Shown here: in pieces, positions 1 through 64,000 of the stretch | Numbering within the stretch: position 1 is the stretch's first letter | Layout of the letters: every line of letters starts with the position of its first letter | Translations under genes and position numbers: made by a program | Notes under the pieces: generated by a model | What the model was told of the DNA's origin: nothing | Databases searched by the model: none | The model's input: the letters and a program-made list of their open reading frames with translations, nothing else | Assembly (NCBI GenBank): GCA_964452555.1 | Contig: CAYVMI010000018.1 | Coordinates: 32,329 to 96,328 of the forward strand | Source: an uncultured Desulfobacterales bacterium | GTDB lineage: Bacteria; Desulfobacterota; Desulfobacteria; Desulfobacterales; B30-G6 | Direction: 5' to 3' | DNA length: 64,000 nucleotides

Positions 1-643
1 CGTCGTCGTCCACGCCGCAAAGCCCCGGACAGCTGTCATCGTTCATGTCGCCGGGCGGATCTTCGTCCACATTGTTGTCGCCGTCATCGTCTATTCCGTT
101 AATAGGATCATCGTTCCGGCTGCTGCTCTCATCATCTGAATCCGACCCATCCCCTCCATCCACCTCGCCACTTCCGCTATCATCAATTAAATAAATGCCC
201 GCAACCGCATCATAATTCAGGTCATCGGAAACATCTTCATCCACCAGTCCATCCTTGTCGTCATCGGCATCCGGAATTCCGTCCTGGTTCAAGTCGATAT
301 AGAGCGGCAGGGCCACCGCCAATACCGCCGTGTATTTGGTGCTGTCGTCCGTGGGCGGCGTGGGGGGTACGGTTTCCTCACGGATATTTTCGGCCCAGTT
401 GGTGCTATCCTTGTCGTTCAGGGGCAGCTGGAGATAGCGGGTATGGCTCACCGCCTTGACCATGCGCTGCATGGCAAAACGGGCCTGCCGCGTGAGGGCG
501 TTGATCTCCCGGCTGCGGTCATAGGATTGCATGGCATGCCCCACCAGCTCGGACAAGCCCAGGACCAGTATGGCCCCCATACTGATGGCCGCCAGCAGTT
601 CGATCAGGGTCAAGCCATTGTTATTTTTGATTCCGTACCGCAT
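1..643 (-). CDS. Minor pseudopilin (prepilin-type N-terminal cleavage/methylation domain) followed by acidic thrombospondin-type-3-like repeats; N-terminal part only, C-terminus lies beyond window start
   Basis: Absent from ORF track because it runs off the edge. Own translation from ATG 643..641: MRYGIKNNNG-LTLIELLAAISMGAILVLGL (G/LTLIE motif + hydrophobic helix), later DLNQDGIPDADDDKDGLVDED and DDDGDNNVDEDPPGDMNDDSCPGLCGVDDD; frame open to position 1. Confidence 0.75.
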   Translation of the reverse strand, partial: MRYGIKNNNGLTLIELLAAISMGAILVLGLSELVGHAMQSYDRSREINALTRQARFAMQRMVKAVSHTRYLQLPLNDKDSTNWAENIREETVPPTPPTDDSTKYTAVLAVALPLYIDLNQDGIPDADDDKDGLVDEDVSDDLNYDAVAGIYLIDDSGSGEVDGGDGSDSDDESSSRNDDPINGIDDDGDNNVDEDPPGDMNDDSCPGLCGVDDD

Positions 644-732
644 GGATTTTGTGTTTGGTATTTCATGTTTTGTGTTTCGTGGTACGGGTTTGTGTTATGA
701 GTCTTAGCACCCCAACGTCATAACCACTGATT

Positions 733-812
733 GTCGTTCCCGCGGAAGCGGGAAACCAGACAGAGCCTCTCGCTAAAAGCTTATCCTGGATCCCCGATTT
801 CTCGGGGATGAC
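733..812 (+). repeat. Dual-hairpin REP-like element, copy A
   Basis: gtcgTTCCCGCggaaGCGGGAAaccag ... cctgGATCCCCGatttCTCGGGGATgac; same two-hairpin layout as 4149..4234. Track ORF 663..902 is just its translation (WFPASAGTT, VIPEKSGIQ). Confidence 0.8.
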
Positions 813-1027
813 AACCGGAGACGGCTGGGATGCTGTAAGCCATGTCCTGCAACCCGAATCCCGGAACTCGTAACCCGGAACTTGAATCCTACACCCCTTC
901 AAACCTCCACCCCTACAACCCTTTATGAAAGCCTAATAGCCTAAATCTTCTGTCTCCTGTCTTCTGACTCCCCAGGCCACCATAACCCAGAGCCTGCCGA
1001 AGGGCGACGGCGGCTGACTCCTGAATT

Positions 1028-1474
1028 CTATCTTTTCGTCAACGTCTCCATCCCCTCCAGCGTATTCTCTATCTGCACCCGCGCCCACAGCAGACCGTCA
1101 TCCACCCCGGTAAAGTTGTCGTCATCGGCATCGGCATTGTCGCCGTCATAGCGCGCCAGAAAAACCAATAGGCGCCGCTCGGTACCGGCGGCGTCCGAAT
1201 AGGCCGCCACAATCACACCCGGCCCGCCGGCTGCGTCAGCCGCTGCCTGCAGTTCATCGAAGGGCTTGGCCAGGACTTCCTCCAGTTTCCCGGATATGCG
1301 ATAATGGTCGACCGCTCGGATTTCGTGGATATCACCGCCTTGGACACCCCCGAATACCGCGCTGATGGCCGGTATCAAAGTCAGAGCAATTAGTATCACC
1401 GCCACCAGCACTTCCACATAGGAAAATCCTTTTTCTATTTTTAACCAATTAAAATTATTTGAAAAAAAATTCAT
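1028..1474 (-). CDS. Minor pseudopilin (GspI/PilV-like, prepilin-type N-terminal domain)
   Basis: Internal start of track ORF 1028..1633: MNFFSNNFNWLKIEKG-FSYVEVLVAVILIALTLIPAI; ATG 1474..1472 overlaps upstream stop as ATGA. Confidence 0.75.
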   Translation of the reverse strand: MNFFSNNFNWLKIEKGFSYVEVLVAVILIALTLIPAISAVFGGVQGGDIHEIRAVDHYRISGKLEEVLAKPFDELQAAADAAGGPGVIVAAYSDAAGTERRLLVFLARYDGDNADADDDNFTGVDDGLLWARVQIENTLEGMETLTKR

Positions 1475-2019
1475 TGCACCGTAACCCTCCCGCTGATGCC
1501 GTGCAAGGTTACCACACGGGATATGGCCCCGGCTGAAAAAGTTATGTCCAGCTGGTTCACCAGTACGTCTGACGGATCGGCACACCAGGGGGTGCCGTTG
1601 GCATCGAAATACGTATTGCCGGCGACGCTGCAATTTCCACGAAATGAAATTGCACGGTTTACACTTTCAGAATAGGCAAACCTATGCGAAGCCAGATCGA
1701 TGTCGTAGAGATTTTTACTTAAAGGATGGTAAACGTCGTATATCGGCGTCCAGGGATTGGTGGTGGTGTCCAGACGAAATACGCGGATGCGGGTGACTTC
1801 CGCGCCCGCTATATTTCGAAACCCAAAGGGCGCCCCCTGCTGCATGGCCAGGCTGCGGGCATAGCGCATGCTCTGCGCAAATTCTTCGGCCGCCAGCTCC
1901 AACTTGGCGTGGCCGCCGACCGAAAAACTGGGGATCGCCAACATGGCGGCGAACCCCAGGATAGTAATCACCAGCAGCAGCTCAACCAGACTCAGACCAG
2001 CCTGTGCAGGCGCCTTCAT
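1471..2019 (-). CDS. GspH/FimT-family pseudopilin
   Basis: MKAPAQAG-LSLVELLLVITILGFAAMLAIPSF prepilin motif; 182 aa; in pilin gene run. Confidence 0.8.
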   Translation of the reverse strand: MKAPAQAGLSLVELLLVITILGFAAMLAIPSFSVGGHAKLELAAEEFAQSMRYARSLAMQQGAPFGFRNIAGAEVTRIRVFRLDTTTNPWTPIYDVYHPLSKNLYDIDLASHRFAYSESVNRAISFRGNCSVAGNTYFDANGTPWCADPSDVLVNQLDITFSAGAISRVVTLHGISGRVTVQ

Positions 2020-2024
2020 GCCAT

Positions 2025-2573
2025 TTACAAGGTGTCGTGGGCACCGTTGTCGGCGGCAATGAGCACACCGGTTACGGGATAAAATTTCCAGCCAAAATCC
2101 TGCCCAGCCGAACTTCTGACCGTAATGTCGGCCTCGTCAAAATCGGCCGTGACATCTGTTTTATTGTTATACGGGTTTGTGGGCAGGGTTTGTTTTTTCA
2201 GGTAGGGTCCGTAAATGAATGCCCCTCCCTTAGTGTCTGCGGTCTGACCATCCACGTCCGTATACCGAGTCAATTGGGGCACGATGGCCGCGATGGCTTC
2301 GGCATCCGAGGCCGTGGCCGCCCCGTCGGTATGTTTGGTGGATCCGGGATACTTGCTGTCATGCTGATGGTAATAGAGCTCGACGGCATTGCGCAAGGCG
2401 CTCAGGTTGGTTGACAGCGTGTTGAGTTTGGCATCCTCGGTCGAAACCGCCACCTGCGGAATGATGATCATGGCCAGAATACCCAGCACGATCACGACAA
2501 TCAACATCTCGATCAGGGTAAAACCGGACTGTTTCCGTAGCAATCTCAACCCCTTGTCTATGGACGTTTTCAT
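2025..2573 (-). CDS. Major pilin / GspG-like pseudopilin
   Basis: MKTSIDKGLRLLRKQSG-FTLIEMLIVVIVLGILAMIIIPQ; start moved to ATG 2573 which has AAGGAG 9 nt upstream. Confidence 0.85.
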   Translation of the reverse strand: MKTSIDKGLRLLRKQSGFTLIEMLIVVIVLGILAMIIIPQVAVSTEDAKLNTLSTNLSALRNAVELYYHQHDSKYPGSTKHTDGAATASDAEAIAAIVPQLTRYTDVDGQTADTKGGAFIYGPYLKKQTLPTNPYNNKTDVTADFDEADITVRSSAGQDFGWKFYPVTGVLIAADNGAHDTL

Positions 2574-2675
2574 GACTTGTGTCTCCTTACACATACAGGT
2601 TTTCTTCCTTAAATCTCTCTGTAAATATATATCGGCAGTTTATTGAAATCCTTTAGTAAAAAAGTTAAAGGGTGG

Positions 2676-2836
2676 GAAGCAGGAGTCAGAAAACAGCAGG
2701 CTGTAGGCTGAAGACTGTTAGGCTGTTTGGCGCCAGATGTTGACCCGTAATCCGAAATACAAACCCGAAACTCGCAACACACAACCCGATTCTGAATTCT
2801 GACTCCTGAATTCTGTCTTCTGACGCCTGTTTTCTG
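2676..2836. repeat. Low-complexity word-tile spacer with inverted words (caggagtcag / ctgactcctg; aaaacagcagg / cctgttttctg) plus aggct- and aacccg-type tiles
   Basis: Read directly; words and their reverse complements occur within 160 nt between gspF-like stop and pilin start. Confidence 0.7.
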
Positions 2837-2843
2837 TTTCGAA

Positions 2844-3995
2844 TCAATGCAAGGCTTGCGATAACTTGAACAATGGCAAAATAATCGAAGAAACTATCAC
2901 CCCCACAATCCCTCCCATCACGATCAAGGCAATCGGCTCGATCAGGGAGGCAAATTTCTTTAATTCCTGTTCGATCTCCATATCGTAAAACCGGACCAGC
3001 CGCATGAGCACCTCCGGCAGCTTACCCGCCTCTTCACCGATGGCCACCATCTGTTTCACGGTTTGAGGAATATAGGCGTACGTGGCGAAAGGCTGGGAAA
3101 ACCGCCCACCTTGATCGATATGCGTGCGGATACGCTCAACAAATTGACGGTAGTACTGATTCCAAATGGTGGGACGGGTTACGTCCATGGCTTCCAGCAG
3201 GGGTACATGGCTGTCCATGAGGTATCCCAGGGTTCTTAGCATTTCGCAGGTATATATCTTGTTCGCCAGACCGGATATGAGCGGACCGCTGATTAATACT
3301 TTGTCCAATATGCGCCGCCCCCAGGGGCTTTTGACAAACAGCATACCCCCAAAAGCAATTCCGATACTACCCAGGATGTAAACCCACCAGTACAACCGTA
3401 ACGAATCGCTGGCAGCCATGAGCAAACGTGTGGATAGGGGCAATAGGTCTTCCTTGCCTTCAAAAAATGCCGTAAACTTGGGCAGCACCGCCACCAGCAC
3501 AAATACCACCACGATCATACCAAACAGCATCAAGACCCCCGGATAGGTCAAGGCAGAGCGCAGTTGGGTCATAACGGCCTGCCGCTTTTCCTGCATCTCC
3601 ACCACCCGATCCAGAATCTTTTTAAGAAATCCGCCGGTCTCACCGGCCCGAATCATGCTGACGGTCTGTTGGTTGAATATCTTGGGGTGGCCCTGCATGG
3701 CTTCCGACAATTGACGCCCGGCCTCGATCCTCCCCGCCATATCCAGGATTGCCGCTCGAAACATTGGATTTTGAACCTCTTCGGCCACAGACTTCAAGGC
3801 CACTGTCAGAGGGGTGCCGATTTCAAGCATTAAGGCCAGCTGCGTGTTGAAAAACATCACCTCCTTGGCTGTGGCGTGCTTTTTAAACCGCTCCAGGAGA
3901 TCGCCCTGCGTAAACCCGATCTTTGGCTTCTTGATTTTAGAACCGTTTAGTGCGGCCGTATTCACGGCACCATTTGTATTAAAATTGAGAGCCAT
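2844..3995 (-). CDS. Type II secretion/type IV pilus platform protein (GspF/PilC family)
   Basis: 383 aa, duplicated GspF-type domain, three hydrophobic segments, typical ...MIRAGETGG... and ...MVAIGEEAGKL... motifs. Confidence 0.9.
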   Translation of the reverse strand: MALNFNTNGAVNTAALNGSKIKKPKIGFTQGDLLERFKKHATAKEVMFFNTQLALMLEIGTPLTVALKSVAEEVQNPMFRAAILDMAGRIEAGRQLSEAMQGHPKIFNQQTVSMIRAGETGGFLKKILDRVVEMQEKRQAVMTQLRSALTYPGVLMLFGMIVVVFVLVAVLPKFTAFFEGKEDLLPLSTRLLMAASDSLRLYWWVYILGSIGIAFGGMLFVKSPWGRRILDKVLISGPLISGLANKIYTCEMLRTLGYLMDSHVPLLEAMDVTRPTIWNQYYRQFVERIRTHIDQGGRFSQPFATYAYIPQTVKQMVAIGEEAGKLPEVLMRLVRFYDMEIEQELKKFASLIEPIALIVMGGIVGVIVSSIILPLFKLSQALH

Positions 3996-4148
3996 AATAC
4001 TACTTTAGCCTTTTAGGTATTTAGACTGTAGGCAGTAGGCGTTCAACCGCCGAAGAGCCTATTAATTCTGCTTAATGCTTCATTTGCCTTAAGCTATAAG
4101 CAACTGTGGCATTTGCCTTAGTGCTTAAAGCTGAACTCGCCCCTTCCT

Positions 4149-4234
4149 GTCATTCCCTCGGAAGAGGGAATCCAGTCAACACCGTCTGCTAATAGCTAAA
4201 GGCTTTTCTGGATCCCCGATTGCTCGGGGATGAC
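4149..4234 (+). repeat. Dual-hairpin REP-like element, copy B
   Basis: gtcATTCCCTCggaaGAGGGAATccag ... ctgGATCCCCGattgCTCGGGGATgac; the first stem differs from copy A by a compensatory pair (G-C to T-A). Confidence 0.85.
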
Positions 4235-4405
4235 ATCCGTATGTTGGGATGTTCGATGTTAAAGCAGTTTATGCTGGATACTGCTTTAGCTTTTTAGGTG
4301 TTTAGACTGTAGGCTGTAGGCGTTTAACCGCCTAACAGTCAAAAAGTCTTCAGCCTAACAGCCTTGACTCCTGAATTCTGTCTTCTGACTTCTGTCTCCT
4401 GTCTC

Positions 4406-4615
4406 CTAAACTAACGATCTCGCCTTCTTCACATCCCCCACCAGCTCGATGTTGCCGCAGTCCAGACACATAAAACCTTTTACAGCCAAGTCGGCTGTCT
4501 GCATCGCAAAAAAATTGACGCTATCCGGTCGAAAATATACCCTGCCGGATGATTGAGCCTTACCCGCGGCCATTTTTTTGCTGCCGCATCGCAAACAAGA
4601 TTTTTGATCGGTCAT
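4406..4615 (-). CDS. Small zinc-ribbon protein (CxxC ... CxxC), function unknown
   Basis: 69 aa; CLRCGS ... CLDCGN pairs; isolated between two repeat-filled spacers inside the pilus operon. Confidence 0.5.
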   Translation of the reverse strand: MTDQKSCLRCGSKKMAAGKAQSSGRVYFRPDSVNFFAMQTADLAVKGFMCLDCGNIELVGDVKKARSLV

Positions 4616-4835
4616 GGTTGTTGTCTCTTTTCCTTGGTTTTTATTAATGTCGTATTCTCATTCCCCATTTTATCGAAATGAAAAGTAAAGGCCAGGATGC
4701 CGGATGCTTGATCCTTGATGCTAGTTGCTGGATGCTGGTCAACCCGCAACCCAATTCCCGTAACCCTTCACACCTCCAAACCTACACCCTCCAACCCTCT
4801 CTAACAGCCTAACAGTCTTCAGCCTAATAGCCTGG

Positions 4836-6542
4836 TTAAATGTCCAACGACGACACCCGATGCACCTCCTCAATCGTGGTCTGGTGCTCGAGCACCTTTT
4901 GATACCCCGCCGTCTTAAGACCGCGATATCCGTTGGTGTTACAGTGCTTTCGGATCTCATCGATGGTGGGATTCTCCAGGATCAGGGTTTGCAAATCCGC
5001 ATCCATGGTCAAGAGTTCATGGATGCCGGTCCGGCCTTTGAATCCGGAGTCGTAGCATGCGCGGCAGCCTTCACCCCGATACAGCTTTTGACGCTTTTTA
5101 GCATCGATTCCCAACGCGGTCATTTCAACCTCCGAGGGGAAATAAGCCGCTTTGCACTCCGGGCATATGGTCCGCACCAGACGCTGGGACAGAGCCGCCA
5201 GCAGAGACGACGACAGCAGATAAGGCTCGATCCCCATCTCCAGCAGCCGCGTGATGGAGCTGGGGCTGTCATTGGTATGCAAGGTGGAAAGCACCAGATG
5301 ACCGGTCAGCGAAGCCTGAATTGCGATCTCGGCTGTCTCCCGGTCGCGGATCTCCCCCACCATAATCACGTCCGGGTCCTGCCGCAGGGCATGCCGGATA
5401 AAAGTGGCAAACTTGAGTCCGATGGCCGCATTGACCTGGTTTTGGTTGATATCGGCGATCTGGTATTCCACCGGATCTTCCACCGTGATGATATTGCGCT
5501 CGGGAGTGTTCAGCAGCGAAACTCCTGAATACAGGGTCGTGGTCTTGCCGCTGCCGGTGGGTCCGCATACCAGGATGAGACCATGGGAAGACCGCACAAG
5601 CGATTTAAATGTTTCCAACAAATCTTCGTCGAAACCCAGGCTGTTCAAATCCAGGATCGCCTGGCTGCGATCGAGGATCCGCATGACCACCTTTTCACCG
5701 TATACCCCCGGCATGGATGAAAAGCGCAGATCCACCACTTTGCCGTCCGCCACCACCTGGATACGACCATCCTGGGGCAGGCGTCTTTCGGCAATATTCA
5801 GCTTGGACATGACTTTCAGCCTGGAAACCACGGCCGGATGCAGCTCGATTTTTTGGGGGCGCTGTTCATACAACATACCGTCCACGCGCACCCGAATACG
5901 TAAGCGGTCTTCCTGGGGTTCGATGTGGATATCGCTGGCGCCGTCTCGTATGGCACGCAACAAAATCAAATTGGCGAGATTGACGATGGGGCTGTCCTCA
6001 GCCATTTCTGCCAGTTCAGCTATTTCAGCCTCGGAACGCCCCTCCACCACATCGATGCTGGATTCATCGGCGCTGGACATGAGTTCATCGATGCTGGCAT
6101 CTCCCTGATAGGCCTGGGGAATCGCCTCTAAAATATCTTCGGAACGACAGATGACCGGCTGAACCTCAAGATTGGTTATTTTGCGCACTTCATCAAAAAC
6201 ATTAAACCCATAGGGGTCCGATGTTGCCAGGGTGATCACTCCGTTGACCACAAACATGGGCAGAACCTGGTAATGGAGGGCTTTTTCCTTGGGTAGAATT
6301 TGGACGATCTTGGGATCCACCAGGCCTTTGCGCAGCCAGACATGCGGAATCCCCATCTGCTCACCCAGGGCCTTGGACAGTTCCTCCTTGGTTAAGATGC
6401 CCTCATCGATCAGCAGCTGTCCTAAGGGTTTGCCGGTTTCCTTTTGCAGACGCAATAAGCTGGTTAGTTTTTCCGGTTCAACCTTGCCGCTTTGAACCAG
6501 AATTTCCCCCAGCTTCCTTCTTTTTTTGATGATGCGCGTCAT
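4836..6542 (-). CDS. GspE/PilB/MshE-family secretion ATPase with N-terminal MshEN-type c-di-GMP-binding domain
   Basis: 568 aa; Walker A GPTGSGKTTT, Asp/His boxes, tetracysteine CPECK...CRAC; N-terminus carries two 24-residue MshEN-like motifs (see findings). Confidence 0.95.
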   Translation of the reverse strand: MTRIIKKRRKLGEILVQSGKVEPEKLTSLLRLQKETGKPLGQLLIDEGILTKEELSKALGEQMGIPHVWLRKGLVDPKIVQILPKEKALHYQVLPMFVVNGVITLATSDPYGFNVFDEVRKITNLEVQPVICRSEDILEAIPQAYQGDASIDELMSSADESSIDVVEGRSEAEIAELAEMAEDSPIVNLANLILLRAIRDGASDIHIEPQEDRLRIRVRVDGMLYEQRPQKIELHPAVVSRLKVMSKLNIAERRLPQDGRIQVVADGKVVDLRFSSMPGVYGEKVVMRILDRSQAILDLNSLGFDEDLLETFKSLVRSSHGLILVCGPTGSGKTTTLYSGVSLLNTPERNIITVEDPVEYQIADINQNQVNAAIGLKFATFIRHALRQDPDVIMVGEIRDRETAEIAIQASLTGHLVLSTLHTNDSPSSITRLLEMGIEPYLLSSSLLAALSQRLVRTICPECKAAYFPSEVEMTALGIDAKKRQKLYRGEGCRACYDSGFKGRTGIHELLTMDADLQTLILENPTIDEIRKHCNTNGYRGLKTAGYQKVLEHQTTIEEVHRVSSLDI

Positions 6543-6907
6543 GATCTCTTGTGGGCCAGGGCTTCGTTGATATCCTTGTAAACAAACAGTATGTTAATAA
6601 TGCGCGTGGCCAAAAGAATATCCCGACAGACTTCATTCAGGCCGGCGATTTTAAGGGCACCCCCATTCTGCATTAGATTATCATGGGTTTCCACCAGCAA
6701 CTCCAAAGCCGCGCTGTCCAGGTGATCCACCTTTTTTAAATCCAGGATGATTTCTGTATGGCCGGCGTATATTTTCTCCTTGATTTTTTTATCTAGGTTC
6801 TCACAATTTTCCCAGGTGATCGATTGCTTCAGGGCCAGAGCCGCACGCCCGTCGATATTAACGCTTTTGACGGAATCCCCCTCCTGAGCTTGTGGTTTAG
6901 TTGGCAT
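6539..6907 (-). CDS. STAS-domain protein (anti-sigma-factor-antagonist fold)
   Basis: Internal start of track ORF 6539..7252: MPTKPQ...ILDLKKVDHLDSAALELLVE...GGALKIAGLN; GGAGAGGTG SD upstream of ATG 6907; stop overlaps ATPase start (ATGA). Confidence 0.85.
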   Translation of the reverse strand: MPTKPQAQEGDSVKSVNIDGRAALALKQSITWENCENLDKKIKEKIYAGHTEIILDLKKVDHLDSAALELLVETHDNLMQNGGALKIAGLNEVCRDILLATRIINILFVYKDINEALAHKRS

Positions 6908-8417
6908 AAGACACCTCTCCCACCAGGTAGCCGGCCTCATCCACGATTTGGCTAAATACGGACACAATCTTGGGATCCAACTGACTGCCGGCCACTTCTT
7001 TAACGATAGACAAAGCTTTGTATAATGATTTGGCCGACCGGTAGGACCGGGTGGAACTGATGGCATCGAAAGTGTCGGCCACTGCGATAATTCGGGCTGA
7101 TAGGGGAATCTGCAGACGGGCCAGACCGCTTGGATATCCGTTGCCGTCATAACGTTCATGGTGATGCAGGATGCCGGGCAGAGACTCCACCAACTGTTCC
7201 ACCGGCTTGAGAATCTCAAATCCCTTGGCCGGGTGGTCTTTGACAACCTCAAACTCCTCCTCGGTCAATTTGCCGGGTTTGTTCAGAATGGTCTCCGGGA
7301 TACCGATTTTGCCGATATCGTGTAAAATTGAGGCCCAGCGAAGCGCCTCCAGTTCACCACCCTGCATACCCAATTTCCTCCCTATTTGCATGGAATACTG
7401 GGAAACGCGCTCAGAATGACCCCGGGTGTAAACGTCTTTAGCCTCGATGGCAAAGACCAGCGACTTGACCATGTTGATGATAAATACTTCCAGGTCCTGG
7501 TACAGGTTGGTGTTTGCAATCACTACACTTAACTGTTCAGCCAGAGAAACCAAAAGCTGCAATTCACCCTGGCGGAAAATTTCATTCATATTAAAGGATA
7601 CCAGCCCCAGCCAGCCATAGAATCCTTCTTCATGGTCGATCCGGACTGCCAGGAAACGGAACTCTGTCTGGGAGAATGATCGGTAGACCGGATTTGAACC
7701 GGATCGATTGACTATAAAATACTTGTCTCCGGTTGAGATAATCTCCTCGGGGATGGAATCAATCAGCCTGTGATAGAAACTCATATCTTCCCTTAGGTGA
7801 TCATCAAGGTTAGGTTGAGCAACCAGCGTATTGTATTCGGGACTATCGTTTAAGATAGCAAAGGCAGCATCTGAACGCAGGTTGATCAGCAAACTTTTGA
7901 TCAAGCTTTCCAGCATTGTGTTGGAAAATTTCAGCGTCTTGATCTGCGATGCGATTTTACCGTAAAGGAAAAGATCTTCAAAAGACTGGTCCAGCTCTTC
8001 GGCCAGGTCATTGACCTCTTCCCGCGCCTCCCAGCTTTCCTGAAGCAGCTTGGCCAAACTACCCAGAAAATTTTCCATCTCCATGGCATGTTGCCAAACA
8101 CGGGGGTCGTCAGATGCCTCCGTGGCCTGGGTACGGCTCTCATCCTCATAAGCGATCAAGGTTCCAAAGGGACCTTTTCCGTTGGACAATGGATACCCGC
8201 ACATGAATTGGCGGCCGTTATATAGGTCATGCTGATAGCGATTTTCCCTCAACACAATTTTAGACAAACCTTGAATCGCTTGGTTAAAGCTTGGATCCGT
8301 ATCATTCTGCTCCGGGTCGGGATACAGCATATGGCCGTTAAGATCCCATACCTGATAATGTAGTTGACTGATGGGTGTCAGATTTGTCAGAAATTCTTTC
8401 AGCTCGGTCAATTCCAT
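6897..8417 (-). CDS. HD-GYP c-di-GMP phosphodiesterase with N-terminal sensory (GAF-like) region
   Basis: HSERV...LHDIGKIGIP...HHERYDGNGYPSGL motifs. Confidence 0.9.
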   Translation of the reverse strand: MELTELKEFLTNLTPISQLHYQVWDLNGHMLYPDPEQNDTDPSFNQAIQGLSKIVLRENRYQHDLYNGRQFMCGYPLSNGKGPFGTLIAYEDESRTQATEASDDPRVWQHAMEMENFLGSLAKLLQESWEAREEVNDLAEELDQSFEDLFLYGKIASQIKTLKFSNTMLESLIKSLLINLRSDAAFAILNDSPEYNTLVAQPNLDDHLREDMSFYHRLIDSIPEEIISTGDKYFIVNRSGSNPVYRSFSQTEFRFLAVRIDHEEGFYGWLGLVSFNMNEIFRQGELQLLVSLAEQLSVVIANTNLYQDLEVFIINMVKSLVFAIEAKDVYTRGHSERVSQYSMQIGRKLGMQGGELEALRWASILHDIGKIGIPETILNKPGKLTEEEFEVVKDHPAKGFEILKPVEQLVESLPGILHHHERYDGNGYPSGLARLQIPLSARIIAVADTFDAISSTRSYRSAKSLYKALSIVKEVAGSQLDPKIVSVFSQIVDEAGYLVGEVSYAN

Positions 8418-8794
8418 TAGGTGGTTTCCCCATTGTATGCTTGTATATTCTGTAATATTTCCATTGGGCTGAATGGCTTTTCCAGTAATATGGTATCTTG
8501 CAGCTCTTTGACCCAGATAATGTCTTGCGGATCTATACGGGCGGTCACCACGATGGTCAGAAAAGGTTTCTCCTTTTTAAGCGGGTTGGTTCGAATGCAA
8601 AGCGTTTTGCCGTCCATTATGGGCATATTGATGTCGGTTATGACCACATGGGGCCGGTTCTCTTGAATCAATTCCAGAGCTTCCTGCCCGTTTTTGGCCA
8701 TGACTACCCGCATACCCTGCTTTTTGAGTTTGATTTCCAAAACCCGGCGGATATGGGCTTCATCGTCTACTATAAGTGCCGTTTTAATCGTCAA
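8417..8794 (-). CDS. Single-domain response regulator (CheY-like receiver)
   Basis: ALIVDDE...VVITDINMPIMDG...; I prefer the TTG start at 8794 (GGAGGA 8 nt upstream, 11-nt overlap with kinase) over track ATG 8851 (68-nt overlap). Confidence 0.8.
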   Translation of the reverse strand: MTIKTALIVDDEAHIRRVLEIKLKKQGMRVVMAKNGQEALELIQENRPHVVITDINMPIMDGKTLCIRTNPLKKEKPFLTIVVTARIDPQDIIWVKELQDTILLEKPFSPMEILQNIQAYNGETT

Positions 8795-10634
8795 TGTAGT
8801 ATTCCTCCATGGGAATGCTAATGATAAAATAGGTGCCTTTTCCGAGTTCACTTTTTACGTCGATCCTGCCACCATGCAGGTTGATAATCTCTGCAGCAAT
8901 GCATAATCCCAAGCCGGTACCTTGATTATCCTGAACCTTGGGATTGGACGAACGATAGAATTTATCGAAAATGTGATCCAGATCTTCCTGGGACATGCCG
9001 TAACCGGTATCGCTGATATCAAAAATGATATTGCCGCCCTCTTTCCGCAAGCCGAAGTCGATCACACCCTTTTGGGGCGTGTATTTAACCGCATTTCCGA
9101 GTATGTTGATAATGGCCCCCTTGAGCAGCTCTTTATCCCCCATAAAAACCGGGAAATTGTCAGGTGCATGACGCTCGATGGCGATCCCCTTTTTCTTGGC
9201 GCTGCCTTGCACCGAGACTAGACAATCCGTAAACAGCGAATCGGATTTAACAATATCTTTACTCAATGTAAGGCTGCCCATCTCGATTCTTGAGAGGTTC
9301 AGTAAATCTTTGATCAACCGCGATAGTCTCTTGGTTTCCTTGTTGATGGTATTAAAAAATTCCTTTTGGGTCTCAACATCCTCAATTTCACCTTCCATCA
9401 ACATTTCGCTGTAGGATTGAATGGTCGTCAGCGGTGTCATGATCTCATGCGACAAGTGGGCCACAAAAGCGATGGTATTTTTTTCCGCGTTTTTCTGGGT
9501 GGTAATATTGTTGAACGTAATTAAACTACCCGAAGAATGATTGTCTGCTCCGGTTAACGGCGTACAGGTGACTGAAAAGACATCTGTCTCCGAAAGCTCC
9601 GTAAGGGATAGCTCCACATGGTTTTGGGCCCGCAGCTGTTCTAGGCTGCCTTGTTGCGAAATGAAATGCACCAGAGCTGAATTGGAAAAAACTTCCTCAA
9701 AAGGCCGGTCGATCATATCGCGCCGAGTTTTGCCCAGATGCATCAACAGATAGTCATTGATGTGAACCACGCAGCCTTGAATATCGATAATCATGATGCC
9801 GTAATTAATGGTATTGAGAATATCGACGATCTGCCTTTTTTCATATTTGACGACACCCACCTGGGAGGCCAGACCCTTGTTATTTCCCTCGATTTTTTTG
9901 AGCTGTTTTTTCAATCGCACCAAAGCCACATGAAAATCTTTAATCATGCCATCAATGCTACCGATGCCGAAGGCCCGGGCCAACTCGTTTTTGGTCCGAC
10001 GCCGCGATGATTTGGGCACCAACTTGGAAACGGTCCCCCGGAGCGGCTTGACTGCCTGAAGGATGCCGTATTGGAATATGATGACGACGGCGGTAATAAA
10101 AAAGAAAAGCATCCCCAACAGGCTGATCCTTTCCTTGGTAAATAGGGATAGCGGCTCGAGCATCAGTCCGATATTAACGGTACCGGCCCGCTCCCCGTTT
10201 TCGAAAATCGGTTTTGAAAAGTCGAAAAGCCGGGCATCGTTATCTGTAAACTCAAAGGGTGAAAACACCAGCCCGGCCGCTTTTACCCTGCTTGAGTTTT
10301 GATCATTCTTGATGGCCAAATTGACCTGGGGCAGCCTAAAGGAAACCAATGTGGCCCCCGATCGATCGACAATGTGACAGTATGCCAGTCCTTCCTTGGT
10401 GGAATACTCCATCAGGGTTCTCACGAAGAAATCATGTTCCTTCTCAAAGGTTGCCATCGGTTGTAAGGCGATCAAGCTGACCAGGTGGTTGCCTTTGGTA
10501 TAGACTTCCTGGACCCGCTCCTTATTTTCGGTCCTGAGTTGAAAATTGGTTATAACAAATAGGCCCGAGAAAATGAGTAATATGAGAAAAAAATTGATGG
10601 CTTTTGTTTTCAGCACGTCGATGCTTCCCTTCAT
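8784..10634 (-). CDS. Membrane sensor histidine kinase (two TM segments, extracytoplasmic domain, PAS, HisKA, HATPase_c)
   Basis: H-box FVAHLSHEIMTPL, G-boxes DTGYGM and GTGLGL; start moved to MKGSIDV (ATG 10634, AAGGTGGTG upstream). Confidence 0.9.
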   Translation of the reverse strand: MKGSIDVLKTKAINFFLILLIFSGLFVITNFQLRTENKERVQEVYTKGNHLVSLIALQPMATFEKEHDFFVRTLMEYSTKEGLAYCHIVDRSGATLVSFRLPQVNLAIKNDQNSSRVKAAGLVFSPFEFTDNDARLFDFSKPIFENGERAGTVNIGLMLEPLSLFTKERISLLGMLFFFITAVVIIFQYGILQAVKPLRGTVSKLVPKSSRRRTKNELARAFGIGSIDGMIKDFHVALVRLKKQLKKIEGNNKGLASQVGVVKYEKRQIVDILNTINYGIMIIDIQGCVVHINDYLLMHLGKTRRDMIDRPFEEVFSNSALVHFISQQGSLEQLRAQNHVELSLTELSETDVFSVTCTPLTGADNHSSGSLITFNNITTQKNAEKNTIAFVAHLSHEIMTPLTTIQSYSEMLMEGEIEDVETQKEFFNTINKETKRLSRLIKDLLNLSRIEMGSLTLSKDIVKSDSLFTDCLVSVQGSAKKKGIAIERHAPDNFPVFMGDKELLKGAIINILGNAVKYTPQKGVIDFGLRKEGGNIIFDISDTGYGMSQEDLDHIFDKFYRSSNPKVQDNQGTGLGLCIAAEIINLHGGRIDVKSELGKGTYFIISIPMEEYYIDD

Positions 10635-11052
10635 TTGAACACCACCTTGATGTGGCAACTTTTAATTAGCCGATGCATTAAATGCCGGTCGCATGCCCGC
10701 ACATGGATATCCTGTGCTATGGTTCTATATCGGCCAACGCACCAGATTCTTTAGTTTTTCTTTATAAAACCATAAAATCGTCGGGTGATTTTATTTTTTC
10801 TAAAGCTTTGTGATATTTTTCCGATATTAAAAACGTAAACCTAAATTTGCTATAGCTTGTCTCAAAATGAAGCTATGAATCTCTGGCAACGCATAGGAGA
10901 TTCCAGCCTGTTAGGTTATTAGGCTATGCCGGACAAGCGAAAAAAGGAGCTTACTCCGGGCATGTGAGCATTTGAACTGCTCTGCAATCCCGCCTAAACC
11001 GGGATCAGGGGGACCTTATTTTTTGTGAGGTTGGCTATAGAAGGAGCATGTT

Positions 11053-11874
11053 GTGAACGATCGTAATCGAACCAAGCTGACCACCATGGAGGTTCTGACT
11101 ATCATATTTTTTTCGTTGATATGCACCATCATCATGGACCACTTGGATGCATATGAGCGTCTGCAGTTGTTCATTATCGAAAATAATATATCTGTGTTTG
11201 ACGAATTCATTGTTTTCTTTCCGGCATTCATAGCCATGGGATTCATCCTGTTTTCAACTAAGCGAGTACAGGAACTAGGCTCGGAAGTTATGCGCAGACA
11301 GAAAGCGGAAGCGGCCTTAGTTGAAAGTGAAAAAAAATACCGCGAACTCAGCATCACAGACGGACTGACCGGGCTCTATAACCAACGGCACTTCTACCAT
11401 CGTCTGGACGCTGAGATTGATCGGGCGCAACGCTATTCAATACCTTTGACCGTTCTCTTAATGGACGTGGATGACTTTAAGCTATTCAATGATACCTATG
11501 GTCATCTGGACGGAGATAAGGTTCTCAAAGAAATTGGCCGCATCATCCACGCCTTTATTCGCAGGTCGGATTCTGCCTTCCGTTATGGCGGCGAGGAATT
11601 CGTCGTTATCATGCCGGAAACAAATGGCAGCAGCGCTCATACGGTGGCAGATCGAATACGCGAAGGCTTTAAACAGCACATTTTCATCACCCACAATAAA
11701 TCAGCCGAACAATTAACCCTGAGCTTGGGTATAGCCGAATGTAATCCCGGTGAAGATTCCCGCACCCTTGTAAAAAGGGCTGATTTCAACATGTACTGCG
11801 CCAAGAAAAACGGCAAAGACCAAATCTGTTATTCCAACCAGGATCCCAACCTCAAACATGCCATCGGATTTTAG
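11053..11874 (+). CDS. Membrane-anchored diguanylate cyclase (GGDEF)
   Basis: GTG start with AAGGAG 6 nt upstream; active site RYGGEEF with RxxD I-site (RRSD) five residues upstream; two N-terminal TM helices. Confidence 0.9.
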   Translation: MNDRNRTKLTTMEVLTIIFFSLICTIIMDHLDAYERLQLFIIENNISVFDEFIVFFPAFIAMGFILFSTKRVQELGSEVMRRQKAEAALVESEKKYRELSITDGLTGLYNQRHFYHRLDAEIDRAQRYSIPLTVLLMDVDDFKLFNDTYGHLDGDKVLKEIGRIIHAFIRRSDSAFRYGGEEFVVIMPETNGSSAHTVADRIREGFKQHIFITHNKSAEQLTLSLGIAECNPGEDSRTLVKRADFNMYCAKKNGKDQICYSNQDPNLKHAIGF

Positions 11875-12068
11875 GGACATCCTATAAAAGAAGGCTTGCA
11901 ACTACCGGCATCGGTCCTATATTTTCACCTATATTGTTTGATTTTATCTCTTGTAAAATTCATATTTAATGGAAATTGGGCCAAAATCGACCTGTAACCG
12001 ATAATCAATGCTAACAGCAAAGAGCCACAAGTTAATGGCTGGCTTAAACGAGATCCGAGAGGTGAATT

Positions 12069-13538
12069 ATGCTTAAACTGAAAACTATTGATCTCCAAAA
12101 GGAAAAGGTTGCCACAGTGGCGGTGCCCGTATGTGAGGATAAAGACATTCACACAGGGGTTTTATCCAAACTTGTGGCCCAGGCCAAAAAGATAGAAGAA
12201 TTTAGCGCCAAAAAAGACGAGGTTCTCACCCTTTACAATCCTGATGGAATCCAAGCTGAACGGGTGGTATTTATTGGCCTGGGAAAACAAGCTGACCTTG
12301 AGCCTGAAAAACTTCGCTCGCTTGCCGGTAAGGCTGTAGCGGCTTGCATTAAAAATGGTCTCAAAGAAATTGTCATCGCCGCCCCGACCCTAAAGAAAAT
12401 TCCCACTTCCGAATCCGATACGCTGACCGCTTTGCTGGAAGGTGCCTGTCTGGCAAATCACGTATTTGACCGCTATAAAAAAGAAAAAAAACTCAAACCG
12501 CTTAAAAACATATCTCTGCATGTATCCGCCGGGAGTGCTAAAAAATATGCGCGAATGCCCAAACGAATCCAAACGATCTGTCAGGGAACACTGTTAGCCC
12601 GAGATTGGATCAGCACGCCCTCCAATGATAAAACCCCGGCTCAGTTGGCCCGGGCCTTTGTCAACCTGGCCCGCAAAGCCCAACTCAGAACCAGCGTTTT
12701 AACCCCCAAACAGCTGCAACAGGGTAAATTCGGCGCACTGCTGGCTGTCGCCGCCGGTAGTGACAATACGCCCCGTCTGGCTACCCTGGAGTATGCCCCC
12801 AAGAATTGGAAAAAAACGGTTGTTCTGGTGGGCAAAGGGGTCACCTTCGATTCCGGCGGCATCAATCTGAAACCTTCCGGTGGTTTAGAGGATATGAAAA
12901 TTGATATGTCCGGTGCCGCCGCCGTGGCGGCTACGCTATTGACCGTGGCCAAACTCAAACCCCGATCACGCGTCATCGGCGTCATGCCGCTGGTGGAAAA
13001 CATGGTTTCCGGAAGGGCAACGCGACCGGGTGACATTATTAAAAGCTATGCCGGTAAGACCGTCGAAATCGGCAATACCGACGCGGAAGGAAGACTGATC
13101 CTGATCGATGCCATGGCCTATGCCCTAAAAAAATACAAGCCGGATGTGATGGTGGACATCGCCACCCTGACAGGTGCCTGTGTGGTAGCTCTGGGCGAAA
13201 AAATCGCCGGCCTGTTTACCCGCGACGATGCCTTGGCCGAAACCCTTTTGTCTGCCGGCGAAAAGACCCATGAGCGCCTGTGGCGGATGCCCTTGCCCGA
13301 TGACTATTTAAAACTCATGAAAAGCGAGTTTGCCGACCTGAACAACATGAGCAGCACCCGCTGGGGCGGCGCCATTACGGCGGCCCTGTTTCTGTCCGAA
13401 TTTACCGAAGGCACGCGCTGGGCCCATATCGATATTGCCGGCCCGGCCTACCAGAAAAAGGCCAGCGAATACTGCCCGGCCGGCGGAACCGGATTCGGTG
13501 TGAGGCTGTTTTGTGATCTGATTGACAACCTTAAATAG
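12069..13538 (+). CDS. pepA: Leucyl aminopeptidase (M17)
   Basis: 489 aa; VGKGVTFDSGG, NTDAEGRL motifs. Confidence 0.95.
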   Translation: MLKLKTIDLQKEKVATVAVPVCEDKDIHTGVLSKLVAQAKKIEEFSAKKDEVLTLYNPDGIQAERVVFIGLGKQADLEPEKLRSLAGKAVAACIKNGLKEIVIAAPTLKKIPTSESDTLTALLEGACLANHVFDRYKKEKKLKPLKNISLHVSAGSAKKYARMPKRIQTICQGTLLARDWISTPSNDKTPAQLARAFVNLARKAQLRTSVLTPKQLQQGKFGALLAVAAGSDNTPRLATLEYAPKNWKKTVVLVGKGVTFDSGGINLKPSGGLEDMKIDMSGAAAVAATLLTVAKLKPRSRVIGVMPLVENMVSGRATRPGDIIKSYAGKTVEIGNTDAEGRLILIDAMAYALKKYKPDVMVDIATLTGACVVALGEKIAGLFTRDDALAETLLSAGEKTHERLWRMPLPDDYLKLMKSEFADLNNMSSTRWGGAITAALFLSEFTEGTRWAHIDIAGPAYQKKASEYCPAGGTGFGVRLFCDLIDNLK

Positions 13539-13554
13539 AATTTGTTGAGTTAAT

Positions 13555-13595
13555 AAAAAATTCCCAATCGGTGATACCGTTTGGGAATTTTATAT
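13555..13595 (+). terminator. Rho-independent terminator after pepA
   Basis: aattcccaa(13 nt loop)ttgggaatt followed by tttat. Confidence 0.6.
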
Positions 13596-13661
13596 GGGAT
13601 TGACAAATCCATATCGATGATGATATTGTAATACGAAATTAATATCGATTGAGGAGTTGTT

Positions 13662-13868
13662 ATGCAAACAGTTACTGTATCGCCGAAATTTCAGGTCGTT
13701 ATACCAAAGGTCATTCGTGAGGCTATGCAGATCCGTCCCGGCCAAAAGTTAAAAATCATCGAGTATGATGGACGAATCGAATTAATCCCAGAAAAGGACA
13801 TCGTAGAATTACAAGGATTTCTTAAAGGTATTAATACGAATTTCATTCGAGAGGACGACCGCCTATGA
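13662..13868 (+). CDS. vapB: AbrB/SpoVT-fold antitoxin (VapB-type)
   Basis: MQTVTVSPKFQVVIPKVIREAMQIRPGQKL; 4-nt overlap with the PIN gene. Confidence 0.8.
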   Translation: MQTVTVSPKFQVVIPKVIREAMQIRPGQKLKIIEYDGRIELIPEKDIVELQGFLKGINTNFIREDDRL

Positions 13869-14242
13869 ATATTGTGGATTCCTCGGGATGGCTTGAATAC
13901 TTTTCAGACGGCTTCAATGCAGAGTATTATAAGCAACCGCTTCAAAATCCTTCTGACTTGATCGTTCCATCCATAACTATTTACGAAGTTTTTAAGGTTG
14001 TTCTACGCGAAGCCGATGAAAAAAATGCACTGCTATCCATAGCTGCCATGCAAAAAGGAACGGTTGTTGATTTAAATCCCAGCATTGCCATCAATGCTGC
14101 CAAGCTGAGTCTTAATCATCATCTCCCTATGGCGGACAGCATTATATTAGCCACTGCAAAAAAGTATGACTGTCTTATTTGGACTCAGGATTCCGATTTT
14201 AAAAATCTACCAAATGTTAATTATTTTCCGATTAAAAAATAA
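13865..14242 (+). CDS. vapC: PIN-domain ribonuclease toxin (VapC)
   Basis: IVDSSGWLEY ... ADSIILATAKK ... WTQDSDF acidic PIN residues. Confidence 0.85.
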   Translation: MNIVDSSGWLEYFSDGFNAEYYKQPLQNPSDLIVPSITIYEVFKVVLREADEKNALLSIAAMQKGTVVDLNPSIAINAAKLSLNHHLPMADSIILATAKKYDCLIWTQDSDFKNLPNVNYFPIKK

Positions 14243-14260
14243 CGATATTCCCTATATTCA

Positions 14261-14300
14261 AAGCCCCAATCGGTTACTAACCAATTGGGGCTTTTATTTC
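14261..14300 (+). terminator. Rho-independent terminator after vapC
   Basis: agccccaat(13 nt)attggggct + ttttattt. Confidence 0.7.
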
Positions 14301-14351
14301 ATATCAATTTAAGCGGCGATGCCACACCCGCTGTAAAATTGCAAAGGATTG

Positions 14352-14480
14352 GTACCTGAGTTGAGCGATTGTCGAGGTTGCCGCATATACAAGGAAGATG
14401 CTTTTCCGCTATAGTTGACTATGCGGGACAGCATCTGACGCCGTAGATGTGGTGAGATCGGCAATCCCGGAGGGTTTTAG
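14352..14480 (+). repeat. Rod-like structured repeat (about 113-nt core), copy 1
   Basis: attgtcgaggttgccg...agatgct..ccgctatag-ttga-ctatgcgg..agcatct...gatcggcaatccc; near-identical to 18842..18969. Confidence 0.8.
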
Positions 14481-14561
14481 TCTTTGGGATATAAGATCGA
14501 TATCATTCCTTGATTTAAAGTATTCACAATTCACCCCAAAAACTAAAACGCTCAGTTCAGG

Positions 14562-15527
14562 TTAGAGCTCTTCGATCGCTTCCGTCAACTCCGGCAGAAA
14601 ATCGAGGATGTCGGCTTCGATGCCCACATCCGCCACCTGAAAAATAGGGGCCTTGGGATTTTTATTGATGGCCACGATAAAGGGATTGCCTTTGATCCCG
14701 CCCAAATGCTGGAAGGAGCCGCTGATCCCGCAGGCCAGGTAAACCTTGGGCTTGACCGTCTGGCCGCTCGTACCCACCTGCCGTGATTTTTCCAGCCATT
14801 TGGCGTCTACGATGGGACGCGAACAGCTCACTACGGCACCCATGGCCTTGGCCAGGTCTTCGGCGATTTCAATATTGTCTTCGTCTTCGATGCCGCGACC
14901 AATGGATACCAGCACATCCTCTTTGGTAATATCCACGTCACCTACTTCTGCCACCACGGTTTCAAGGTAGGTCCGCTTGGTGGACAAATCACCGGCTTCC
15001 CCGGATTTATCTACCACCTGGCCGGAAGCGCTTTTGCTTTCATCCGGTTGAAATGCCCCGGGCCTTACATTGACAACGGCTCCGGCGGCAATATCACAGG
15101 TTACATGGGTGCTGACCGCACCGCCATATTCCTGGCGCACGCATTTGAGAACCGAACCGTCCATGCCCTCAAATCCGACCACATCGGCCACAAAAGCCGA
15201 GTCCATTTTAATGGAAAGACCCGGTGCCAGATCCATACCAAAAGTATCGTGGGGCACCAAAAGCGTGCCATCGGCAGGCAATATGTTTAGTAAAACATTG
15301 CGGATGATTTCAGCATTGGGGTATGCCAGGGCCTCGTTTTCCACCTTCCAAACCTCGGCATAAGATGCCGCCAGATCATTGCAGAGCGCTTCGATCCCCG
15401 AACCCACGACTATGGCTGTGGGCGCTGCACCGGCATCGAGCTGTTTGGCCGCAGTTACCAGCTCCAGAGCTGAATCATCAGGGACCCCGTCCTTATACGT
15501 AATATAACTAAAAATCTGTCCTGACAT
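14562..15527 (-). CDS. etfA: Electron transfer flavoprotein alpha subunit
   Basis: 321 aa; C-terminal FAD-binding signature ...YLACGISGSFQHLGG... Confidence 0.95.
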   Translation of the reverse strand: MSGQIFSYITYKDGVPDDSALELVTAAKQLDAGAAPTAIVVGSGIEALCNDLAASYAEVWKVENEALAYPNAEIIRNVLLNILPADGTLLVPHDTFGMDLAPGLSIKMDSAFVADVVGFEGMDGSVLKCVRQEYGGAVSTHVTCDIAAGAVVNVRPGAFQPDESKSASGQVVDKSGEAGDLSTKRTYLETVVAEVGDVDITKEDVLVSIGRGIEDEDNIEIAEDLAKAMGAVVSCSRPIVDAKWLEKSRQVGTSGQTVKPKVYLACGISGSFQHLGGIKGNPFIVAINKNPKAPIFQVADVGIEADILDFLPELTEAIEEL

Positions 15528-16318
15528 TATTTGAGCCCTCCTTTGGCCTTGAGTAGTTCAATCAGTTTCTCAACGATCTCTTCGGTACTGCCTTCCAGCA
15601 TCTCAGCACCTTCTCCCAGCTCCGGAACGAAATAGTCCAACCGTTTGACACCGGCACCGGCGGCGCCGACGGCCTCGGCCGCCAGCCCCAGGTCTCCGGG
15701 ACCATGCACTGGGATATCAATGGATGCAACCTTGCGGATGCCGCGGATACCGACATAGCGCGGTTCGTTGATACCGGTCTGGATGGAAAGTACGCAAGGC
15801 AAAGTTATTTCACTCATTTCCTGGTTGCCGCCTTCGATTTCCCGCCCAATCTTAAGCTTTTTGTCATCAACGACCTCTATGGCGTTGACCAGCGATGCAT
15901 AGGGCACATCCAACATGGCCGCCAGCATGCCACCCACCTGACCGGCACCGTCGTCAGCCTGGGCTCCGGTCAAAATCAGGTCGTAATTACCTTTTTCCAC
16001 AGCGGCCTTCAGGATGGATGCAATGCCTTTACCATCGGAGTCTTCAAAGGCATCATCGGAAAGCAGCAGGCCGTTGTCGGCACCCATAGCCATTTCGCGC
16101 CGGACCACCTCTTCGGATTCCTCATCACCCACCGAAACCACGGTGACGCTGCCGCCTTTGTCATCCCGGATCTGGATGGCTTCCTCTACGGCATAATTGT
16201 CCCATTCATTGACCGAATATACCAGATCATCAGTTTCAATCCCGCTGCCGTCGCTGTTGACCTCGATTTCATTCTCTGCTGTATCCGGTACTCTTTTGAC
16301 ACATACCAAGATTTCCAT
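15527..16318 (-). CDS. etfB: Electron transfer flavoprotein beta subunit
   Basis: MEILVCVKRVPD... typical EtfB N-terminus; TAATG junction with etfA. Confidence 0.95.
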   Translation of the reverse strand: MEILVCVKRVPDTAENEIEVNSDGSGIETDDLVYSVNEWDNYAVEEAIQIRDDKGGSVTVVSVGDEESEEVVRREMAMGADNGLLLSDDAFEDSDGKGIASILKAAVEKGNYDLILTGAQADDGAGQVGGMLAAMLDVPYASLVNAIEVVDDKKLKIGREIEGGNQEMSEITLPCVLSIQTGINEPRYVGIRGIRKVASIDIPVHGPGDLGLAAEAVGAAGAGVKRLDYFVPELGEGAEMLEGSTEEIVEKLIELLKAKGGLK

Positions 16319-16390
16319 GTCCTACCTCCCATGATTTAATGTAGTTCTTTTTCTATTTGGAAGTCATATTTTTAACCGATCATATACCCA

Positions 16391-16543
16391 CTAAGGGTTC
16401 CAGGAGTCAAGGATCCAAGGGGTCGAGTGAACAAACAAATCGCTGTGAGCTTTTTGCTTTAAGCTGCAAGATAAGGAGCCAAGAGCTAAAAACGAAGAGC
16501 TTATCACTTGAATCCTCGGCTCCTTGAATCCTCGAATCCTTAG
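16391..16543. repeat. Word-tile inverted arms in the etfB / FeS-oxidoreductase spacer
   Basis: ctaagggttccaggagtcaaggatccaagg (16391..) versus cttgaatcctcggctccttgaatcctcgaatccttag (..16543); both arms end in ctaagg/ccttag. Confidence 0.75.
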
Positions 16544-16556
16544 ACCATCAGATCCT

Positions 16557-18659
16557 TTACTCAGCCGCATCTCGGGGGCTTGATTGATTGCTGCCAATAT
16601 GTTGGGCCACCAGTTCGACCAGATCAATGGCTTCCATTTTACCTTCCATGCCGGCAACCTTAATGGCATCTTCCATATTGACCAAACAGAATGGACAGGC
16701 CGTAACAATTACATCGGCACCGGCCTCGGCCGCCATTTCCACCCGTAAAACCCCCATGCGCTGTTCTTCCTCGGGCTCATAAAAAAGCATCAGCCCGCCA
16801 CCCCCACAGCAAAACGACCGATCACGACACTTAAGCATATCGACCCGTTTTAACCCCGGAATGGCATCCAATACTTCTCGGGGCTCGTCATAGAGACCGT
16901 TGTGCCGCCCCAGATAGCAGGGATCATGATAGGTGTAAACCTTGCCGTTGCTGCCGTTCGCCGCCAGCTTTAGATCGCCCGACTTTATCTTTTCCAGGAT
17001 AAGTTGGCTGATATGCTCAACCGGTGGCATCTCATCATAATCGTTTTTGAGCGCGTTGAAGGCATGCGGATCAGCCGTAATGATTTTTTCAACGCCACTG
17101 TTTAAAATCGCGTCTGTATTTTTGTCGCGCAAGTCTTGAAACAGCATTTCCTCGCCGAAACGGCGAACTTCATGACCGCTGTCCTTTTCAGCCTTGCCCA
17201 GGATGCCGAAATCCTCGCCGGCAGCGGACATCACCCTGGCGGTGGCGCGGCCGATATCCTGCATGCGGTCGTCATAAGAAGTGATGCTGTCCACAAAATA
17301 GAGGGTCGCTGCCGACTCTTTTTTACCCAGGACTTTAACCGGGCTATCTTCAGCCAGTTCCTTGGTCCAGTCCACACGTTTTTTCTCCATCTTGCCCCAG
17401 GGATTGCCGCGTTTTTCCAGCGCGCGCAGCGGTTTTTGCAGCGACTGCGGCACCGCGCCTTCATCCACCATCCCCCGGCGCAGATCCACAACCTTGTCGA
17501 TGTATTCGATCCCCAAAGGACATTCCTGCTCACAGGCACCACAGGTTGTGCAGGACCAGATCTCATCATCGTCATACACACTTTCCATCAGCGGCTTACT
17601 TTCCGGAGGAGCGGCTCCCAAAGGATAGATGGGATGGCTTTCAAACAACGCATCACGACCTTTGATGGAGATAAAGCGGGGAGACAAGGGTCGTTTGACC
17701 GCGTTGGCCGGACATTGGTCCGAGCAGCGGCCGCAATCGGCGCAGGAATAAAAATCCAGCATGTGCTTCCAGGTAAATTCGGTAAGATTTTTAACCCCAA
17801 ACGACTCCAGGTCGTCCAGTTGTTCGTCGCTGATACCATGTCGGACCGGCTTGACATTGCCCCGGTCAATCCGCATGAAAAACACATTAAATACAGACGT
17901 GATCACATGAAAATGCTTGCCCAGCGGCAAAAAACACATGAAGAAGAAGAAGGTGATATCATGAATGTAATACATGCCCAGATGGGTCGCCTGAAGACCG
18001 TTTATGGATGCCCCTCCCAGCAATAGCTTGAAAAACCAGGCTAAACTCAGGGGTGCGATCACCTCGGCATGCAGGCCTTTTTGGATCTGGGCGGCTGCAG
18101 TGCTGGCTTCAAACAAACCCTCCGAGATCATGAGCGTGGAAATCAGGCAGAGGACAAACACGGCTTCACCGGTATGGTCTTTACCATAGCGCTCCGGCAC
18201 GGCATAACGTGCCGGTTTGATGATACCCCTGCGTATCATGGCAATGATGCATGCCACCAGCACGGCGGTAGCGGCGTAATCTTTGAGCAAACTATAGACC
18301 ACCCCCAGGCCGCCCCCCAAACCGGGAAAAACAAAATCCGATGAGATGCCGATGATCACCAAGGAAGTGGACCGGATACCCAATATTAGAAAGCCGAAGA
18401 AAATGACAATGTGCAGAACGCCGGCCAGCATGTAGCGCGGCTGTCTCCATTGCAGCAGCCAAATTTTAATCAGCTTGCCGAACCTTTCACCAAAACGGTT
18501 CCAGCGCGGATCCGGTGCCGCCTTGAGCAAGGGAATAATGCGCATGGCCATGATATACGCAAAGACCACCACACCAATTAGGGGAATTAACCATGAAAAA
18601 GTTACTGTCGCAATCCCGATGAAAGATGCATCCGCCGGGGGAATCAACACAGTTTCCAT
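16557..18659 (-). CDS. Membrane-bound FeS oxidoreductase (N-terminal multi-TM domain + 2x[4Fe-4S] + two CCG domains; HdrD/DsrK/GlpC-like, candidate ETF:quinone oxidoreductase)
   Basis: 700 aa; CADCGRCSDQCP and CTTCGACEQECP ferredoxin motifs; FCCGGGG and VTACPFC CCG-domain motifs; sits next to etfBA and an acyl-CoA dehydrogenase. Confidence 0.85.
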   Translation of the reverse strand: METVLIPPADASFIGIATVTFSWLIPLIGVVVFAYIMAMRIIPLLKAAPDPRWNRFGERFGKLIKIWLLQWRQPRYMLAGVLHIVIFFGFLILGIRSTSLVIIGISSDFVFPGLGGGLGVVYSLLKDYAATAVLVACIIAMIRRGIIKPARYAVPERYGKDHTGEAVFVLCLISTLMISEGLFEASTAAAQIQKGLHAEVIAPLSLAWFFKLLLGGASINGLQATHLGMYYIHDITFFFFMCFLPLGKHFHVITSVFNVFFMRIDRGNVKPVRHGISDEQLDDLESFGVKNLTEFTWKHMLDFYSCADCGRCSDQCPANAVKRPLSPRFISIKGRDALFESHPIYPLGAAPPESKPLMESVYDDDEIWSCTTCGACEQECPLGIEYIDKVVDLRRGMVDEGAVPQSLQKPLRALEKRGNPWGKMEKKRVDWTKELAEDSPVKVLGKKESAATLYFVDSITSYDDRMQDIGRATARVMSAAGEDFGILGKAEKDSGHEVRRFGEEMLFQDLRDKNTDAILNSGVEKIITADPHAFNALKNDYDEMPPVEHISQLILEKIKSGDLKLAANGSNGKVYTYHDPCYLGRHNGLYDEPREVLDAIPGLKRVDMLKCRDRSFCCGGGGLMLFYEPEEEQRMGVLRVEMAAEAGADVIVTACPFCLVNMEDAIKVAGMEGKMEAIDLVELVAQHIGSNQSSPRDAAE

Positions 18660-18841
18660 TAATTTTTTTCCTTCATTGCATTGAACGATGATTCATTTGT
18701 AGCTATATTGTAACCAAACCGTCGATATCATAAAAGCATCAACCGGGCAAGTCCCCATAAAAAACTGCGCCAAGTTCAGCTTTCTATTGAAAATTGCCGA
18801 ATTATACTTTTAAGATCCGGTCTACAGCTGCAAGTTACAGT

Positions 18842-18969
18842 GGCCTGATGTGGGCAATTGTCGAGGTTGCCGTAGCTACAAGGAAGATGCTGTTTCGCTA
18901 TAGTGTACTATGCGGGATGGCATCTGACGCAGTAGATGCGGTAAGATCGGCAATCCCGTAGGGTTTCAG
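18842..18969 (+). repeat. Rod-like structured repeat, copy 2
   Basis: About 14 mismatches over roughly 113 nt relative to copy 1 (aligned by eye); same orientation. Confidence 0.8.
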
Positions 18970-19054
18970 ATTTTAAGAAATTAAATGATTAGAATCCTAA
19001 TTGTTATATAATTTCTATCGATTATTCTTAAAATCTGAAATGCTCCCATTAGGC

Positions 19055-20878
19055 TTATTTTCCGCCGAAACTATCCTCCCCAATCTGGGTAATGGCATCG
19101 CTGCTGTTTAGAATGGCGTTCATTTTTCCCATGCTGACGGGCAGTATCGACTGCATAAAAAATTGGGCGCTTTTAATTTGTCCTTCATAAAAAGCCCGGT
19201 CTTTTTTCTTGGCGCCGGCTTCGAGCAGTTCGGCTGCAATGGATGCCCGCCATAGAAGCATCCAGGCCATAACGGCATCGCCCATGACCTCCATAAAAGG
19301 ATAGGCATGGGCAAAGGCATCCATGACTTTATCCGACATGGCTGTTTTGCCCAAATGCATGGCGACCTCGCCCAGCTTGTTGACGGCTTCGGTAAGCTTG
19401 TCCGCCAGGCCGGCCAACGACGGCACGGCTTTGGCCCTGGCGATGGCAGCCTGGACCTCACCCAGCAGGTCCATTATCGGCCGGCCTTCGTTCATCCCCA
19501 ATTTACGGCCCAGCAGATCCATTGCCTGGATCCCGTTGGTGCCCTCGTAAATCATGGTAATGCGGCAGTCCCGGACGAGTTGCTCCTGAGGATACTCCTT
19601 AATATAACCATAGCCGCCGTAAACCTGCATACCCATGTTGCAGACATCATAGGCGCGATCAGAGACATAGCCCTTGGCAATCGGTATCAGAATATCTACG
19701 AGGCCCTTCAATTTTTCTATTTCAGCATCGTCATCGGAAATTTCGACGCGATCGTCGCACAAGGCCACATAATAGAGCAAACTGCGCATGCCTTCCACAT
19801 AAGCTTTCATGGTCAACAGTTGACGGCGCACATCGGGGTGTTGAATAATGGGGATGGATTTGGCTTCTTTTTCCCCGCTCATAACGGCTTGCAGGTTTTT
19901 TCCCTGTATTCGTTCCCGTGCATAGTTGATGGCATTGACATAGGACGCACTGGCGCAGCTCAGGCCCTGCATCCCCACCAGCAGGCGGGCTTCGTTCATC
20001 ATCAGAAACATGGCTCGCATGCCTTTATTTTCTTCTCCCAACAAAAACCCGCGGCAGCTGTCCTTGCCGCCCAATGTCAACGAACAGGTCGAGTTGCCGT
20101 GGATACCCATCTTTTCTTCAACGCCCGTGCAAACCACGTCGTTGGCATCGCCCAGGCTGCCGTCTGCATTGACCCATATTTTGGGGACCAGAAACAGTGA
20201 TATCCCTTTGGTTCCTTCGGGCGCGCCCTCGATTCGCGCCAGTACCGGGTGAATGATGTTTTCGGCCAAATCGTGCTCCCCGGAGCTGATAAAAATTTTG
20301 CTGCCGCTAATACTATAGGTACCATCATCATTCTTGACCGCAGTCGTAGTCAAAGCGCCCACATCCGATCCGGCCTCGGGCTCGGTCAGCAGCATGGTCC
20401 CGGTCCATTCACCGCTGTACATCTTCTTCAAAAACAGTTTTTTGAGCTCGTCGGTTCCAAAGGCTTCCACCAGTTTACCGGCGCCGTGTGTCAGTCCCGG
20501 ATACATCATAAAGGCATAGTTGGCGGCGTTGAAATAATCACTCGCCGCAAGTGCCACCGTACGGGGCATCCCCTGGCCACCCCATTCAGGATCTTCGGTC
20601 ATGGCCAGCCATTCCCCCTCTTTAAAAAGGTCCCAGGCCGAGTGAAACTCTTTGGGGACGGTGACCTGGCCGTTTTCAAAACGGGTGCCTTCCCTATCGC
20701 CGATTTCCCGCGTGGGCAGGATCTCCTTGATAGCCAGATTGCGCGCTTCGGATATAATCAAATCCACTGTTTTGCGGTTAAATTCCGCGAACGATTCATG
20801 TTTGCTGATATCGGCCACATCCAGCTGCTCATGCAGCACGAAATCCACATCTCTTCGATCTGCGAGTTGTTGTGCCAT
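19055..20878 (-). CDS. Long acyl-CoA dehydrogenase (with C-terminal extension domain)
   Basis: 607 aa; ...YEGTNGIQAMDLLGRK... ACAD signature. Confidence 0.95.
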   Translation of the reverse strand: MAQQLADRRDVDFVLHEQLDVADISKHESFAEFNRKTVDLIISEARNLAIKEILPTREIGDREGTRFENGQVTVPKEFHSAWDLFKEGEWLAMTEDPEWGGQGMPRTVALAASDYFNAANYAFMMYPGLTHGAGKLVEAFGTDELKKLFLKKMYSGEWTGTMLLTEPEAGSDVGALTTTAVKNDDGTYSISGSKIFISSGEHDLAENIIHPVLARIEGAPEGTKGISLFLVPKIWVNADGSLGDANDVVCTGVEEKMGIHGNSTCSLTLGGKDSCRGFLLGEENKGMRAMFLMMNEARLLVGMQGLSCASASYVNAINYARERIQGKNLQAVMSGEKEAKSIPIIQHPDVRRQLLTMKAYVEGMRSLLYYVALCDDRVEISDDDAEIEKLKGLVDILIPIAKGYVSDRAYDVCNMGMQVYGGYGYIKEYPQEQLVRDCRITMIYEGTNGIQAMDLLGRKLGMNEGRPIMDLLGEVQAAIARAKAVPSLAGLADKLTEAVNKLGEVAMHLGKTAMSDKVMDAFAHAYPFMEVMGDAVMAWMLLWRASIAAELLEAGAKKKDRAFYEGQIKSAQFFMQSILPVSMGKMNAILNSSDAITQIGEDSFGGK

Positions 20879-21178
20879 TTTTCCTCTCCTATTTATAAGG
20901 CTGTAGGCTATAGACTGTTAGGCTATTAGGCGCCTATAGCTCATTGTTATATGTTATAAGTTCTGTCTTAAACCTTTTAAACTTTTATACTTTATTCGCT
21001 CCCTCCAAAACTGTGATGCTGGTTGCTGGATGCTAGTTGCCGGATGCTGGGGCGCTAGGACGCTTTATAGCTGTACCGCGTAACCCGAATCCCACGACCC
21101 GAAACACAAAACCCGACCCCCGCAACCCGTTCTCTGCTTACTGCTTACTCCATACTGCTTACCGCTTCTGTCTCCTGA

Positions 21179-21823
21179 CTACTGCTCATCGCTGCTTCCA
21201 ATCCCGTGGATAAAAAGAGATACCAGCGGATCGGTCATGGATGCCAGGTCATATTTACTTCCGGAATGCAGCCACGTGTTGATAACCTCGTCCACCGCAC
21301 CTAAAATGAAGCGTTTGACCAAACCCACATACAAATCTTTACGGATGCTGCCCTCGGCCTGGCCCTGTTCCACAATTTCGGTCACAATATCCAGATACAT
21401 ATCAGACATTTCACGTATCTGGTCTTCCACCATGCGGGTCCGCTGGTGGGTTTCCGATTGGTACAAAATCGCCATATGGCGATCGGCCTGAAACTCCTGC
21501 AGATGCCGGCGGATCAGGTTGCCCAGCTTATCAATGGCGTTATCGGCCTTGTTCACCTCTTCCCGGAATCGCCCAAAAACCTGTTTGGTTTTGTAATTAA
21601 AAAACTGAAGCAGAATGTCATCTTTATTTTTAAAATATAAATAGATGGTACCGTCAGCCACCCCGGCTTCTCGGGCGATCTGGGCCACAGTTGACTGAAA
21701 AAAACCATTCTCGGCAAATATCTTGATGGCTGCCTCGAGGATGCGATGGTATTTGTCGTTATTTTTGCGCTTCTTGGGAATAATGCACCTCCGGTCTTTG
21801 AACCATTGTGAATGAATGCTCAT
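21179..21823 (-). CDS. TetR-family transcriptional regulator (FadR-like by context)
   Basis: HTH ILEAAIKIFAENGFFQSTVAQIAREAGVADGTIYLYF; start codon uncertain (see findings). Confidence 0.9.
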   Translation of the reverse strand: MSIHSQWFKDRRCIIPKKRKNNDKYHRILEAAIKIFAENGFFQSTVAQIAREAGVADGTIYLYFKNKDDILLQFFNYKTKQVFGRFREEVNKADNAIDKLGNLIRRHLQEFQADRHMAILYQSETHQRTRMVEDQIREMSDMYLDIVTEIVEQGQAEGSIRKDLYVGLVKRFILGAVDEVINTWLHSGSKYDLASMTDPLVSLFIHGIGSSDEQ

Positions 21824-21828
21824 TCATT
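21811..21828. promoter_or_regulatory. Candidate TetR operator: AATGAATG-ct-CATTCATT palindrome
   Basis: Perfect 8+8 inverted repeat spanning the annotated ATG and overlapping the predicted -10. Confidence 0.55.
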
Positions 21829-21854
21829 TTATTAGCCAATTAAGCGCATGTCAA
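21826..21854 (-). promoter_or_regulatory. Candidate sigma70 promoter of the tetR gene
   Basis: On coding strand TTGACA-17 nt-TAAAAT. Confidence 0.55.
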
Positions 21855-22110
21855 GCACTTTTTTGGATCATGTGTACCCAGTCACACCTGCCATTCTATC
21901 GAATAAGTAATTAATAATATTAGATAAAATAAAACATACCGATCAAACCGCCATTTTCAATTGCGGCAATAAAATTAAAATGAACTTATATTCATAATTT
22001 AGAACGACAGGGATAGTCCTGGAGAGACGGAAGGCAGAATATAGAATCGGGTTGTGGGTTGCATCTTGCAGGTTTCAAATTCGGTTTGCAATTATCATCC
22101 TCAATAAACT

Positions 22111-22195
22111 TGTCCCCTTGGAGGAGGGGATCGGGGATCCGGATTAGGCTCTGGGCCATCTGCAGGGACAGGATTCCCTCTTCCGAGGGAATGAC
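22111..22195 (-). repeat. Dual-hairpin REP-like element, copy C (inverted orientation)
   Basis: ggATTCCCTCttccGAGGGAATgac is the exact reverse complement of the copy B hairpin; the second hairpin is variant (gtccccttggaggaggggat). Confidence 0.75.
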
Positions 22196-22469
22196 GGGAA
22201 GGGCAAATGAAGCAGAAAGCAGTAAGGTCTAAGCGGTCAGCGGCCTAAAGCTGAAGGCTGTCAACTGCCGAACGGCATTCCAACCGCCAGCACCGAGAGT
22301 CCAGGATCAAGCATCAAGCATCCAGAACCCGGCATCATATTTTAGGGGTCAGCCGCCGTCGCCCCTTCGATATACTCAGGGCTATGACGGCCAGGGGAGA
22401 CAGAAGACAGAATGATGCTACGAGCTGCAGGTTACGAGTTGCAGGTTACGAGTTGCGAGATGCGGATCC

Positions 22470-22550
22470 GCTCATCCCCGAGAATCTGGGACTCAGATTC
22501 AGCTATTATCTGATAGCTTTCTCCGGAGCCCCTCTTCCGAGTGAGTGACG
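22470..22550 (-). repeat. Dual-hairpin REP-like element, copy D (degenerate)
   Basis: gctcatccccgagaatctgggact ... ggagcccctcttccgagtgagtgacg; decayed stems. Confidence 0.5.
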
Positions 22551-22633
22551 AAAGTAGTTAACTGTTAAGGAGTAAAATCAGATAACAAGAAGCTATAGGC
22601 GCCTAACAGTCTTCAGCCTAATAGCCTATCGGC

Positions 22634-24205
22634 CTAAACGATCTCAGAGGCTGAGTCCAGCATGGCCAAGGCTTTTTCCTTACCCACTAACTTAACAAAA
22701 GTGCCGAATCGGGGGCCACGCTCCTGTCCGAAAATAACCTCGTAAAACATGCGAAAGAATTCTTTGGGCTCCACCTCATATTTCCGGGCCACTGAAAAAG
22801 GCAGGGTCTGCATCTCCGCTTCTTGATCCCCGGCAAAATCGGCCAACACCTGACGGAGTTGGCCCAACATTTCCTGCTCTTTTGGCGTGGGATGACGATA
22901 TTGTTTTTGCGGTAAAATAAAATCCCGGTAATACGCCATGGCTTTGTCCACGAGATCGTTAACAATAGCCGTATATGCATTCACATTTGGATCGTAGCGT
23001 TTCAAATACCGGACAATCAATTCTTTGTCGTCGGCACCCAAAGCCGAAATCAGGTTGTTGATCACGGAAAAGTTTATGGGTGAAGCATATGATGGAATTT
23101 GTTTACCTTTATTAAATAGATGCCAGGCAGGCGTATCCGGTTGTTTCTCTACGGCCAGATCCGGATATTGCTTTAGGCCGGCCAGATAATCATCCACCGA
23201 TTTGGGTACGATACCCCAGTAGAGTCGTTTGGCCTGTTTAGGATTCTGGAACAGATAAAACAGCAGGGATTCAAGCGGTGCGTAAGTGGTCCAGGAGTCG
23301 ATGGTTAAACCTTTCCCAACACTCTTTGAAATTTTGCGGCCGTCTTCATCCAGAAAAAGCTCGTAAAAGAGACCTGTGGGCGGCTGCTTTCCCATGATGC
23401 GCGTAATTTTGCCCGAAAGCCGGGCCGAATCAATTAAATCCTTGCCATACATTTCATAGGCAATGTCATACGAGTACCAGCGTAAAGCCCAGTCAATTTT
23501 CCAGCCCACCTTAACGTTGCCGTCAAATACCGTGGTGTTGCCATGGTGTCCGCAGCAACGCAAGCGATCGTCTTCTTGATCGCAGACATAGTCGATGCTG
23601 TTGCTTTCAACATGGTAGGCGGTGACGCGGGTGCTGTTGATGCGACCGCACGATTCACAGATGGGAAAAAAGGGAGACCAGTCCACACGCTTCGCTTCAC
23701 TCATGGTGGGCAGGATCACATTCTTGATGGCATCCACATTCTTCAATATGACCGCCAGGCCCGGGTTAAAATCACCGCGTGCATATGCTTCGGCCGAGCT
23801 TTGAAAGCGGTAGTCAAATCCATAGTTATCCAGAAACTGATTCAGTTTCTGGTTCATGTAACCACTGTAGCTGTCACACTCCCCAAACGGATCGGGAATA
23901 TGACACAGCGGCTTGCCGATATGTTCCTTTAGCATCTCTTGTTGAGGCATATTCAGCGGAACTTTACGAAGTCCATCCATGTCGTCACTGAACGTAATCA
24001 GCTCTGTCGGCCATCCGGTCTGATGGGCAAAAGCATGTTGAACCCAGGTGGTCCGGGCCACTTCCCCAAAGGTACCGATATGCGGTAATCCACTGGGTCC
24101 GAATCCGGTTTCAAATCGGACCGGTTCCGAAGGTTCTTGGGAGAATCGTTTCTGAAGCTTGGCAGCCTCTTTGAATGGCCAGGATTTGTAATTGGCAGAT
24201 GACAT
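22634..24205 (-). CDS. lysK: Lysine--tRNA ligase, class I
   Basis: 523 aa; GPSGLPHIGTFGE (HIGH-like) and KISKSVGKG (KMSKS-like). Confidence 0.9.
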   Translation of the reverse strand: MSSANYKSWPFKEAAKLQKRFSQEPSEPVRFETGFGPSGLPHIGTFGEVARTTWVQHAFAHQTGWPTELITFSDDMDGLRKVPLNMPQQEMLKEHIGKPLCHIPDPFGECDSYSGYMNQKLNQFLDNYGFDYRFQSSAEAYARGDFNPGLAVILKNVDAIKNVILPTMSEAKRVDWSPFFPICESCGRINSTRVTAYHVESNSIDYVCDQEDDRLRCCGHHGNTTVFDGNVKVGWKIDWALRWYSYDIAYEMYGKDLIDSARLSGKITRIMGKQPPTGLFYELFLDEDGRKISKSVGKGLTIDSWTTYAPLESLLFYLFQNPKQAKRLYWGIVPKSVDDYLAGLKQYPDLAVEKQPDTPAWHLFNKGKQIPSYASPINFSVINNLISALGADDKELIVRYLKRYDPNVNAYTAIVNDLVDKAMAYYRDFILPQKQYRHPTPKEQEMLGQLRQVLADFAGDQEAEMQTLPFSVARKYEVEPKEFFRMFYEVIFGQERGPRFGTFVKLVGKEKALAMLDSASEIV

Positions 24206-24371
24206 AAGGTTTCACTTTCGTTTGCGCTAATCATAAGCCACCGACCTAGTCGGTGGTCGTTGACTCTCGTATTACCTTTTAAATTCGTTTGTTATCATCG
24301 CTATCGGGATCGCTATCGGGATCGGGATCGTTTCTTGATGAGTTATGCTCTGATGTTAGTGTTTCGATTTC

Positions 24372-24419
24372 GATACCGATACCGATACCGATACCGATAC
24401 CGATACCGATACCGATACC
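24372..24419. repeat. Perfect tandem hexamer (GATACC)x8
   Basis: Counted directly; flanked by degenerate units; imperfect inverse partner atcgctatcgggatcgctatcgggatcgggatcg at 24294..24330. Confidence 0.95.
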
Positions 24420-24680
24420 GATGGGGAAGATAAGCATATCCCCATGATTTTTCAAGCAAAGAAATAGATTGGTTTTAAGTTTTAGGTTTTAAGTTTTATG
24501 CTTGTATCAAGCTGAACGCCATCAGCCTAAAACAATCCTAACACTTAAAACCTAAAACCTAAAACTGAATATAAAACCTAAAACATAGACATCAATATCA
24601 GATTTTTATATATAATTTCAATTAGTTGAGTCTTTGCCCCCCCTAAAAACATATCAAGTACCACCTAGTGCCAATTTCTA

Positions 24681-24709
24681 TTGACAAGCCGCAGTCCGGC
24701 ATATACAAA
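24681..24709 (+). promoter_or_regulatory. Candidate sigma70 promoter for the hdr/met operon
   Basis: TTGACA-17 nt-TACAAA; weak -10. Confidence 0.35.
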
Positions 24710-24734
24710 TCTCCTTTGGTTTGCGAAGCTGATT

Positions 24735-24771
24735 TGCAAACGTTTGCGCTGCTGGGATGCAAACGTTTGCG
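24735..24771. promoter_or_regulatory. Two identical 14-mers TGCAAACGTTTGCG (12-bp perfect palindrome core), 23 bp apart; candidate LacI/PurR-type operators
   Basis: Cores at 24736..24747 and 24759..24770; extra half sites gtttgcg at 24719..24725 and ttgcaaac at 24780..24787. Confidence 0.6.
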
Positions 24772-24819
24772 GTCCCGAATTGCAAACCGAGAACAGGACT
24801 ACAACCAGGAGAATTAATT

Positions 24820-27800
24820 ATGCCAAAAGACGTTATCGGAGCGACGATGGTGGTCGGCGGTGGAATCGCAGGGATGCAATCAGCCCTGGATTTGGCCGAA
24901 TCCGGCTATTATGTATATCTGGTGGAAAAGTCACCGGCAATCGGCGGACTCATGTCCCAGCTGGATAAGACCTTTCCCACCAATGACTGTGCCATGTGAG
25001 TCATTTCACCCAAACTGGTCGAGGTCGGCCGGCATCTCAACATTGAACTGCTCACCAATACGGAACTCGTCAATCTGGAAGGAGAACCGGGCAATTTTTC
25101 GGCAAAGGTTCATCAGACACCCCGCTACATCGATCTGGATAAATGTACCAGCTGCGGTGAATGTGCCAAAGTTTGCCCCATTACCCGCCCCAATGAATAT
25201 GACCAGGGCCTCTCAACACGTCAGGCGGCCTTCAAAAAATACGCCCAGGCCATACCGGGTGCTTTTGGAATTGAAAAACGGGGCACAGCCCCGTGTAAGG
25301 CCACCTGCCCTGCGCATGTCAGTATCCAGGGCTACATCGCCTTGATCAACCAGGGCAAATATCAGGAAGCGCTGGAACTATTCAAAAAAGACCACCCTTT
25401 TCCGGGAATTTGCGGCCGCGTCTGTCATCACCCCTGTGAAGAAATCTGTACGCGCAATGATGTAGACCAGCCCCTGGCCATACGGGAACTGCATCGCTTT
25501 TTGGCTGATTATGAAAGACAACAGGGTGAATTCTATGTCCCCGAAGTCACCGAAACCCGTGAAGAAAAAGTAGCCGTCATCGGCTCCGGCCCGGCTGGTT
25601 TAGCAGCCGCTTATAGCCTGGCCCTTCAGGGTTATCAGGTCACGGTGTTTGAAAAATTGCCGGTGGCCGGTGGTATGATGTCCGTGGGCATTCCCGAATA
25701 TCGACTGCCCAGAGATATCATTGCCGAAGAAATTCGCGTGATTGAAAAAATGGGCGTGACCATCCAGACCGGCGTCACCTTTGGTGAAGACATTACCCTG
25801 GACAGTCTCAAACAGGATGGCTTTTCAGCTGTATTTATGGCCATCGGCCTGCATGGCGGCCGTAATCTGGGTGTTGAAAATGAAGATGCCGAAGGCGTTC
25901 TCCAGGGGGTTGATTTCCTGCGTGACAGTGCCATGGGCAAAGATGTGCCCATCGGTGAAGACGTACTGGTTGTCGGCGGCGGCAATGTGGCCATCGACGT
26001 GGCCCTCACAGCTAAACGCAAGGGCTCCAAAAACGTCACCCTGATCTGCCTGGAAGCCCGGGACGAAATGCCGGCCTGGCAGCACGAAATCGAAGAAGCC
26101 CTCGAAGGCGACATTGAGATTGTCAACAGCTTTGGCCCTAAGTCATTCTTCATTGACAAAAGCAACAAGGTCTCGGGGATTGAATTTAAAACCTGTACGG
26201 CCGTATTTGACGATGAGGGACGCTTTAATCCCCGGTATGACGACAATGTGTGTCAGCCCTTCTTTGGCGACACCGTCATTATCGCCATTGGTCAGAGCGC
26301 CCAACTCGAGCACATCGAGTCCCAGGGAATTCCGGTCACCCCCAGGGGCGGCCTGGAAGCCGATCCGCTTACGTTGCAAACCAAACTGGACTGGGTCTTT
26401 GCCGGCGGCGATGCCTTCTACGGTCCCAAATCGGTTGTGGACGCCGTTGCTTGCGGCAAGGAAGCCGCCGAGTCCATTCATCGTTTCATAAACGGCCAGG
26501 ATCTGGCCGCTGATCGGGAGCAAAACTGGGAATTTGATAAACCCGATATTGAAAACGAACCACACATGGATCGCACCACGGTACGCTGCCTGGATCCCGA
26601 AGCGCGTGAGTGTAACTTTTTGGAAGTCTCTTTTGGCTATAATGAAGATGAAGCCAAAACCGAAGCCCAGCGCTGCCTGGAATGCGGTATCTGTTCGGAA
26701 TGTTACCAGTGCGTCGAGGCCTGCCTGGCCGAAGCCGTGGATCATGACCAGAAACCCATGGACCGTGAGATCAAGGTGGGTTCCGTGGTCCTGTCTTCGG
26801 GGACGGATCTGTATGATCCCAGCGACCTGGCCCAGTTCTATCATTACGGCATCAATCCCAACGTCATGACCAGCCTCGAATTTGAACGCATCTTGAGCGC
26901 CTCCGGCCCGACCATGGGGCATCTGGTGCGGCCGTCCGACGAAAAAGAACCCCAGAAAATTGCCTGGCTCCAGTGCGTTGGTTCCCGCGACACCAACCGG
27001 TGCGGCAACGGCTACTGCAGCAGTGTCTGCTGTATGTACACCATCAAGGATGCCATGATCGCCAAGGAGCATTCCGGCGGCGATCTCGACTGCGCCGTGT
27101 TTTACATGGACATCCGTTCCTTTGGCAAAGATTACGAACAGTATTACGACCGCGCCCGCGACAAAGAAGGTGTTCGTTTTGTAAAAGCTCGCGTGCACAC
27201 CATCGCCGATGATCCCGAGACCCGCGATTTGATCATCTCTTTTGCGGACGAATCCGGGCAGATGCAGACCGAACGTTTCGACATGTTGGTTCTGTCCGTG
27301 GGCCTGCAGGTTTCTCAGGCGTCGGTCGATCTGGCCAAAACACTCGATATCGATCTGAACCATTACAACTTCGTGGACACCGATCCGTTTGCTCCGGTGG
27401 CCACCTCCCGTCCGGGTGTTTATACCTGCGGCATCTTTCAGGGCCCCAAGGACATCCCCTCTTCGGTTACCGAGGCCAGTGCGGCGGCCAGTGCCGCCGG
27501 CGTGGAAGTGGCCGCGGCCCGGGGAACGGCCATTAAGAAAATCACCCTGCCCGCAGAATTGGATGTGAGTGAGGCGGATCCGCGCATCGGTGTGTTTGTC
27601 TGCAACTGCGGCATCAATATCGGTGGCGTGGTGGATGTGCCTGCGGTGCAGGAATATGCCGGCACCCTCCCCGGTGTGGTTTATACCGACAACAACCTCT
27701 TCACCTGCAGCCAGGATACCCAGGAAATTATCAAGGAAAAAATCAAGGAAGAAAAATTGAACCGGGTGGTGGTTGCGTCCTGCAGTCCCAAAACCCACGC

Positions 27801-29253
27801 CCCCATGTTCATGGAAACCCTTGAAGCCTGCGGCCTGAACAAGTACCTGTTTGAAATGGCCAATATCCGCAACCAAAACTCATGGGTGCATGCCAATAAT
27901 CCGGATATCGCCACCCAAAAGGCCAAAGACCTGGTTCGCATGGCAGTGGCGCGGTCGGAACGATTGAGACCCCTCAAGGAAAAAATAATTGGGGTCAACA
28001 AGCGCGCCCTGATAATTGGCGGCGGAATCGCCGGCATGAATGCGGCTCTGCATATCAGTAAGCAAGGTATGCCGGTGACGCTGCTGGAAAAGAACAAAGA
28101 GCTGGGCGGCATGGCTAATAAACTTCACCATACCATCGAGGGAGCCGACATCCAGGCCTATATCAAGGAATTGATCGAAAAAGTCAGCGCACGTGAGGAA
28201 ATCGAAATCCTGACCGATGCGGTGGTCCTGACTTTTGACGGATTCCAGGGCAACTTTGCCACCGAAGTGGGTGTGGGGCCCATGCGTGAACCCCAGGTTA
28301 TCGAACATGGCGTCATTCTGGTAGCCACAGGGGCCAATGAATATCAGCCCACGGAATTTCTGTATGGCCAGGACGACCGTGTCAAGACCCAGGTGGAGCT
28401 GGCCGATGCCCTGCACCAGGGCTCCACCGGAGATCTGGATTGCGTGGCCATGATCCAATGCGTAGGATCGCGCAACGAAGATAATCCCAACTGCTCTCGC
28501 ATCTGCTGCCAATCGGCGGTTAAAAATGCCCTGACCATCAAGAAAGCCAACCCCGAAACACAGGTTTTCGTACTCTATCGGGATATGCGCACCTACGGCC
28601 TTTTGGAGGATTACTATACCGAAGCGCGCAAACAAGGCGTTATCTTCGTACGCTTTGACAAGACCGAACCTCCGGTTGTTGAGTCTGCTGACGAGGGTCT
28701 GCTGATCACGGTAAAGGATCATGTATTGCAGCAGCCGATCCAGATCCGTGCCGACCTTCTGGCCCTGAGCGCCGGGGTTGCGGCCGCGGACACCGAGGAT
28801 ATGAGCCGCATCATGAAGCTCAACCGCAATCCCGAGGGCTTTTTTATTGAAGCCCACGTCAAACTCAGACCGGTGGATATGGGCAGCGACGGCACCTTCC
28901 TGTGCGGTACCGCCCATGCCCCCAAGCTAATTACCGAAACCATCGCCCAGGCTCAGGCGGCGGCTTCACGCGCCATGACTTTCCTGGCCAAGGATGAAAT
29001 CAAGCTTTCGGCCATAACAGCCCAGGTGGATGTGGAACACTGTGTGAAATGTCTCACCTGCGTGCGGTCGTGTCCCTTTGAGGTACCCAAGTTTGATATC
29101 GAAAAAGGCGAAATCGTAATCGACGAGGCCATGTGCCACGGCTGCGGTGTTTGCGCCTCGGTTTGTCCCAGACAGACCATCAGTTTAAATTTTTATGAAG
29201 ACGACCAGATTATCTGTAAAATAGATGCTCTGCTTGCAGGAGGCGTTTCATGA
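24820..29253 (+). CDS. Giant HdrA-like flavoprotein (HdrL-type: two HdrA modules + inserted GltD/NfnB-like NAD(P)H module + ferredoxin domains), selenoprotein with UGA-Sec at 24997..24999
   Basis: Track ORFs 24757..24999 and 25342..29253 are in the same frame with no other stop between them. Sequence reads ...[18 protein letters not shown]... where HdrA has CxxC. ATG 24820 has AGGAGA upstream. [19 protein letters not shown] and [10 protein letters not shown] dinucleotide folds; CVGSRD/CVGSRN HdrA motifs. Confidence 0.85.
25021..25038 (+). promoter_or_regulatory. Weak candidate SECIS hairpin for the HdrL UGA
   Basis: gaggu(c)-ggccg-(g)caucuc, 21 nt after UGA; imperfect. Confidence 0.3.
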
Positions 29254-29672
29254 CCGACTTTGAACCGACCATTATCGCATTTTGCTGTGATTACTGAGGA
29301 TATTCGGCCGCGGACCTGGCAGGTTCCATGCGACTCGATTATCCGGCAAACATCAAGATTATCCGTGTGCCCTGCACCGGAAAAGTAGACGTAATGTATC
29401 TCCTCAGATCGATCCAAAAAGGCGCCGACGGCGTGTATGTGGTCGGCTGTCTGGAGGGGACTTGTCATTATAAGGAAGGCAACTTCAGGGCCCGCGAGCG
29501 GGTCAATTATGTGCGCTCGCTCCTGGAGGAAATAGGCCTTGAAGCTGATAGGGTTAGAATGTATAATCTCTCTTCTGGCGAAGGGCCGACGTTTGCGGCT
29601 TATGCCAGGGAAATGACGGAAAATATCAAGGCGCTGGGTCCCAATCCCATCAAGGAAAAGGACCAAGCCTAA
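29250..29672 (+). CDS. mvhD: MvhD/VhuD-like protein, selenoprotein with UGA-Sec at 29295..29297
   Basis: ATG 29250 overlaps the HdrL stop (ATGA). [25 protein letters not shown] matches the FCCNWC motif with Sec at the third Cys. Same frame as track ORF 29328..29672. Confidence 0.85.
29312..29327 (+). promoter_or_regulatory. Candidate SECIS hairpin for the mvhD UGA
   Basis: ggacc-uggca-gg(u)ucc with bulged U, 14 nt after UGA. Confidence 0.45.
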
Positions 29673-29687
29673 AACGGAGGAACAATT

Positions 29688-31007
29688 ATGGCTCAAGAAG
29701 CAATCAAGTTGGGCGGGAAAAAGAAAAGCATTTTCCTGGACAAAGTTAAAGAGCTTCTCCCCGAAGGGGGAAACCTCAATCTTTGTCTGACATGTGGAGC
29801 ATGCTCTTCCGGATGCCCGGCCACAGGTATCGGCGGAATGGATCCCCGAAAATTCCTACGCATGGCCGCACTGGGAATGGATGAAGAAATCATGAAATCG
29901 GAATGGGTATGGTGGTGCAGCATGTGTCAGCGCTGCATTTATGTGTGCCCCATGAAAATCGACATACCCCAGCTGGTTTTTAATGCCCGCGGATCATGGC
30001 CCCGGGAAGAACGACCCAAGGGAATTGTCGGTTCCTGTGACATGGCCCTGCGCAACGACACCTGCAGCGCCATGGGTGCCACCGAAGAGGACTTTCAGTT
30101 CGTGGTGGAAGATGTGCTCGAGGAATATCAGGAAAGTCAACCCGAATTCGCCGACATGCTAGCCCCCGTCAACAAAGAGGGTGCTCATTATTTCCTGAAC
30201 CAGAATTCACGTGAACCGGTTACCGAACCGGACGAAATGGTGCCGCTCTGGAAAATTCTGCACCTGGCGGGTGCCGACTGGACCTATGGAACCAAGGGTT
30301 GGGCCGCCGAGAACTATTGCATGTTCATGGCCGATACCAAAAACTGGGAACACATTGTGCGGGTAAAAGCCAAAGCCGTCGACGATCTAGGCTGCAAGGT
30401 CTGGCTCAACACCGAGTGAGGGCACGAACTTTTCGCAGTCCGGGCCGGACTGAAAAAATTCAATATCGAACATAATTTCGAAATCCAGAGTATCATTCAG
30501 CTTTATGCCCAGTGGGTCCGCGAGGGCAAACTCAAGGTCAACTCCGATTGGAACAAGGAACGCCAGATCAAGTTCACCGTCCAGGACCCCTGTCAATTGG
30601 TGCGTAAAACCTATGGCGACCCGGTTGCCGATGACCTGCGATACGTGGTCAAGGCGGTTGGGGGGGAAGAAAACTTCGTAGAAATGTATCCCAACCGCTC
30701 CAACAACTATTGTTGCGGCGGCGGCGGCGGATTCCTGCAAAGCGGATATCCGGAAGAACGGCGGGCCTATGGCAAGTGCAAGGCCGACCAGATCCTGGGC
30801 ACAGGGGCCGCTTACTGCATTACCCCGTGCCATAACTGCCACGCCCAGGTTCACGATCTATCAGAGCAGCGCGACCATCCGTGGGAAACCCTGCATCTGT
30901 GGACATTGATCTGTCTGTCTCTGGGTATACTGGGCCCCAATGAAAGGGCTTACCTGGGGGATGATCTCAAAGATGTCGACGTATTTCATCCTGAATCGGA
31001 GATGTAG
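29688..31007 (+). CDS. HdrD-like FeS protein (2x[4Fe-4S] + two CCG domains), selenoprotein with UGA-Sec at 30417..30419
   Basis: Track ORFs 29688..30419 and 30597..31007 share a frame, and the 177 nt between them has no stop. CLTCGACSSGCP and CSMCQRCIYVCP motifs, then ...KVWLNTE-U-GHELF..., then DPCQ...NYCCGGGGG...TPCHNCH. Confidence 0.8.
30431..30458 (+). promoter_or_regulatory. Candidate SECIS hairpin for the HdrD-like UGA
   Basis: cagtccg-ggc-cggactg perfect 7-bp stem (30436..30452), extended by tttt/aaaa; starts 17 nt after UGA. Confidence 0.6.
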
Positions 31008-31015
31008 GAGGAAAC

Positions 31016-31687
31016 ATGATAGTCGCCAAAAGGAAACCTTTTGATGAAATAAAAGAGCTGATCAAGGACCACAAAAAGGTCCTCATCGCCGGCTGCGGCA
31101 CCTGTGTGGCTGTCTGCCTGGCTGGCGGTGAAAAAGAAGTCGATGTCCTCAATGCAGAGCTCGACATGGCTCGGAAGCTGGACAACGATCCCATCAAGAC
31201 CGGCACCATCACTGTGGAAAGACAGTGCGATGTGGAATACCTGGAACCTTTTGATCCCATCGCCAAGGATTATGATGCCATCTTATCCATGGCCTGCGGG
31301 GTTGGTATTCAGTTTTTGGCCGAACGCTTTCCCGGAATTCCGGTCTATCCGGCGGTAGACACCACCGGCATGTCGGCCAACCTGGCTGTGGGCTGGTACG
31401 AAGAACGCTGCCGCTCCTGCGGTGAATGTGTTCTGGGAATGACCGGCGGCATATGCCCCGTCACCATGTGTGCCAAGGGACTTTACAACGGTCCCTGTGG
31501 TGGTACCAATGAGGGGAATTGTGAAATCAGCGACGATCAACCCTGTGCCTGGTTCCGAATCTACGAACGCCTGGCCACCCAAGATCGTCTGGACTGTATT
31601 CTGAATATCAAGGAGCCCGTGGGCTGGGACGACCAGGTACCGCGAACTTTGATTCAACCAGGATATAAAAAGCCAGAACAAGATTAA
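31016..31687 (+). CDS. metV: MetV-type methylenetetrahydrofolate reductase C-terminal-domain protein (Cys-rich small subunit)
   Basis: 223 aa; LIAGCGTCVAVC ... CRSCGECVL ... CPVTMCAKGLYNGPCGG; immediately upstream of metF. Confidence 0.8.
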   Translation: MIVAKRKPFDEIKELIKDHKKVLIAGCGTCVAVCLAGGEKEVDVLNAELDMARKLDNDPIKTGTITVERQCDVEYLEPFDPIAKDYDAILSMACGVGIQFLAERFPGIPVYPAVDTTGMSANLAVGWYEERCRSCGECVLGMTGGICPVTMCAKGLYNGPCGGTNEGNCEISDDQPCAWFRIYERLATQDRLDCILNIKEPVGWDDQVPRTLIQPGYKKPEQD

Positions 31688-31735
31688 CAGGTCTCATGGA
31701 GTGAATGACCTCATATACGACATAAGGTGATGCAT

Positions 31736-32680
31736 ATGAGCACAGAGGGAAACGGTTTTAAGTCAGATAGCAACTTGGAAAAGATTTTGCGGGCCGGTCA
31801 TTTCGCCTTTACCGGCGAACTCGGTCCCCCCCGAGGATCCGATGCGGTTGAGGTTCGTGAAAAAGCCAAGCATTTAAAGGGTATGGTAGATGCGGTTAAC
31901 ATCACCGACAACCAGACCGCCATGGTGCGTATGTCCAGCTGGGCCGCCAGTCTTTTGATCATGCAGGAAGGTCTCGAACCCAATTATCAGATGGTCTGCC
32001 GTGACCGCAATCGCTTGGCCATGCAGTCCGATATCTTAGGCGCTTACGCCCACGGCGTTCGCAACATGCTGTGTCTTTCCGGTGATCATCAAAAATTCGG
32101 TGATCATCCCAACGCCAAAGGCGTTTTCGATATTGATTCGATCCAACTCATCAGTATGGTCAAAAAAATGCGGGATGAGAGTAAATTTTTGGGCGGGGCC
32201 GAGTTGGAAGGCGCCCCTAAAATGTTTATTGGCGCAGCCGCAAACCCCTTTGCCGATCCGTTTGAATGGCGTGTTCACCGTTTGGCTAAAAAAATTCAAG
32301 CCGGTGTTGATTTTATCCAGACCCAGTGTATTTACAACATGGATAAATTTCGCAAGTTCATCAAACAGGCCAACGACATGGGACTAACCGAAAAGGTGTA
32401 CATCCTGGCCGGTGTCACCCCCATGAAGAGTGTCGGTATGGCCAAGTACATGAAGAGCAAGGTGCCCGGTATGGACGTCCCCGATGACATTATCAAGCGC
32501 CTCCAAGGCGCGGAAAAAGGTAAAGTTGCGGCCGAGGGTATCAAGATCGCCTGCGAGCAGATCGAAGAGTTTAAAGAAATGCAAGGCGTTGCCGGCGTCC
32601 ATCTAATGGCAATTGAATGGGAACATAAAGTCCCGGAAATCGCAGAACAGGCTAAGGTGCTGCCTCGCCCAGAGGTATAA
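31736..32680 (+). CDS. metF: Methylenetetrahydrofolate reductase
   Basis: ...FTGELGPPRG...VNITDNQ...LCLSGDH... MTHFR motifs; ATG 31736 preferred (AAGGTG 6 nt upstream) over track start 31727. Confidence 0.9.
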   Translation: MSTEGNGFKSDSNLEKILRAGHFAFTGELGPPRGSDAVEVREKAKHLKGMVDAVNITDNQTAMVRMSSWAASLLIMQEGLEPNYQMVCRDRNRLAMQSDILGAYAHGVRNMLCLSGDHQKFGDHPNAKGVFDIDSIQLISMVKKMRDESKFLGGAELEGAPKMFIGAAANPFADPFEWRVHRLAKKIQAGVDFIQTQCIYNMDKFRKFIKQANDMGLTEKVYILAGVTPMKSVGMAKYMKSKVPGMDVPDDIIKRLQGAEKGKVAAEGIKIACEQIEEFKEMQGVAGVHLMAIEWEHKVPEIAEQAKVLPRPEV

Positions 32681-32699
32681 CAATTATGAAAGGAGTGTC

Positions 32700-33242
32700 A
32701 TGAAAACATCACGTTTGATCAGCGTTTTTGTTCTCGTAGGGGTTCTAATGGCAAGTCCGCTAATGGCCAAAGATTTAAAAGGTAATCTGGGTGTCGGTTT
32801 CAACTCTCAATTCAGCCCCCATGGCGTGGACGCCATCTCCGGCAAATATTGGATCAACAATGAACTGGCGGTTCAGGGTCTCCTGGGATTCAGTTACTCC
32901 GACTCGCGCGACGTAATTGATTTGGGTGGCAGGGTATATTTCAAAATCAAGGACGAAGAAAACCTGCATGTGGATGCCATTGGCGGCCTCGGCTTCGCCC
33001 GTGTTGATCCGGATGAAGGCGACTCAGAAACCGCCACGTGGTTTAGTTTTGGGGTGGGTATCGAGTATTTCTTCAGCGGCCTCCCCAATCTCGGTTTTTC
33101 CACCGAGGTGGGTTTAACCATCAGGGATTACGAAGATGACACTTCCTTTGGAACCATGGCCGATTCCTTTATCGGTGCCGGCATCCACTACTACTTCGAT
33201 TTTATGTCGCCGACGGTTAAAAAGCCGGCGGAAACAGAGTAA
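32700..33242 (+). CDS. Small outer-membrane beta-barrel protein
   Basis: Internal start MKTSRLISVFVLVGVLMASPLMA (signal peptide, AAAGGAG upstream); alternating beta-strand pattern, C-terminal aromatic-rich strand. Confidence 0.7.
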   Translation: MKTSRLISVFVLVGVLMASPLMAKDLKGNLGVGFNSQFSPHGVDAISGKYWINNELAVQGLLGFSYSDSRDVIDLGGRVYFKIKDEENLHVDAIGGLGFARVDPDEGDSETATWFSFGVGIEYFFSGLPNLGFSTEVGLTIRDYEDDTSFGTMADSFIGAGIHYYFDFMSPTVKKPAETE

Positions 33243-33352
33243 CGAAAGGGTTTAGGGTTGAAGGGGTGAAGGGTGCCATTAGCTGATAGCAATCAGTTAA
33301 TAGCGAAATTCTCATTTCCTAAGGCTATTTTAAAATCCCGATTCAATCACTC

Positions 33353-33392
33353 AAAAAGCCATAGGCGATTGCCTATGGCTTTTTTGCTTTTT
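33353..33392 (+). terminator. Rho-independent terminator of the hdr-met-OMP transcription unit
   Basis: agccataggc-gatt-gcctatggct + tttttgcttttt. Confidence 0.8.
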
Positions 33393-33504
33393 ACCGAAAA
33401 CGACCCTTTAAATCCTCCAAATCCCCAACCCTAAGACCCTCAGATTCTTACCCTTTAATCCTTGAACCCGATTGACGACAGATAAGCTTTTAACTACGGA
33501 TAAA

Positions 33505-33560
33505 ATAGAAAAGCCATAAGCGGTCAGCGATCAGCTGCTCACTGCTTATGGCTTTTTGCT
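33505..33560. terminator. Bidirectional terminator (serves fdhA on the minus strand)
   Basis: agccataagc-(22 nt)-gcttatggct with T-runs on both strands. Confidence 0.65.
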
Positions 33561-33627
33561 TAATGCTTCTCTTTAGACCACCCTTAAACCCTACAAACCT
33601 CCAACCCTTCAACCCTCTCGAAAGCAG

Positions 33628-36399
33628 CTACGCCGCTTTCGAAATTCGGACCGCACAAACCTTGAGTTCGGGGATTCCGGAAACCGGATCCAGAGCAGCG
33701 TTGGTTAGTTTGTTGGCAGCTGCCTGGGCATAATGAAAAGGAATGAAAATCGTGCCCGGCACTGCCTGGTCAGAAACTTTAACGGCGGCCTCAAGATCTC
33801 CACGACGAGATTCTACTTTTACCATGGCGCCATCTTCCAGTTCATAGTTACGCGCGTCCTCAGACGATATTTCCACGTAACAAGCCGGAGCGCGCTCATT
33901 CAAGCCATCTGATTTCATGGTCATGGTGCCGGTATGGTAGTGATACAGGATCCGGCCGGTGGTCAGGGACAGCGGATAATCCGCGTCGATCTTTTCAGCG
34001 GGACCGTTGTAATCAATGGGATGCATGAGGCCTTTGCCGCGGGTGAACTGCTCTCTATGTAGAATCGGTGTCCCGGGGTGGTCTTTGCTGGGACAAGGCC
34101 AGTGCAGCCCCACCGCTTCGATGCGCTCATAATCGATCCCGGCATATGACGGGGTAACCGCGGCCAGTTCCTGCATAATGTCCTGGCTGGTATCGTAGGA
34201 CATGGCCACCCCCATACGCGTGGCTATCTCAGCCGTAATTTCCCAATCATCCTTGGCCTGGCCGGGAGCATCCACGGCTTTGCGTATACGCTGAACGCGC
34301 CGTTCACTGTTGGTGAAGGTACCTTCCTTTTCGGCAAAACATTTGGAGGGCAGTACCACATCCGCCAGTTGAGCCGTCTCGGTCATGAAAATATCCTGCA
34401 CCACCAAAAAGTCGAGATTTGTGAAACATTTTTCGGCATGATTCAAATCCGCATCCGACACCATCGGATTTTCACCCAGGATATACAAACCTTTGAATTC
34501 GCCGTCATGCGCTTTGGGCAGCATTTTGGTAATCGTCAATCCAGGCTCCGTGGAAATCCCGCTCACGCCCCAGGCGGTCTCCATTTTTTTGGCGGCTTCT
34601 AAGTCGGTCACCGGCTGGTAGCCGGAAAATACATTGGGAAGTCCGCCCATGTCGCAGGCGCCCTGGACGTTGTTTTGACCCCGTAAAGGATTGACACCGC
34701 CCCCTTCCACACCCATGTGACCGCAAAGCATGGCCAGATTGGCCAATGATTTCACATTATCGGTGCCATTGGTATGCTGGGTAATTCCCATGCAATAACA
34801 GATGCTGCCGGCCTTGGCCTGGGCATACGCTCTGGCAGCCTCGGCCAACTGCGCCTGGGGAATGCCCGTAATCTCTTCCACATAAGCCGGTGTATACTCG
34901 GCCACTGTTTTTCTGAGATCTTCGAATCCCTCGGTCCGTTTCTCAACAAAGTCCTGGTCATACAGGGCTTCATTGATGATGACATTCATCATGCCGTTGA
35001 TCCAGGCCACATCGGTACCCAGATTTTGACGCAACCAATAATGGGCAAATGAAGCCATCTTGATAAAACGCGGATCCACGACGATAAGCTTGGCACCATT
35101 GAAGCTGACCGCCCGTTTGATAAACGATGAAAGCACCGGATGGTTTTCGGTGGTATTGGATCCGGTAACCAAGATTACATCGGCCTTCTCGATTTCGCCA
35201 ATGGTATTTGTCATGGCGCCACTTCCGAATGCTGCAGCCAGACCGGCTACGGTGGAGGAATGTCAGAGCCGGGCGCAATGATCGATATTGTTGGTTTTTA
35301 ATACTCCCCGGGCAAATTTGTTGGCCAAGTAATTTTCTTCATTGGAAATCCGAGCCGAGGTGAGCACCCCCAGGCTGTCTGAGCCGTGGGATTCTTTGAT
35401 TTCACTGAATCGCTTGGCAACCAAATCCAGGGCTTCATCCCAGGTAGCCTTGCGAAAGCTGCCGTTCTCTTTGATCATGGGGTCGGTCAGTCGCTCGGGT
35501 GAATGAATAAAGTCGTATCCGAAGCGGCCTTTGACGCAGAGGCTGCCGTAGTTGGGTGCGGCCCCCTCCACACCGCTGACCTTGACCACCCGGTTGTCTT
35601 TGACATGCAGATAAAGCTGGCAGCCCACACCGCAATAGGAGCAGGTTGTACGGACCTTCTCGGTTTCCCATTGGCGTACCTGATAGCGGGCATCCTTTTC
35701 CACCAGCGCTCCCACAGGGCAAACCTGCACACATTCGCCACAAAATACACAATCCGAATCCTTGAGGGCCTTGTCCTCTTTACCCGCAATAATTTTGGAC
35801 TGGTTACCGCTATACCCGAACTCAATGGCATTGTTCACCTGGACTTCGTTACACGCCTGAACGCAGCGGCCGCATTTGATACAACGAGAGAAATCCCGGA
35901 TGATAAACGGATTGGCCGTTTCCATTGGATAAGGTGCCTGCGCATCTGCGAAGCGTTTCGGTTCCACCTGGTAACGGTAAGCCAAGTCCTGCAGACGGCA
36001 GTCCCCCCAGACCGGGCACAATTCCGAGCTGTCATCGTACTGCTGAACGTTCATCTGAAACTGGGACCAGTCATCGCTGCTGGTGCCCCGGATGGCGCAG
36101 TTGTGGTTCCCGGTGGACAGCATGAGCTGAATGATGGCCCGGCGCGCGGAAACGACGCGCGCTGATTCCGTCTGGACAATCATACCAGCCTCTGCCAAGG
36201 TGTCACAGGACGGTAGCAGGTCCTCTACACCCTCGACTTCAACCACACATATACGGCAGTTGCCTGTGGGCGCAGCGCCTTTCAGATAGCAAAGGGTGGG
36301 AATATCGATGCTGTTTCGTCTGGCCACGGCCAAGATGGTTTCATCTTTTTCAAAAGCCAAAGAGTTTCCGTTGATGATGATGTTCGGCTGATCACTCAT
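33628..36399 (-). CDS. fdhA: Formate dehydrogenase catalytic subunit with NuoG-like N-terminal [2Fe-2S]/[4Fe-4S] domains; selenoprotein with UGA-Sec at 35263..35265
   Basis: Track ORFs 35263..36420 and 33628..35214 are in frame. Junction reads [29 protein letters not shown], the canonical FdhA Sec site. Start either ATG 36420 or ATG 36399 (GAGGAAG 7 nt upstream). Confidence 0.9.
35234..35250 (-). promoter_or_regulatory. SECIS hairpin of fdhA
   Basis: On the mRNA: GUAGCC-GGUCU-GGCUGC, 12 nt after UGA. The loop GGUCU resembles my recollection of the E. coli fdhF SECIS apex (UGCA-GGUCU-GCA). Confidence 0.75.
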
Positions 36400-36742
36400 A
36401 TACGCTTCCTCTACATTCATTGGTTCCTAGATTCGGGTTATTAACTGAAATTTTTCAGCTGATACAACTCAGGATATGTATCCAAAAGCAATGCTTTTGT
36501 CAATGATGCGCGATACAAAACAAACGGTTGACGTTTTTGTATATCAAGAATTTTATCTTTGTCAAAAATATGTCTTCCTCGCGCGGGAATAAATGTAATG
36601 TCATACCGACAATACTTAACGTTTTCGGACATTTAACTAAAGTTTTATCATAAATTTGCCGATACCATTACGACGGGTATTTGTGGAATAGTCATTGCGT
36701 CCTGTTGCAGGTTGCGTTATAATAATTGTTGTCTCTGATTCG

Positions 36743-37051
36743 ATGTTACCTTTAAAAAAAATATATTTAAAATATATACCTACTCAGGCCCTGGATCCAG
36801 CAGAACCGCGCCACTGGAAAGAAAAGGTCCTGTATAATTTTATCGTCCTCTCGATTCCCCTGCTAGTGGTTCTGATAGTATTTGCCTTACCGCTAATCAT
36901 CGAAAAACAGCTCTGGTTTCTACTGACGGTTGCCCTCAGTGCATTCAGCGCATGCATCCTATCTGGTCCTCAAAAATTCCCTTTACGCTCCGCTCGGCAT
37001 TGGTTTCCCTTCTCATATTCATGTTCGGTATGGCTGTTATTTTTGCTGTAA
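36743..37051 (+). pseudogene. Multi-TM N-terminal fragment, probably the frameshifted 5' part of the downstream hybrid kinase
   Basis: MLPLKKIY...VLSIPLLVVLIVFALPLII...LLTVALSAFSACILSGPQK is hydrophobic up to the A5 run at 36972..36976. Beyond that run the TM-like reading continues only in the kinase frame. Confidence 0.45.
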
Positions 37052-38586
37052 ACCCGTTTATAGCTTCTCGGGAATGGTTGCTGCTATTCAGCATCGTTGC
37101 GTCGATTTTACTCGGCTGGCCCGGTGCCATCATCTCCATTCTCCTGAACACCACGGCGTTGATCGGCATCGGCGTCTTGCTTCAGTATGGATTTTGGGGA
37201 AATTTGCCGGTACCGGGCAATTCGGTATCATATTGGATCCAGGTTGCCCTGGACATTTTTTTTATCAATGTGACCGCGACCTTCTTTGTGACCTATCTGT
37301 TTTTTCGGCTCGAGACTTCTGACAGAACTACCCGCTCAACCACCATACTCCTGGAAGATGAACGCTCCAAGCTTCAAAAAGCCAATCAAGACCTGGAAAT
37401 GGAATTTGCTGAGCGCAAAATATTGGAGCAACAACTGACCCGGGCGCAGAAAATGCAGGCTCTCGGTACTCTGGCCGGCGGGGTGGCCCACGATTTGAAT
37501 AATATTCTCAGCGGCATCGTTAGTTATCCGGATCTTTTATTACAGGATATTGACGAGGGCAGCCCCCTCCGGGATCCTTTGCTGGCCATCAAACAATCCG
37601 GTGAAAAAGCTGCCGATATCGTTCAAGACCTGTTGACCCTGGCACGCCGGGGGGTCGATACCCGAAAGGTCGTCAGCCTGAATCAAATCGTCACTGATTT
37701 TTTGGTATCACCTGAGTATGATAACATTTTATCACACCATGCAAATGTACGTGTCAATTCGATCCTGAAACCAAATACGCTAGATATCGTTGGATCCGAA
37801 ATCCATATCTTCAAATCCTTGATGAACATCGTGACCAATGCTGCCGATGCCATGCCGGCCGGCGGAGATGTAACCATCAGAACAAAGAGCCGCTATCTGG
37901 ATTATACGTATAGCGGCTTTGAGAATATCCCTGAGGGCGAATATACAACCCTGGTAATTTCCGATAATGGAATCGGCATGCCCAAATCCGATCTGGAACG
38001 AATTTTTGAGCCTTTTTATACCAAAAAAGTGATGGGTCGAAGCGGCACCGGTTTAGGCATGTCGGTTGTATGGGGAACTATCAAGGACCATGAAGGGTTC
38101 ATCGATATCAAGACCGAAGAGGGATCGGGCACCACCTTTGTCTTGTATTTCCCGGCAACTCGGAAGGAAAAAGAAATCATTGAATCTGTGGTCATAGAAG
38201 ACTATCTCGGCCAGGGCGAGTCCATACTGGTGATCGATGATTCCAAAGAACAACGCTTGCTGGCCGGCAATATGATGCGACGGCTCGGATACTCGGTGTC
38301 GGTCGCGGCCAGTGGCGAGGAAGCCCTGGAAATGATAAAAGAAAATTTCTATAACCTGATCATCCTCGATATGATCATGGATCCGGGTATCAATGGTTTA
38401 GAAACCTATCAACAAATTCTCCGATTTGCGAGCAATCAAAAAGCAATTATCGCCAGCGGATTTTCCGAAACAGACATGGTTCGCGAAACTCAACGACTCG
38501 GGGCCGGGGCATATGTAAAAAAGCCGTATACATTAGAAAAGATCGGCCTGGCTGTCCGATCTGAGCTGGATCGCAAAAAGAATTAG
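36952..38586 (+). CDS. Hybrid sensor histidine kinase / response regulator
   Basis: TM segments, coiled coil, H-box LAGGVAHDLNNIL, HATPase GTGLGMSVV, C-terminal receiver ILVIDDS...LIILDMIMDPGINGLE. Confidence 0.9.
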   Translation: MHPIWSSKIPFTLRSALVSLLIFMFGMAVIFAVNPFIASREWLLLFSIVASILLGWPGAIISILLNTTALIGIGVLLQYGFWGNLPVPGNSVSYWIQVALDIFFINVTATFFVTYLFFRLETSDRTTRSTTILLEDERSKLQKANQDLEMEFAERKILEQQLTRAQKMQALGTLAGGVAHDLNNILSGIVSYPDLLLQDIDEGSPLRDPLLAIKQSGEKAADIVQDLLTLARRGVDTRKVVSLNQIVTDFLVSPEYDNILSHHANVRVNSILKPNTLDIVGSEIHIFKSLMNIVTNAADAMPAGGDVTIRTKSRYLDYTYSGFENIPEGEYTTLVISDNGIGMPKSDLERIFEPFYTKKVMGRSGTGLGMSVVWGTIKDHEGFIDIKTEEGSGTTFVLYFPATRKEKEIIESVVIEDYLGQGESILVIDDSKEQRLLAGNMMRRLGYSVSVAASGEEALEMIKENFYNLIILDMIMDPGINGLETYQQILRFASNQKAIIASGFSETDMVRETQRLGAGAYVKKPYTLEKIGLAVRSELDRKKN

Positions 38587-38664
38587 CTTAGGAAACTATA
38601 ACCCATAATAAGGTTATCAGAACCTATCTCAAAAATATCTTTTTGCCCCACATCTGTGTTCTGA

Positions 38665-40185
38665 TCAAAGAACAGCGCCGATTTGCCAGGGCACGAATTC
38701 CAGGTCTCCAATGCCCAGATTCTCACTCTTGGTTGGTTTGCCGGACGCCGTTTCGATGATGTGCTCGTATATCACCGATCCCATTTCAGTAACACTGCGA
38801 AGGCCCTTCGCGATGGGACCGCAATCGATATCCATATCCTCGGCCATCTGCGCATATATCCGGGAATTGGAGGCCAGTTTGACAACCGGAACCGGCTTGC
38901 ATCCCAATACCGATCCGCGGCCCGTGGTAAAACAGATCATATTTGCGCCGCCGGCAACCATGCCGGTAATGGATACCGGATCGTAGCCGGGTGTATCCAT
39001 AAAGACCAGACCTTTGGACCGAACCGGGGCGGCGTATGGGTAAACATCCAATAAAGGCGTCGCGCCGGCTTTGGCCACCGCCCCCAGGGCTTTTTCAAGT
39101 ATCGTTGTCAAGCCCCCAGCCTTGTTACCCGGACTGGGATTATTGTTGATTTCAGATTCGTGCATGCGTGTATGGTTCCGCCACCAATTAACGACATCCA
39201 GGATCTTCCGGCCGACCTCCGGCCGAATGGCACGGCGGGCCAGAAACTGTTCGGTGCCGTAAATTTCAGTGGTTTCCCCCAATATGGCGGTACCGCCTTT
39301 GGCCACCAGAATGTCCACCGCAGCACCCAAAGCCGGATTAGCTGTCAGACCGGAAAATGCATCTGAACCGCCACATTCCAGACCCAGTGTCAAATGGGAT
39401 ACGGGAAGGGTTTGTCTTTTGATGCGGTTCACCTCGGGCAGCATGGCCGTAATTGTCGCGATGCCCCGCTCAACCGTCCGGCGCGTTCCGCCCAGCTTTT
39501 GGATATTCAAAACCGGTACGGGAATACCTGAACAGTTGACAAACTGCTGTGAAAAGGCATCCACATCCAGGACTTCACATCCCAAACCGACCATCAGTAC
39601 ACCACCAAAATTCGGATGCCGGCAAAACCCGGCCAGACAACGCTGCAGGTTCTGAATGCCGGGACTGGCGGCATTGTCACCGCATCCCATGCCATGCGTC
39701 AGGCTGACGACACCGTCGATATTGCCGTAGGGTGACAATCGATCCTGGTTGAAATGTCTAGCGATAAAACTGGCCACCGAGGCCGAGCAGTTGACGCTGC
39801 TGAGAATCCCGATGTAATTGCGGGTGCCCACACGGCCATCGGCTCTTTGGATTCCGGCAAACGAGCTGCTTAAATCATCGTAACGCCCGGATTTGGAGAC
39901 CGGCTGGCCCTCCTGGGGCTTAGGCTCATCCGGGTGAACCATATCAACATTATGAACATGAACGTGATCTCCGATATTTATATCACGCGAGGCGATGCCG
40001 ATGACTTGACCGTATTTAATAATTGGTCTGCCGCTATCGATAGGCTCACAGGCAATCTTGTGGCCCGCCGCAATGGTGTGATTGCTGGCGATTTGCGCGT
40101 TTATCCCGGTTCCCTCGCGTACGTCTTCCAGAACCACCATGACATTATCGCGCGGATTGATTTTTATATGATGTGTATTGCCCAT
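38665..40185 (-). CDS. UxaA-family dehydratase/lyase (SAF N-domain + altronate/galactarate dehydratase-like C-domain)
   Basis: 506 aa; N-terminal SAF-like segment, ...GTRNYIGILSSVNCSA...THGMGCG... typical of the family. Confidence 0.8.
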   Translation of the reverse strand: MGNTHHIKINPRDNVMVVLEDVREGTGINAQIASNHTIAAGHKIACEPIDSGRPIIKYGQVIGIASRDINIGDHVHVHNVDMVHPDEPKPQEGQPVSKSGRYDDLSSSFAGIQRADGRVGTRNYIGILSSVNCSASVASFIARHFNQDRLSPYGNIDGVVSLTHGMGCGDNAASPGIQNLQRCLAGFCRHPNFGGVLMVGLGCEVLDVDAFSQQFVNCSGIPVPVLNIQKLGGTRRTVERGIATITAMLPEVNRIKRQTLPVSHLTLGLECGGSDAFSGLTANPALGAAVDILVAKGGTAILGETTEIYGTEQFLARRAIRPEVGRKILDVVNWWRNHTRMHESEINNNPSPGNKAGGLTTILEKALGAVAKAGATPLLDVYPYAAPVRSKGLVFMDTPGYDPVSITGMVAGGANMICFTTGRGSVLGCKPVPVVKLASNSRIYAQMAEDMDIDCGPIAKGLRSVTEMGSVIYEHIIETASGKPTKSENLGIGDLEFVPWQIGAVL

Positions 40186-40187
40186 AC

Positions 40188-41339
40188 TTATACCTGATTC
40201 GGGTGGTCTAACCGCTGTACGGCCGTCACAACTACATCCACGGCCTTGTCAATATCTGCAGAGGTGGTCATCCTTCCGGTTGAGAAGCGCACGGTCCCTT
40301 TGGCCCATTCCAGCGGAACACGCATGGCTTCCAGTACATGCGAAAGGGTTACCGTGTCCGAATGACAGGCCGCCCCGGCTGAAGCCGCCACCTCCAGACC
40401 GATTTCTTCCAAAATACGATTGGCCTCAAGGTTTTTAAATGACAGGCTGAGCGTATTGGGCAGGCGCTTTTCCGGATGACCATTCAGGCGAACCTGCGCA
40501 AATTGAGCCGTGATGCCTGCATGTAGGCGATCGCGCATATCCTGGAGATATGCGGCCGATTTATCCGGATTTTGGGCCGCAATTTCACAAGCCAGGCCCA
40601 TGCCTGCGATCTCAAGTACATTTTCCGTACCAGCCCGCCAACCGCTTTCCTGGCCGGCCCCGTGGCAAAATTTTTGCGGCAGCATACCCTTGCGTACATA
40701 CAAGGCGCCAATACCTTTGGGAGCATAGATTTTGTGGCCGGCCACCGAAAGCAGATCAACGTTCATCTTTTGAACGTCAGTGGCAATTTTGCCAACGCTC
40801 TGAGCCGCATCGGTATGCATGCAAATGCCCTTTTGCCGGGCCACCCGAGCAATTTCTTCAATCGGCTGGATGGTGCCCACCTCGTTGTTGGCGTGCATGA
40901 TGGTGATTAAAATGGTTTCCGGCCGAATGGCGGCGGCGATGTCTTCGACACTTACCATCCCGGTGTCATCCACATCCACATAGGTGGTTTTGAATCCCTC
41001 TCCCTCAAGATATTGGCACACCTCCAGTACGGCCGGATGCTCGATTGTGCTGGTTATGATATGCTTACCCTTGTCTTTCAGAGATCTGGCCATGCCTATG
41101 ATGGCGTGGTTGTTGGATTCGGTGCCGCCGGATGTAAACAACACTTCTGCTGGTTGACAGTTCAGGAGTGCCGCCACTTGGTTTCGGGCTTTTTCTACGG
41201 CTTTTTTTGGTGCGATACCGTACCAGTGGGAACTGGAAGGGTTGCCGAACTCAGTTTCCAGATACGGCCGCATGGCCTCAATCACCTGTGGATCGTGCGG
41301 CGTGGTGCCATTATAGTCCAGATAGATAGGTTGAATCAT
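40188..41339 (-). CDS. Cysteine desulfurase (NifS/IscS class V aminotransferase)
   Basis: IYLDYNGTTP ... FTSGGTESNN ... SVAGHKIYAPKGIGALYVR (PLP lysine). Confidence 0.9.
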   Translation of the reverse strand: MIQPIYLDYNGTTPHDPQVIEAMRPYLETEFGNPSSSHWYGIAPKKAVEKARNQVAALLNCQPAEVLFTSGGTESNNHAIIGMARSLKDKGKHIITSTIEHPAVLEVCQYLEGEGFKTTYVDVDDTGMVSVEDIAAAIRPETILITIMHANNEVGTIQPIEEIARVARQKGICMHTDAAQSVGKIATDVQKMNVDLLSVAGHKIYAPKGIGALYVRKGMLPQKFCHGAGQESGWRAGTENVLEIAGMGLACEIAAQNPDKSAAYLQDMRDRLHAGITAQFAQVRLNGHPEKRLPNTLSLSFKNLEANRILEEIGLEVAASAGAACHSDTVTLSHVLEAMRVPLEWAKGTVRFSTGRMTTSADIDKAVDVVVTAVQRLDHPNQV

Positions 41340-41345
41340 GGTTTT

Positions 41346-41903
41346 TTATTCCTCGTAGGCATCACCCAATATACGTTTAATAACAGCCTGTTTCAATTTT
41401 GCATAATCATCCGTATCGCATACACCTGCTGAAACAATACGCTCTTTTTCCTTGATGTAATCCGCAAGCAGAACCCTGTCTGCGCACAACCTGTCCCGGA
41501 ATATACGGAATCGGACGGCCTCGTAGGAATCTTTCCTGACCACATGCACATACACCAGAAACGACGTACGGTCATAATTAAATGTCCCCATGAACACCGG
41601 CCGATCGTCAGGAAAGCGGTTTCGAAACTCTAATCCCTGCCGTTGAAAGCCCATCGCCGCCAGCAAGGATGTAGTTGTTTCCAATCGGTCTTCAGGATAG
41701 AGCGCCATCATATCGATCACACCTTTACCCGGGCACCCGGGTATGGCCGTGCTGCCAATGTGTTCCATCTTAAGTTCCGGACAATAACTTTCAGTTTTTT
41801 CTTTTATTATCCTGGCCACCTCCGGAGCCCTGTAATCATAGGGATGAAATCCGGCCAGTGGCTTCTCATATGACCCGATATACTTTTCCACGTGTTCAAA
41901 CAT
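41346..41903 (-). CDS. GrpB-family protein
   Basis: ...MEHIGSTAIPGCPGKGVIDMM... GrpB nucleotidyltransferase-like motif. Confidence 0.7.
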   Translation of the reverse strand: MFEHVEKYIGSYEKPLAGFHPYDYRAPEVARIIKEKTESYCPELKMEHIGSTAIPGCPGKGVIDMMALYPEDRLETTTSLLAAMGFQRQGLEFRNRFPDDRPVFMGTFNYDRTSFLVYVHVVRKDSYEAVRFRIFRDRLCADRVLLADYIKEKERIVSAGVCDTDDYAKLKQAVIKRILGDAYEE

Positions 41904-41921
41904 CGTGTCGTTTATGCCTCA

Positions 41922-42338
41922 TTAGCTTGTTATATTTTTGTAGACGGCAAGGAATTGCTTAGGATTGACAATGTCAATACCCATATAATTTTCAATCGCC
42001 AGAAGCGCTTTATCTCCGGATAAGATATAATCTGCTTTTAAAGCCACCGCGCATTCTATGAATTTGTCATCATCAGGATCATCAGCTACTATTTGCAGTT
42101 CTGGTGTTTTGGCCGTAAAGATGACATGAGTGCCGGTCGCGAAAAGACCCAGAAGTTCACCAAGCTCCTTTTCATCTTGAAGCCCCATACGTCGAAGGAC
42201 TTCCACATATTCGTCAATTATGGGTTTTGACAAACACAGCGAAATCTCGCCAGTTTCCCAAAAGCCTATAACCTTACGAGGGTTACCGCCAAAAAAGGAT
42301 GAGATAAAAACATTTGTATCCAGAACAACCTTGATCAC
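41922..42338 (-). CDS. PIN-domain toxin
   Basis: MIKVVLDTNVFISSFF ... ILSGDKALL; ATGA overlap with the upstream antitoxin. Confidence 0.85.
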   Translation of the reverse strand: MIKVVLDTNVFISSFFGGNPRKVIGFWETGEISLCLSKPIIDEYVEVLRRMGLQDEKELGELLGLFATGTHVIFTAKTPELQIVADDPDDDKFIECAVALKADYILSGDKALLAIENYMGIDIVNPKQFLAVYKNITS

Positions 42339-42583
42339 CTTTTATTTCTCACTTCTTGAATGACGCGCTGTATGTCCTTTGGCTCATAACCGCCGTTTTC
42401 TATTTTTCCGCCGATGCGGCCCCACAAATCATCAATATAAGTGCCGATATCTCTATCCCGGACATACGCTTCAAGTAGTTCGCGCACAACCTCACTGACG
42501 TTTTTTCCTTCAGATTTTGCGAGCTTATAGACCTGGGTCTTGAGGTCGGGATTTATCCGCACAATCATTTGAGTCGTCATCAT
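42335..42583 (-). CDS. Ribbon-helix-helix antitoxin
   Basis: QMIVRINPDLKTQVYKLAKSEGKNVSEVVRELLEAY RHH pattern. Confidence 0.75.
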   Translation of the reverse strand: MMTTQMIVRINPDLKTQVYKLAKSEGKNVSEVVRELLEAYVRDRDIGTYIDDLWGRIGGKIENGGYEPKDIQRVIQEVRNKR

Positions 42584-42626
42584 GTACCCCCAGATTAGTA
42601 TATATTGTATATACGATATATATCAA

Positions 42627-43628
42627 TTAATCGTTTGTCAAAGTAATTACGACTTGTCCTTTTTTATGCCCATTTTCAACATATCGATGGGCCTCAGCCG
42701 CCTGATCCAATGGAAAACGGCGATCGATTACTGCTTTTAAATCGCCCGCCTCGATCAGCCCGGTGATAAATTCGAGATCCTCGGCCTTGTCGCCGGCCAG
42801 GGTACAGATAACCCTTTTATCGCCGGCCATTTTTGTCCAAAGCATTTGCAAAAGCTGTTTCATTTTAAAACTGGCCAATAAATAGCGACCATTTGGCTCG
42901 AGCACGCGTCTACTACGACCAAAAGAACTGCGGCCTAATATATCAAAAATAAGATTATAGCTTTCTTTGCCGGCGGTAAAATCATCTCGGGAATAGTCGA
43001 TTACGGCATCAGCCCCCAGAGCTGTGACAAATTCAATGCGGCGTGTGCTGCAAACACCGGTTACGTGTGCCCCAAAATACTTGGCAAGCTGGACGGCCTG
43101 GGAGCCGATGCCGCCGGAAGCCCCGTTAATAAGAACTTTTTCACCTGGCTGCAGGCCGGCTTTTCTAAGCAGATTTAAAGCCACGATGGCGCCATAGGGG
43201 AATACGGCAGCCTCGGCGTGCGTCAAATTGATCGGCTTTTTTGCCAGGGTCCCCTCTGCCGGCATACACACATACTCGGCATAAGCCCCCATGTTCATAC
43301 CGCGATAACCGTAAACCGGATCGCCCGGTTTAAAGCGCTTTACCTGCCGGCCGGTTGTTTCGACAACTCCGGAAAATTCGCTGCCCAGGATATTGATTTT
43401 GGGGGTAAAAAAACCAAAAGCAAGTCGCGAAGGGTAATACAGCACAAGCGGCATGTTGAATTTGCGCAACGGCATATGCCGAAAATTGCGCGCCGTTAGA
43501 TCGCCATAATTAACCGTCGTCGCCTGGACTTGTATTCTGACCTCATTGTCTTTCGGAACCGGTTTCTCGATCTTTTTGAGTTGCAGTACACCCGGTCCGC
43601 CGTATTCTTCATAGATAATCGCTTTCAT
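42627..43628 (-). CDS. NAD(P)-dependent medium-chain dehydrogenase/reductase
   Basis: GDPVYG ... VLINGASGGIGSQAVQLAK Rossmann motif. Confidence 0.85.
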   Translation of the reverse strand: MKAIIYEEYGGPGVLQLKKIEKPVPKDNEVRIQVQATTVNYGDLTARNFRHMPLRKFNMPLVLYYPSRLAFGFFTPKINILGSEFSGVVETTGRQVKRFKPGDPVYGYRGMNMGAYAEYVCMPAEGTLAKKPINLTHAEAAVFPYGAIVALNLLRKAGLQPGEKVLINGASGGIGSQAVQLAKYFGAHVTGVCSTRRIEFVTALGADAVIDYSRDDFTAGKESYNLIFDILGRSSFGRSRRVLEPNGRYLLASFKMKQLLQMLWTKMAGDKRVICTLAGDKAEDLEFITGLIEAGDLKAVIDRRFPLDQAAEAHRYVENGHKKGQVVITLTND

Positions 43629-43779
43629 GATTTTCCTTAATGCACGTATCCGAAAAGTTCAAGTTTGGGCGGAAGCGGTGCCTAGGCCGGCACCCCTCGA
43701 TGCCCACTTTCAGCTCTTTAAAAACCGCGTTTCTTACGGAATAAGCATTCCATCGGCAATTTCACTGTTTGAGCCGTAT

Positions 43780-44778
43780 TTATGTCTCATGGCCACAGAT
43801 GCTCTCAAATCGCTTGTCCTGCTTATACTTGCTTCTGGATGGATTTCCCTCCGCCCTGTAAATTTTGCCGCTTTCCATATCAAAAATTGATGACCAAACC
43901 GTATCGAAATTCATTTCTTTTTCGTATTGGCACATGAATCCGAGTTTGCCACTTAGTATTTTTTTTGCACGGCTAACCCCGTCTTCCTCAAAAGGTTTTT
44001 TTAGGGTCGTCCTGCCGGTTGCATACCTTTCGTGAGATTGAAATAAATCCTTGGCCTCTTCGAACGTTTTCATTTCCTCGGAGATAAAATGGTTGGTTGC
44101 AGCCGCATGATCACATTGGGTGATTTTGACCTTTTGCGGGCTACACTCCATATGAGCGATTTGATGTTTATCCGCCAAAATCAGATGATAAGCACCTCCG
44201 ATTGGGGTGTTCTGGACGGCTTTGACACCCGCCGCCACATCCGCGCATTTTTCCAGTAAATAGCGCACCAAAAACATAGAGTTAAGTCCGGGTTTGAGAT
44301 CCTTGGCCCAGACATAGGTCATCCCCACAGCCAACCCATTTTCGTTGATGCCTTCTTCGGCACTGACAAAAGCGGATGAATTGGCGATAAATGCGTATCC
44401 GCCAGCCGGTCGGTATAAAGCACTACTGCTTAGTTTGCGGAATATGGGTGGCAAATCATTATTGCGCCCAAAAACAACCCGGTCATTTTTCTTAAATGCA
44501 ATCATTGTACAGCCGGGTATTTCTAAGCAGACGCTGATACACATGAGCCAGGCCGCTAGCCGGTCATATGCCATACCCAGTCCATCCGCCATGCCTCGGA
44601 TCTCCTCACAGGCTTCCGGAAAATGCTTTCGTAAAAAAGATTCGGATTGGGATCCGTATTCGAACTGAAATGCATCCAAACCGGTCAGACCCAAAAATAC
44701 GGCCTGATTCCGCTTTAGCGATCTGGCATATTTCAATCCAATATCGTAGTGACTGCCGATGAATCTGGGATGGTACAT
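43780..44778 (-). CDS. Ntn-hydrolase, C45 / acyl-CoA:6-APA acyltransferase-like
   Basis: IPGCTMIAF...VFGRNND pattern (nucleophile Cys, RN(x)D); assignment from memory of the family. Confidence 0.55.
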   Translation of the reverse strand: MYHPRFIGSHYDIGLKYARSLKRNQAVFLGLTGLDAFQFEYGSQSESFLRKHFPEACEEIRGMADGLGMAYDRLAAWLMCISVCLEIPGCTMIAFKKNDRVVFGRNNDLPPIFRKLSSSALYRPAGGYAFIANSSAFVSAEEGINENGLAVGMTYVWAKDLKPGLNSMFLVRYLLEKCADVAAGVKAVQNTPIGGAYHLILADKHQIAHMECSPQKVKITQCDHAAATNHFISEEMKTFEEAKDLFQSHERYATGRTTLKKPFEEDGVSRAKKILSGKLGFMCQYEKEMNFDTVWSSIFDMESGKIYRAEGNPSRSKYKQDKRFESICGHET

Positions 44779-44891
44779 AGAGCCCCCCGTGGTTAAATGT
44801 GATTTCAGGGAACACTACAAAGGAATAAAAAATTAATGTCAACACATAAATATGAATCGATTTGCGAATTTCGGTAGGATTGTAAGGATCT

Positions 44892-45959
44892 CTATTTTCC
44901 CGGAAGTATCCGCGTCTCACCGATTTTCAGAATCCAGGCATCTTCAGGTCGAAAGCCCGCGTTTTGAGCCGCAGATTCGAACCGTTTGGGCGGCTCCCAC
45001 GGATCCTCCTCGGACAAATCGATAGTACCCCAATGGATTCCCATCAGTATCCTGGCATTAATTTCCCTGCCGATCTCAACGGCTTCTTCCGGATCCGTAT
45101 GATTGTTGACACCATATTTCCGATTACCATATGTGCCGATGGTTAGCATGGCCAGATCGAATGACGTGAAATTTGCCCCGATTTCCTTGAACAAAGAAGG
45201 CGAATAAGCCGAATCCCCGATAAAATAATAATTCCCGGAAGGATGGGATATTGACCAGGAACACCATAATGACTTGTTTTTGTCCCCCATGCCTCTACCT
45301 GAATAATGAACTGTCGGCAAGGCTGTAAATCCGAAATTGCCGATGGTCCGGTTTGCGTACCAATCCAATTCGTGGATGTGACGATATCCAAGCCCAGTGA
45401 AAAAAGGCTCCAGACCAAGTGGGACGCAAACATGAACATTCTTGTTGGGAAATGATTTTAAAAATTTGGCATCCAGGTGATCGTAGTGGTTGTGCGATAT
45501 GAGAATGACATGGATGTCAGGTAGGTTTTCAGCACTGATGCCGGGGTCCACATACCGGCGCGGTCCCATTGACAGAGGAGATGCATAGGGTGAGAAAAAA
45601 GGATCCGTCAATATAACCGTACCGGCAATCTTGATGAGTAGGGTACTTTGCCCGATCCACGTAAGGGTGTTTTCTTGTTCCAACTTACTGTAAAGTTGAA
45701 TGGCTTTCTCTTCAGACAAAACATGGCCCTCCGGAATCTCCGGCGCGTTGAAAGATGCCTTAAAACGACGCCAGTAAAAACCAAAACCTAAAGCGGGCGC
45801 TTCTTCCACGACCGGAAAATTGCGAAAGCCCTCAGTTGTGTGGTGACGTGGTTTACCTGTCTCCCAGACTGGGCTGGAGGCGCAAGCCTGCATGGCGGTC
45901 AGAAAAAGTAATAAAATAGCGTTTACAAGCCAGCAGCTGATATGAATTGTTTTTCTCAT
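44892..45959 (-). CDS. Secreted/lipoprotein MBL-fold metallohydrolase
   Basis: ILISHNHYDHLD (HxHxDH). Start moved to MRKTIHIS (ATG 45959), giving an ATGA overlap with the methyltransferase stop; signal peptide ending AMQAC. Confidence 0.85.
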   Translation of the reverse strand: MRKTIHISCWLVNAILLLFLTAMQACASSPVWETGKPRHHTTEGFRNFPVVEEAPALGFGFYWRRFKASFNAPEIPEGHVLSEEKAIQLYSKLEQENTLTWIGQSTLLIKIAGTVILTDPFFSPYASPLSMGPRRYVDPGISAENLPDIHVILISHNHYDHLDAKFLKSFPNKNVHVCVPLGLEPFFTGLGYRHIHELDWYANRTIGNFGFTALPTVHYSGRGMGDKNKSLWCSWSISHPSGNYYFIGDSAYSPSLFKEIGANFTSFDLAMLTIGTYGNRKYGVNNHTDPEEAVEIGREINARILMGIHWGTIDLSEEDPWEPPKRFESAAQNAGFRPEDAWILKIGETRILPGK

Positions 45960-46588
45960 GATTCTTTTGTGGCAACCGCGCAATGAAAGTTCAGTTTACC
46001 CCTAGACCTAGATTCAATTCGAACACCGCCTGCAAATCCGGCCTTGTGTAGAAGGTCTTTTACATCGTCTCGGGCATATAGTCGAAATACATCATCGCTT
46101 AGATTTCTCTGCGCCAGTTGCTCAATGTCCTCAAATGCAACGACAAATTTACCGCCGGGGATAAGGAGATCCGCCACTTTCTTTACAGTCTCTTCCGGTT
46201 CCGGCCAGAAATAAAGCGTGTTGACGCTGCAGGCCTTGGTAAAATCGTGCCCTGCAAAATCCATCGCATCAAAATTACCTTCTATCAATTTTACGATACC
46301 GTTAGCGATATGAGTTCGATTTCTTTTTCGGGCGACAGACAGCATGGTCCCTGAAAAATCAACCCCTTCAATCAGGCCATGGTTGATCTGTTTGGCCATG
46401 GTCTGAATCAGCTTGCCGGTACCAAACCCAATTTCAAGGATTCGATCACCTGGCTGCACCGACATCGTTTCATTTACGAAATCGTTCAAAAAAGCATTGC
46501 CCTTGTCAAAAACCAAAGACATGACAATCCTGCCAAACCAACCTGATGGTTTCCGGGCTTGTTCTGAAAAAAATGAAGAAAAACTCAT
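45956..46588 (-). CDS. Class I SAM-dependent methyltransferase
   Basis: ILEIGFGTGKL motif I. Confidence 0.85.
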   Translation of the reverse strand: MSFSSFFSEQARKPSGWFGRIVMSLVFDKGNAFLNDFVNETMSVQPGDRILEIGFGTGKLIQTMAKQINHGLIEGVDFSGTMLSVARKRNRTHIANGIVKLIEGNFDAMDFAGHDFTKACSVNTLYFWPEPEETVKKVADLLIPGGKFVVAFEDIEQLAQRNLSDDVFRLYARDDVKDLLHKAGFAGGVRIESRSRGKLNFHCAVATKES

Positions 46589-46604
46589 ATTTTGTGTCCA
46601 ATCC

Positions 46605-47009
46605 CTATAGCCTTTTAGGGCTTAATCTGTTTGATATAATCCGGGCTGCAACGGCACCGATGAAACTTCCGACGGTATTGGCCAGCATATCGGCCAAGCT
46701 GAAGGTTCTGGAAGGGACAAAATATTGATGCACTTCGTCGCTGATACCATAGGCGCTCGAGGACAAGGCGCTAATGAGTATAAGCAAGATTGCAGTTCTA
46801 GGAATCCGAGTGGTTTGAAAAGCACGGTAAAACAAAAAACCCAGCAGGGCGTAAGCGCCGGCATGCATCAGTTTATCTGCATGCGGAAACGCCGGCAGGC
46901 TATCGGATGTCGGGAGAGACGATTGGATAAAAATGGCCAGGCAGTAGATGATGATGGGGAACCAGTAGAAAAGGAAAATTTTAGTACGTGGATTTAAAGG
47001 TTTTAGCAT
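46605..47009 (-). CDS. VanZ-family membrane protein
   Basis: DKLMHAGAYALLGFL ... SDEVHQYFVPSRTFSLADMLANTVG. Confidence 0.8.
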   Translation of the reverse strand: MLKPLNPRTKIFLFYWFPIIIYCLAIFIQSSLPTSDSLPAFPHADKLMHAGAYALLGFLFYRAFQTTRIPRTAILLILISALSSSAYGISDEVHQYFVPSRTFSLADMLANTVGSFIGAVAARIISNRLSPKRL

Positions 47010-47092
47010 GAAGGTTTGTAACTACCAGTTTATCTATCAACAACTTTGCAGCTCAACTGTATTAAATACATTTTCATCATAAGATATTTTCT

Positions 47093-47200
47093 AACATCGA
47101 ACATTCAACATCCAACACTGAACATCGAATGACTTTCTCGCTAATTGCCAATAGGTTCGATGTTCGATGTTGGAAGTTCGATGTTCAATGTTCGATTCGG
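47093..47200. repeat. Inverted word-tile arms, cgaacatccaaca family, locus 1
   Basis: aacatcgaacattcaacatccaacactgaacatcgaatg / ggttcgatgttcgatgttggaagttcgatgttcaatgttcgattcgg. Confidence 0.85.
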
Positions 47201-47234
47201 CCCTATCTTGATAAACACCTCGAATGAACATCCA

Positions 47235-47462
47235 TTAAAAGCCTGTTGTCGGTCTCCGCTTACCAAACTCCTTCTCGCAGGGCGCGTTCTTGGTAACATG
47301 TTTTTTCAGCGCACCGCACCACAGGGACTGAAAGGTGTGACAACTGCCATCCAATGCATCCATTTTGGCAAAATCCGCATGCTCACAGCGCAGATCGCAC
47401 CATTTGATACGATGGGTGGTTACGCCGGCGTTATCCTTTTTTTTAACTTCTGTCTTTCCCAT
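47235..47462 (-). CDS. Small cysteine-rich hypothetical protein
   Basis: 75 aa, coding-like codon usage, 5 Cys (WCDLRCEH, GSCHTF, LWCG, APCE); no clear SD. Confidence 0.45.
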   Translation of the reverse strand: MGKTEVKKKDNAGVTTHRIKWCDLRCEHADFAKMDALDGSCHTFQSLWCGALKKHVTKNAPCEKEFGKRRPTTGF

Positions 47463-47563
47463 AACTTACATAGCTTTTTAGGTGATTAGGCTGTTAGATT
47501 ATTTGGCGGTTTTCGGTTGGCAGCCTAACAGCCTAATAGTCTTCAGTCTAACAGCCTATTGAT

Positions 47564-49477
47564 CTATTTAAATATAGCCAGGTCCAATGCCCGCTTCTCG
47601 ATATGTTCACAGGCAGTTTGGATAAAAACCTCATGGGAGACACCCATTTTAACCTTGCCATCCAATGTCCGCACGGCCAGGGTGCGCGATTCCTTTTCCT
47701 TGCCGCCGATGGTGAGGATCAAGGGAATATTGGCCAACTGGGCTTCACGAATTTTCTTGTTGAGACTTTCAGTGCGGCTGTCCACTTCCGTGCGCAGGCC
47801 GGCCTTCTCCAGGGTCTCGGTCACTTCCTGCGCATAGGGAATGAGTTCATCATTGATGGGCAGGGCCACCACCTGAACCGGTGCCATCCATAAGGGGAAC
47901 TTGCCGGCAAAATGCTCCACCAAAATACCGAGGAACCGTTCGATGGATCCCAGTACCGTGCGGTGGATCATGATGGGTCGATGGCGCTCATTGTCCTTGT
48001 CGATATATCCCAGGTCAAAGCGCTCCGGTAAAGACATATCCAATTGGATCGTACCGCACTGCCAGGTGCGCTTGAGGGCATCCTGAATATGCAGATCGAT
48101 CTTGGGGCCGTAAAAAGCGCCGTCACCTTCATTGAGCACGTATTCGCGCCCGTATTCATCCAGCGCTCCCCGCAAACCATCCGTTGCAACCTCCCATTGC
48201 TCGTCCGTGCCGATGGATTTTTCCGGTCGAGTGGAGAGCTCCAGATGGAAATCGAGTCCGAATGTTTCATAAATGCGCTGTTCCAGTTTTAAAACACCGA
48301 GTATCTCGGATCGAATCTGATCCGGTGTCATGAAAATGTGGGCATCATCCTGATGAAAGGCCCTGACGCGAAATAAACCGGATAAGACACCACTCAACTC
48401 ATGACGGTGTACCAGGCCAACCTCGGCCGCCCGGATGGGCAGTTCCCGGTAGGAATGGGGCCGATTGCCGTAAAGCAGCATACCGCCGGGGCAATTCATG
48501 GGTTTGATGGCATATTCCTCTTCATCCACCTCGGTAAAATACATGTTTTCGCGGTAATTATCCCAATGGCCGCTGCGCTCCCATAAGTGCCGTCTCAGGA
48601 TAATCGGCGTTTTGGTTTCCACATAGCCGGCGGCTTTATGTTCCATGCGCCAATAGTCCAGCAGCGTATTCCAGACAACCATACCCTTGGCATGAAAAAA
48701 TGGCATGCCCGGCGCCTCATCGTGAAAGCTGAACAGTTCCAGCGCTTCGCCGATTTTGCGGTGATTACGCTTTTTGGCCTCTTCTAGGAATCGAATGTGC
48801 TCTTTTAGCTCCTTTTTATTGAAGAAAGCCGTTCCATAAAGTCGCTGCAGCTGGGCCTTGCTCTGATCCGCGCGCCAGTAAGCACCGCTAACTTTGGTAA
48901 GCTTGATGGCTTTGACAAAACCGGTGTGCGGTACATGCGGCCCCCGACACAGATCAGTGAAATCCCCCTGCTCATAAAAAGATATGGCGCCGTCTTCCAA
49001 ATCAGAAATCATTTCGAGTTTGTAAGGTTCATGTTTATAAAAATCCAGTGCTTCTGCCTTGGGCACCTCTCTTCGTCGAATGGGAATTTTTTTCTTTATC
49101 AGTTTTTTAATTTCCGCTTCGATTTTTGGAAAGTCATCCTTGGAAATCGGCGGCATATCGATATCATAGTAAAATCCGTCTTCAATTACCGGTCCGATGG
49201 TCAGTTTGGCATCTTTATATAAGCGTAGTACTGCTTGGGCCATGACATGGGCAGCACTGTGACGCATAATATCCAGGGCTTCTTCATCCCGGGTGGTGAT
49301 CAATCGGACGGCGGCATCCTGATCTAGTTCGGTATATAGATCTACGATCTGGCTATTGAGCTCCATGGCCACGCTATCTCGCGCCAATCCTTCAGATATG
49401 CTTGCCGCAATATCCCAGCCGCTGGGATGTCCTTCAAAAGACTTTTTGCTTCCGTCTGGAAATGTGATATTGATCAT
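47564..49477 (-). CDS. thrS: Threonine--tRNA ligase
   Basis: TGS, editing, class II core and anticodon-binding domains recognisable. Start moved to MINITFPDGS (ATG 49477, AAGGTGGA upstream). Confidence 0.95.
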   Translation of the reverse strand: MINITFPDGSKKSFEGHPSGWDIAASISEGLARDSVAMELNSQIVDLYTELDQDAAVRLITTRDEEALDIMRHSAAHVMAQAVLRLYKDAKLTIGPVIEDGFYYDIDMPPISKDDFPKIEAEIKKLIKKKIPIRRREVPKAEALDFYKHEPYKLEMISDLEDGAISFYEQGDFTDLCRGPHVPHTGFVKAIKLTKVSGAYWRADQSKAQLQRLYGTAFFNKKELKEHIRFLEEAKKRNHRKIGEALELFSFHDEAPGMPFFHAKGMVVWNTLLDYWRMEHKAAGYVETKTPIILRRHLWERSGHWDNYRENMYFTEVDEEEYAIKPMNCPGGMLLYGNRPHSYRELPIRAAEVGLVHRHELSGVLSGLFRVRAFHQDDAHIFMTPDQIRSEILGVLKLEQRIYETFGLDFHLELSTRPEKSIGTDEQWEVATDGLRGALDEYGREYVLNEGDGAFYGPKIDLHIQDALKRTWQCGTIQLDMSLPERFDLGYIDKDNERHRPIMIHRTVLGSIERFLGILVEHFAGKFPLWMAPVQVVALPINDELIPYAQEVTETLEKAGLRTEVDSRTESLNKKIREAQLANIPLILTIGGKEKESRTLAVRTLDGKVKMGVSHEVFIQTACEHIEKRALDLAIFK

Positions 49478-49618
49478 TGGTCCACCTTGTACGTCGAAGA
49501 ATAAATAACTTGGGGTTAAAACCTTAACAATCCACGCCAACCGGCGTGAAAACTCTATTTGAGAATGGACCCAAGTTAGGTCAATAGGTGCAATGGGTCA
49601 AGAGCAAATTGAGGTGAT

Positions 49619-50758
49619 ATGCCCTTCAACATGAATCCAAAATATGAATTAATCGACACGCCGGAAGGTTTGGAGCGCCTCGTATGCAACCTCGGGGGGC
49701 TAAATGTAATGGCCGTGGATCTGGAAGCCGACTCCATGTATCATTTCCAGGATCAGGTGTGCCTTATTCAACTGGCAATAAATGGTAAAATTTATATTAT
49801 CGACCCCATCAAGCTTGGATCGATTGAGCTGCTCGAACCATATTTTCTCGACCCACGCATCCGCAAGATCTTCCATGGTGCTGATTATGACATTCGCTCG
49901 CTATTTAGAGATTTCGATATCGTCATTCATAATCTGTTTGACACGGAACTTGCCTGCAGGTTTTTAGGCATCCAGCAAAGTGGTCTGGATGCTGTGATCC
50001 AAACCTTTTTCCAGGTAAAACTGGAAAAAAAATACCAGAAGAAGGATTGGTCCAAGCGGCCCCTGCCGCCGGACATGATAAATTATGCTGCCAAGGATGT
50101 AGAGTATCTGCTTCAGCTTTCAGAGATCTTGGAGCAAAAACTAATCCAAAAAAATCGGCTCAGCTGGGTCGAGGAAGAGTGCCGGCTGCTCAGCAAAGTC
50201 CGCCCCAATACCAACCATGATGCGCCGCTGTTCCTGAATTTCCGAGGGGCGGGCAAGCTGAAACCCAGGGAGCTTGCCATCTTGGAGGAAGTATTGATCT
50301 GGCGCCGGGAAACCGCACGTAAGAAGGACCGACCGCTTTTCAAAATAATAGGGAATCACAATATTTTGAAGCTAGTCCACAAGCTGCCTCGAAGCAAAGA
50401 TGAATTGGTTGAAAGTAAAACCCTAAGTACCAAACAGCTTCACATGTTCGGCCACCAGTTGATAGAGGCCGTCGAACGAGGTCTCAATGCGCCGGAGGAT
50501 GATCTGCCGGTATATCCCCGAGGGCGGGCACCGCGTATTTCCGAAACCGCCTCTCGTAAAGTCAGCCGATTGAAAAACTGGAAAGAAGCTAAAGCTGAAA
50601 AACTGTCCATTGATCCGGCCTTGATCTTGAACAAAACACAAATCATGGAGATCGTAAAAACGAAGCCGGTTGACCTTCAGGATCTGAGTGACATCAATGG
50701 TATCAAGGCCTGGCAGGTACGAGAATTTGGTGAGGAGATTGTCAGGTGTCTGCAATAA
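49619..50758 (+). CDS. rnd: Ribonuclease D (DEDD 3'-5' exonuclease + HRDC)
   Basis: VAVDLEADS ... FHGADYDI ... YAAKDVEYL motifs. Confidence 0.85.
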   Translation: MPFNMNPKYELIDTPEGLERLVCNLGGLNVMAVDLEADSMYHFQDQVCLIQLAINGKIYIIDPIKLGSIELLEPYFLDPRIRKIFHGADYDIRSLFRDFDIVIHNLFDTELACRFLGIQQSGLDAVIQTFFQVKLEKKYQKKDWSKRPLPPDMINYAAKDVEYLLQLSEILEQKLIQKNRLSWVEEECRLLSKVRPNTNHDAPLFLNFRGAGKLKPRELAILEEVLIWRRETARKKDRPLFKIIGNHNILKLVHKLPRSKDELVESKTLSTKQLHMFGHQLIEAVERGLNAPEDDLPVYPRGRAPRISETASRKVSRLKNWKEAKAEKLSIDPALILNKTQIMEIVKTKPVDLQDLSDINGIKAWQVREFGEEIVRCLQ

Positions 50759-50768
50759 GGGCAGGGAT

Positions 50769-50862
50769 GGTGGGTTGAAGGGTTGAGATTTGGAGGGTTA
50801 GCCGAAAATGGAATTGAGTTGGCCCTACCCTAATACCCTCCACCCCTAATCACCCTAAACCC
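50769..50862. repeat. Inverted word-tile arms directly after the rnd stop
   Basis: ggtgggttgaagggttgagatttggagggttag / ctaccctaataccctccacccctaatcaccctaaaccc. Confidence 0.8.
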
Positions 50863-50920
50863 TATGGCCAATCCCATACTGAATCTATAAACTAGAAAAA
50901 TCGTTTAAAAATCAGATCAA

Positions 50921-52864
50921 ATGAAAAAAGTACACACCGTCTGCTCGCGTGACTGTCCGGATGCCTGCTCCTTGATTTTTGAATTAAATGCACAGCATCA
51001 GATCCATTCGGTTCACGCAGATTCCGACCACCCCCTTACCCGCGGAATCATCTGTCCCCGCAGCGCTCGCGATCGGGATCGTCTGCAAACCAATCGCATT
51101 GATGCCCCCTACTTGAAGGGATCCGCAGGATTCAAAAAAATCAGTTGGGCCCGCGCCCTTGATCTGGTTTCCCAAAAACTGGGCAAGACCTTGGCAGAAC
51201 AAGGGCCTCAGCAAATTCTCTACCTGAGTTATCCCGGCAATACCGGTATGCTCGCCAACACATATCCAAAACGGTTATGGAATGCCATCGGGGCTACTCA
51301 AACTGACAGGGCCCTGTGCAGCAAATCCGGTCATAGCGGCATTTCCCTTCATTACGGCGAAAGCTACGGTGCCAATCCGCTGGATATATCTGATATGGCC
51401 CTCGTGAATTTCTGGGGGCTTAATGCCGCCGTTAGTGCTGCTCATTATTGGCAGCTGGCTCGTCATGCACGCAAGTACAATCAAACCAAGATTGTGGTTG
51501 TGGATCCCATTGAAACGGTCAGCGCCCAAAAAGCAGACCTCTGGATTCGCCCTAATCCCCAAACCGATGTGGCCTTGGTTTATGGGGTTTTAAACCAACT
51601 CATCTCAGACGGCAGACATGATCAAGACTTTCTAGAAAAATGGACCACCGGATTTGAAGCTTTGCGGGCTGAGGCAGCCAAGTGGACGCCCGACAGGGTG
51701 AGATCCGTCACCGGGGTATCAATAGACGATCTTAAAGCATTGACCGAACTAGTTGATACCCATCGACCCAGCCTGACGATGATCGGTATCGGCTTGCAGC
51801 ATTGTGACAGTGGTGCAGACCAAGTCCGGGCGGTTGCTCTGCTACCTGCGGTATTGGGAATTCACCGCGGCTTTTTTTATGGTAACGGCAGTGCCTATGA
51901 CTTTGATGCCGCCCGCATCTCGGGCACATCTTTGGCCCATCAGACATCGCCAAAAATTTCTCAGGTAGCCCTGGCTGAATCCATAGCCCATGGAGAGTTT
52001 TCAGTGGTCTACGTGAGTTGTATGAACCCTGCCATGACCATCCCGAATCAAAACCTATTCCGGCGCGGTTTAGCTCGCCCAGATCTAACCTTGATAGTCC
52101 ATGAGACCCATTGGAGCGAAACCGCTCAACTGGCCGATCTGGTTCTGCCGGCGCCGACCTTTCTGGAAAAAGAGGACATCGTTATCCCCGACAGCCATAA
52201 CCGTGTACAATTCAGTCACCAGATCCTTCCGCCTGTGACCGACAGTCGCCACGAAATTTATGTCATGCAGGAAATTGCCAAACGGCTTGATCTCAATGAA
52301 CCCTGGCTGTATGAAGATGCGCTGTCGGTTGTCACTGAAATCCTGGCAGATGCCTTTGAAGACGGCCAGACAAAGGATCTGATAGACGGTAAGCGGCTCA
52401 AGCTTCGCCGCAAGCCCCTTGACCATTACGCCACGCCGTCGGGTCGCCTGGAGTTTTATGCCTATTCTGCCAAACGGCACGGCCATGCACCCCTGCCGGT
52501 TCAAAAAAACCTTTTAAGCGAAACGGACACATTCAGATTAATGGCGAGCTCGGATTCAAAATATACTCACACCCAGTTTCAGGAAGTATACGGCAATATT
52601 CCGGCAGTTGTGCATATCAATAGAGAAGATGCCACCCGATTTCAGATTTCGAACGGAGAGGAAGTTATAATCGAAAACCGAGAGGGTCGACTCAAGCTTG
52701 AAGCCGTCATATCTGATATCTTGCCAGCCGGCGTGGTGTGGTGCCCCAAAGAAGCCGCCGACCTTGATGGCGCGCCCCAGAACTGCCTGATCAGCAGCCG
52801 GCCGCAATCCCTCGGCAAAGGTCCGCGATTTAATTCAACGCGGGTGAAACTTCGTAAAGCTTAA
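50921..52864 (+). CDS. Cytoplasmic molybdopterin oxidoreductase, substrate unknown
   Basis: N-terminal [4Fe-4S] motif CSRDCPDAC; 647 aa; no signal or Tat motif. Confidence 0.8.
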   Translation: MKKVHTVCSRDCPDACSLIFELNAQHQIHSVHADSDHPLTRGIICPRSARDRDRLQTNRIDAPYLKGSAGFKKISWARALDLVSQKLGKTLAEQGPQQILYLSYPGNTGMLANTYPKRLWNAIGATQTDRALCSKSGHSGISLHYGESYGANPLDISDMALVNFWGLNAAVSAAHYWQLARHARKYNQTKIVVVDPIETVSAQKADLWIRPNPQTDVALVYGVLNQLISDGRHDQDFLEKWTTGFEALRAEAAKWTPDRVRSVTGVSIDDLKALTELVDTHRPSLTMIGIGLQHCDSGADQVRAVALLPAVLGIHRGFFYGNGSAYDFDAARISGTSLAHQTSPKISQVALAESIAHGEFSVVYVSCMNPAMTIPNQNLFRRGLARPDLTLIVHETHWSETAQLADLVLPAPTFLEKEDIVIPDSHNRVQFSHQILPPVTDSRHEIYVMQEIAKRLDLNEPWLYEDALSVVTEILADAFEDGQTKDLIDGKRLKLRRKPLDHYATPSGRLEFYAYSAKRHGHAPLPVQKNLLSETDTFRLMASSDSKYTHTQFQEVYGNIPAVVHINREDATRFQISNGEEVIIENREGRLKLEAVISDILPAGVVWCPKEAADLDGAPQNCLISSRPQSLGKGPRFNSTRVKLRKA

Positions 52865-52882
52865 GATCCATGCGGCCTGGAC

Positions 52883-53896
52883 TCAATCTCTAAATAGTTC
52901 TAAATACGCTCCATAGCCTTCCTTTTCCAAATCTTCCTTGGGAATAAATCGAAGCGCAGCCGAATTGATACAGTAACGCTGCCCGGTTGGTGCGGGGCCA
53001 TCCGGAAAGACATGACCCAGGTGAGAATCACCATGGCGGCTGCGTACTTCCGTACGAACGGTGAAGAGCTTGCAGTCTTCTTTCTCAACCAGATATTGGC
53101 GATCCAGGGGACGTGTAAAACTGGGCCAACCCGTACCGGAGTCAAACTTGTCTGTGGAGCTAAAGAGCGGTTCACCCGAAGCCACATCCACATAGATGCC
53201 TTCCCGTTTATTATCCCAGTATGCGTTCCGAAAAGGGGGTTCGGTGGCGTCCTGACGGATCACCTGATACTGATCCTCAGTCAAACGTTCACGTAACTCG
53301 TCCTCTGACGGCCGCTTGTATTTAGATTCTTCCGGCGAATCAGGCCGGCCCGTTTTGCTTACCTGCCAAATGGCCTGCAAAAATTGGTCGCGGCCGGAAC
53401 CCTGGCGGTAACGGGCATAGTGCGCTGGGTTCTTATGATAATAGTTTTGATGGTAATCCTCGGCAGCATAAAATGTCGAAAATGGCACAATTTCGGTTGC
53501 AATGGGCTTAGCATACACATCCGATTCTTCCAGATCTTGTCGCGATTTTTCAGCTATCTTCTGCTGTTCTTCAGAATGTGTAAAAATCACAGTTCGGTAC
53601 TGGGGCCCGCGGTCTACAAATTGCCCGTCGGCATCAGTGGGATCCACTGAGCGCCAGAATGCATCCAATAAGTCTTTATAAGTCACCTGGCGGGAGTCAT
53701 ATTGGACTTGAATTGCTTCCACATGACCGGAAATACCGCTGGCCACATCCTGATAGGTCGGATCCGGCATGCGTCCACCGGTGTAACCTGAGGTCACTGA
53801 TTGAACACCCTTGATTTTCTTAAAATCCGCCTCAATACACCAGAAACAGCCGCCAGCAAAGGTTGCCACTTCCATTTGTCCGGTATTAATTGCCAT
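52883..53896 (-). CDS. msrAB: Bifunctional methionine sulfoxide reductase MsrA-MsrB fusion
   Basis: GGCFWC (MsrA) and GWPSF ... RYCINS (MsrB). Confidence 0.9.
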
Positions 53897-54199
53897 ATTA
53901 AAATTCCTTAATATTTTCTAAATGTTATAAATTCTTTTTTCTTGTTAGATCACATATCACGCCGAAATCTCTTTGAATAAGGGCAGAATCGTAACAATTT
54001 AAAATCTTAGATTAATTATGCCCTAACTACAGTTAAGCATGCCCCGGTTGCTTGTCAAAACAGGAAGGCAATGTTGCCATTTTTACTTGCATTCTGATTT
54101 GGCTGCACTAGGTTATATCATGTTTACAAATCGCAACCATAGTATAACCTACTGAAATCAATTGTTAATTTTTTTTCTTTTTTAGAAGGAGGTTAAAAA

Positions 54200-54928
54200 A
54201 TGAAAAAGAATTCTATCTATCTGATCTTACTGGCTTGTCTTATTTTGCCATCAATGGCGATTGCAGAGGAAAGCCAATGGCAGGATGAGGCCGAACTGTC
54301 TTATGTCAGCACGGGCGGTAATACCGAGGTAACCAGTTTATCCGGTAAAAACAAACTTACCTACCAGTTCACGGAAAACTTCAAAGGCCAGTGGGACGTC
54401 AGTGCCCTATACGGTGAAACAGAAGATGTAAAAACTGCAGAGCGTTATGCAACCGAAGTTCGCCTGGACTATAATTTTACGGATAGGATTTATTTAGCCG
54501 GCATCGGTGGTTGGTTGCAAGATGAGTTTGCCGGGATTGAGCAACGTCTGTATCTAGGACCTGCCGTGGGCTATAAAATTCTCACCGGTCCCAAACAAAT
54601 ATTGAGCGCTGAAGGTGGTATTGACTATGTTACTGAAGAATATACCAATGACGAAGATGCCAACTTCATGCGTGGGCGTGCTTTCGGGAGCTACGAATTT
54701 ATACTGACCGAAAAAAGCAAGTTCACCCAAACCCTTGAATTGCTATATGATTTTGAAGACAGCGACAATTACAACGTCAATTCGGTTTCAGCCTTGATCA
54801 CGTCACTCAGCGATACATTTTCGATCAAGACCAGCTATGAAATTCACTACGACAACGAACCTGTTCCGGATACCCTGGAGGAAACCGACACGATCCTCTC
54901 TGTAGCCTTGATCGTCAACTTCAAGTAA
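54200..54928 (+). CDS. DUF481-family outer-membrane protein (YdiY-like)
   Basis: Signal peptide, then WQDEAELSYVSTGGNTE, typical of DUF481. Confidence 0.75.
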   Translation: MKKNSIYLILLACLILPSMAIAEESQWQDEAELSYVSTGGNTEVTSLSGKNKLTYQFTENFKGQWDVSALYGETEDVKTAERYATEVRLDYNFTDRIYLAGIGGWLQDEFAGIEQRLYLGPAVGYKILTGPKQILSAEGGIDYVTEEYTNDEDANFMRGRAFGSYEFILTEKSKFTQTLELLYDFEDSDNYNVNSVSALITSLSDTFSIKTSYEIHYDNEPVPDTLEETDTILSVALIVNFK

Positions 54929-54938
54929 GGAGAATAAA

Positions 54939-55916
54939 ATGGCCAAAGCCATCAAACTCTATCAGAACGGCGGACCGGAAGTTTTAAAATGGGAGGATCA
55001 TGATCCTGGTCCGCCGGGACCTGGTGAGGCACGCATTCGCCATCACGCTGTGGGTCTTAATTTTATTGATGTATACCATCGCACCGGTCTGTATCCTCTG
55101 CCTGCTCTGCCGGCCATTCCCGGTATGGAAGGTGCCGGGGTAGTGGAATCCGTCGGGGAAGGCGTAAGCACGGTTGCAGAAGGCGACCGGATTGCCTATG
55201 CCAGCTTACCTACCGGCGCCTATGCTCAGGTTCGCTGCATACCCGCTGATCGGCTCGTAAAAATTCCGGCGGAAATATCCTTCGATACGGCTGCCGGCAT
55301 GATGCTCAAAGGTATGACGGCGCGCTACCTCATTCGGGGTTGCTACCCGGTAACCGCTTCGGATACAATCCTCGTTCACGCCGCCTCCGGCGGGGTCGGA
55401 TCGATTGTATGCCAGTGGGCCAAACATATCGGTGCCACAGTCATCGGCACTGTGGGTTCTTCTCACAAGGCTGATCTGGCGCGATCCAACGGGTGCGACC
55501 ACCCCATTCTGTACTCCCGGGAGGATTTTGTTGAAAAAGTCCGTGAAATTACCACCGGCAAAGGTGTCGATGTGGTGTATGATTCTGTGGGACAGGCAAC
55601 TTTCCTGCAGTCGCTGGACTGCCTGCGCCCCCTTGGAACCATGGTAAGCTTCGGGCAATCTTCAGGGTCGGTTCCGCCCTTTGAATTAGGGCTCTTGGCA
55701 GCCAAGGGCTCGCTCTTTCTGACACGACCGAGCCTTATGACTTATACGGAAAATCAACAAGACCTTGTGGCCCACGCTGAGGATTTAATCGATGTGGTTC
55801 AACGGGGGGCGGTTAAAATCGATATCGGCCAAACCTATGAGCTTGCCGAGGCAGCCACAGCACATCGCGACCTGGAGGGGCGTAAGACCACCGGATCGAC
55901 CATCTTGATCCCTTAG
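54939..55916 (+). CDS. qor: NADPH:quinone oxidoreductase
   Basis: AVGLNFIDVYHRTGLYP ... PGMEGAGVV ... AASGGVGS. Confidence 0.9.
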   Translation: MAKAIKLYQNGGPEVLKWEDHDPGPPGPGEARIRHHAVGLNFIDVYHRTGLYPLPALPAIPGMEGAGVVESVGEGVSTVAEGDRIAYASLPTGAYAQVRCIPADRLVKIPAEISFDTAAGMMLKGMTARYLIRGCYPVTASDTILVHAASGGVGSIVCQWAKHIGATVIGTVGSSHKADLARSNGCDHPILYSREDFVEKVREITTGKGVDVVYDSVGQATFLQSLDCLRPLGTMVSFGQSSGSVPPFELGLLAAKGSLFLTRPSLMTYTENQQDLVAHAEDLIDVVQRGAVKIDIGQTYELAEAATAHRDLEGRKTTGSTILIP

Positions 55917-56071
55917 ATCAAATAAAACTTACTGCGAATATCGAATTATGAATTTCGATTTCATGAATTACGAAGGATGTTGTCCGTAAAATTAGTACGG
56001 ACAGTCAGGATCAAGTCCTGATTAAAAGTTGTCACTATTTAAGCTTAAAACAGTCATTCTTATTTGCCTCA

Positions 56072-56219
56072 AAATGAACATCGAACATCCAACGTCCAAC
56101 ACCCAACGTCGATTTGTGTTTGTCAGCTAATTGTATTCAGCATTTGTGGGCTTTCAGCCATGAGCAAAGAGCTACATTTCGATGTTCAGTGTTCGATGTT
56201 CGATGTTGGACGTTCATTT
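56072..56219. repeat. Inverted word-tile arms, cgaacatccaaca family, locus 2 (nested inside outer arms 55935..55975 / 56245..56272)
   Basis: aaatgaacatcgaacatccaacgtccaacacccaacgtcgat / atttcgatgttcagtgttcgatgttcgatgttggacgttcattt. Confidence 0.85.
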
Positions 56220-56272
56220 GTTACCGTCATTCAACATTTCCTGTTCAGCATTCGATATTCAAATCGATACGG

Positions 56273-57280
56273 CTAGCTGTTTTGTGTAACTTCCTTTAAC
56301 AGCTCCCGATAGTAACAATAGTTTTCAAAGGGCACGTCTGCTCTCACCCGACCATCTGCCAAGGGAATGTAGCCGCCCTGTTCAATCAGCGGCGGTACTT
56401 TACGTAAGATTTCCCTTTTTATGGCCGCTTTCCCTTTACGCAATGCATCCAGATCGATACCGCCGATGAGGCGCAAATCTTTGCCAAATTGTTTGCGCAG
56501 GTCGGTATAGTCCATGGCCGGGGTATAGACTTCACACGCCCACAAAGTATTGAATCCCCATTCCAATATACTGGGAATCAGAATCCGGGCATTGGCGTAG
56601 GTCTGGAAGATAATGGTCTCCACCTGATAACGTTTGAGTACCGCCATGATTGGCTGATAGCTCGTCAACACGAGATCTGCATACATCTGGGGGGATATCA
56701 AAGGCCCCTCATTTCCGCCGATTGGCTCACTGAAAACAGCGGCATCGATTTGAACTTTCCTGAGAAAACGTTCCAGGAGTCCGGCACAAAAATGGCCTTG
56801 AATCGCCATCATCTCACGCATCAAAGCAGGCTGATCCGTAAGCATTGTCATGACGTCGTAAAATCGAGACCAGTCCCTAACACCCATGGTCAGGAAAAAA
56901 CCGCGATGAACGTCCAACAAGAGTACGTGATCACGATCGCGCCATTTATTTTGGTGGATTTTCCAGCGCAGGGGCCAGCGCCTTTTATCATCCGGATTTA
57001 AACTTTTTTTAAACGCCTTTAGCTCTGAGTGAGTTGTCGGCCATTTCTTGATCTCCGGACGTGGTTTCGTATCCAGATCCAGGTCCTCGCGTACATCCGA
57101 AGGAAACCTGACTTGCAGTTCCCGCTTTCCGGACAAGCCCTGTCTTCGCCAGGATTTGATAACATTATCCCGAATGCCTTCCTCAAAATAGGGAACCCGG
57201 TCCGTTTCTTGGAATCCCATCACCGCGTTAAAACGCTGCCGGCTTGTCATGGATCCGGATATCTTCTGTGATTGTGTCAT
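56273..57280 (-). CDS. Uroporphyrinogen-decarboxylase-family protein (URO-D / MtaA-like)
   Basis: N-terminus MTSRQRFNAVMGFQETDRVPYFE, typical of the family. Confidence 0.7.
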   Translation of the reverse strand: MTQSQKISGSMTSRQRFNAVMGFQETDRVPYFEEGIRDNVIKSWRRQGLSGKRELQVRFPSDVREDLDLDTKPRPEIKKWPTTHSELKAFKKSLNPDDKRRWPLRWKIHQNKWRDRDHVLLLDVHRGFFLTMGVRDWSRFYDVMTMLTDQPALMREMMAIQGHFCAGLLERFLRKVQIDAAVFSEPIGGNEGPLISPQMYADLVLTSYQPIMAVLKRYQVETIIFQTYANARILIPSILEWGFNTLWACEVYTPAMDYTDLRKQFGKDLRLIGGIDLDALRKGKAAIKREILRKVPPLIEQGGYIPLADGRVRADVPFENYCYYRELLKEVTQNS

Positions 57281-57565
57281 AAGCTCTATTATTTTAATCC
57301 GAACCAGAATGAAATAGCGAGTGTCTACCGAAAATTTAATGAAACTCTATTTGGACACCGGTCTCAAGTCAATTCAATTTGAACATTTGTCTTTAAATTA
57401 TTTTTATGCCACCATTGCCTACCAAACTCAGGACCATATATAGAGATTGTCAAAATGACACTCCGATTGCGATAGAAGGAGTATCCCTGTTTTTTGGGAT
57501 ACTCCTTCACTGTGGATATGAATCGGATTATACTTTTGAAAACTGCTATAAAGGGAGAAATATTC

Positions 57566-58384
57566 ATGCCAAAGGAAAATCGACCAATAGTTTATGAAGA
57601 AAAAAACCAGGTCGCTTTTATACGCTTCAACCGGCCGAAAAAAAAGAATGCCATTAACACCGAGTGCTGGCAACTTCTTGATACCCATCTCAAAAAGATT
57701 GCTTCGCGACCGGATATACGCGCTTTGGTTATCACGGGCGCCAAGACGGGTATTTTCTCGGCAGGCGTCGATGTGAATCCTACGGACGCCTTGATAGACA
57801 GGCTCTTTACGGCCCTGCAAGGGAAAGACCGTCAAACCATTTTAGACGGTATTGCTTATATGCAGGGCATTCTCTCCGGCTTGGCAGATCTGCCCTTCCC
57901 AACCGTCGCTGCTATTAACGGAATCTGTTACAGTGGGGGTCTCGAACTGGCCCTGGCCTGTGATATCCGCATTGCCAGCCAAGATGCCGAGCTCTGTTTC
58001 CAGGAAACACGGTTGGGACTCATTCCGGATCTGGGCGGTACTGTCCGTCTGGCACGATTGGTGGGCCCGTCCAGGGCTAAAGAGCTTATTTTTTCAGCAC
58101 GGAAATTTGATCCGGCCCAGGCCCTGGCCCTGGGCCTTGTGAATTGCGTATTCCCTTCCGAGAATTTCATGCCCCAAATTCTGCAATATGTTGCCGATTT
58201 GACAGCGAACAGCCCGCGTGCCATTGAGGCCGTTAAGCGGATCATTACAGAGAGTATAGACCTGCCTGTGGACGTGGCCCTCAAACTGGAACGCGAACAA
58301 GCGGCCGACACGATTCTGAGCGGCCAGTGTATCGAAGGCATCGGTGCTTTTCTGGAAAAAAGAGCCCCCCGTTGGACATCATAG
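57566..58384 (+). CDS. Enoyl-CoA hydratase/isomerase family protein
   Basis: Start MPKENRP (AGGGAGA upstream); NRPKKKNAI ... FSAGVD ... GGLELALACD. Confidence 0.9.
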   Translation: MPKENRPIVYEEKNQVAFIRFNRPKKKNAINTECWQLLDTHLKKIASRPDIRALVITGAKTGIFSAGVDVNPTDALIDRLFTALQGKDRQTILDGIAYMQGILSGLADLPFPTVAAINGICYSGGLELALACDIRIASQDAELCFQETRLGLIPDLGGTVRLARLVGPSRAKELIFSARKFDPAQALALGLVNCVFPSENFMPQILQYVADLTANSPRAIEAVKRIITESIDLPVDVALKLEREQAADTILSGQCIEGIGAFLEKRAPRWTS

Positions 58385-58684
58385 CCCCCTTGTGATTGTC
58401 AGCAACCACCATTCTTGTCGTTAGCTTATGATTGGAGTTAAGTGAAACGTCCTGTCTTAAAAATCAGGGCAACTTGCACCCAATGAAGTTATCCCTAGAT
58501 TGAGTCTCAAATTCATTCGCGCCAGTTATAACGCGCCTCAAATGGCGCAGTTTTATGCGGAAGTTTATAGATGGGTGTTAGGCTTGACAGCCATGGTTTT
58601 CGTTCACAGATTATGCCACAGGGTGGTATCACCAAAATGGAAATTTAAAAGACACACCCCCTTTTTTAAAAGGAGTTTAAGCCA

Positions 58685-58858
58685 ATGACAACCCGAATAG
58701 ATCATACCAATAAATGCTGTAGCCTTGAAAAACAGCGATTGATGGAAGAATTGCGCAAATGCGACCTGTGCTCCACGAGTTATGCAGAATTTCAGCGTTG
58801 TTATAGTGAAACGGCCCGTGAGAGTGGCAGGCGTGCGCGGGCCTGCATGAATTCCTGA
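58685..58858 (+). CDS. Candidate 57-aa cysteine-rich small protein (below the track threshold)
   Basis: Own translation MTTRIDHTNKCCSLEKQRLMEELRKCDLCSTSYAEFQRCYSETARESGRRARACMNS; AGGAG 9 nt upstream of the ATG. Confidence 0.4.
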   Translation: MTTRIDHTNKCCSLEKQRLMEELRKCDLCSTSYAEFQRCYSETARESGRRARACMNS

Positions 58859-58930
58859 CAATTCTGACCGAATAAGATCCGGGATTACCCATATAACTCA
58901 GGGGTCGGGGCGTTTTTCAATCAAATTCTT

Positions 58931-59051
58931 GTCTGGCTTGGAAATGCTATCGGCAACGGAAGCGGACACTGTCTGAATGTATTAGGCATCGTCGGATGCC
59001 TTATGCATGCGTTTGGGCGCTGAAGTCGCTGATAGCATTTCCAAGCCAGAC
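58931..59051. repeat. Perfect 21-bp inverted repeat with 79-nt spacer containing an inner 7-bp hairpin
   Basis: gtctggcttggaaatgctatc (58931..58951) / gatagcatttccaagccagac (59031..59051); inner aggcatc-gtcg-gatgcct 58984..59001. Confidence 0.9.
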
Positions 59052-59204
59052 ATAAAAAAACTCCCCGAGGGCTCATATAACTATCTCTCAAAATCTCCCC
59101 CGGCGCATGGTTTGAATCCGGGGAAATTGCTCTTTCCGTCCTTCGATGACCACGACAACTTGTCGTATTTTTCAATAAAAAAACTCATATTAAAAGGATA
59201 TGAT

Positions 59205-60836
59205 ATGTATCAAATCAATATTTCTTCATCGACCCTGGGCAATGAACCCATAAAAGCCTATCGGCCGGGTTCCGAAGAGAGGGTTAAACTAAAATCGGAA
59301 CTGGAGAAGCAATATAACCAAACCATTGAAATTCCGCTGATCATTGGTGGGAAACAGATCTTTAGCGGCCGAACAGCAGAGGTGGTATGTCCGCACGATC
59401 ATCAGCACGTGCTGGCTGTCTATCATCAAGCAGGTCCCAAAGAAGCCAACATGGCCATTGATGCCGCCTTGGAAGCCAAAAAACAATGGGCCGCAAAAGA
59501 GTGGTCCCAGCGAGCCGATATATTTCTAAAGATGGCCGATCTGATATCATCGGATTACGGCCGGGTGCTTAATGCGGCTACGATGTTGGGCCAATCTAAA
59601 TCGATTCATCAAGCTGAAATTGAGGCCACAGGTGAGTTGGCGGATTTTATGCGCTTCAATTTATCGTCCGCCGATGATATCTATTCCAAACAGCCGCTGA
59701 TGGCGCCGAATGTCTTGAATCGTATCAATTATCGACCCCTGGAAGGATTTATTTTTGCCATATCACCGTTCAACTTCACCGCTATTGCCGGCAATCTACC
59801 TTGCGCCCCTGCCATCATGGGTAACACCGTGGTCTGGAAACCCTCATCCGGATCCGTTTTGTCCAACTATTATCTGATGCAGTTGTTCGCAGATGCAGGC
59901 TTACCGGATGGCGTAATAAACTTTATTCCCGGTTCCGGCACCTTAATTTCCGAAGTCGTCCTGGACCACCCAGAGCTGGCTGGGGTTCATTTCACAGGAT
60001 CGGCCGAGGTATTTCAATCCATCTGGCAGGAAACGGCGCTGAGGATCGGTCGTTATAAAAACTACCCCAGAATTGTGGGCGAGACCGGCGGCAAGGACTA
60101 TGTCTTTATGCATCATTCGGCCGATATTGATGAGACGGCGACCGCCGTCATTCGGGCTGGGTACGAATACCAGGGTCAAAAATGTTCTGCCTGCTCCCGT
60201 GTTTACGTACCCCGTAGCCGATGGCCTGCCTTAAAGTCGAAGCTGCTGGCCTTGATACAAACCATCAGCATGGGTGATGTAATGGATTTTTCCAACTTCA
60301 TGAACGCAATTATCGACCAAAAATCTTTTACTAAAATTATGGGCTATATCGAAAAGGTGCATACATCTCCTGATGCCGAAATCATTGCCGGCGGTCGTGG
60401 CGATGACAGTAAAGGCTATTTTATCGAGCCAACCTTGATTCAGGCCTTTGATCCCCACTTTATAACCATGGAGGAGGAAATATTCGGGCCGGTTGTAACG
60501 ATTTTTGTCTACGAGGATGATCAATATCACGCCACCCTCGAATTGTGTGATAAAACCTCACCCTACGGTTTGACCGGCGCCATATTTGCGAAAGATCGAG
60601 CCGCAATTTCACAGGCGGAAGAAATATTGCGTCACAGTGCGGGCAACTTCTACATTAACGATAAGCCCTCCGGAGCCCTGGTGGGTCAACAGCCATTTGG
60701 CGGCTCCAGGGCCTCCGGCACCAATGACAAAGCCGGCAGTTATCTGAATTTGGTTCGTTGGATTACGGCGCAGTCCATAAAGGAAAACTTTGCCCCTCCC
60801 AGGGATTATCGCTATCCTTTCATGCTGGAAGCCTAG
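59205..60836 (+). CDS. pruA: L-glutamate gamma-semialdehyde (1-pyrroline-5-carboxylate) dehydrogenase
   Basis: Start MYQINISS (AAGGA upstream); ALDH motifs ...VGETGGKD... and ...YEYQGQKCSACSR... Confidence 0.9.
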   Translation: MYQINISSSTLGNEPIKAYRPGSEERVKLKSELEKQYNQTIEIPLIIGGKQIFSGRTAEVVCPHDHQHVLAVYHQAGPKEANMAIDAALEAKKQWAAKEWSQRADIFLKMADLISSDYGRVLNAATMLGQSKSIHQAEIEATGELADFMRFNLSSADDIYSKQPLMAPNVLNRINYRPLEGFIFAISPFNFTAIAGNLPCAPAIMGNTVVWKPSSGSVLSNYYLMQLFADAGLPDGVINFIPGSGTLISEVVLDHPELAGVHFTGSAEVFQSIWQETALRIGRYKNYPRIVGETGGKDYVFMHHSADIDETATAVIRAGYEYQGQKCSACSRVYVPRSRWPALKSKLLALIQTISMGDVMDFSNFMNAIIDQKSFTKIMGYIEKVHTSPDAEIIAGGRGDDSKGYFIEPTLIQAFDPHFITMEEEIFGPVVTIFVYEDDQYHATLELCDKTSPYGLTGAIFAKDRAAISQAEEILRHSAGNFYINDKPSGALVGQQPFGGSRASGTNDKAGSYLNLVRWITAQSIKENFAPPRDYRYPFMLEA

Positions 60837-60849
60837 CGGTGTCCGGTAT

Positions 60850-60880
60850 GCAAAAAGGAAAGGGGAGATACCTCCCCTTC
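60850..60880 (-). terminator. Rho-independent terminator of sodB
   Basis: aaggggag-atac-ctcccctt; on the minus strand followed by tcctttttg. Confidence 0.6.
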
Positions 60881-60964
60881 CTTCCGGCTCTATTGCCTGC
60901 ATGGGAATTACGCCACAGGTTTTTTATAAAAAACAGAGCGCAAATCTATCCGCGGCGAGCCCCA

Positions 60965-61567
60965 TCAGCTCACGAATTTTAAGTTCTGGTTGACCACATC
61001 CCAGTTGATAACGTTAAAAAATGCCTCGATATACTCTGGTCTGCGGTTCTGATATTTCAGGTAATACGCATGTTCCCAAACATCCAGTCCCAGAATGGGC
61101 TTTTTATCCTGAGACAGCGGATTATCCTGGTTGGGGGTCGTGATAATTTCGAGTTTGCCTTGATCCCATACCAACCAGGTCCAGCCGCTGCCGAATAGCA
61201 GCGTGGCGGAATTGGAAAACGATTCTTTGAACGTGTCGAAGCTTCCGAAGCTTGAATTGATGGCATCAGCGATCTCACCGCCGAAACTCACATTTTTTTT
61301 GAGCGTCGGCCAAAAAAACAAATGATTGGCATGGCCGCCCCCATGATTTCTGACTGCAGTTCTGATGGCCTCCGGAATTTGATCCAGATTTTCAAGCAGT
61401 TTCCCCGGGGGCATTTCCCTCAATGAATCCTGGCCCTCGAGGGCCGCGTTTAATTTATCCACATAGGTTTGATGGTGTTTTCCATGATGGATTCGCATGG
61501 TTTGTTCGTCAATATAAGGTTCCAATGCATCATAGGCATAGGGTAATGGTTCTAATGTATGTGTCAT
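60965..61567 (-). CDS. sodB: Fe/Mn superoxide dismutase
   Basis: Start [17 protein letters not shown] (AGGAGGTG upstream); HHGKHH ... DVWEHAYY. Confidence 0.95.
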
Positions 61568-61769
61568 ATTCGCACCTCCTACTTCCTCGGAGTTCTGTAT
61601 AGTATAAAAGCACCCGACCATTCGGCAGTTTTTTTGCCTTATTTGCAGCCAGGTGTCCTCTTGGGATCTGGTTTCAGCGGGTATTTTCACCCGATCCTAA
61701 AATTTAACCATTCGTTTGCCTGAGGCAAGTATCTGCCATTTTTTAGTGGTTCTAAACTTGGCAGGTCCG

Positions 61770-61802
61770 CTTCTCGACCACTTCTCGACCACTTCTCGAC
61801 CA
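61770..61802. repeat. Tandem 11-mer (cttctcgacca)x3
   Basis: Counted directly, about 200 bp upstream of the sodB start. Confidence 0.9.
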
Positions 61803-62442
61803 CATCCTGTGTAAATGCGGTTTCAAGCGACCATGTCCGCAACGGTTATGGGAGCGACCGATCTTGTGTTCAACACCGCCACGAATTTTTATCGACCGCC
61901 GCAGAAACATTAAGCCGCGCGGCCAGGCCACAAGCACCGTTCCGATTGGGAATGCATGCAGGTCAGTAGCGGCTTTTTTGGAGAAAAAAACAGCGGTGGG
62001 TATTACGTCAGGCTGCCCACCTTAAGATTTTAGGCTGTATAATTAGTGTGTTAGAAAGCTTACAAGCTACAACTTCCTGCGTCTGTTAACCGTTGTCAGG
62101 ACACCAAAGAAAACCCAAAATGGCGGCTCCACCCGATTTTTTTGACGGCTTTGGTTGTCATGATACAAAACTTTAGCATTGAATAAGGTGTTGACGCACA
62201 AACTGCAGTTTGGCATATTCGATCTTTAAATTTATCTCCCATCTTTCAATTTCCTAATAATCTGTAATGACGGCAACGGCGGCGGCGATGTTTCAGTTGA
62301 TTTTCAGCCTAATTCATATGTTCTTTTCGAGCATCATTCAGAAACATCATTTTGCTTCGATCATTAACAAAATAACAAATGATACGGTTATCAGCTAGGT
62401 TTGGCGGGGTACTGTTAACGTACAATTCGATGAGAGGAAATA

Positions 62443-64000
62443 ATGAAACGGCAACTCACACTGACTCTGATCCTTGGCTTCCTTGCAGCAACAACCTTTA
62501 TTACGAATGCGCTTGCATCAACAAAAACAGATAGGGAACTGGCCTATGGCGCACAATTAGGAACGGTTCAGATGCCCTTTATGGAAAATAAGGGTCAATA
62601 CCCGGACGGCATCATTTTTCACGCAGACACGCCCATCGGCAAAATATATGTTACCGACAAAGGGGAGTTGAATTACCTGATCCCCAAGCCCCTGGCCGGC
62701 GTCTCAGCAAGGGCCAACCTTGCGGAAATCATGGTGGGGGCCAACCCCATCATCCCCCGGGGGGTTAAATCCACGCACAGCAGAGTCAATATTCTCAGGG
62801 GCAACAACCCGGCCTTGTGGCGTAAGAATATCCCGGCCTACGGGACAGTTACCCTGGGCGAGGCATATGAAGGAATTACCATTACCCTTAAGGCCTATCG
62901 CAATAATATTGAAAAACTCTTTCATATCAAGGCCGGCGCCGATCCGTCGGCCATACGGATTCAGGTCAAAGGATCGGATGGACTCAAAGTCCTGGCCGAT
63001 GGCCAATTGGCCATTGGAACCTCCCCGGGCGTCGTCCACATGACCCGACCGATCGCCTTCCAGCAAATCAACGGGGAGAAACATATGGTTCAGGCTTCCT
63101 ACCGGGTGACGGGAGACACCTATGGTTTTGATCTCGGAGCCTATGATACCGGCCATCCTCTGATCATCGATCCGATGTTTGCCACCTATTTGGGCGGCAG
63201 TGGTCTGGAGAACGGGTATGGGCTGAAAACCAATGTCATCACCGGTGATGACGGCTCACAATTGTATATCTATGTAACGGGGAATACCACTTCCAGGAAT
63301 GATTTCCCCGGGCTTGAAGGCGGCGCCCAGTCTGATCCGGGCTGGGGCGGCCAGGATGCTTTCGTTGCCCGCCTGGACCAGGACCTAAAAGTACTTGATA
63401 CCACTTATATCGGCGGCATAGGTGAGGATACGGGCTGGGATCTGTGCATCAGCCCCGAGACGGACGATGTTTATGTTGTCGGCGCAACTGATTCCAACGA
63501 TTTTCCCGGGGCATACTCGGGCTCCCGCGGAGGGGAAACCGACGGTTTTATCGTCCGTTTGAGCGCCGATCTGTCCACCATCCTGGCATCACGCTACCTC
63601 GGCGGCAGCGCTTATGATCTTGCCGTAAGCCTGGACCTCGATCTGCGTGAGGAACCCGACACGACCCCTGATTCCCTCTATGTGGTCGGCCGTACCATGT
63701 CTTCGGATTTTCCTGTTTCCGCTTCCGCAGCCCAGACCACCCACGGACCGAATTACTCCCTGAGCGACGGATTTATTACCCGATTGAACGTGGAGACCCT
63801 GACCCGTTACCAGTCCAGTTTCCTGGGTGGCTGTAGTACGGATCATGCCCACGGCGTCGAGATCCACGACACTACTCATGAAGTTTACGTGGTGGGCCAA
63901 ACCGCCTACAATGGGAGGGAAGGCATCTGGGTAGGGTGCTTCCCTTGGCTTGAACCCAACGATTTCGGCGGCCAGATCGATACCTATGTGGTCCGCATGG
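62443..64000 (+). CDS. Secreted SBBP beta-propeller-repeat protein; N-terminal 519 codons, continues past window end
   Basis: Absent from the track (no stop in window). Own translation: MKRQLTLTLILGFLAATTFITNALA signal, then repeated ...DAFVARLD...YIGG...D.G.....D..VYVVG.T.S.DFP... units; GAGAGGA SD. Confidence 0.8.
   Translation, partial: MKRQLTLTLILGFLAATTFITNALASTKTDRELAYGAQLGTVQMPFMENKGQYPDGIIFHADTPIGKIYVTDKGELNYLIPKPLAGVSARANLAEIMVGANPIIPRGVKSTHSRVNILRGNNPALWRKNIPAYGTVTLGEAYEGITITLKAYRNNIEKLFHIKAGADPSAIRIQVKGSDGLKVLADGQLAIGTSPGVVHMTRPIAFQQINGEKHMVQASYRVTGDTYGFDLGAYDTGHPLIIDPMFATYLGGSGLENGYGLKTNVITGDDGSQLYIYVTGNTTSRNDFPGLEGGAQSDPGWGGQDAFVARLDQDLKVLDTTYIGGIGEDTGWDLCISPETDDVYVVGATDSNDFPGAYSGSRGGETDGFIVRLSADLSTILASRYLGGSAYDLAVSLDLDLREEPDTTPDSLYVVGRTMSSDFPVSASAAQTTHGPNYSLSDGFITRLNVETLTRYQSSFLGGCSTDHAHGVEIHDTTHEVYVVGQTAYNGREGIWVGCFPWLEPNDFGGQIDTYVVRM

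Follow-up and report, generated by a model that had tools for sequence, protein, structure and literature searches.

After PilZ, MshEN is the second truly widespread receptor module for c-di-GMP, and by 2016 more than 10,000 proteins carrying it had been listed. In its structural description (Wang et al. 2016, PMC5013675), L2 and G3 of each 24-residue motif provide backbone hydrogen bonds to the phosphate and the guanine and belong to a leucine cluster, L17 and L21 build triangular hydrophobic clusters beneath the guanines, G-x backbone readers select guanine O6 and N7, and Q24 is described solely as a hydrogen-bond donor to the ligand (ribose 3'-OH and phosphate). PMC11731258 gives position 1 of the motif as R in the original consensus and as R/K/L in an extended form. 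For Thermus thermophilus PilF, the same paper reports that D266 hydrogen-bonds the guanine amino group, that the domain GSPII-C binds c-di-GMP with an affinity similar to the 500 nM of MshEN, and that GSPII-B, whose first residues are the non-Arg K167 and L196, binds at 6 nM, a hydrophobic first residue even improving binding. PilF GSPII-A is a non-binder (PMC12002112): a T5/D8 Ncap box extends its helix 1 into the pocket, and helices 1 and 7 are in tight contact. In engineered GSPII-A fragments, on the already weakened A41 background, Ser at position 1 of half-site II left no detectable binding; full-length GSPII-A still did not bind when given a perfect consensus, owing to the helix capping and the subdomain contacts, so that an intact motif is insufficient for binding. 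Outside pilus systems, Escherichia coli NfrB, a glycosyltransferase that c-di-GMP activates, carries MshEN at its C-terminus and is locally controlled by DgcJ (PMC8669469).

Here, we describe a domain of this type in the window, that is, the whole analysed stretch of 64,000 nucleotides from an uncultured Desulfobacterales bacterium. We consider it likely that residues 1-149 of a pilus-type ATPase form an MshEN (GSPII) domain whose bundle, residues 10-62, is a predicted one-monomer c-di-GMP site governing a type IVa-pilus-like motor. The ATPase gene and the parts of its N-terminal domain are as follows.

4836-6542, minus strand: gene for a PilB/GspE-family assembly ATPase, 568 amino acids, with the catalytic core at residues 180-562 (window 4857-6005)
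6357-6515, minus strand: 53-residue tandem c-di-GMP motif (MshEN_N subdomain), residues 10-62, a predicted four-helix bundle, supported by translation, NF053729, and AlphaFold
6444-6515, minus strand: half-site I, residues 10-33 (K10 L11 G12 ... G19 K20 V21 ... L26 ... L30 ... Q33)
6429-6443, minus strand: spacer KETGK, residues 34-38, with K38 immediately before half-site II
6357-6428, minus strand: half-site II, residues 39-62 (P39 L40 G41 ... G48 I49 L50 ... L55 ... L59 ... Q62)
6096-6356, minus strand: C-terminal alpha/beta subdomain of MshEN, residues 63-149 (Pfam PF05157, E 2e-16), containing D109

The catalytic core is covered by PF00437 (T2SSE) over positions 2-370 of 370 (E 6.8e-136), and the translation contains a Walker A motif, GPTGSGKTT, and four Cys (CPEC...CRAC). 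The gene scores 595 bits with TIGR02533 (GspE; cutoff 630) and 588 bits with TIGR02538 (PilB; cutoff 676), in both cases just short of the equivalog cutoff, so that these scores assign neither an ATPase subtype nor, by themselves, a T2SS or a T4P machine.

An earlier note had placed tandem MshEN-type motifs at 6357-6515, with a gap of five residues between the copies. Translation of the minus strand gives KLGEILVQSGKVEPEKLTSLLRLQ-KETGK-PLGQLLIDEGILTKEELSKALGEQ, ATPase residues 10-62, so that coordinates, sequence, and gap are all exact; two 24-residue motifs and a 5-residue spacer make up a 53-residue unit, as MshEN requires. Both half-sites keep L2-G3 (L11-G12 and L40-G41), L17/L21 (L26, L30, L55, and L59), and Q24 (Q33 and Q62). 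At positions 6-7, 10, and 11-12, copy 1 has L15-V16, G19, and K20-V21, and copy 2 has L44-I45, G48, and I49-L50; the central hydrophobic positions and the turn Gly are thus all kept, with the sole exception of K20, at position 11 of copy 1. K10, at position 1 of motif I, falls inside the extended R/K/L consensus, whereas P39, at position 1 of motif II, lies outside both the original and the extended forms. Every ligand-contact position is present apart from this one, and the N-terminus has a run of basic residues, K6-K10, like the basic patch of MshE. The note's remark that the K in copy 1 is the only deviation from the pattern does not hold, as copy 2 opens with P39 rather than R or K.

Owing to K20 and P39, neither copy satisfies the strict pattern: the regular expression of the earlier note had no match when the window was translated in all six frames, and the half-sites were therefore compared residue by residue. 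The relaxed pattern of Wang et al. (2016), [RKPN]hGxxhhxx[GAS]hh....h...h..[QNKRYWST] (PMC5013675), accepts copy 2 and not copy 1. When position 1 was set to [RKLP] and position 11 left free, only these two sites were found in the 85,818 amino acids of the six-frame translation, and the same expression had no match in 200 residue shuffles; the match of the tandem motif is far beyond chance.

The NCBIfam model NF053729 (c-di-GMP-binding domain, MshE-related) aligns residues 10-62 to its positions 1-53 of 53 (52.8 bits, cutoff 38, E 2.5e-14). In a calibration, MshE scored 86 bits, the ATPase segment 57.7 bits, and PilF GSPII-A, which is proven not to bind, 55.3 bits, a score that also passes the cutoff; the model is no discriminator of binding, because a non-binder scores about the same as this protein, and its score was rejected as a stand-in for binding. 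Pfam MshEN (PF05157) was likewise rejected as a test of the motif, since it spans residues 63-149 only. The HMM check that the earlier note had suggested thus finds the tandem motif, whereas binding is undecidable by HMM, and neither model in current use is suitable for calling binding competence.

The AlphaFold model (mean pLDDT 77.7) consists of a four-helix bundle and an alpha/beta subdomain. The helices occupy residues 11-17, 23-36, 40-46, and 52-62, with pLDDT values of 84-92 over residues 11-50; a low-confidence linker (residues 66-73) follows, and then three strands and further helices. The best PDB match of this model in Foldseek is 5HTL, V. cholerae MshE with c-di-GMP (E 7e-9, probability 1.00). 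Helix 1 begins at residue 11 and does not reach into the pocket, in a model in which residues 1-10 have a pLDDT of about 52. No capping box of the form S/T/D-xx-E/Q/D stands before K10, where I5 and R8 take the places of T5 and D8 of GSPII-A. The model has low confidence for residues 1-10 and for the inter-subdomain linker, and the orientation of the subdomain in it is uncertain; a pocket blocked as in GSPII-A may therefore still exist. D109 in this subdomain aligns with PilF D266 and is the counterpart of that residue and of MshE D108; the pair D109-P110 is invariant in alignment A1.

The ligand-contact positions are near-invariant in 117 orthologs with 64-94% identity to the ATPase. In half-site I, position 1 is K in 85 orthologs and R in 29, G3 is present in 117 of 117, L17 in 110, L21 in 116, and Q24 (Q33) in 116. 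In half-site II, position 1 is P in 103 orthologs, and G3, L17, and Q24 (Q62) are each found in 117 of 117. L17 and L21 of both half-sites are kept in 110-117 of the 117, with L or I at the last one. Given the role described for Q24, Q33 and Q62 appear to have no structural function and to be kept for hydrogen bonding to a ligand only. The two deviant residues are not peculiar to this genome: position 11 of half-site I is K or R in 85 of 117 orthologs, so that K20 is the norm of the clade, and K-P-L-G at the start of half-site II is a clade signature, the last spacer residue being K in 105 and R in 6 of the 117. K-P-L-G and G-K-[LV] are both shared with Thermus PilF GSPII-C, whose binding of c-di-GMP is proven.

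Together, NF053729, the gapless alignment with MshE, the AlphaFold match to 5HTL, and the near-invariant contacts in orthologs support the assignment of the N-terminus to the MshEN-type (GSPII) domains, and its homology to MshEN is secure. Binding of c-di-GMP by this domain is strongly predicted; it is a prediction only, because the HMM scores GSPII-A equally and because Ser at position 1 abolished binding in the PilF construct.

The genes surrounding the ATPase gene are listed below.

8784-10634, minus strand: PAS-containing sensor histidine kinase, the first gene of the operon (HisKA, HATPase_c, PAS_9; gene call in the locus L087)
8417-8794, minus strand: single-domain response regulator (REC; PF00072, E 9.4e-21; gene call in L087)
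6897-8417, minus strand: predicted HD-GYP c-di-GMP phosphodiesterase, 506 amino acids (PF13487, E 2.3e-39; PF01966, E 3.5e-21)
6539-6907, minus strand: STAS gene, anti-sigma-antagonist-like (PF01740, E 4.3e-13; gene call in L087)
2844-3995, minus strand: PilC/GspF platform protein (PF00482, E 1.2e-51; 62% identity to its counterpart in the related locus L081)
2025-2594, minus strand: major pilin/pseudopilin with N-methylation motif (PF07963; 77% identity to the L081 pilin)
1471-2019, 1028-1633, and 2-616: further pilin-like genes, the last of which leaves the window (616 to 2 is the homologue of the fourth pilin-like gene of L081)
11053-11874, plus strand: predicted membrane GGDEF diguanylate cyclase, divergent (PF00990, E 4.9e-47)

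The order of the operon is thus histidine kinase-REC-HD-GYP-STAS-ATPase-PilC-pilins. The REC gene overlaps the HD-GYP start by 1 nt, and the stop codon of STAS and the start codon of the ATPase gene share the sequence ATGA. Behind an uncharacterised N-terminal region of 300 amino acids, the HD-GYP protein has an intact HD (LHDIGK) and the motif HHERYDGNGYP, which follows the definition HHExh(D/N)GxGYP (bioRxiv 10.1101/2021.11.05.467447); by these motifs it is a predicted c-di-GMP phosphodiesterase. The GGDEF protein has the active-site sequence GGEEF and an I-site, RRSD, 5 residues upstream. An Rfam scan of the whole window gave no RNA family at the gathering threshold.

In related loci, PilMNO and a secretin come after the pilins. 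We favour a type IVa-pilus-like machine, because PilM, PilN, PilO, and the secretin are present in the orthologous loci; that this operon too continues into these genes is an extrapolation from those loci, since the 11-kb contig of the window's own protein ends at the ATPase.

Among the Desulfobacterales, the order histidine kinase-REC-HD-GYP-STAS-ATPase-PilC is kept in loci L081-L084 and L086, and the synteny with HD-GYP persists down to 66% ATPase identity. A STAS gene stands directly upstream of the ATPase gene in each of L081-L087 (for L085, on the basis of a phmmer match to an open reading frame) and in at least eight loci of the Planctomycetota. In a survey across phyla of relatives with at most 47% ATPase identity, among the matches listed in a search of contigs, the Planctomycetota loci L004, L005, and L008 have REC-HD-GYP-STAS-ATPase-PilC and L010 has HD-GYP-STAS-ATPase, and in L019 a GGDEF gene occupies the HD-GYP slot. 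Two homologs are in-frame fusions of STAS and ATPase. The GGDEF neighbour itself is found only in L086 and L087; it is conserved among close relatives alone (ATPase identity of 83% or more) and not in the wider clade. The earlier note had linked the ATPase to both c-di-GMP genes of the locus; for HD-GYP this is upheld by the tight packing, the synteny down to 66% identity, and the Planctomycetota, whereas for GGDEF it does not extend beyond the close relatives.

By analogy with MshE and PilF, each guanine would rest on a triangular cluster of leucines (L11, L55, and L59 for one, and L40, L26, and L30 for the other), and the backbone NH groups of G12/E13 and G41/Q42 would read the Hoogsteen edges. 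The ribose-phosphate ring would receive hydrogen bonds from Q33 and Q62, and D109 of the C-terminal subdomain would reach the amino group of a guanine. Guanine 1 would lie under K10. At guanine 2, K38-P39 stands in place of the canonical Arg, and either P39, as a hydrophobic lid comparable to L196 of GSPII-B, or K38 might take over its part. The ATPase would drive a type IVa-pilus-like machine, and the HD-GYP phosphodiesterase, probably controlled by the PAS histidine kinase and the single-domain REC of the same operon, would lower c-di-GMP near the motor, the GGDEF cyclase raising it in this lineage. The occupancy of the MshEN site could then set the activity of pilus assembly, as for V. cholerae MshE. 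What the analysis shows is the homology, the intact motif and its conservation, the predicted fold, and the conserved operon; that the ligand binds and how tightly, in which direction it acts on the ATPase, and which enzymes supply the site are inferred.

How firmly the site can be assigned depends on what else the domain might be. It could, with low probability in our judgement, be a GSPII/MshEN homologue without useful affinity for c-di-GMP whose only role is to dock PilM, STAS, or another protein, as in GSPII-A and the Xanthomonas PilB N-domain, both of which are among its top sequence and fold matches. The stacking Arg is replaced by P39, at the position where Ser abolished binding in GSPII-A-derived constructs, and the HMM fails to separate binders from the non-binder. 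The translational coupling of STAS to the ATPase and the in-frame fusion of the two in two homologs also suggest a protein partner for the N-terminus. However, GSPII-A departs from the consensus at six key positions and this ATPase at P39 alone, and the binder GSPII-C carries the same K-P-L-G. Moreover, Q33 and Q62, which are described solely as hydrogen-bonding the ligand, are retained in nearly 100% of the orthologs, and HD-GYP or GGDEF recurs in the same operon slot in two phyla among the matches listed.

Another cyclic dinucleotide, e.g., 3'3'-cGAMP, could be the physiological ligand, with the HD-GYP enzyme acting on it; some HD-GYP enzymes hydrolyse cGAMP (bioRxiv 10.1101/2021.11.05.467447). 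The half-sites are asymmetric (P39 versus K10), and a figure legend of PMC5013675 reports that V. cholerae MshEN binds cGAMP detectably, albeit more weakly. We judge this very improbable, since G-x backbone readers for guanine O6/N7 are present in both half-sites, the neighbouring cyclase is of the canonical GGEEF type, and none of the operon genes examined was noted as a cGAMP synthase. That a helical, Leu-rich N-terminus merely resembles MshEN by chance has in its favour that the strict published pattern fits neither of the copies; the profile match (E 2.5e-14 over all 53 positions), the absence of matches in 200 shuffles, the gapless alignment with MshE, the retention of the motif in 117 orthologs, and the fold match to 5HTL refute it, and its probability is negligible.

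Beyond the c-di-GMP site itself, we tentatively propose, as a possibility that we consider less likely than not, that the coupled genes for REC, a c-di-GMP enzyme (HD-GYP or, in Gimesia, GGDEF), STAS, and the MshEN-ATPase form a self-contained local signalling module. STAS would dock on the ATPase N-domain and tether or gate the phosphodiesterase at the motor, and the pilus ATPase would read a private c-di-GMP pool through its K-P-L-G variant of the MshEN pocket. Our literature search found no account in which a component of STAS partner switching is connected with the ATPase of a type IV pilus. Such a module would span the Desulfobacterales and the Planctomycetota.

MshEN on another pilus ATPase is expected rather than surprising, because the module is widespread and has a dedicated HMM at NCBI; judged from its sequence, the N-domain is a solid but ordinary addition to this receptor family. 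It provides a candidate, testable c-di-GMP receptor for the uncultured Desulfobacterales, and an operon that co-translates a receptor ATPase, an HD-GYP protein, and STAS is a natural choice for studying how c-di-GMP signals locally at the motor of a pilus. If binding is confirmed, the clade-wide K-P-L-G of half-site II would widen the consensus at position 1 from R/K/L to include P.

We know of no module of histidine kinase, REC, HD-GYP, and STAS, as found in this operon, in the V. cholerae msh locus. The domain itself is shared: in MshE (PDB 5HTL; Wang et al. 2016, PMC5013675), it likewise opens a PilB/GspE-type ATPase, with two 24-residue half-sites (R9-Q32 and R38-Q61), a 5-residue spacer, a basic N-terminal patch, and an Asp in the C-terminal subdomain (D108). 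MshE residues 3-67 align without gaps to ATPase residues 4-68, with about 26% identity over the domain, and K10/L11/G12/L26/L30/Q33 of half-site I correspond to MshE R9/L10/G11/L25/L29/Q32, as do L40/G41/L55/L59/Q62 of half-site II to L39/G40/L54/L58/Q61. Unlike MshE, this ATPase has K10 for R9, K38-P39 for R37-R38, and K20 at a core hydrophobic position.

PilF of T. thermophilus carries three tandem GSPII domains, and this ATPase carries one. Its domains GSPII-C and GSPII-B are described in PMC11731258 (PDB 8PDK, 6EJF). GSPII-C shares the K-P-L-G start (P335) and the turn G-K-[LV] with this ATPase. Three half-sites make up GSPII-C, the first spacer being 7 residues long, in contrast to the two half-sites and the 5-residue spacer described here, and the P335 motif is the middle one of the three and is therefore part of either consecutive motif pair. 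The non-binder GSPII-A (PDB 9G1W; PMC12002112) is similar in sequence score (51.6 bits), in fold match, and in the range of its NF053729 score, and it is also non-basic at position 1 of half-site II (S39, as P39 here). Six of its key residues are off consensus (H33, S39, A41, I55, I59, and R62), whereas this ATPase deviates only at P39 and has Q33, G41, L55, L59, and Q62 at the others. The N-domains of Xanthomonas citri PilB (7LKM/7LKO, complexed with the protein PilZ) and of XpsE (2D27/2D28) show the same GSPII fold on a pilus or secretion ATPase; these domains are much weaker matches by sequence (E 4e-8 to 1e-3, versus 1e-12 or better for MshE and PilF). Finally, NF008411 and NF012033, the models of E. 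coli NfrB, match the MshEN segment of the ATPase over the same residues. NfrB differs in that its output is a glycosyltransferase rather than an ATPase and its local enzyme a cyclase rather than an HD-GYP phosphodiesterase, and it stands as a precedent for an MshEN receptor with a dedicated, co-localised c-di-GMP enzyme.

The ATPase is encoded on the minus strand of the window, and its N-terminus carries two copies of a 24-residue motif, here called half-sites I (residues 10-33) and II (residues 39-62).

4836..6542, minus: ATPase open reading frame, 568 aa (ORF translation)
6357-6515, minus: tandem motif KLGEILVQSGKVEPEKLTSLLRLQ KETGK PLGQLLIDEGILTKEELSKALGEQ, ATPase residues 10-62 (translation)

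Translation of window:6357-6515(-) reproduces exactly the two blocks and the 5-residue spacer that the earlier note had read as c-di-GMP-binding MshEN motifs. The start codon is well supported, because it overlaps the stop codon of the STAS gene (ATGA) and the orthologs start at an equivalent place; the motif begins at residue 10-12 in 109 of the 117 orthologs that have the N-terminus among the best 120 relatives. A single deviating position had been counted, but there are actually two: K20 at a "hydrophobic" position of copy 1, and P39 for R/K in copy 2. Used as a regular expression, the pattern given in that note matches nothing when the window is translated in six frames. The relaxed search pattern of Wang et al. 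2016, which permits [RKPN] at position 1 (PMC5013675), accepts copy 2 and rejects copy 1. With [RKLP] at position 1 and position 11 free, the two copies are the sole matches in 85,818 aa of six-frame translation, and the same pattern has none in 200 shuffles. Residues 10-62 match the whole of a curated NCBIfam model, NF053729 ("cyclic di-GMP-binding domain, MshE-related"; positions 1-53/53, 52.8 bits vs. a cutoff of 38, E 2.5e-14). Together, the shuffles and the NF053729 match rule out a chance resemblance.

The N-domain as a whole (residues 1-149) is almost certainly of the MshEN type. The T2SSE ATPase core behind it is complete (Pfam, residues 180-562, E 6.8e-136), and the protein scores slightly under both the GspE and the PilB equivalog cutoffs. 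Matches to the first 157 residues among PDB sequences are the GSPII domains of Thermus PilF, Geobacter PilB, and Vibrio cholerae MshE (5HTL, E 2e-12). The alignment with MshE 3-67 has no gaps and pairs the motif positions as follows, with R9 and R37-R38 of MshE standing where the ATPase has K10 and K38-P39.

Half-site I: K10=R9, L11=L10, G12=G11, L26=L25, L30=L29, Q33=Q32
Half-site II: K38-P39=R37-R38, L40=L39, G41=G40, L55=L54, L59=L58, Q62=Q61

Residues 1-160 were modelled with AlphaFold from a 38-sequence alignment (mean pLDDT 77.7; 84-92 over residues 11-50). The predicted helices (11-17, 23-36, 40-46, and 52-62) are followed by a linker of low confidence (66-73) and then by an alpha/beta subdomain. 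Among PDB structures the model matches 5HTL, "MshE with cdg", best (E 7e-9), followed by Xanthomonas PilB-N and PilF GSPII-A and GSPII-B. The TM-scores of these matches are only about 0.4-0.5, as expected from the flexible linker that joins the two subdomains.

Domain membership is one matter and ligand binding another. We calibrated NF053729 (cutoff 38 bits) on known domains, including the three tandem GSPII domains of Thermus thermophilus PilF.

NF053729 scores of known domains and of the ATPase segment
V. cholerae MshE: 86 bits
Geobacter PilB (not used here as binder or non-binder): 70.4 bits
PilF GSPII-B, binder: 63.4 bits
PilF GSPII-C, binder: 62 bits
ATPase segment: 57.7 bits
PilF GSPII-A, proven non-binder: 55.3 bits

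Because all the calibrated domains exceed the cutoff, GSPII-A included, the model proves domain membership, not binding. In other words, the HMM search proposed in the earlier note does assign an MshE-related domain (57.7 bits) but cannot separate binders from a non-binder (55.3 bits), and the opposing outcome named there, assignment of a non-binding GspE N1 domain, would not settle the matter in either direction. The Pfam match to PF05157 "MshEN" (residues 63-149) covers, in the release used, the C-terminal alpha/beta subdomain only, and the nucleotide motif lies outside the model. A hit to either model is no evidence that c-di-GMP is bound.

Thousands of relatives came from a search of 5.8 billion proteins. 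We used the best 120 (64-100% identity), which are metagenomic; those with names are MAGs of Desulfobacterales, Syntrophobacterales, or "Deltaproteobacteria". The positions that contact the ligand hardly vary.

Residues at motif positions in the 117 orthologs that include the N-terminus
Position 1: motif I K85/R29; motif II P103, preceded by K105/R6
Position 2: motif I L/I; motif II L115
Position 3: motif I G117; motif II G117
Position 17: motif I L110; motif II L117
Position 21: motif I L116; motif II L94/I23
Position 24: motif I Q116; motif II Q117

Position 11 of motif I is K or R in 85/117. Since the equivalents of K20 and P39 prevail, both are fixed features of the clade, not decay. The only role described for the two position-24 glutamines is as hydrogen-bond donors to ribose and phosphate (PMC5013675). 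We infer no obvious structural role for Q33 and Q62, and, conserved in nearly 100% of the orthologs, they give the best indirect indication of selection on the pocket for ligand binding. In the C-subdomain, D109-P110 is invariant (ortholog alignment A1), and D109 aligns with PilF D266, which hydrogen-bonds a guanine amino group and is the counterpart of MshE D108 (PMC11731258).

One objection to binding is P39, on which the literature cuts both ways. When Ser was restored at position 1 of half-site II in GSPII-A-derived constructs, detectable binding was lost, in an A41 background that was already weakened (PMC12002112). Even when its motifs are mutated to match the consensus perfectly, full-length GSPII-A does not bind: an added turn of helix 1, stabilised by an Ncap box, and close contacts between the subdomains block the pocket (PMC12002112). 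On the other side, the capping box of GSPII-A, T5 and D8, is absent from the ATPase, which has I5 and R8 there and in whose model helix 1 begins at residue 11 (residues 1-10 being of low confidence). K167 and L196 begin the two motifs of GSPII-B, whose affinity is 6 nM; mutating them to Arg weakens binding, and the authors' widened consensus reads (R/K/L)LG... (PMC11731258). GSPII-C, with an affinity reportedly similar to the 500 nM of MshEN, has one listed deviation, P335, the residue that opens its middle motif (PMC11731258). Its context, R-A-K-P-L-G-E-I-L-V, shares K-P-L-G with the start of half-site II of the ATPase, and its turn G-K-L resembles G19-K20-V21. As every consecutive pair of its three tandem motifs includes the middle one, a Pro-initiated half-site would take part in a working pocket. 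The position also varies naturally in more distant ATPases (M, L, R, K, P, S, V). We therefore predict that the domain probably binds c-di-GMP at physiological levels.

From the histidine kinase to the pilin-like genes, the operon lies tightly packed on one strand; the genes around the ATPase are, in operon order:

8784-10634, minus: PAS histidine kinase (HK)
8417-8794, minus: single-domain REC
6897-8417, minus: HD-GYP, with HD and HHERYDGNGYP motifs intact
6539-6907, minus: STAS, followed by the ATPase
2844-3995, minus: PilC/GspF, after the ATPase
running on past the window's left edge, minus: pilin-like genes, after PilC/GspF
11053-11874, divergent from the operon: GGEEF diguanylate cyclase with RxxD I-site

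Residues 1-300 of the HD-GYP protein have no Pfam match in the window's protein, are conserved in the Desulfobacterales orthologs (phmmer, loci L081-L087), and in one of these show a weak GAF_2 match; this region may be an input domain receiving the REC signal. The ATPase-PilC spacer (3996-4835) is about 840 bp vs. 30-160 bp in orthologous loci. It has the look of an insertion or duplication within the operon. Two repeats occur in it: a direct one of 61 nt (3997-4057 and 4278-4338, 89% identical), so that the stretch immediately ahead of the PilC start is present twice, and one of 33 nt (4332-4364 and 4801-4833). The spacer also holds a 69-aa ORF on the minus strand (4406-4615) that encodes two CxxC pairs.

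Orthologous contigs whose ATPases are 70% and 66% identical keep the order HK-REC-HD-GYP-STAS-ATPase-PilC-pilins; PilM, PilN, PilO, a small ORF, and a secretin come next in them, which favours a type IVa-pilus-like machine. The pilin-pilM interval varies (L084 15716-18136; L086 13803-19449), with an 806-aa NHL/TEN-repeat protein in one locus and opposite-strand genes, including a PKD-like protein, in another, which suggests lineage-specific cargo or tip proteins. No GGDEF gene adjoins the operon in the 70% and 66% loci; GGDEF, M17 peptidase, and ETF neighbours are common only to the window's own contig and its 83%-identical relative. The series GGDEF, M17 leucyl aminopeptidase, ETF alpha/beta (window 11053-16318) recurs in that relative (L086), which has a Y1-transposase gene between the GGDEF gene and the kinase, a kinase split into two gene calls, and a DUF502 gene instead of the toxin-antitoxin pair.

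13662-14242, plus: MazE-antitoxin/PIN-domain toxin pair, flanked by the genes for the M17 peptidase and ETF (Pfam and gene calls on the identical contig L087)

Among the matches listed in a more distant survey (80 loci, 40-47% ATPase identity), STAS lies directly upstream of the ATPase in eight, all Planctomycetota. REC-HD-GYP-STAS-ATPase-PilC is found in L004, L005, and L008 (Phycisphaerae and other Planctomycetota, 43-46%), and HD-GYP-STAS-ATPase alone on the short contig L010; all four HD-GYPs keep the HHE..GYP motif. In L019, a Gimesia MAG, the place of HD-GYP is taken by a GGEEF protein next to REC. A c-di-GMP enzyme thus recurs beside this ATPase subfamily, which supports the molecular link drawn in the earlier note, strongly for the HD-GYP protein and less so for the GGDEF protein.

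The ATGA overlap couples translation of the STAS (anti-sigma-antagonist-like) gene to that of the ATPase gene, and the STAS protein retains what we take to be the D-S of the SpoIIAA phosphorylation site. Two ATPase homologs, P0042 and P0058, are in-frame STAS-ATPase fusions (696 and 691 aa) with different junction sequences; they hint at a physical STAS-ATPase interaction, or could possibly be a sequencing artefact. On the model of MshE and PilF, the kinase and REC would control the HD-GYP enzyme and so set the local nucleotide level, the four-helix bundle would bind one monomeric c-di-GMP, and its occupancy would modulate the assembly ATPase and thereby piliation; the STAS protein may couple the components physically.

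Our searches of the literature found no paper describing the HK-REC-HD-GYP-STAS-ATPase cassette, and its conservation is a modestly new aspect, as is K-P-L-G as a clade-wide variant of half-site II. MshEN itself is a well-described and very widespread receptor (>10,000 proteins by 2016), known from gsp and pil operons and from fusions to HD-GYP, REC, and other domains, and the N-domain of this ATPase is another member of that family.

Follow-up and report, generated by a model that had tools for sequence, protein, structure and literature searches.

The genes for SpoIIAA and RsbV, which antagonise anti-sigma factors, lie immediately upstream of the one that encodes their ATP-binding partner. 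STAS proteins with other partners are also known. In MlaFB, the ATPase MlaF is bound and stabilised by a STAS protein, MlaB, and the equivalent residue, Thr52, lies where the two meet (PMC7367683). In Pseudomonas aeruginosa, HsbA belongs to the HptB-HsbR-HsbA-HsbD pathway, and its phosphorylated form binds a diguanylate cyclase (PMC6482189). Partner-switching-like STAS modules can also regulate enzymes instead of sigma factors, with the kinases located elsewhere (bioRxiv 10.64898/2026.04.08.717354).

The N-terminal domains of PilB ATPases are hubs for cofactors (PMC11656802), and those described for PilB and MshE comprise c-di-GMP bound to MshEN, PilZ-FimX, CpiA, and phage peptides or inhibitors (PMC11656802; PMC5013675). 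The accepted protein cofactors of PilB are few, namely PilZ/FimX, CpiA, and the phage inhibitors (PMC11656802), and the word STAS is absent from this 2024 review. In the full-text literature searched for STAS domains or anti-sigma antagonists together with pilus, PilB, MshE, secretion, or c-di-GMP, we found no report of a STAS protein paired with a pilus ATPase. Judged by their titles, none of the papers there that name both the STAS domain and type IV pili deals with such a pairing, and a review of STAS-only proteins mentions neither pili nor ATPases.

Identity of the STAS protein and organization of its locus

The STAS gene studied here lies in the window (the whole 64-kb stretch of DNA that was analysed) among the following features, given in the order in which the minus strand is read, with the divergent gene first:

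11053..11874, plus strand: divergent membrane GGDEF diguanylate cyclase with GGEEF and an RxxD I-site (Pfam GGDEF, E 4.9e-47)
8784..10658, minus strand: membrane sensor histidine kinase, PAS-HisKA-HATPase_c (Pfam), 624 aa, first gene of the cassette
8417..8851, minus strand: single-domain response regulator, REC only (Pfam Response_reg, E 9.4e-21)
6897..8417, minus strand: sensor/GAF-HD-GYP c-di-GMP phosphodiesterase, 506 aa (Pfam HD_5, E 2.3e-39; HD, E 3.5e-21)
6539..6907, minus strand: STAS-domain-only protein, 122 aa (Pfam STAS; SpoIIAA/RsbV-type fold)
6713..6718, minus strand: codons GAC AGC for Asp64-Ser65 at the N-terminal end of helix alpha2, canonically the position of the phospho-acceptor
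6602..6631, minus strand: family signature VCRDILLATR (aa 93-102) in helix alpha3, from family alignments
6539..6542, minus strand: ATGA, overlap of the STAS stop and ATPase start in the sequence (translational coupling)
4836..6542, minus strand: PilB/GspE-family extension ATPase with N-terminal MshEN, 568 aa (Pfam T2SSE, E 6.8e-136; MshEN, E 2e-16)
6357..6515, minus strand: tandem c-di-GMP-binding motif of 53 residues, aa 10-62 of the ATPase (NCBIfam NF053729)
4406..4615, minus strand: conserved zinc-ribbon ORF (CxxC...CxxC), 69 aa, between the ATPase and platform genes
2844..3995, minus strand: GspF/PilC platform protein (Pfam T2SSF, E 1.2e-51; NCBIfam GspF/PilC models below their cut-offs)
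2..2594, minus strand: four prepilin-type genes (2025..2594, 1471..2019, 1028..1474/1633, 2..643) with N_methyl, GspG-like, and GspH-like matches

The first-pass annotation had described a 122-aa STAS gene that starts 11 nt inside the HD-GYP gene and shares an ATGA with the ATPase gene, and the sequence bears out all three statements. The translation reads MPTKPQ...VDHLDSAAL...AHKRS; the ATG at 6907 lies within the 3' end of the HD-GYP gene and is preceded by a Shine-Dalgarno-like GGAGAGG, and the TGA (6541-6539) overlaps the ATG of the ATPase gene (6542-6540). The protein scored above the cut-offs of Pfam STAS (PF01740; 49.3 bits, cut-off 22.6, E 4.7e-13) and STAS_2 (30.2 bits, cut-off 29.2, E 5.3e-07), and below those of the NCBIfam models TIGR00377 (ant_ant_sig; 45.7 bits, cut-off 53.45), spore_II_AA (30.1 bits, cut-off 114.75), and NF033618 mlaB_1 (22.2 bits, cut-off 90).

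The AlphaFold (AF2) model of the protein (pLDDT 84.2) has the topology b1-b2-a1-b3-a2-b4-a3-b5-a4, which is the complete STAS fold of the anti-sigma antagonists. In Foldseek, it matched TM1081, TM1442, RsbV, RsfB, and SpoIIAA with TMq values of 0.74-0.82 and rmsd of 1.3-1.9 A, while MlaB appeared at rank 50 with a TMq of 0.58. Since the model contains both b5 (residues 108-110) and a4 (113-118), it does not show the truncation of the MlaB type. Because it is far closer to the classical antagonists than to MlaB, a GHKL kinase partner located elsewhere is entirely plausible.

The conserved serine context VDHLDSAAL, also noticed in the first pass, holds: Ser65 (codon AGC, 6713-6715) aligns with the DS of TM1442 (YMDSAGL), and helix alpha2 of the model begins with it. 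By sequence and model, D64-S65 would thus supply the Asp-preceded phosphorylatable Ser/Thr expected of an antagonist at this position. Both residues are invariant in 100 distinct family sequences, and in helix alpha3 T101 is kept in 99, I97 in 83, and C94 and D96 each in 70 of the 100, a motif conservation that is in part circular: peptide patterns containing the DS or the alpha3 motif served as seeds for the locus scans, and the column counts of the alpha3 motif, itself a search pattern, are partly inflated. More distant members of the family carry the canonical DSSGLE. The alpha3 signature lies next to Ser65 and is a candidate partner-binding surface.

The coupled ATPase combines a T2SSE core with an N-terminal MshEN/GSPII domain and matches the structures of Geobacter and Myxococcus PilB and of Thermus PilF over its full length, with scores under both NCBIfam equivalog cut-offs (GspE, 595 vs 630; PilB, 588 vs 676), so that it is assigned to neither subtype. 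NF053729 (c-di-GMP_motif, MshE-related) was reached with 52.8 bits against a cut-off of 38. The published MshEN motif consists of two 24-residue units, RLGxx(L/V/I)(L/V/I)xxG(L/V/I)(L/V/I)xxxxLxxxLxxQ, with a spacer of five residues (PMC5013675). In the ATPase, the layout is KLGEILVQSGKV....L...L..Q, a 5-aa spacer, and PLGQLLIDEGIL....L...L..Q, so that every Leu, Gly, and Gln is where the motif requires it, and the initial K and P fall within the relaxed motif. A regular expression requiring both motifs with exact spacing was found in 48 of 107 relatives, but this pattern is too strict: in the other 59, both motifs could be seen by eye with degenerate positions.

Upstream, the HD-GYP protein shows HDIGK and HHHERYDGNGYP motifs, and its N-terminal 320 aa have a weak match to GAF_2. 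The REC gene shares 1 nt with the start of the HD-GYP gene (TAATG); its own true start is likely the TTG at 8794, in which case the protein has about 125 aa and the gene overlaps that of the kinase by 11 nt, the orthologues having 124-128 aa. The H-box of the kinase, SHEIMTPL, is conserved, and its His is kept even in kinase-only architectures; with this canonical residue, the kinases look like ordinary His-Asp kinases. The idea that the histidine kinase is a Ser kinase in disguise was also considered and rejected, since nothing supports it and the H-box His is conserved. The divergent arrangement of the GGDEF gene recurs in two related loci (L001 and L013), and in two others the GGDEF gene is downstream (L002 and L011). 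The zinc-ribbon ORF matched no Pfam or NCBIfam family and is 86% identical in L001 and 62% in L002. The pilin cluster extends beyond the left edge of the window; in relatives, it continues with a DUF2341/LamG protein and PilM/N/O. A scan of positions 1-11200 for promoters and terminators gave fewer sites than shuffled sequence.

Conservation of the STAS-ATPase gene pair

Related loci were gathered by searches using the STAS sequence alone, and 127 STAS homologues were found. Where 900 nt or more of DNA follow the STAS gene (92 loci), the next gene downstream encodes an MshEN-type ATPase in all but one locus (91 of 92). A 4-nt overlap of stop and start codons (ATGA or GTGA) is available in 84 of 113 loci, with a 1-nt overlap in five more, and it is kept at STAS identities as low as 33% (L025, Ca. 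Tectomicrobia) and 29% (L028). By itself, a 4-nt overlap is a frequent feature of operons; its conservation, unlike the overlap itself, is not ordinary and goes beyond chance. The gene belongs to a distinct STAS subfamily, of which it is here the founding member, with the ATPase as constant genomic partner and, as for an MlaB-type protein, coupled to an ATPase gene in the same operon.

The upstream side is more variable. Among 73 loci, the direct neighbour is an HD-GYP gene in 43, a histidine kinase in 18, a GGDEF-like gene in four, REC in one, and another gene in seven. An HD-GYP or GGDEF gene adjoins the STAS gene in 47 of the 73 and is absent from some other loci, so there is no constant c-di-GMP-enzyme partner. 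The HD-GYP gene is missing or non-adjacent in L025, L028, L029, and all kinase-only architectures, and the HD-GYP/STAS junction ranges from an overlap of 4-23 nt to a gap of 10 nt. A histidine kinase lies within 6.5 kb upstream of the STAS gene in 41 of the 42 loci with enough upstream sequence. Individual loci show how the cassette can be reduced: L025 consists of STAS, ATPase, platform, and pilin genes, with no REC or HD-GYP and with no kinase within 20 kb, L030 keeps the order kinase-REC-HD-GYP-STAS-ATPase without the pilus structural genes, and in one relative (L102), kinase-REC-HD-GYP-STAS is not followed by the ATPase.

Since the upstream neighbour varies and only the ATPase is constant, the link is to the ATPase and not to HD-GYP. 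Gene order therefore strongly favours a functional STAS-ATPase link, and of the suggestion in the first-pass annotation that the protein acts on the ATPase or on the HD-GYP enzyme, the former half gained support as a functional link and the latter did not. HD-GYP as the STAS target was rejected as the main reading because this neighbour is dispensable and the kinase is the direct upstream neighbour in the 18 loci mentioned. The label "orphan" also proved misleading, since a conserved cassette running from the sensor kinase to the STAS-ATPase pair has this gene as a fixed component; it is an orphan solely as regards partner-switching partners.

Regarding those partners, Pfam scans of the roughly 55 ORFs of the window yielded no HATPase_c_2 domain (RsbW/SpoIIAB), no SpoIIE/PP2C, and no sigma factor, as had been stated at first reading, and 12 Pfam-annotated related neighbourhoods were likewise devoid of an RsbW-type kinase (PF13581), PP2C, or sigma factor. 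The co-encoded GHKL kinase, phosphatase, and target sigma factor of an antagonist system are thus lacking in the window and in the annotated neighbourhoods, and no locus has the PP2C or kinase fusion (HsbR-type) of an HsbA-like system. Searching all stop-to-stop ORFs of 112 loci and the window with phmmer gave no RsbW-like or PP2C match, at low sensitivity, the queries being one RsbW-like domain and one partial PP2C.

A profile search over 1.84 billion representatives yielded long matches, and those tested out of the best 150 included no natural STAS-ATPase fusion; the ten tested were all multi-STAS proteins, one with HATPase_c_2, one with SpoIIE, and none with T2SSE. In a mirror-tree comparison, the partial correlations with the STAS distances were 0.25-0.30 for the ATPase, 0.17-0.36 for the kinase, about 0.1 for REC and the platform protein, and -0.10 for HD-GYP, a weak signal without a proper null that implicates the kinase as much as the ATPase.

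Possible roles of the STAS protein

We propose, with a probability of about 0.5, that the STAS protein serves the extension ATPase of an MSHA/T2SS-like type IV filament machine as a stoichiometric cofactor, probably one that is switched at Ser65. This proposal draws on gene context, and the tight linkage may reflect co-regulation instead of contact. Through the ATGA stop/start coupling, the two proteins would be produced together in fixed proportion. To bind the ATPase, the STAS protein would use the interaction face canonical for its domain, made up of the Asp64-Ser65 loop together with helix alpha3, and binding would gate the activity of the motor, its stability, or its recruitment to the platform, whether as activation or as inhibition. 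The Ser65 hydroxyl would serve as the switch, its phosphorylation by a kinase presumably encoded outside the locus breaking or changing the complex. In parallel, the sensor kinase would phosphorylate REC, which would control the GAF-HD-GYP phosphodiesterase; the divergent GGDEF cyclase would oppose this enzyme, and both would set the c-di-GMP level read by MshEN. The STAS protein would then give this motor a second input, at the level of protein, and in our best reading the cassette would combine a two-component signal with a c-di-GMP input.

A bolder version, which we put forward tentatively and hold to be somewhat doubtful, is that the extension ATPase takes the place of the anti-sigma kinase in a rewired partner switch. 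The STAS protein would then be a 1:1, Ser65-switchable gate and a new class of PilB/MshE cofactor, and pilus extension would be decided jointly by c-di-GMP and the histidine kinase, the one further neighbour that is nearly universal. In its boldest form, the state of Ser65 would be controlled by the histidine kinase or by the motor itself and not by an RsbW-type enzyme.

Other explanations place the target elsewhere. The STAS protein might act on the signalling enzymes instead of the motor, either modulating HD-GYP in the style of HsbA-HsbD or binding the GHKL domain of the kinase as a non-REC partner. Its start overlaps the HD-GYP gene in the window, HD-GYP is its commonest upstream neighbour (43 of 73), and L102 keeps kinase-REC-HD-GYP-STAS without the ATPase; the near-constant kinase (41 of 42 loci, a direct neighbour in 18), the STAS-kinase partial correlation of 0.17-0.36, and the binding of phosphorylated HsbA to the cyclase HsbD (PMC6482189) also point in this direction. 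We nevertheless regard such a target as unlikely, given that HD-GYP is missing or non-adjacent in L025, L028, L029, and the kinase-only architectures, that its junction with the STAS gene is variable and its partial correlation negative (-0.10), that L025 is without a kinase in 20 kb, and that the kinases, with their canonical H-box His, have the appearance of ordinary His-Asp kinases. Quite unlikely, in our estimation, is remote partner switching, in which an RsbW/SpoIIAB-type kinase and a PP2C encoded elsewhere would lead to a sigma output, the STAS level merely reporting expression of the pilus operon. The closest structures are indeed bona fide antagonists (TM1442, RsbV, RsfB, and SpoIIAA; TM 0.74-0.82), the Asp-Ser pair is invariant, with canonical DSSGLE in distant members, and STAS kinases can be unlinked, as for All4160. 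This explanation, however, does not account for the ATPase alone being the constant overlapping neighbour in about 100 loci of several phyla, and kinase, PP2C, and sigma genes were seen in no neighbourhood examined; the score below the NCBIfam anti-sigma-antagonist cut-off (45.7 vs 53.45 bits) also stands against it, and the family-specific alpha3 motif argues for a family-specific partner.

Ligands proposed for STAS domains include nucleotides and acyl carrier protein. The protein could accordingly be a sensor of a small ligand, for example a nucleotide, that is never phosphorylated, with Ser65 structural or in contact with the ligand and the ligand controlling association with the motor. Ligand binding by some STAS domains has been proposed, according to the MlaFB paper (PMC7367683), and a nucleotide second messenger is central to the locus, which has no linked kinase for Ser65. 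We find this highly unlikely, as no ligand-binding motif was identified in the STAS protein and an invariant Asp-Ser at the alpha2 N-terminus has the geometry of a classical phospho-site.

Its nearly invariable place just ahead of the gene for a c-di-GMP-binding pilus/secretion motor ATPase, in about a hundred uncultured bacteria, makes the STAS protein a strong candidate regulator of that motor, of a kind not yet described. If this is true, the coupled partner would add a new regulatory principle to type IV filament machines and one more non-transcriptional output to the partner-switching family, and a two-component signal and c-di-GMP would converge on one motor in a compact cassette of kinase, REC, HD-GYP, STAS, and MshEN-ATPase. 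Uncultured Desulfobacterales and other lineages from sediment make up most of the carriers, and for these surface attachment and aggregate formation are ecologically important.

Comparison with described systems

As in MlaB-MlaF, the gene of a STAS-only protein accompanies that of an envelope machine's ATPase, the complex being a candidate here. MlaB lacks b5 and a4 and has an ABC ATPase as its partner, whereas the present protein has the complete fold and a candidate partner of the PilT/VirB11 superfamily. The HptB-HsbR-HsbA-HsbD pathway offers another likeness, in that the STAS protein HsbA connects a phosphorelay with c-di-GMP metabolism and with the decision for a motile or a sessile life. 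In that case, however, hsbA adjoins hsbR (REC-PP2C-kinase) and the other partner is the anti-sigma factor FlgM, while here there is no PP2C/kinase protein, and as a neighbour the c-di-GMP enzyme is dispensable.

In All4160/HenR of Anabaena and SypA/SypE of Vibrio fischeri, too, a phospho-controlled STAS protein has a surface-polymer machine or enzyme, and not transcription, under its regulation, and the kinases of All4160 are encoded elsewhere. These systems differ in their targets, which are polysaccharide-synthesis proteins, and in having a dedicated phosphatase or kinase/phosphatase pair (HenR, SypE). The known cofactors of PilB and MshE resemble the proposed one in being small cytoplasmic factors that gate an extension ATPase, several of them by way of its N-terminal domain and in response to c-di-GMP; there is no STAS protein among them. 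Closest in fold are SpoIIAA and RsbV, with which the protein shares the complete structure (TM about 0.8) and the Asp-Ser at the N-terminus of helix alpha2. In contrast to these antagonists, no PP2C or sigma gene is nearby, the coupled downstream gene encodes a PilB/GspE hexameric ATPase in place of a GHKL Ser-kinase/anti-sigma factor, and helix alpha3 carries a motif of the family's own, VCRDI[LF]xATR.

Organization of the operon around the STAS gene

The STAS protein is encoded within a set of minus-strand genes in the order histidine kinase, REC, sensor/GAF-HD-GYP, STAS, ATPase, zinc-ribbon ORF, GspF/PilC, and four prepilins, near a divergent cyclase gene:

8784..10658, minus: sensor histidine kinase, PAS-HisKA-HATPase_c (domain matches)
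8417..8851, minus: REC-only response regulator (domain match), its start probably being the TTG at 8794
6897..8417, minus: sensor/GAF-HD-GYP protein, 506 aa, with HD and HHHERYDGNGYP motifs in the HD-GYP domain
6539..6907, minus: STAS protein, 122 aa, MPTKPQ...KKVDHLDSAALELL...EVCRDILLATRIINILFVYKDINEALAHKRS (translation)
4836..6542, minus: T2SSE/MshEN ATPase, 568 aa (domain matches)
4406-4615, minus: zinc-ribbon-like ORF, 69 aa, two CxxC pairs, between the ATPase and GspF/PilC genes
11053..11874, divergent to the operon: membrane GGDEF cyclase with GGEEF and an RxxD I-site (Pfam)

The kinase/REC, REC/HD-GYP, HD-GYP/STAS, and STAS/ATPase junctions overlap by 11, 1, 11, and 4 nt, respectively, and the run from the kinase to the prepilins is one tightly coupled operon, with the STAS gene exactly at the boundary where the signalling genes end and those of the machine begin. 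The STAS ATG (6907), preceded by GGAGAGG, lies 11 nt inside the HD-GYP gene, and the STAS TGA (6541-6539) and the ATPase ATG (6542-6540) have three bases in common. The product matched Pfam STAS (E 4.7e-13) and also STAS_2. No HATPase_c_2 kinase, SpoIIE/PP2C, or sigma factor was found by Pfam among essentially all plausible ORFs of the 64-kb window. The sequence and the Pfam scans bore out the first-pass annotation on the STAS position, its overlaps with the ATPase and HD-GYP genes, and the missing partner-switching genes in the window.

MshEN domains are defined by a pair of c-di-GMP-binding motifs, each of 24 residues, set 5 residues apart (PMC5013675). Both motifs, with a 5-residue spacer between them, are present in the ATPase N-terminus, and the protein scored 52.8 bits (cut-off 38) against the NCBIfam model "c-di-GMP_motif, MshE-related". 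Given these motifs and the HD-GYP, GGDEF, kinase, and REC genes, the locus is predicted to encode a type IV filament system that is under c-di-GMP control and has a two-component input of its own.

The zinc-ribbon ORF matched no family in Pfam or NCBIfam. It has 86% identity in one related locus (L001) and 62% in another (L002), where it follows the pilin genes; the ORF is a candidate for a further pilus-system component that has gone unrecognised. Intergenic stretches in the pilus gene region are filled with short interspersed direct and inverted repeats, possibly REP- or MITE-like elements or else regulatory sites. Among them, two 61-nt copies share 89% identity, and the arm at 2704-2727 (24 nt) shows 100% complementarity to 4803-4826. 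The repeats lie at:

2680-2840: repeats
3997-4057 / 4278-4338: repeats
4332-4364 / 4801-4833: repeats

Elsewhere in the window, the genes are for ordinary metabolism and tRNA synthetases, plus two toxin-antitoxin pairs (Pfam):

13662-14242, plus: MazE/AbrB-type antitoxin and PIN (VapC) toxin
41922-42583, minus: RHH antitoxin and PIN_3 toxin

At 33628-36420 (minus), adjacent ORFs matching Fer2/4Fe-4S/Molybdop_Fe4S4 and then Molybdopterin/Molydop_binding form a single frame broken by one in-frame TGA at codon 386 (...HCARL*HSSTV...), most likely the selenocysteine codon of a formate-dehydrogenase-like enzyme.

Relatives of the STAS protein and their gene neighbourhoods

An initial search recovered 52 proteins (about 121 aa, 50-85% identity). 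A profile search recovered 127 relatives, among them a subfamily of 111-aa proteins with 30-38% identity. The carriers were MAGs of Desulfobacterales, Desulfobacteraceae, Chrysiogenales, an Olavius symbiont, Ca. Tectomicrobia, and Ca. Hydrogenedentes, those of the STAS-ATPase pair being restricted to uncultured lineages; the nearest genome was an uncultured Desulfobacterales MAG (L007; 94% ATPase identity). With the STAS sequence as sole query, 112 loci were gathered and annotated by tblastn with the window proteins. They were not fully de-replicated (112 STAS sequences, 100 distinct; contigs recovered twice were L027/L034, L028/L059, and L030/L109).

Of the 92 loci that extend 900 nt or more beyond STAS on the downstream side, 91 have an MshE-type ATPase gene directly after STAS. 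A 4-nt ATGA/GTGA overlap was available at the junction in 84 of 113 loci, window included, and a 1-nt overlap in five; the others were mostly short overlaps, short gaps, and frameshifted contigs. The upstream neighbour varied (HD-GYP 43, histidine kinase 18, GGDEF-like 4, REC 1, other 7), and 41 of the 42 loci with enough sequence encode a histidine kinase no more than 6.5 kb upstream. Individual arrangements were as follows:

L025 (Ca. Tectomicrobia): STAS-ATPase-platform-pilins, with divergent, unrelated upstream genes
L028: kinase-STAS-ATPase-platform-pilins-PilMNO, without REC or HD-GYP
L029: HD-GYP and REC on the opposite strand
L030: five-gene cassette kept, without platform or pilin genes
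L102, the sole exception: kinase-REC-HD-GYP-STAS, then a convergent ruvC, with a divergent STAS helix alpha3

None of the related neighbourhoods annotated with Pfam contained an RsbW-type kinase, a PP2C, or a sigma factor, and a phmmer scan of low sensitivity matched no RsbW-type kinase or PP2C in any locus. No natural STAS-ATPase fusion was found among the long proteins tested from the profile-search matches.

In L029, a 434-aa membrane protein without a Pfam match (8693-9997, plus) stands between the kinase and STAS in place of REC and HD-GYP; on visual inspection, the C-terminal half of this protein looks like a degenerate GGDEF domain. Four loci other than L029 have a GGDEF-like gene just upstream of STAS. 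In loci of the 111-aa subfamily (L027, L031, L032, L034, and L036), genes for a sigma-54 activator of NtrC/PilR type and for an additional REC-only protein stand ahead of the cassette, in the order RR(sigma-54)-REC-kinase-REC-GAF-HD-GYP-STAS-ATPase, an arrangement suggesting that one signalling unit exerts both transcriptional and post-translational control. A DUF2341/Laminin_G_3 protein of 830-850 aa, presumably similar to MshQ of the MSHA pilus, is encoded after the minor pilins at 11295-13793 in L002 and at 14703-17255 in L005; PilM/N/O follow this gene in related clusters, and the window ends before that point, so that its own system may be of the MSHA-like or the T2SS-like subtype.

Fold and conserved residues

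An AlphaFold2 model built from a 24-sequence alignment (pLDDT 84.2, pTM 0.73) has the complete SpoIIAA topology, with a disordered tail at residues 1-11 and helix alpha2 beginning at Ser65. By Foldseek it is near the anti-sigma antagonists TM1081, TM1442, RsbV, RsfB, and SpoIIAA (TMq 0.74-0.82), while MlaB is far down, at rank 50 only. The same placement came from a profile search against PDB sequences, in which Ser65 aligned to the DS of TM1442. Despite this antagonist-like fold, the protein falls under the NCBIfam anti-sigma-antagonist cut-off (45.7 vs 53.45 bits).

Among the 100 distinct sequences, Asp64 and Ser65 were invariant, and Thr101 (99%), Leu68 (98%), and Glu69 (97%) nearly so, the DS and alpha3 counts being partly circular because the locus scans were seeded with DS-motif and alpha3-motif peptides; the invariance was repeated in two family alignments (A1 and A3) made solely from protein-database matches. 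The family motif of alpha3 is V-C-R-D-I-[LF]-x-A-T-R. Its Cys94 (6626-6628, minus; VCRDIL), at a position where cysteine is unusual among STAS proteins, occurs in 70 of the 100, without exception in the Desulfobacterales clade, and may be sensitive to redox state or in contact with a partner.

The ATPase as candidate partner

The ATPase is the only constant partner of the STAS subfamily, and their genes are almost always translationally coupled, the pattern expected for subunits of a stoichiometric complex, which leads us to propose that the STAS protein may serve the extension ATPase as a dedicated cofactor. It would contact the ATPase through its Ser65/alpha3 face, with Ser65 serving as a putative switch; we infer the binding and the phosphorylation, as well as the direction of any effect. 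Of the two possible targets suggested in the first-pass annotation, a link to the ATPase, on which the protein may act directly, is upheld by the downstream position of the ATPase gene in 91 of 92 loci, and a link to HD-GYP is not, as the upstream neighbour varies.

Because the protein has the fold of a classical antagonist, a partner switch with a remotely encoded kinase and phosphatase is a live rival to this proposal. A role on the signalling side is likewise kept alive by the near-universal histidine kinase and by L102, which retains kinase-REC-HD-GYP-STAS without the ATPase. Here the kinase would be a likelier partner than HD-GYP, and mirror-tree values with STAS, which lack a proper null, lean weakly that way (ATPase 0.25-0.30, kinase 0.17-0.36, HD-GYP -0.10).

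The genes spoIIAA and rsbV stand in the same arrangement to those encoding their ATP-binding partners. There are also precedents for the proposal: MlaB binds and stabilises MlaF, with a Thr equivalent to Ser65 at the interface (PMC7367683), All4160 controls an EPS enzyme while its kinases are encoded elsewhere (bioRxiv 10.64898/2026.04.08.717354), and HsbA binds a diguanylate cyclase (PMC6482189). No STAS protein is among the PilB cofactors named in a 2024 review (c-di-GMP, PilZ/FimX, CpiA, and phage peptides; PMC11656802), and a review of STAS-only proteins makes no mention of pili or ATPases. Targeted full-text searches returned no report of a STAS-pilus ATPase pairing, and we could not find a conserved STAS-MshE/PilB gene pair described in the literature searched. 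The pair is akin to two known kinds of system, the STAS switches and the PilB cofactors.

Follow-up and report, generated by a model that had tools for sequence, protein, structure and literature searches.

Within the 64-kb window, that is, the whole stretch of DNA analyzed here, the minus strand encodes ETFa (14562–15527), ETFb (15527–16318), an Fe-S/CCG oxidoreductase (16557–18659), and an acyl-CoA dehydrogenase (ACAD, 19055–20878), with Pfam confirming the identities that an earlier note on this DNA had proposed for these genes (etfA, etfB, oxidoreductase, and acyl-CoA dehydrogenase). The etf genes are flanked by two copies of a repeat, in direct orientation and 4489 bp apart, which that note had described as a unit of about 113 nt. 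The repeat is real and direct, the cores at 14369–14480 and 18858–18969 differing at 14 of 112 positions upon MAFFT alignment and direct counting; the actual unit, however, measures 207–210 bp, and the sequence originally delimited represents only its hairpin half. A repeat search of the window returned a single two-copy family (14328–14497 / 18817–18986), nhmmer recovered both copies at E=1e-38 and nothing else, and a covariance model (CM) of the whole element—a search that had been suggested from the outset—gave, with the filters off, exactly two full-length matches, both on the plus strand, the reverse-strand scores being about 30 bits. No further copy was found in the 64 kb by blastn, nhmmer, or the unfiltered CM.

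The element comprises, in order, two 13-bp terminal inverted repeats (TIRs; consensus CCTAAnTTGAGCG on the left and CGCTCAnnTTAGG on the right) enclosing a GC-rich rod hairpin of about 98 nt, a CCC/GGG mini-hairpin of 3–4 bp, and an AT-rich hairpin. Copy 1 (14355–14561, plus strand; 207 bp; matched by the CM at model positions 1–208 with 209 bits) has the ETFa stop codon on one side and the PIN/ETFa terminator hairpin on the other. Its TIR-L (14355–14367), of the sequence CCTGAGTTGAGCG, pairs with its TIR-R (14549–14561), of the sequence CGCTCAGTTCAGG, and the latter abuts the ETFa stop codon (TTA on the plus strand, 14562–14564). Between the two TIRs are found, all on the plus strand, the rod (14368–14465; alignment columns 14–112), with the basal helix AUUGUC/GGCAAU, a middle helix, a tandem G·A, and apical helices; the mini-hairpin CCC-GGA-GGG (14466–14474), followed by a T-rich run; and the degenerate AT-rich second hairpin (14474–14548; alignment columns 124–207). 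Copy 2 (18844–19053, plus strand; 210 bp; CM match of 201 bits) lies 1 nt past the ACAD stop codon (19055–19057), within the row from ACAD to FeS-etfBA, and contains, likewise on the plus strand, a rod (18857–18954), the mini-hairpin CCC-GTA-GGG (18955–18963), an AT-rich hairpin (18963–19040), and a right TIR (19041–19053). The stem of this AT-rich hairpin is the perfect 15-bp inverted repeat (18965–18979, TTCAGATTTTAAGAA / 19025–19039, TTCTTAAAATCTGAA) that had been reported as a feature adjoining the repeat; the match is exact as reported, but the inverted repeat belongs to the element itself and the hairpin occurs in copy 1 as well. Throughout the family the stem of the mini-hairpin is invariant, with 4 bp in some copies, and its loop is variable.

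The flanking 5-mers of copy 1, TGGTA / TTAGA, are identical at 2 of 5 positions, indicating a degenerate target duplication, whereas those of copy 2 are identical at 1 of 5; together with the divergence of the copy-2 TIRs (CCTGATGTGGGCA / TGCTCCCATTAGG), this latter value points to an old insertion. A recognizable target duplication is accordingly absent in both window copies, as would be expected for old insertions, and their status as insertions is therefore deduced from the family and from the empty orthologous sites.

In all, over 150 copies came to light in metagenomes and in some 45 MAG species of Desulfobacterales: a genome scan contributed at least 95 family members among the 119 matches listed, from those approximately 45 species, and a second scan, anchored on the opposite end of the element, reached at least 120 loci. 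One MAG alone harbored at least 10 copies. The modal length of the 83 well-bounded copies on genome contigs was 205–209 bp, and the inverted termini mark the exact limits of the similarity among copies, no conserved sequence being found to the left of the left end. Perfect 5-bp duplications flank 30 of those 83 copies, with the consensus TNNNA (T in 27/30 and A in 27/30), and the same holds for 26 of 48 copies in an independent metagenome sample. The copies are scattered singly at unrelated loci, with varying neighboring genes and all four neighbor orientations represented. In addition, an identical variant from which the rod had been deleted was present at two sites (L204, L233), both flanked by separate perfect duplications, and further rod-less examples were found (L172, L251); rod-less derivatives have thus transposed, which means that movement does not require the rod. 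Some rods had no right end close by, and these copies are truncations or nested inserts and not IS elements.

The element is noncoding and short, the 207 and 210 bp of the window copies fitting the MITE range of about 50–500 bp. The sole recurrent ATG frame of the rod stops after six codons in copy 1, and a 29-codon open reading frame in the rod consensus was rejected in view of the early stop in that and other copies and of a variation that is structural, taking the form of base-pair covariation and not of codon-wise change. We conclude that the two repeats are very probably copies of a non-autonomous transposon (a MITE) of about 207 bp, and neither the boundaries of a gene cassette nor an RNA gene.

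The contrasting view, that a stand-alone structured sRNA gene of about 110 nt runs antisense to the operon and that its two copies mark the limits of the etf block and perhaps regulate or recombine it, does draw on a hairpin and a plus-strand bias that are real and on the direct orientation of two copies 4489 bp apart. Against that view, the conserved unit is a 207-bp mobile element that ends at 13-bp TIRs with 5-bp duplications, nothing is conserved upstream of it, and hundreds of copies lie beside unrelated genes in every orientation. Moreover, the order LysRS-TetR-ACAD-FeS-ETFb-ETFa is identical in relatives with one copy (L003–L006) or none (L007–L010). The site orthologous to that of copy 1 is empty in L003, a 92%-identical relative, and the orthologue of copy 2 is present in L003–L006, the corresponding site in L007–L010 being empty with the gene order unchanged. 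The etfA-etfB-Fe-S/CCG oxidoreductase segment (14562–18659, minus strand) is consequently a conserved housekeeping block and not a cassette, and is not variably present, its order being kept in L003–L010 irrespective of the repeats. The element landed twice, independently, just behind a stop codon each time, once on each side of the etf genes, and the bracketing that the earlier note had pointed out is a coincidence. This synteny rules out the cassette or recombination reading, so that we regard its cassette-boundary part as already refuted. The longest identical run common to both copies is, furthermore, only 16 nt, which renders them poor recombination substrates. A Logan contig (L001; 14370–18908) considered as a possible excised circle was rejected, its ends lying inside the repeats, once at a hairpin apex, and being assembly breaks. 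With all these results the sRNA-gene proposal appears very unlikely, and the apparent oddity of the locus is removed: the etf genes do not make up a cassette that moves or recombines, nor is the repeat a regulator specific to this operon.

No published description of this MITE family was found in the literature, and no Rfam family either; the family is apparently undescribed, though the kind of element is familiar. In its ends and its 5-bp TNNNA duplication the element departs from Correia and RUP, with their TA, and from the duplications of the IS5 type. The closest known kind is that of the bacterial MITEs—Correia/NEMIS of Neisseria, ERIC/IRU of enterobacteria, RUP and BOX of pneumococcus, the QMITEs of Coxiella, and Chunjie of Geobacter uraniireducens—the likeness drawn here being one of features. 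Those MITEs and the present element have in common a length of 100–250 bp and a lack of coding capacity; both have terminal inverted repeats and short target duplications that become indistinct in older copies, lie dispersed in many copies at AT-rich intergenic targets, vary in size by internal deletion, and form whole-element stem-loop folds. In contrast to those MITEs, the interior of the present element is modular (rod, mini-hairpin, and AT hairpin) and does not consist simply of two palindrome arms, and one of its modules is conserved across families, folds on one strand, and is dispensable for movement. Among the MITEs cited, Chunjie (178–235 bp) inserts into operons without breaking them (PMC10969869), and the general features of MITEs include direct repeats that fade with age, AT-rich targets, stable stem-loops, common truncation, and insertions into operons (PMC10969869), with which features those of the present element fit, in consistency with the MITE interpretation.

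We also considered whether the repeats might be palindromes of the REP/REPIN type moved by a RAYT (Y1 transposase), or sites resembling integron attC. With REPINs the element shares rod hairpins some 100 nt long, a copy number in the tens for a genome, an intergenic location often just past stop codons, and compensatory changes; with attC sites and the Vibrio cholerae repeats it shares imperfect hairpins of 60–140 nt of which one strand is read as folded DNA, mutual similarity, and direct orientation around genes. Its length and rod shape thus resemble those of REPINs and VCR-type attC sites, its ends CCTAA...TTAGG loosely recall RYYYAAC/GTTRRRY, and L003 has a Y1_Tnp gene at a distance of 3 kb. 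Nevertheless, 13-bp terminal repeats and 5-bp target duplications are produced by neither REPINs nor attC sites; no RAYT or Y1 transposase was present among the genes checked beside the window copies, and the window has both copies but no Y1_Tnp gene. The copies are, in addition, single and dispersed, not arrayed beside an integrase; the family does not preserve the inner C/G of the integron core (alignment columns 6/214); and the genes between the window copies, unlike those of attC cassettes, make up a housekeeping operon that relatives conserve even where they lack the repeats. Both proposals were rejected on the target duplications, and we consider either one highly improbable.

As to what moves the MITE, its end CCTAAATTGAGCG matches the IRR of ISEcp1, CCTAAATTCCACG, at 10 of 13 positions, the ends of ISEcp1 on pC15-1a being CCTAAATTCCACGT (IRR) and CCTAGATTCTACGT (IRL). 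The direct repeats made by ISEcp1 are AT-rich and 5 bp long, TAATA and TAAGA being examples (PMC6061673). The likeness to ISEcp1/IS1380 consists of CCTA at the start of the ends and 5-bp AT-rich target duplications in both, a length that fits the 4–5 bp expected of an IS1380-family derivative. Unlike those elements, the MITE carries no transposase gene, and no IS1380-like open reading frame was found near any copy. A tblastn search with the ISEcp1 transposase, run on the window and on 1.84 Mb of fetched loci, gave no match, for which reason the IS1380 assignment is based on only the ends and the duplication length; nor was an autonomous element with the ends of the MITE found in that same sequence. 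TIR matches located outside MITEs in the loci proved to be only other MITE types and chance matches in coding sequence, two look-alikes (L126, L147) were rejected as autonomous IS on account of their location in coding sequence, the viral-contig matches to the left end amounted to two MITE copies, one 159-bp type, and chance matches, and the long TIR pairs in metagenome loci were not IS elements. The similarity between ISEcp1 and the MITE is confined to 13 bp and could be convergent. IS1380-type transposases are the likely drivers of the MITE. A DDE transposase, most likely of the IS1380 family in view of the end sequence and the duplication length, would bind both ends in trans and attach them at AT-rich TNNNA sites opened by a staggered 5-bp cut; the 5-bp duplication of the younger copies would be the result.

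The long irregular hairpin that had been recognized in both copies was borne out by the folding energies, which on the plus strand were -54.0 kcal/mol for copy 1 and -59.1 kcal/mol for copy 2 (z = -5.4 and -6.2), compared with -37.1 and -29.9 kcal/mol, respectively, on the minus strand. Of the helices earlier outlined, P2–P4 were essentially right; the register of P1 (GGTTGCCG/CGGCAATCC), for its part, was unsupported, the basal helix being AUUGUC/GGCAAU, which pairing a subfamily (L111, L191, L231) keeps by the double change AUUUUC/GGAAAU. Across the family, 97.3% of the cells are paired, and compensatory double changes occur in 33 of 60 pairs, versus 11.3±2 in shuffles and 13–20 in slid controls, with the qualification that the copies are related to one another and that some columns are fixed by the search pattern. 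The result was replicated in the independent metagenome sample; the substitutions keep the helices, and do so in hundreds of copies instead of only two.

The conjecture that pairing is kept on the plus strand alone was also supported. G·U cells exceeded A·C mismatch cells in the rod by 114:11 in the genome sample, where pairs having a wobble as the fixed state were left out, and by 161:12 in the independent metagenome sample, where such pairs were counted in; that is, by roughly 10:1 in two independently drawn samples. The plus strand was the more stable in 73 of 73 elements, and again in 73 of 73 with DNA parameters. Invariant wobble pairs occur, among them U18·G108, present in all 73, and the rod further displays a tandem G·A motif and hairpin insertions of variable length at its loops. 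Conservation of the rod was 87% against 80–83% for the terminal repeats in the genome sample, and 81% against 80% in the unbiased metagenome sample. The conservation of the rod, its conserved wobbles, and its variable-length arms exceed the needs of a model based on recognition by the transposase. The rod is a passenger module, not needed for movement and yet kept by selection as a hairpin on one strand. A strand-specific structural constraint on such a module goes beyond the routine features of MITEs, as does a preference for one orientation in insertions against stop codons.

Between copy 2 and its orthologue in L003, the apical stem exhibits a compensatory change (AUAG/CUAU versus AUCG/CGAU), and the identity of the rod is 89% against 63% at 4-fold degenerate sites, which difference points to function in place or else to gene conversion. 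In four more orthologous pairs the conservation was patchy, the rod having decayed in L041/L152; we therefore dropped in-situ purifying selection as a general claim, clear as it was for copy 2 versus L003.

Our working view is that the rod would act single-stranded, either as RNA when the plus strand is read through or as single-stranded DNA. The former option, in which the rod would be a functional RNA module under host-level selection with the MITE as only its vehicle—possibly an insulator or terminator that keeps antisense transcription from entering the neighboring gene at its 3' end, a site for an RNase or a binding protein, or the precursor of an sRNA—is one that we entertain tentatively. 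The compensatory changes and the excess of G·U over A·C in both samples, the stability of the plus strand, the invariant wobbles, the tandem G·A, and the loop insertions, which resemble those of structured RNAs, all speak for an RNA, as does the 89% identity of the orthologous rod, neutral sites being at 63%. After the rod come the mini-hairpin and then UUUCAAAUUUU, and this series points toward the converging gene in the commonest arrangement. Nevertheless, the stem ahead of the UUUCAAAUUUU run is only the 3-bp CCC/GGG, too weak for a canonical terminator, and a scan for intrinsic terminators (a GC-rich stem of at least 5 bp plus a U run) found none inside either copy. No convincing promoter or terminator of the MITE could be called, and no conservation exists upstream of the left end; a σ70-like TATACA-N18-TATAGT in copy 1 was discarded as a promoter, the start that it implies falling within the apical loop and the motif being weak across the family. 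The comparison with Rfam 15 that had been advised gave, for the window, no match at the gathering thresholds and, at E values up to 10, only chance-level matches of the microRNA type. The plus strand is, in addition, antisense to both neighbors in the largest orientation class (26 copies in (-,-) as opposed to 15 in (+,+)), and the patchiness of the other orthologous pairs is compatible with gene conversion or turnover.

The latter option, that the one-strand fold acts as single-stranded DNA, with, for example, a hairpin extruded during replication or transfer that aids the recognition, copying, or tolerance of the element, we hold to be unlikely. A strand bias in the absence of an evident transcription signal or of gene co-orientation would fit that option, and the greater stability of the plus strand with DNA parameters would also. 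But G·T pairs contribute little stability to DNA, the terminal repeats and 5-bp duplications indicate a double-strand DDE mechanism and not an HUH or single-stranded one, and derivatives without the rod transpose. A wobble bias in the terminal helix, moreover, which was 37:5 in the first sample, was not reproduced in the independent one (18:12), and with that result we rejected a panhandle fold of the whole element, there being no evidence that the element folds as one strand.

The position of the copies relative to stop codons was likewise asymmetric. The window copies lie 0 nt past the ETFa stop and 1 nt past that of ACAD, in both instances with the AT-rich end toward the gene and the favored rod strand antisense to it, which arrangement is the commonest in the family. 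The TIR-R end fell within -10 to +5 nt of the stop codon of a converging gene in 23 of 40 instances, as opposed to 2 of 28 for the TIR-L end and a co-directional gene within the same interval (p = 2e-5); the metagenome sample exhibited the same asymmetry (10/21 for TIR-R versus 0/13 for TIR-L; p = 0.005). Insertions that put the strong hairpin some 14 nt past a stop codon on the mRNA may have been weeded out, which process would account for the weak, AU-rich end being the one turned toward the gene. Taken as a whole, a single-strand functional module, RNA or DNA, that hitch-hikes on an IS1380-type MITE, is dispensable for transposition, is kept by selection both at orthologous sites and in several families of the Desulfobacterales, and is orientation-specific at gene 3' ends, would be a possible reading of the rod, although we put it forward with considerable reserve. 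If that reading were true, a transposon would be spreading a ready-made structured element (an insulator against antisense transcription, a processing site, or a binding site) to many gene ends. Should either the strand-constrained rod or the stop-codon orientation reflect function, the family would constitute a clean natural system for the seeding of structured RNA or DNA at gene ends by a transposon, and could also reveal the counter-selection of hairpins beside stop codons.

The MITE family is in any event widespread in sulfate-reducing Desulfobacterales, and its boundaries, target preference, and covariance model are now precise, which definition is useful for annotation and for explaining breaks in metagenome contigs. 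As a minor observation, a single CsrA-like ACAAGGA motif occurs in each element, within an internal loop.

A repeat search of the window returned one two-copy direct repeat family (14328-14497 and 18817-18986), whose cores at 14369-14480 and 18858-18969 are unlike at 14 of 112 positions, bearing out the direct repeat that the earlier note had recognized by eye. The long irregular hairpin proposed there for both copies was likewise recovered, the plus strand folding far better (-54.0 and -59.1 kcal/mol for copies 1 and 2, with z values of -5.4 and -6.2) than the minus strand (-37.1 and -29.9 kcal/mol), and Pfam agreed with the identities assigned to the flanking genes: ETFa (14562-15527), ETFb (15527-16318), an Fe-S/CCG oxidoreductase (16557-18659), and an acyl-CoA dehydrogenase (ACAD, 19055-20878), all on the minus strand, as are a TetR gene (21179-21823) and, further on, a class I LysRS; a PIN-domain gene (13865-14242) lies on the plus strand.

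The pair consists of two independent insertions of a MITE, of which the hairpin repeat of about 113 nt, here called the rod, is one part. A scan with the pattern GGTTGCCG-N65-95-GATCGGCAATCCC in one genome per species gave at least 119 loci; among the matches listed, about 95 were true members, all with the same 93-nt spacing, from at least about 45 Desulfobacterales, Desulfobacteraceae, Desulfosarcinaceae, and Desulfococcaceae MAGs (one MAG alone containing at least 10), the others listed being chance matches in other phyla. When the flanks of the members were aligned, conservation started at (A)CCTAAnTTGAGCG and stopped at CGCTCAnnTTAGG(T), the stretch beyond the rod comprising a CCC-NNN-GGG mini-hairpin and then an AT-rich hairpin (TTTCAAATTTTAAAA...TTTTAAAATTTGAAA). 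The full unit, with a length mode of 205-209 bp, has 13-bp terminal inverted repeats; among 83 well-bounded copies, the 5-bp duplication on either side is perfect in 30 and matches at 4 of 5 positions in many more. The duplication consensus is T-N-N-N-A, within AT-rich, roughly palindromic surroundings. Such terminal repeats and 5-bp duplications mark the unit as a MITE. Searched with a covariance model of the full element, the window gave exactly two matches, at 14355-14561 (copy 1) and 18844-19053 (copy 2), both on the plus strand, and the perfect 15-bp inverted repeat noticed earlier (18965-18979 and 19025-19039) is exact and makes up the stem of copy 2's AT-rich hairpin. The target duplications of both copies are degenerate (2 of 5 positions matching in copy 1, 1 of 5 in copy 2) and the ends of copy 2 have diverged, which features are consistent with old insertions, direct repeats being known to erode over time (PMC10969869). 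The Rfam comparison matched no family: Rfam 15 gave no match in the window at gathering thresholds, and at E up to 10 only chance ones of the microRNA type; our literature search, for its part, turned up no paper on this MITE family. One typical copy comes from a contig assigned to the bin of a Thermoplasmatota archaeon (L086, DATLAF010000152.1), although this contig probably belongs to the Desulfobacterales and was mis-binned, and two more lie on IMG/VR contigs catalogued as viral (L130, L133). Two short-read Logan contigs of the same organism (L001, L002) end inside MITE copies, one of them at the rod apex; the MITE breaks de Bruijn assemblies.

By its Fe-S oxidoreductase, the window falls within Desulfobacterales. 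The earlier note had read the repeats as bracketing the etf block; this reading, like that of a cassette or of a regulatory unit, is not supported, and the block is conserved in relatives with one copy or none. In four of them (L003-L006, 92% identity in the Fe-S protein) the copy in the ACAD/Fe-S spacer is present and that after ETFa absent, the latter spacer measuring about 90 nt, whereas in another four (L007-L010, 83-84%) both are absent; aligned with L003, the ETFa/PIN spacer of the window is longer by a cleanly delimited insertion of about 200 nt. The order LysRS-TetR-ACAD-FeS-ETFb-ETFa is kept in L007-L010, whose contigs reach that far (TetR was not called in L007), and ACAD-FeS-ETFb-ETFa is seen in the shorter contigs of L003-L006. 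Because the copies are thus present or absent independently while the gene order remains unchanged, the segment between them is an ordinary conserved part of an operon and the two repeats arrived separately. Copy 2 sits 1 nt after the ACAD stop, upstream of a minus-strand motif, GGGGnnTTGCCCGG..TTTATGrTATCGAC (window ~18715-18760), that precedes the Fe-S oxidoreductase gene and is kept in all relatives whether or not the MITE is present (L003, L007, L008, L010); this motif probably serves as promoter or operator of FeS-etfBA, and a TetR gene is close by. A GC-rich hairpin with a T run behind it (14260-14299), kept in L003, separates the PIN gene from copy 1 and is likely a terminator that works in both directions and is shared, which would place copy 1 between the etfA stop codon and the etfA terminator. 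Directly after the ACAD stop, L007 contains a different insert of about 170 nt with heptamer-like repeats (9690-10000), and this position seems to receive insertions in general. Elsewhere in L003, the spacer between the peptidase M17 and GGDEF genes contains a Y1_Tnp (IS200-like) gene that also encodes a DnaA_C-like domain (9750-10772); the window has no such gene in the same spacer (about 11875-12068).

RNAalifold on 73 full elements gave a consensus of four parts—an end-to-end closing helix, the rod, the mini-hairpin, and the AT hairpin—with the rod composed of a basal AUUGUC/GGCAAU helix, a middle helix, a tandem G·A, and two apical helices. Standard pairs occupied 97.3% of the cells, versus 93.4% in shuffles and 30-46% in slid controls, and 33 of the 60 pairs had double, compensatory changes, as against 11.3±2 in shuffles and 13-20 in slid controls. 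The register of the basal helix in the earlier note was not supported, a subfamily preserving the pairing as AUUUUC/GGAAAU through joint G→U and C→A changes. Mismatches in the rod helices of the genome sample comprised 114 G·U versus 11 A·C cells, fixed wobbles left out, and in all 73 elements the plus strand was the more stable, whether computed with RNA parameters (-49.6 versus -35.0 kcal/mol) or with DNA parameters (-22.8 versus -18.2). Since the first search pattern had fixed part of the rod, we repeated the analysis on a metagenome sample anchored at the right end, only 10 of whose 43 elements match that pattern: rod identity was 81%, the rod contained 161 G·U versus 12 A·C cells (fixed wobbles counted in), and double changes occurred in 12 pairs. 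The wobble bias of the terminal helix in the genome sample (37:5) was not reproduced in the metagenome sample (18:12), and a one-strand structure is clear for the rod alone. Of the reading in the earlier note, structure with a plus-strand preference is borne out for one transposon module, though an RNA gene is not.

Some copies carry GC-rich mini-hairpins of about 20 nt (..CCTCCAGAGGCGG.. or ..CCGCCTCTGG..) in the basal internal loop of the rod, on its 3' side (L019, L050, L077, L089, L164) or its 5' side (L076, L152, L168, L203); such loop insertions are length variation of the kind tolerated by structured nucleic acids. Others have a GC hairpin extension at the rod apex (L036, L040) or, nested within the AT hairpin, an insert of about 100 nt (L056, L083).

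Comparison of copy 2 with its ortholog in L003 suggests, from sequence identity, that this copy may be constrained in situ: the rod is identical at 83 of 93 positions (89%) and the AT hairpin at 54 of 71 (76%), while the remaining spacer is 68% identical and the 4-fold degenerate sites of four flanking genes 62.7% (n=809), and the apical stem shows a compensatory change from AUAG/CUAU to AUCG/CGAU. Gene conversion or turnover could nevertheless lie behind the similarity in place, because four further orthologous pairs are heterogeneous, with element halves at 69-98% identity versus 83-88% in the mostly coding flanks and, in one pair, a rod disrupted by an insertion.

The neighboring genes are oriented in all four ways ((-,-) 26, (+,+) 15, (-,+) 11, (+,-) 10), so that the favored strand of the rod is not preferentially co-transcribed with its neighbors. 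The element nevertheless faces gene ends one way round, which asymmetry is of interest. Taking an end as near when it lay within -10 to +5 nt of a stop codon, we found TIR-R near the stop of a converging gene in 23 of 40 cases in genomes versus 2 of 28 for TIR-L and a co-directional gene (Fisher p 2e-5), and in metagenomes the corresponding counts were 10 of 21 versus 0 of 13 (p 0.005). The copies in the window follow this prevalent arrangement, copy 1 lying 0 nt after ETFa (14549-14564) and copy 2 lying 1 nt after ACAD (19041-19057). The asymmetry is not due to target choice, since the target consensus (TNNNA) is palindromic and in-frame TAA or TGA is equally available at both element ends. 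Counter-selection may rather be the cause: an element with its rod end towards the gene would place the start of a hairpin of about -50 kcal/mol some 14 nt past the stop codon on the mRNA, whereas with the AT-rich end proximal the ribosome would encounter just a weak AU hairpin. In E. coli, REP hairpins near stop codons reportedly depress expression. In several cases the TIR itself provides the stop codon of the gene (TAA or TGA).

As to the transposase, the MITE ends resemble over 13 bp those of ISEcp1 (IS1380 family), as read from plasmid pC15-1a: the ISEcp1 IRL is CCTAGATTCTACGT and its IRR, in reverse complement, CCTAAATTCCACGT, with which the MITE end CCTAAATTGAGCG agrees at 10 of 13 positions. 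ISEcp1 also produces 5-bp AT-rich direct repeats, for example TAATA and TAAGA (PMC6061673), and these 13 bp together with the duplication length would tie the MITE to IS1380. An ISEcp1-like ORF was absent from the window and from 1.84 Mb of fetched loci, and no long TIR-bounded element that might be the autonomous partner was found in the loci searched. A second scan of metagenomes with the right end only (AAATTTGAAACGCTCANNTTAGG) gave at least 123 matches in at least 120 loci; the 123 listed comprised 55 full elements, 13 with partial rods, and 55 rod-less or truncated ones, this last class being some 45% of the total listed. Four rod-less derivatives from metagenome loci (L204, L233, L172, L251) measure 102-110 bp and each has a perfect 5-bp duplication; L204 and L233 are copies of one deletion variant, inserted at different sites and flanked at each by a separate perfect duplication. 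A second MITE type of 159 bp shares the terminal repeats (CCTAAnTyGAGCGATTTTT) around an unrelated interior (L071 2804-2962 and 5382-5540; L091 1387-1545; L146 near the contig end). These variants thus imply a single transposase that moves several mini-elements, either without cargo or with a different load, and movement does not depend on the rod; the interest lies in why several Desulfobacterales families have retained, as a hairpin on one strand, a module that transposition can dispense with.

The window contains, in addition, a separate class of repeats, namely many short intergenic tandem arrays with units of 7-8 nt (GGATGCT, GTTCGAT, ATTCTGA, CGATAC, CCTAAAA, CTTGAATC), at 2789-2837, 4368-4401, 4695-4738, 16507-16541, 21015-21167, 22419-22456, 24371-24598, 47093-47196, 56077-56215, and elsewhere, several of which recur as distant direct or inverted pairs, such as 47093-47187 with 56075-56214 and 2698-2840 with 20898-22612.
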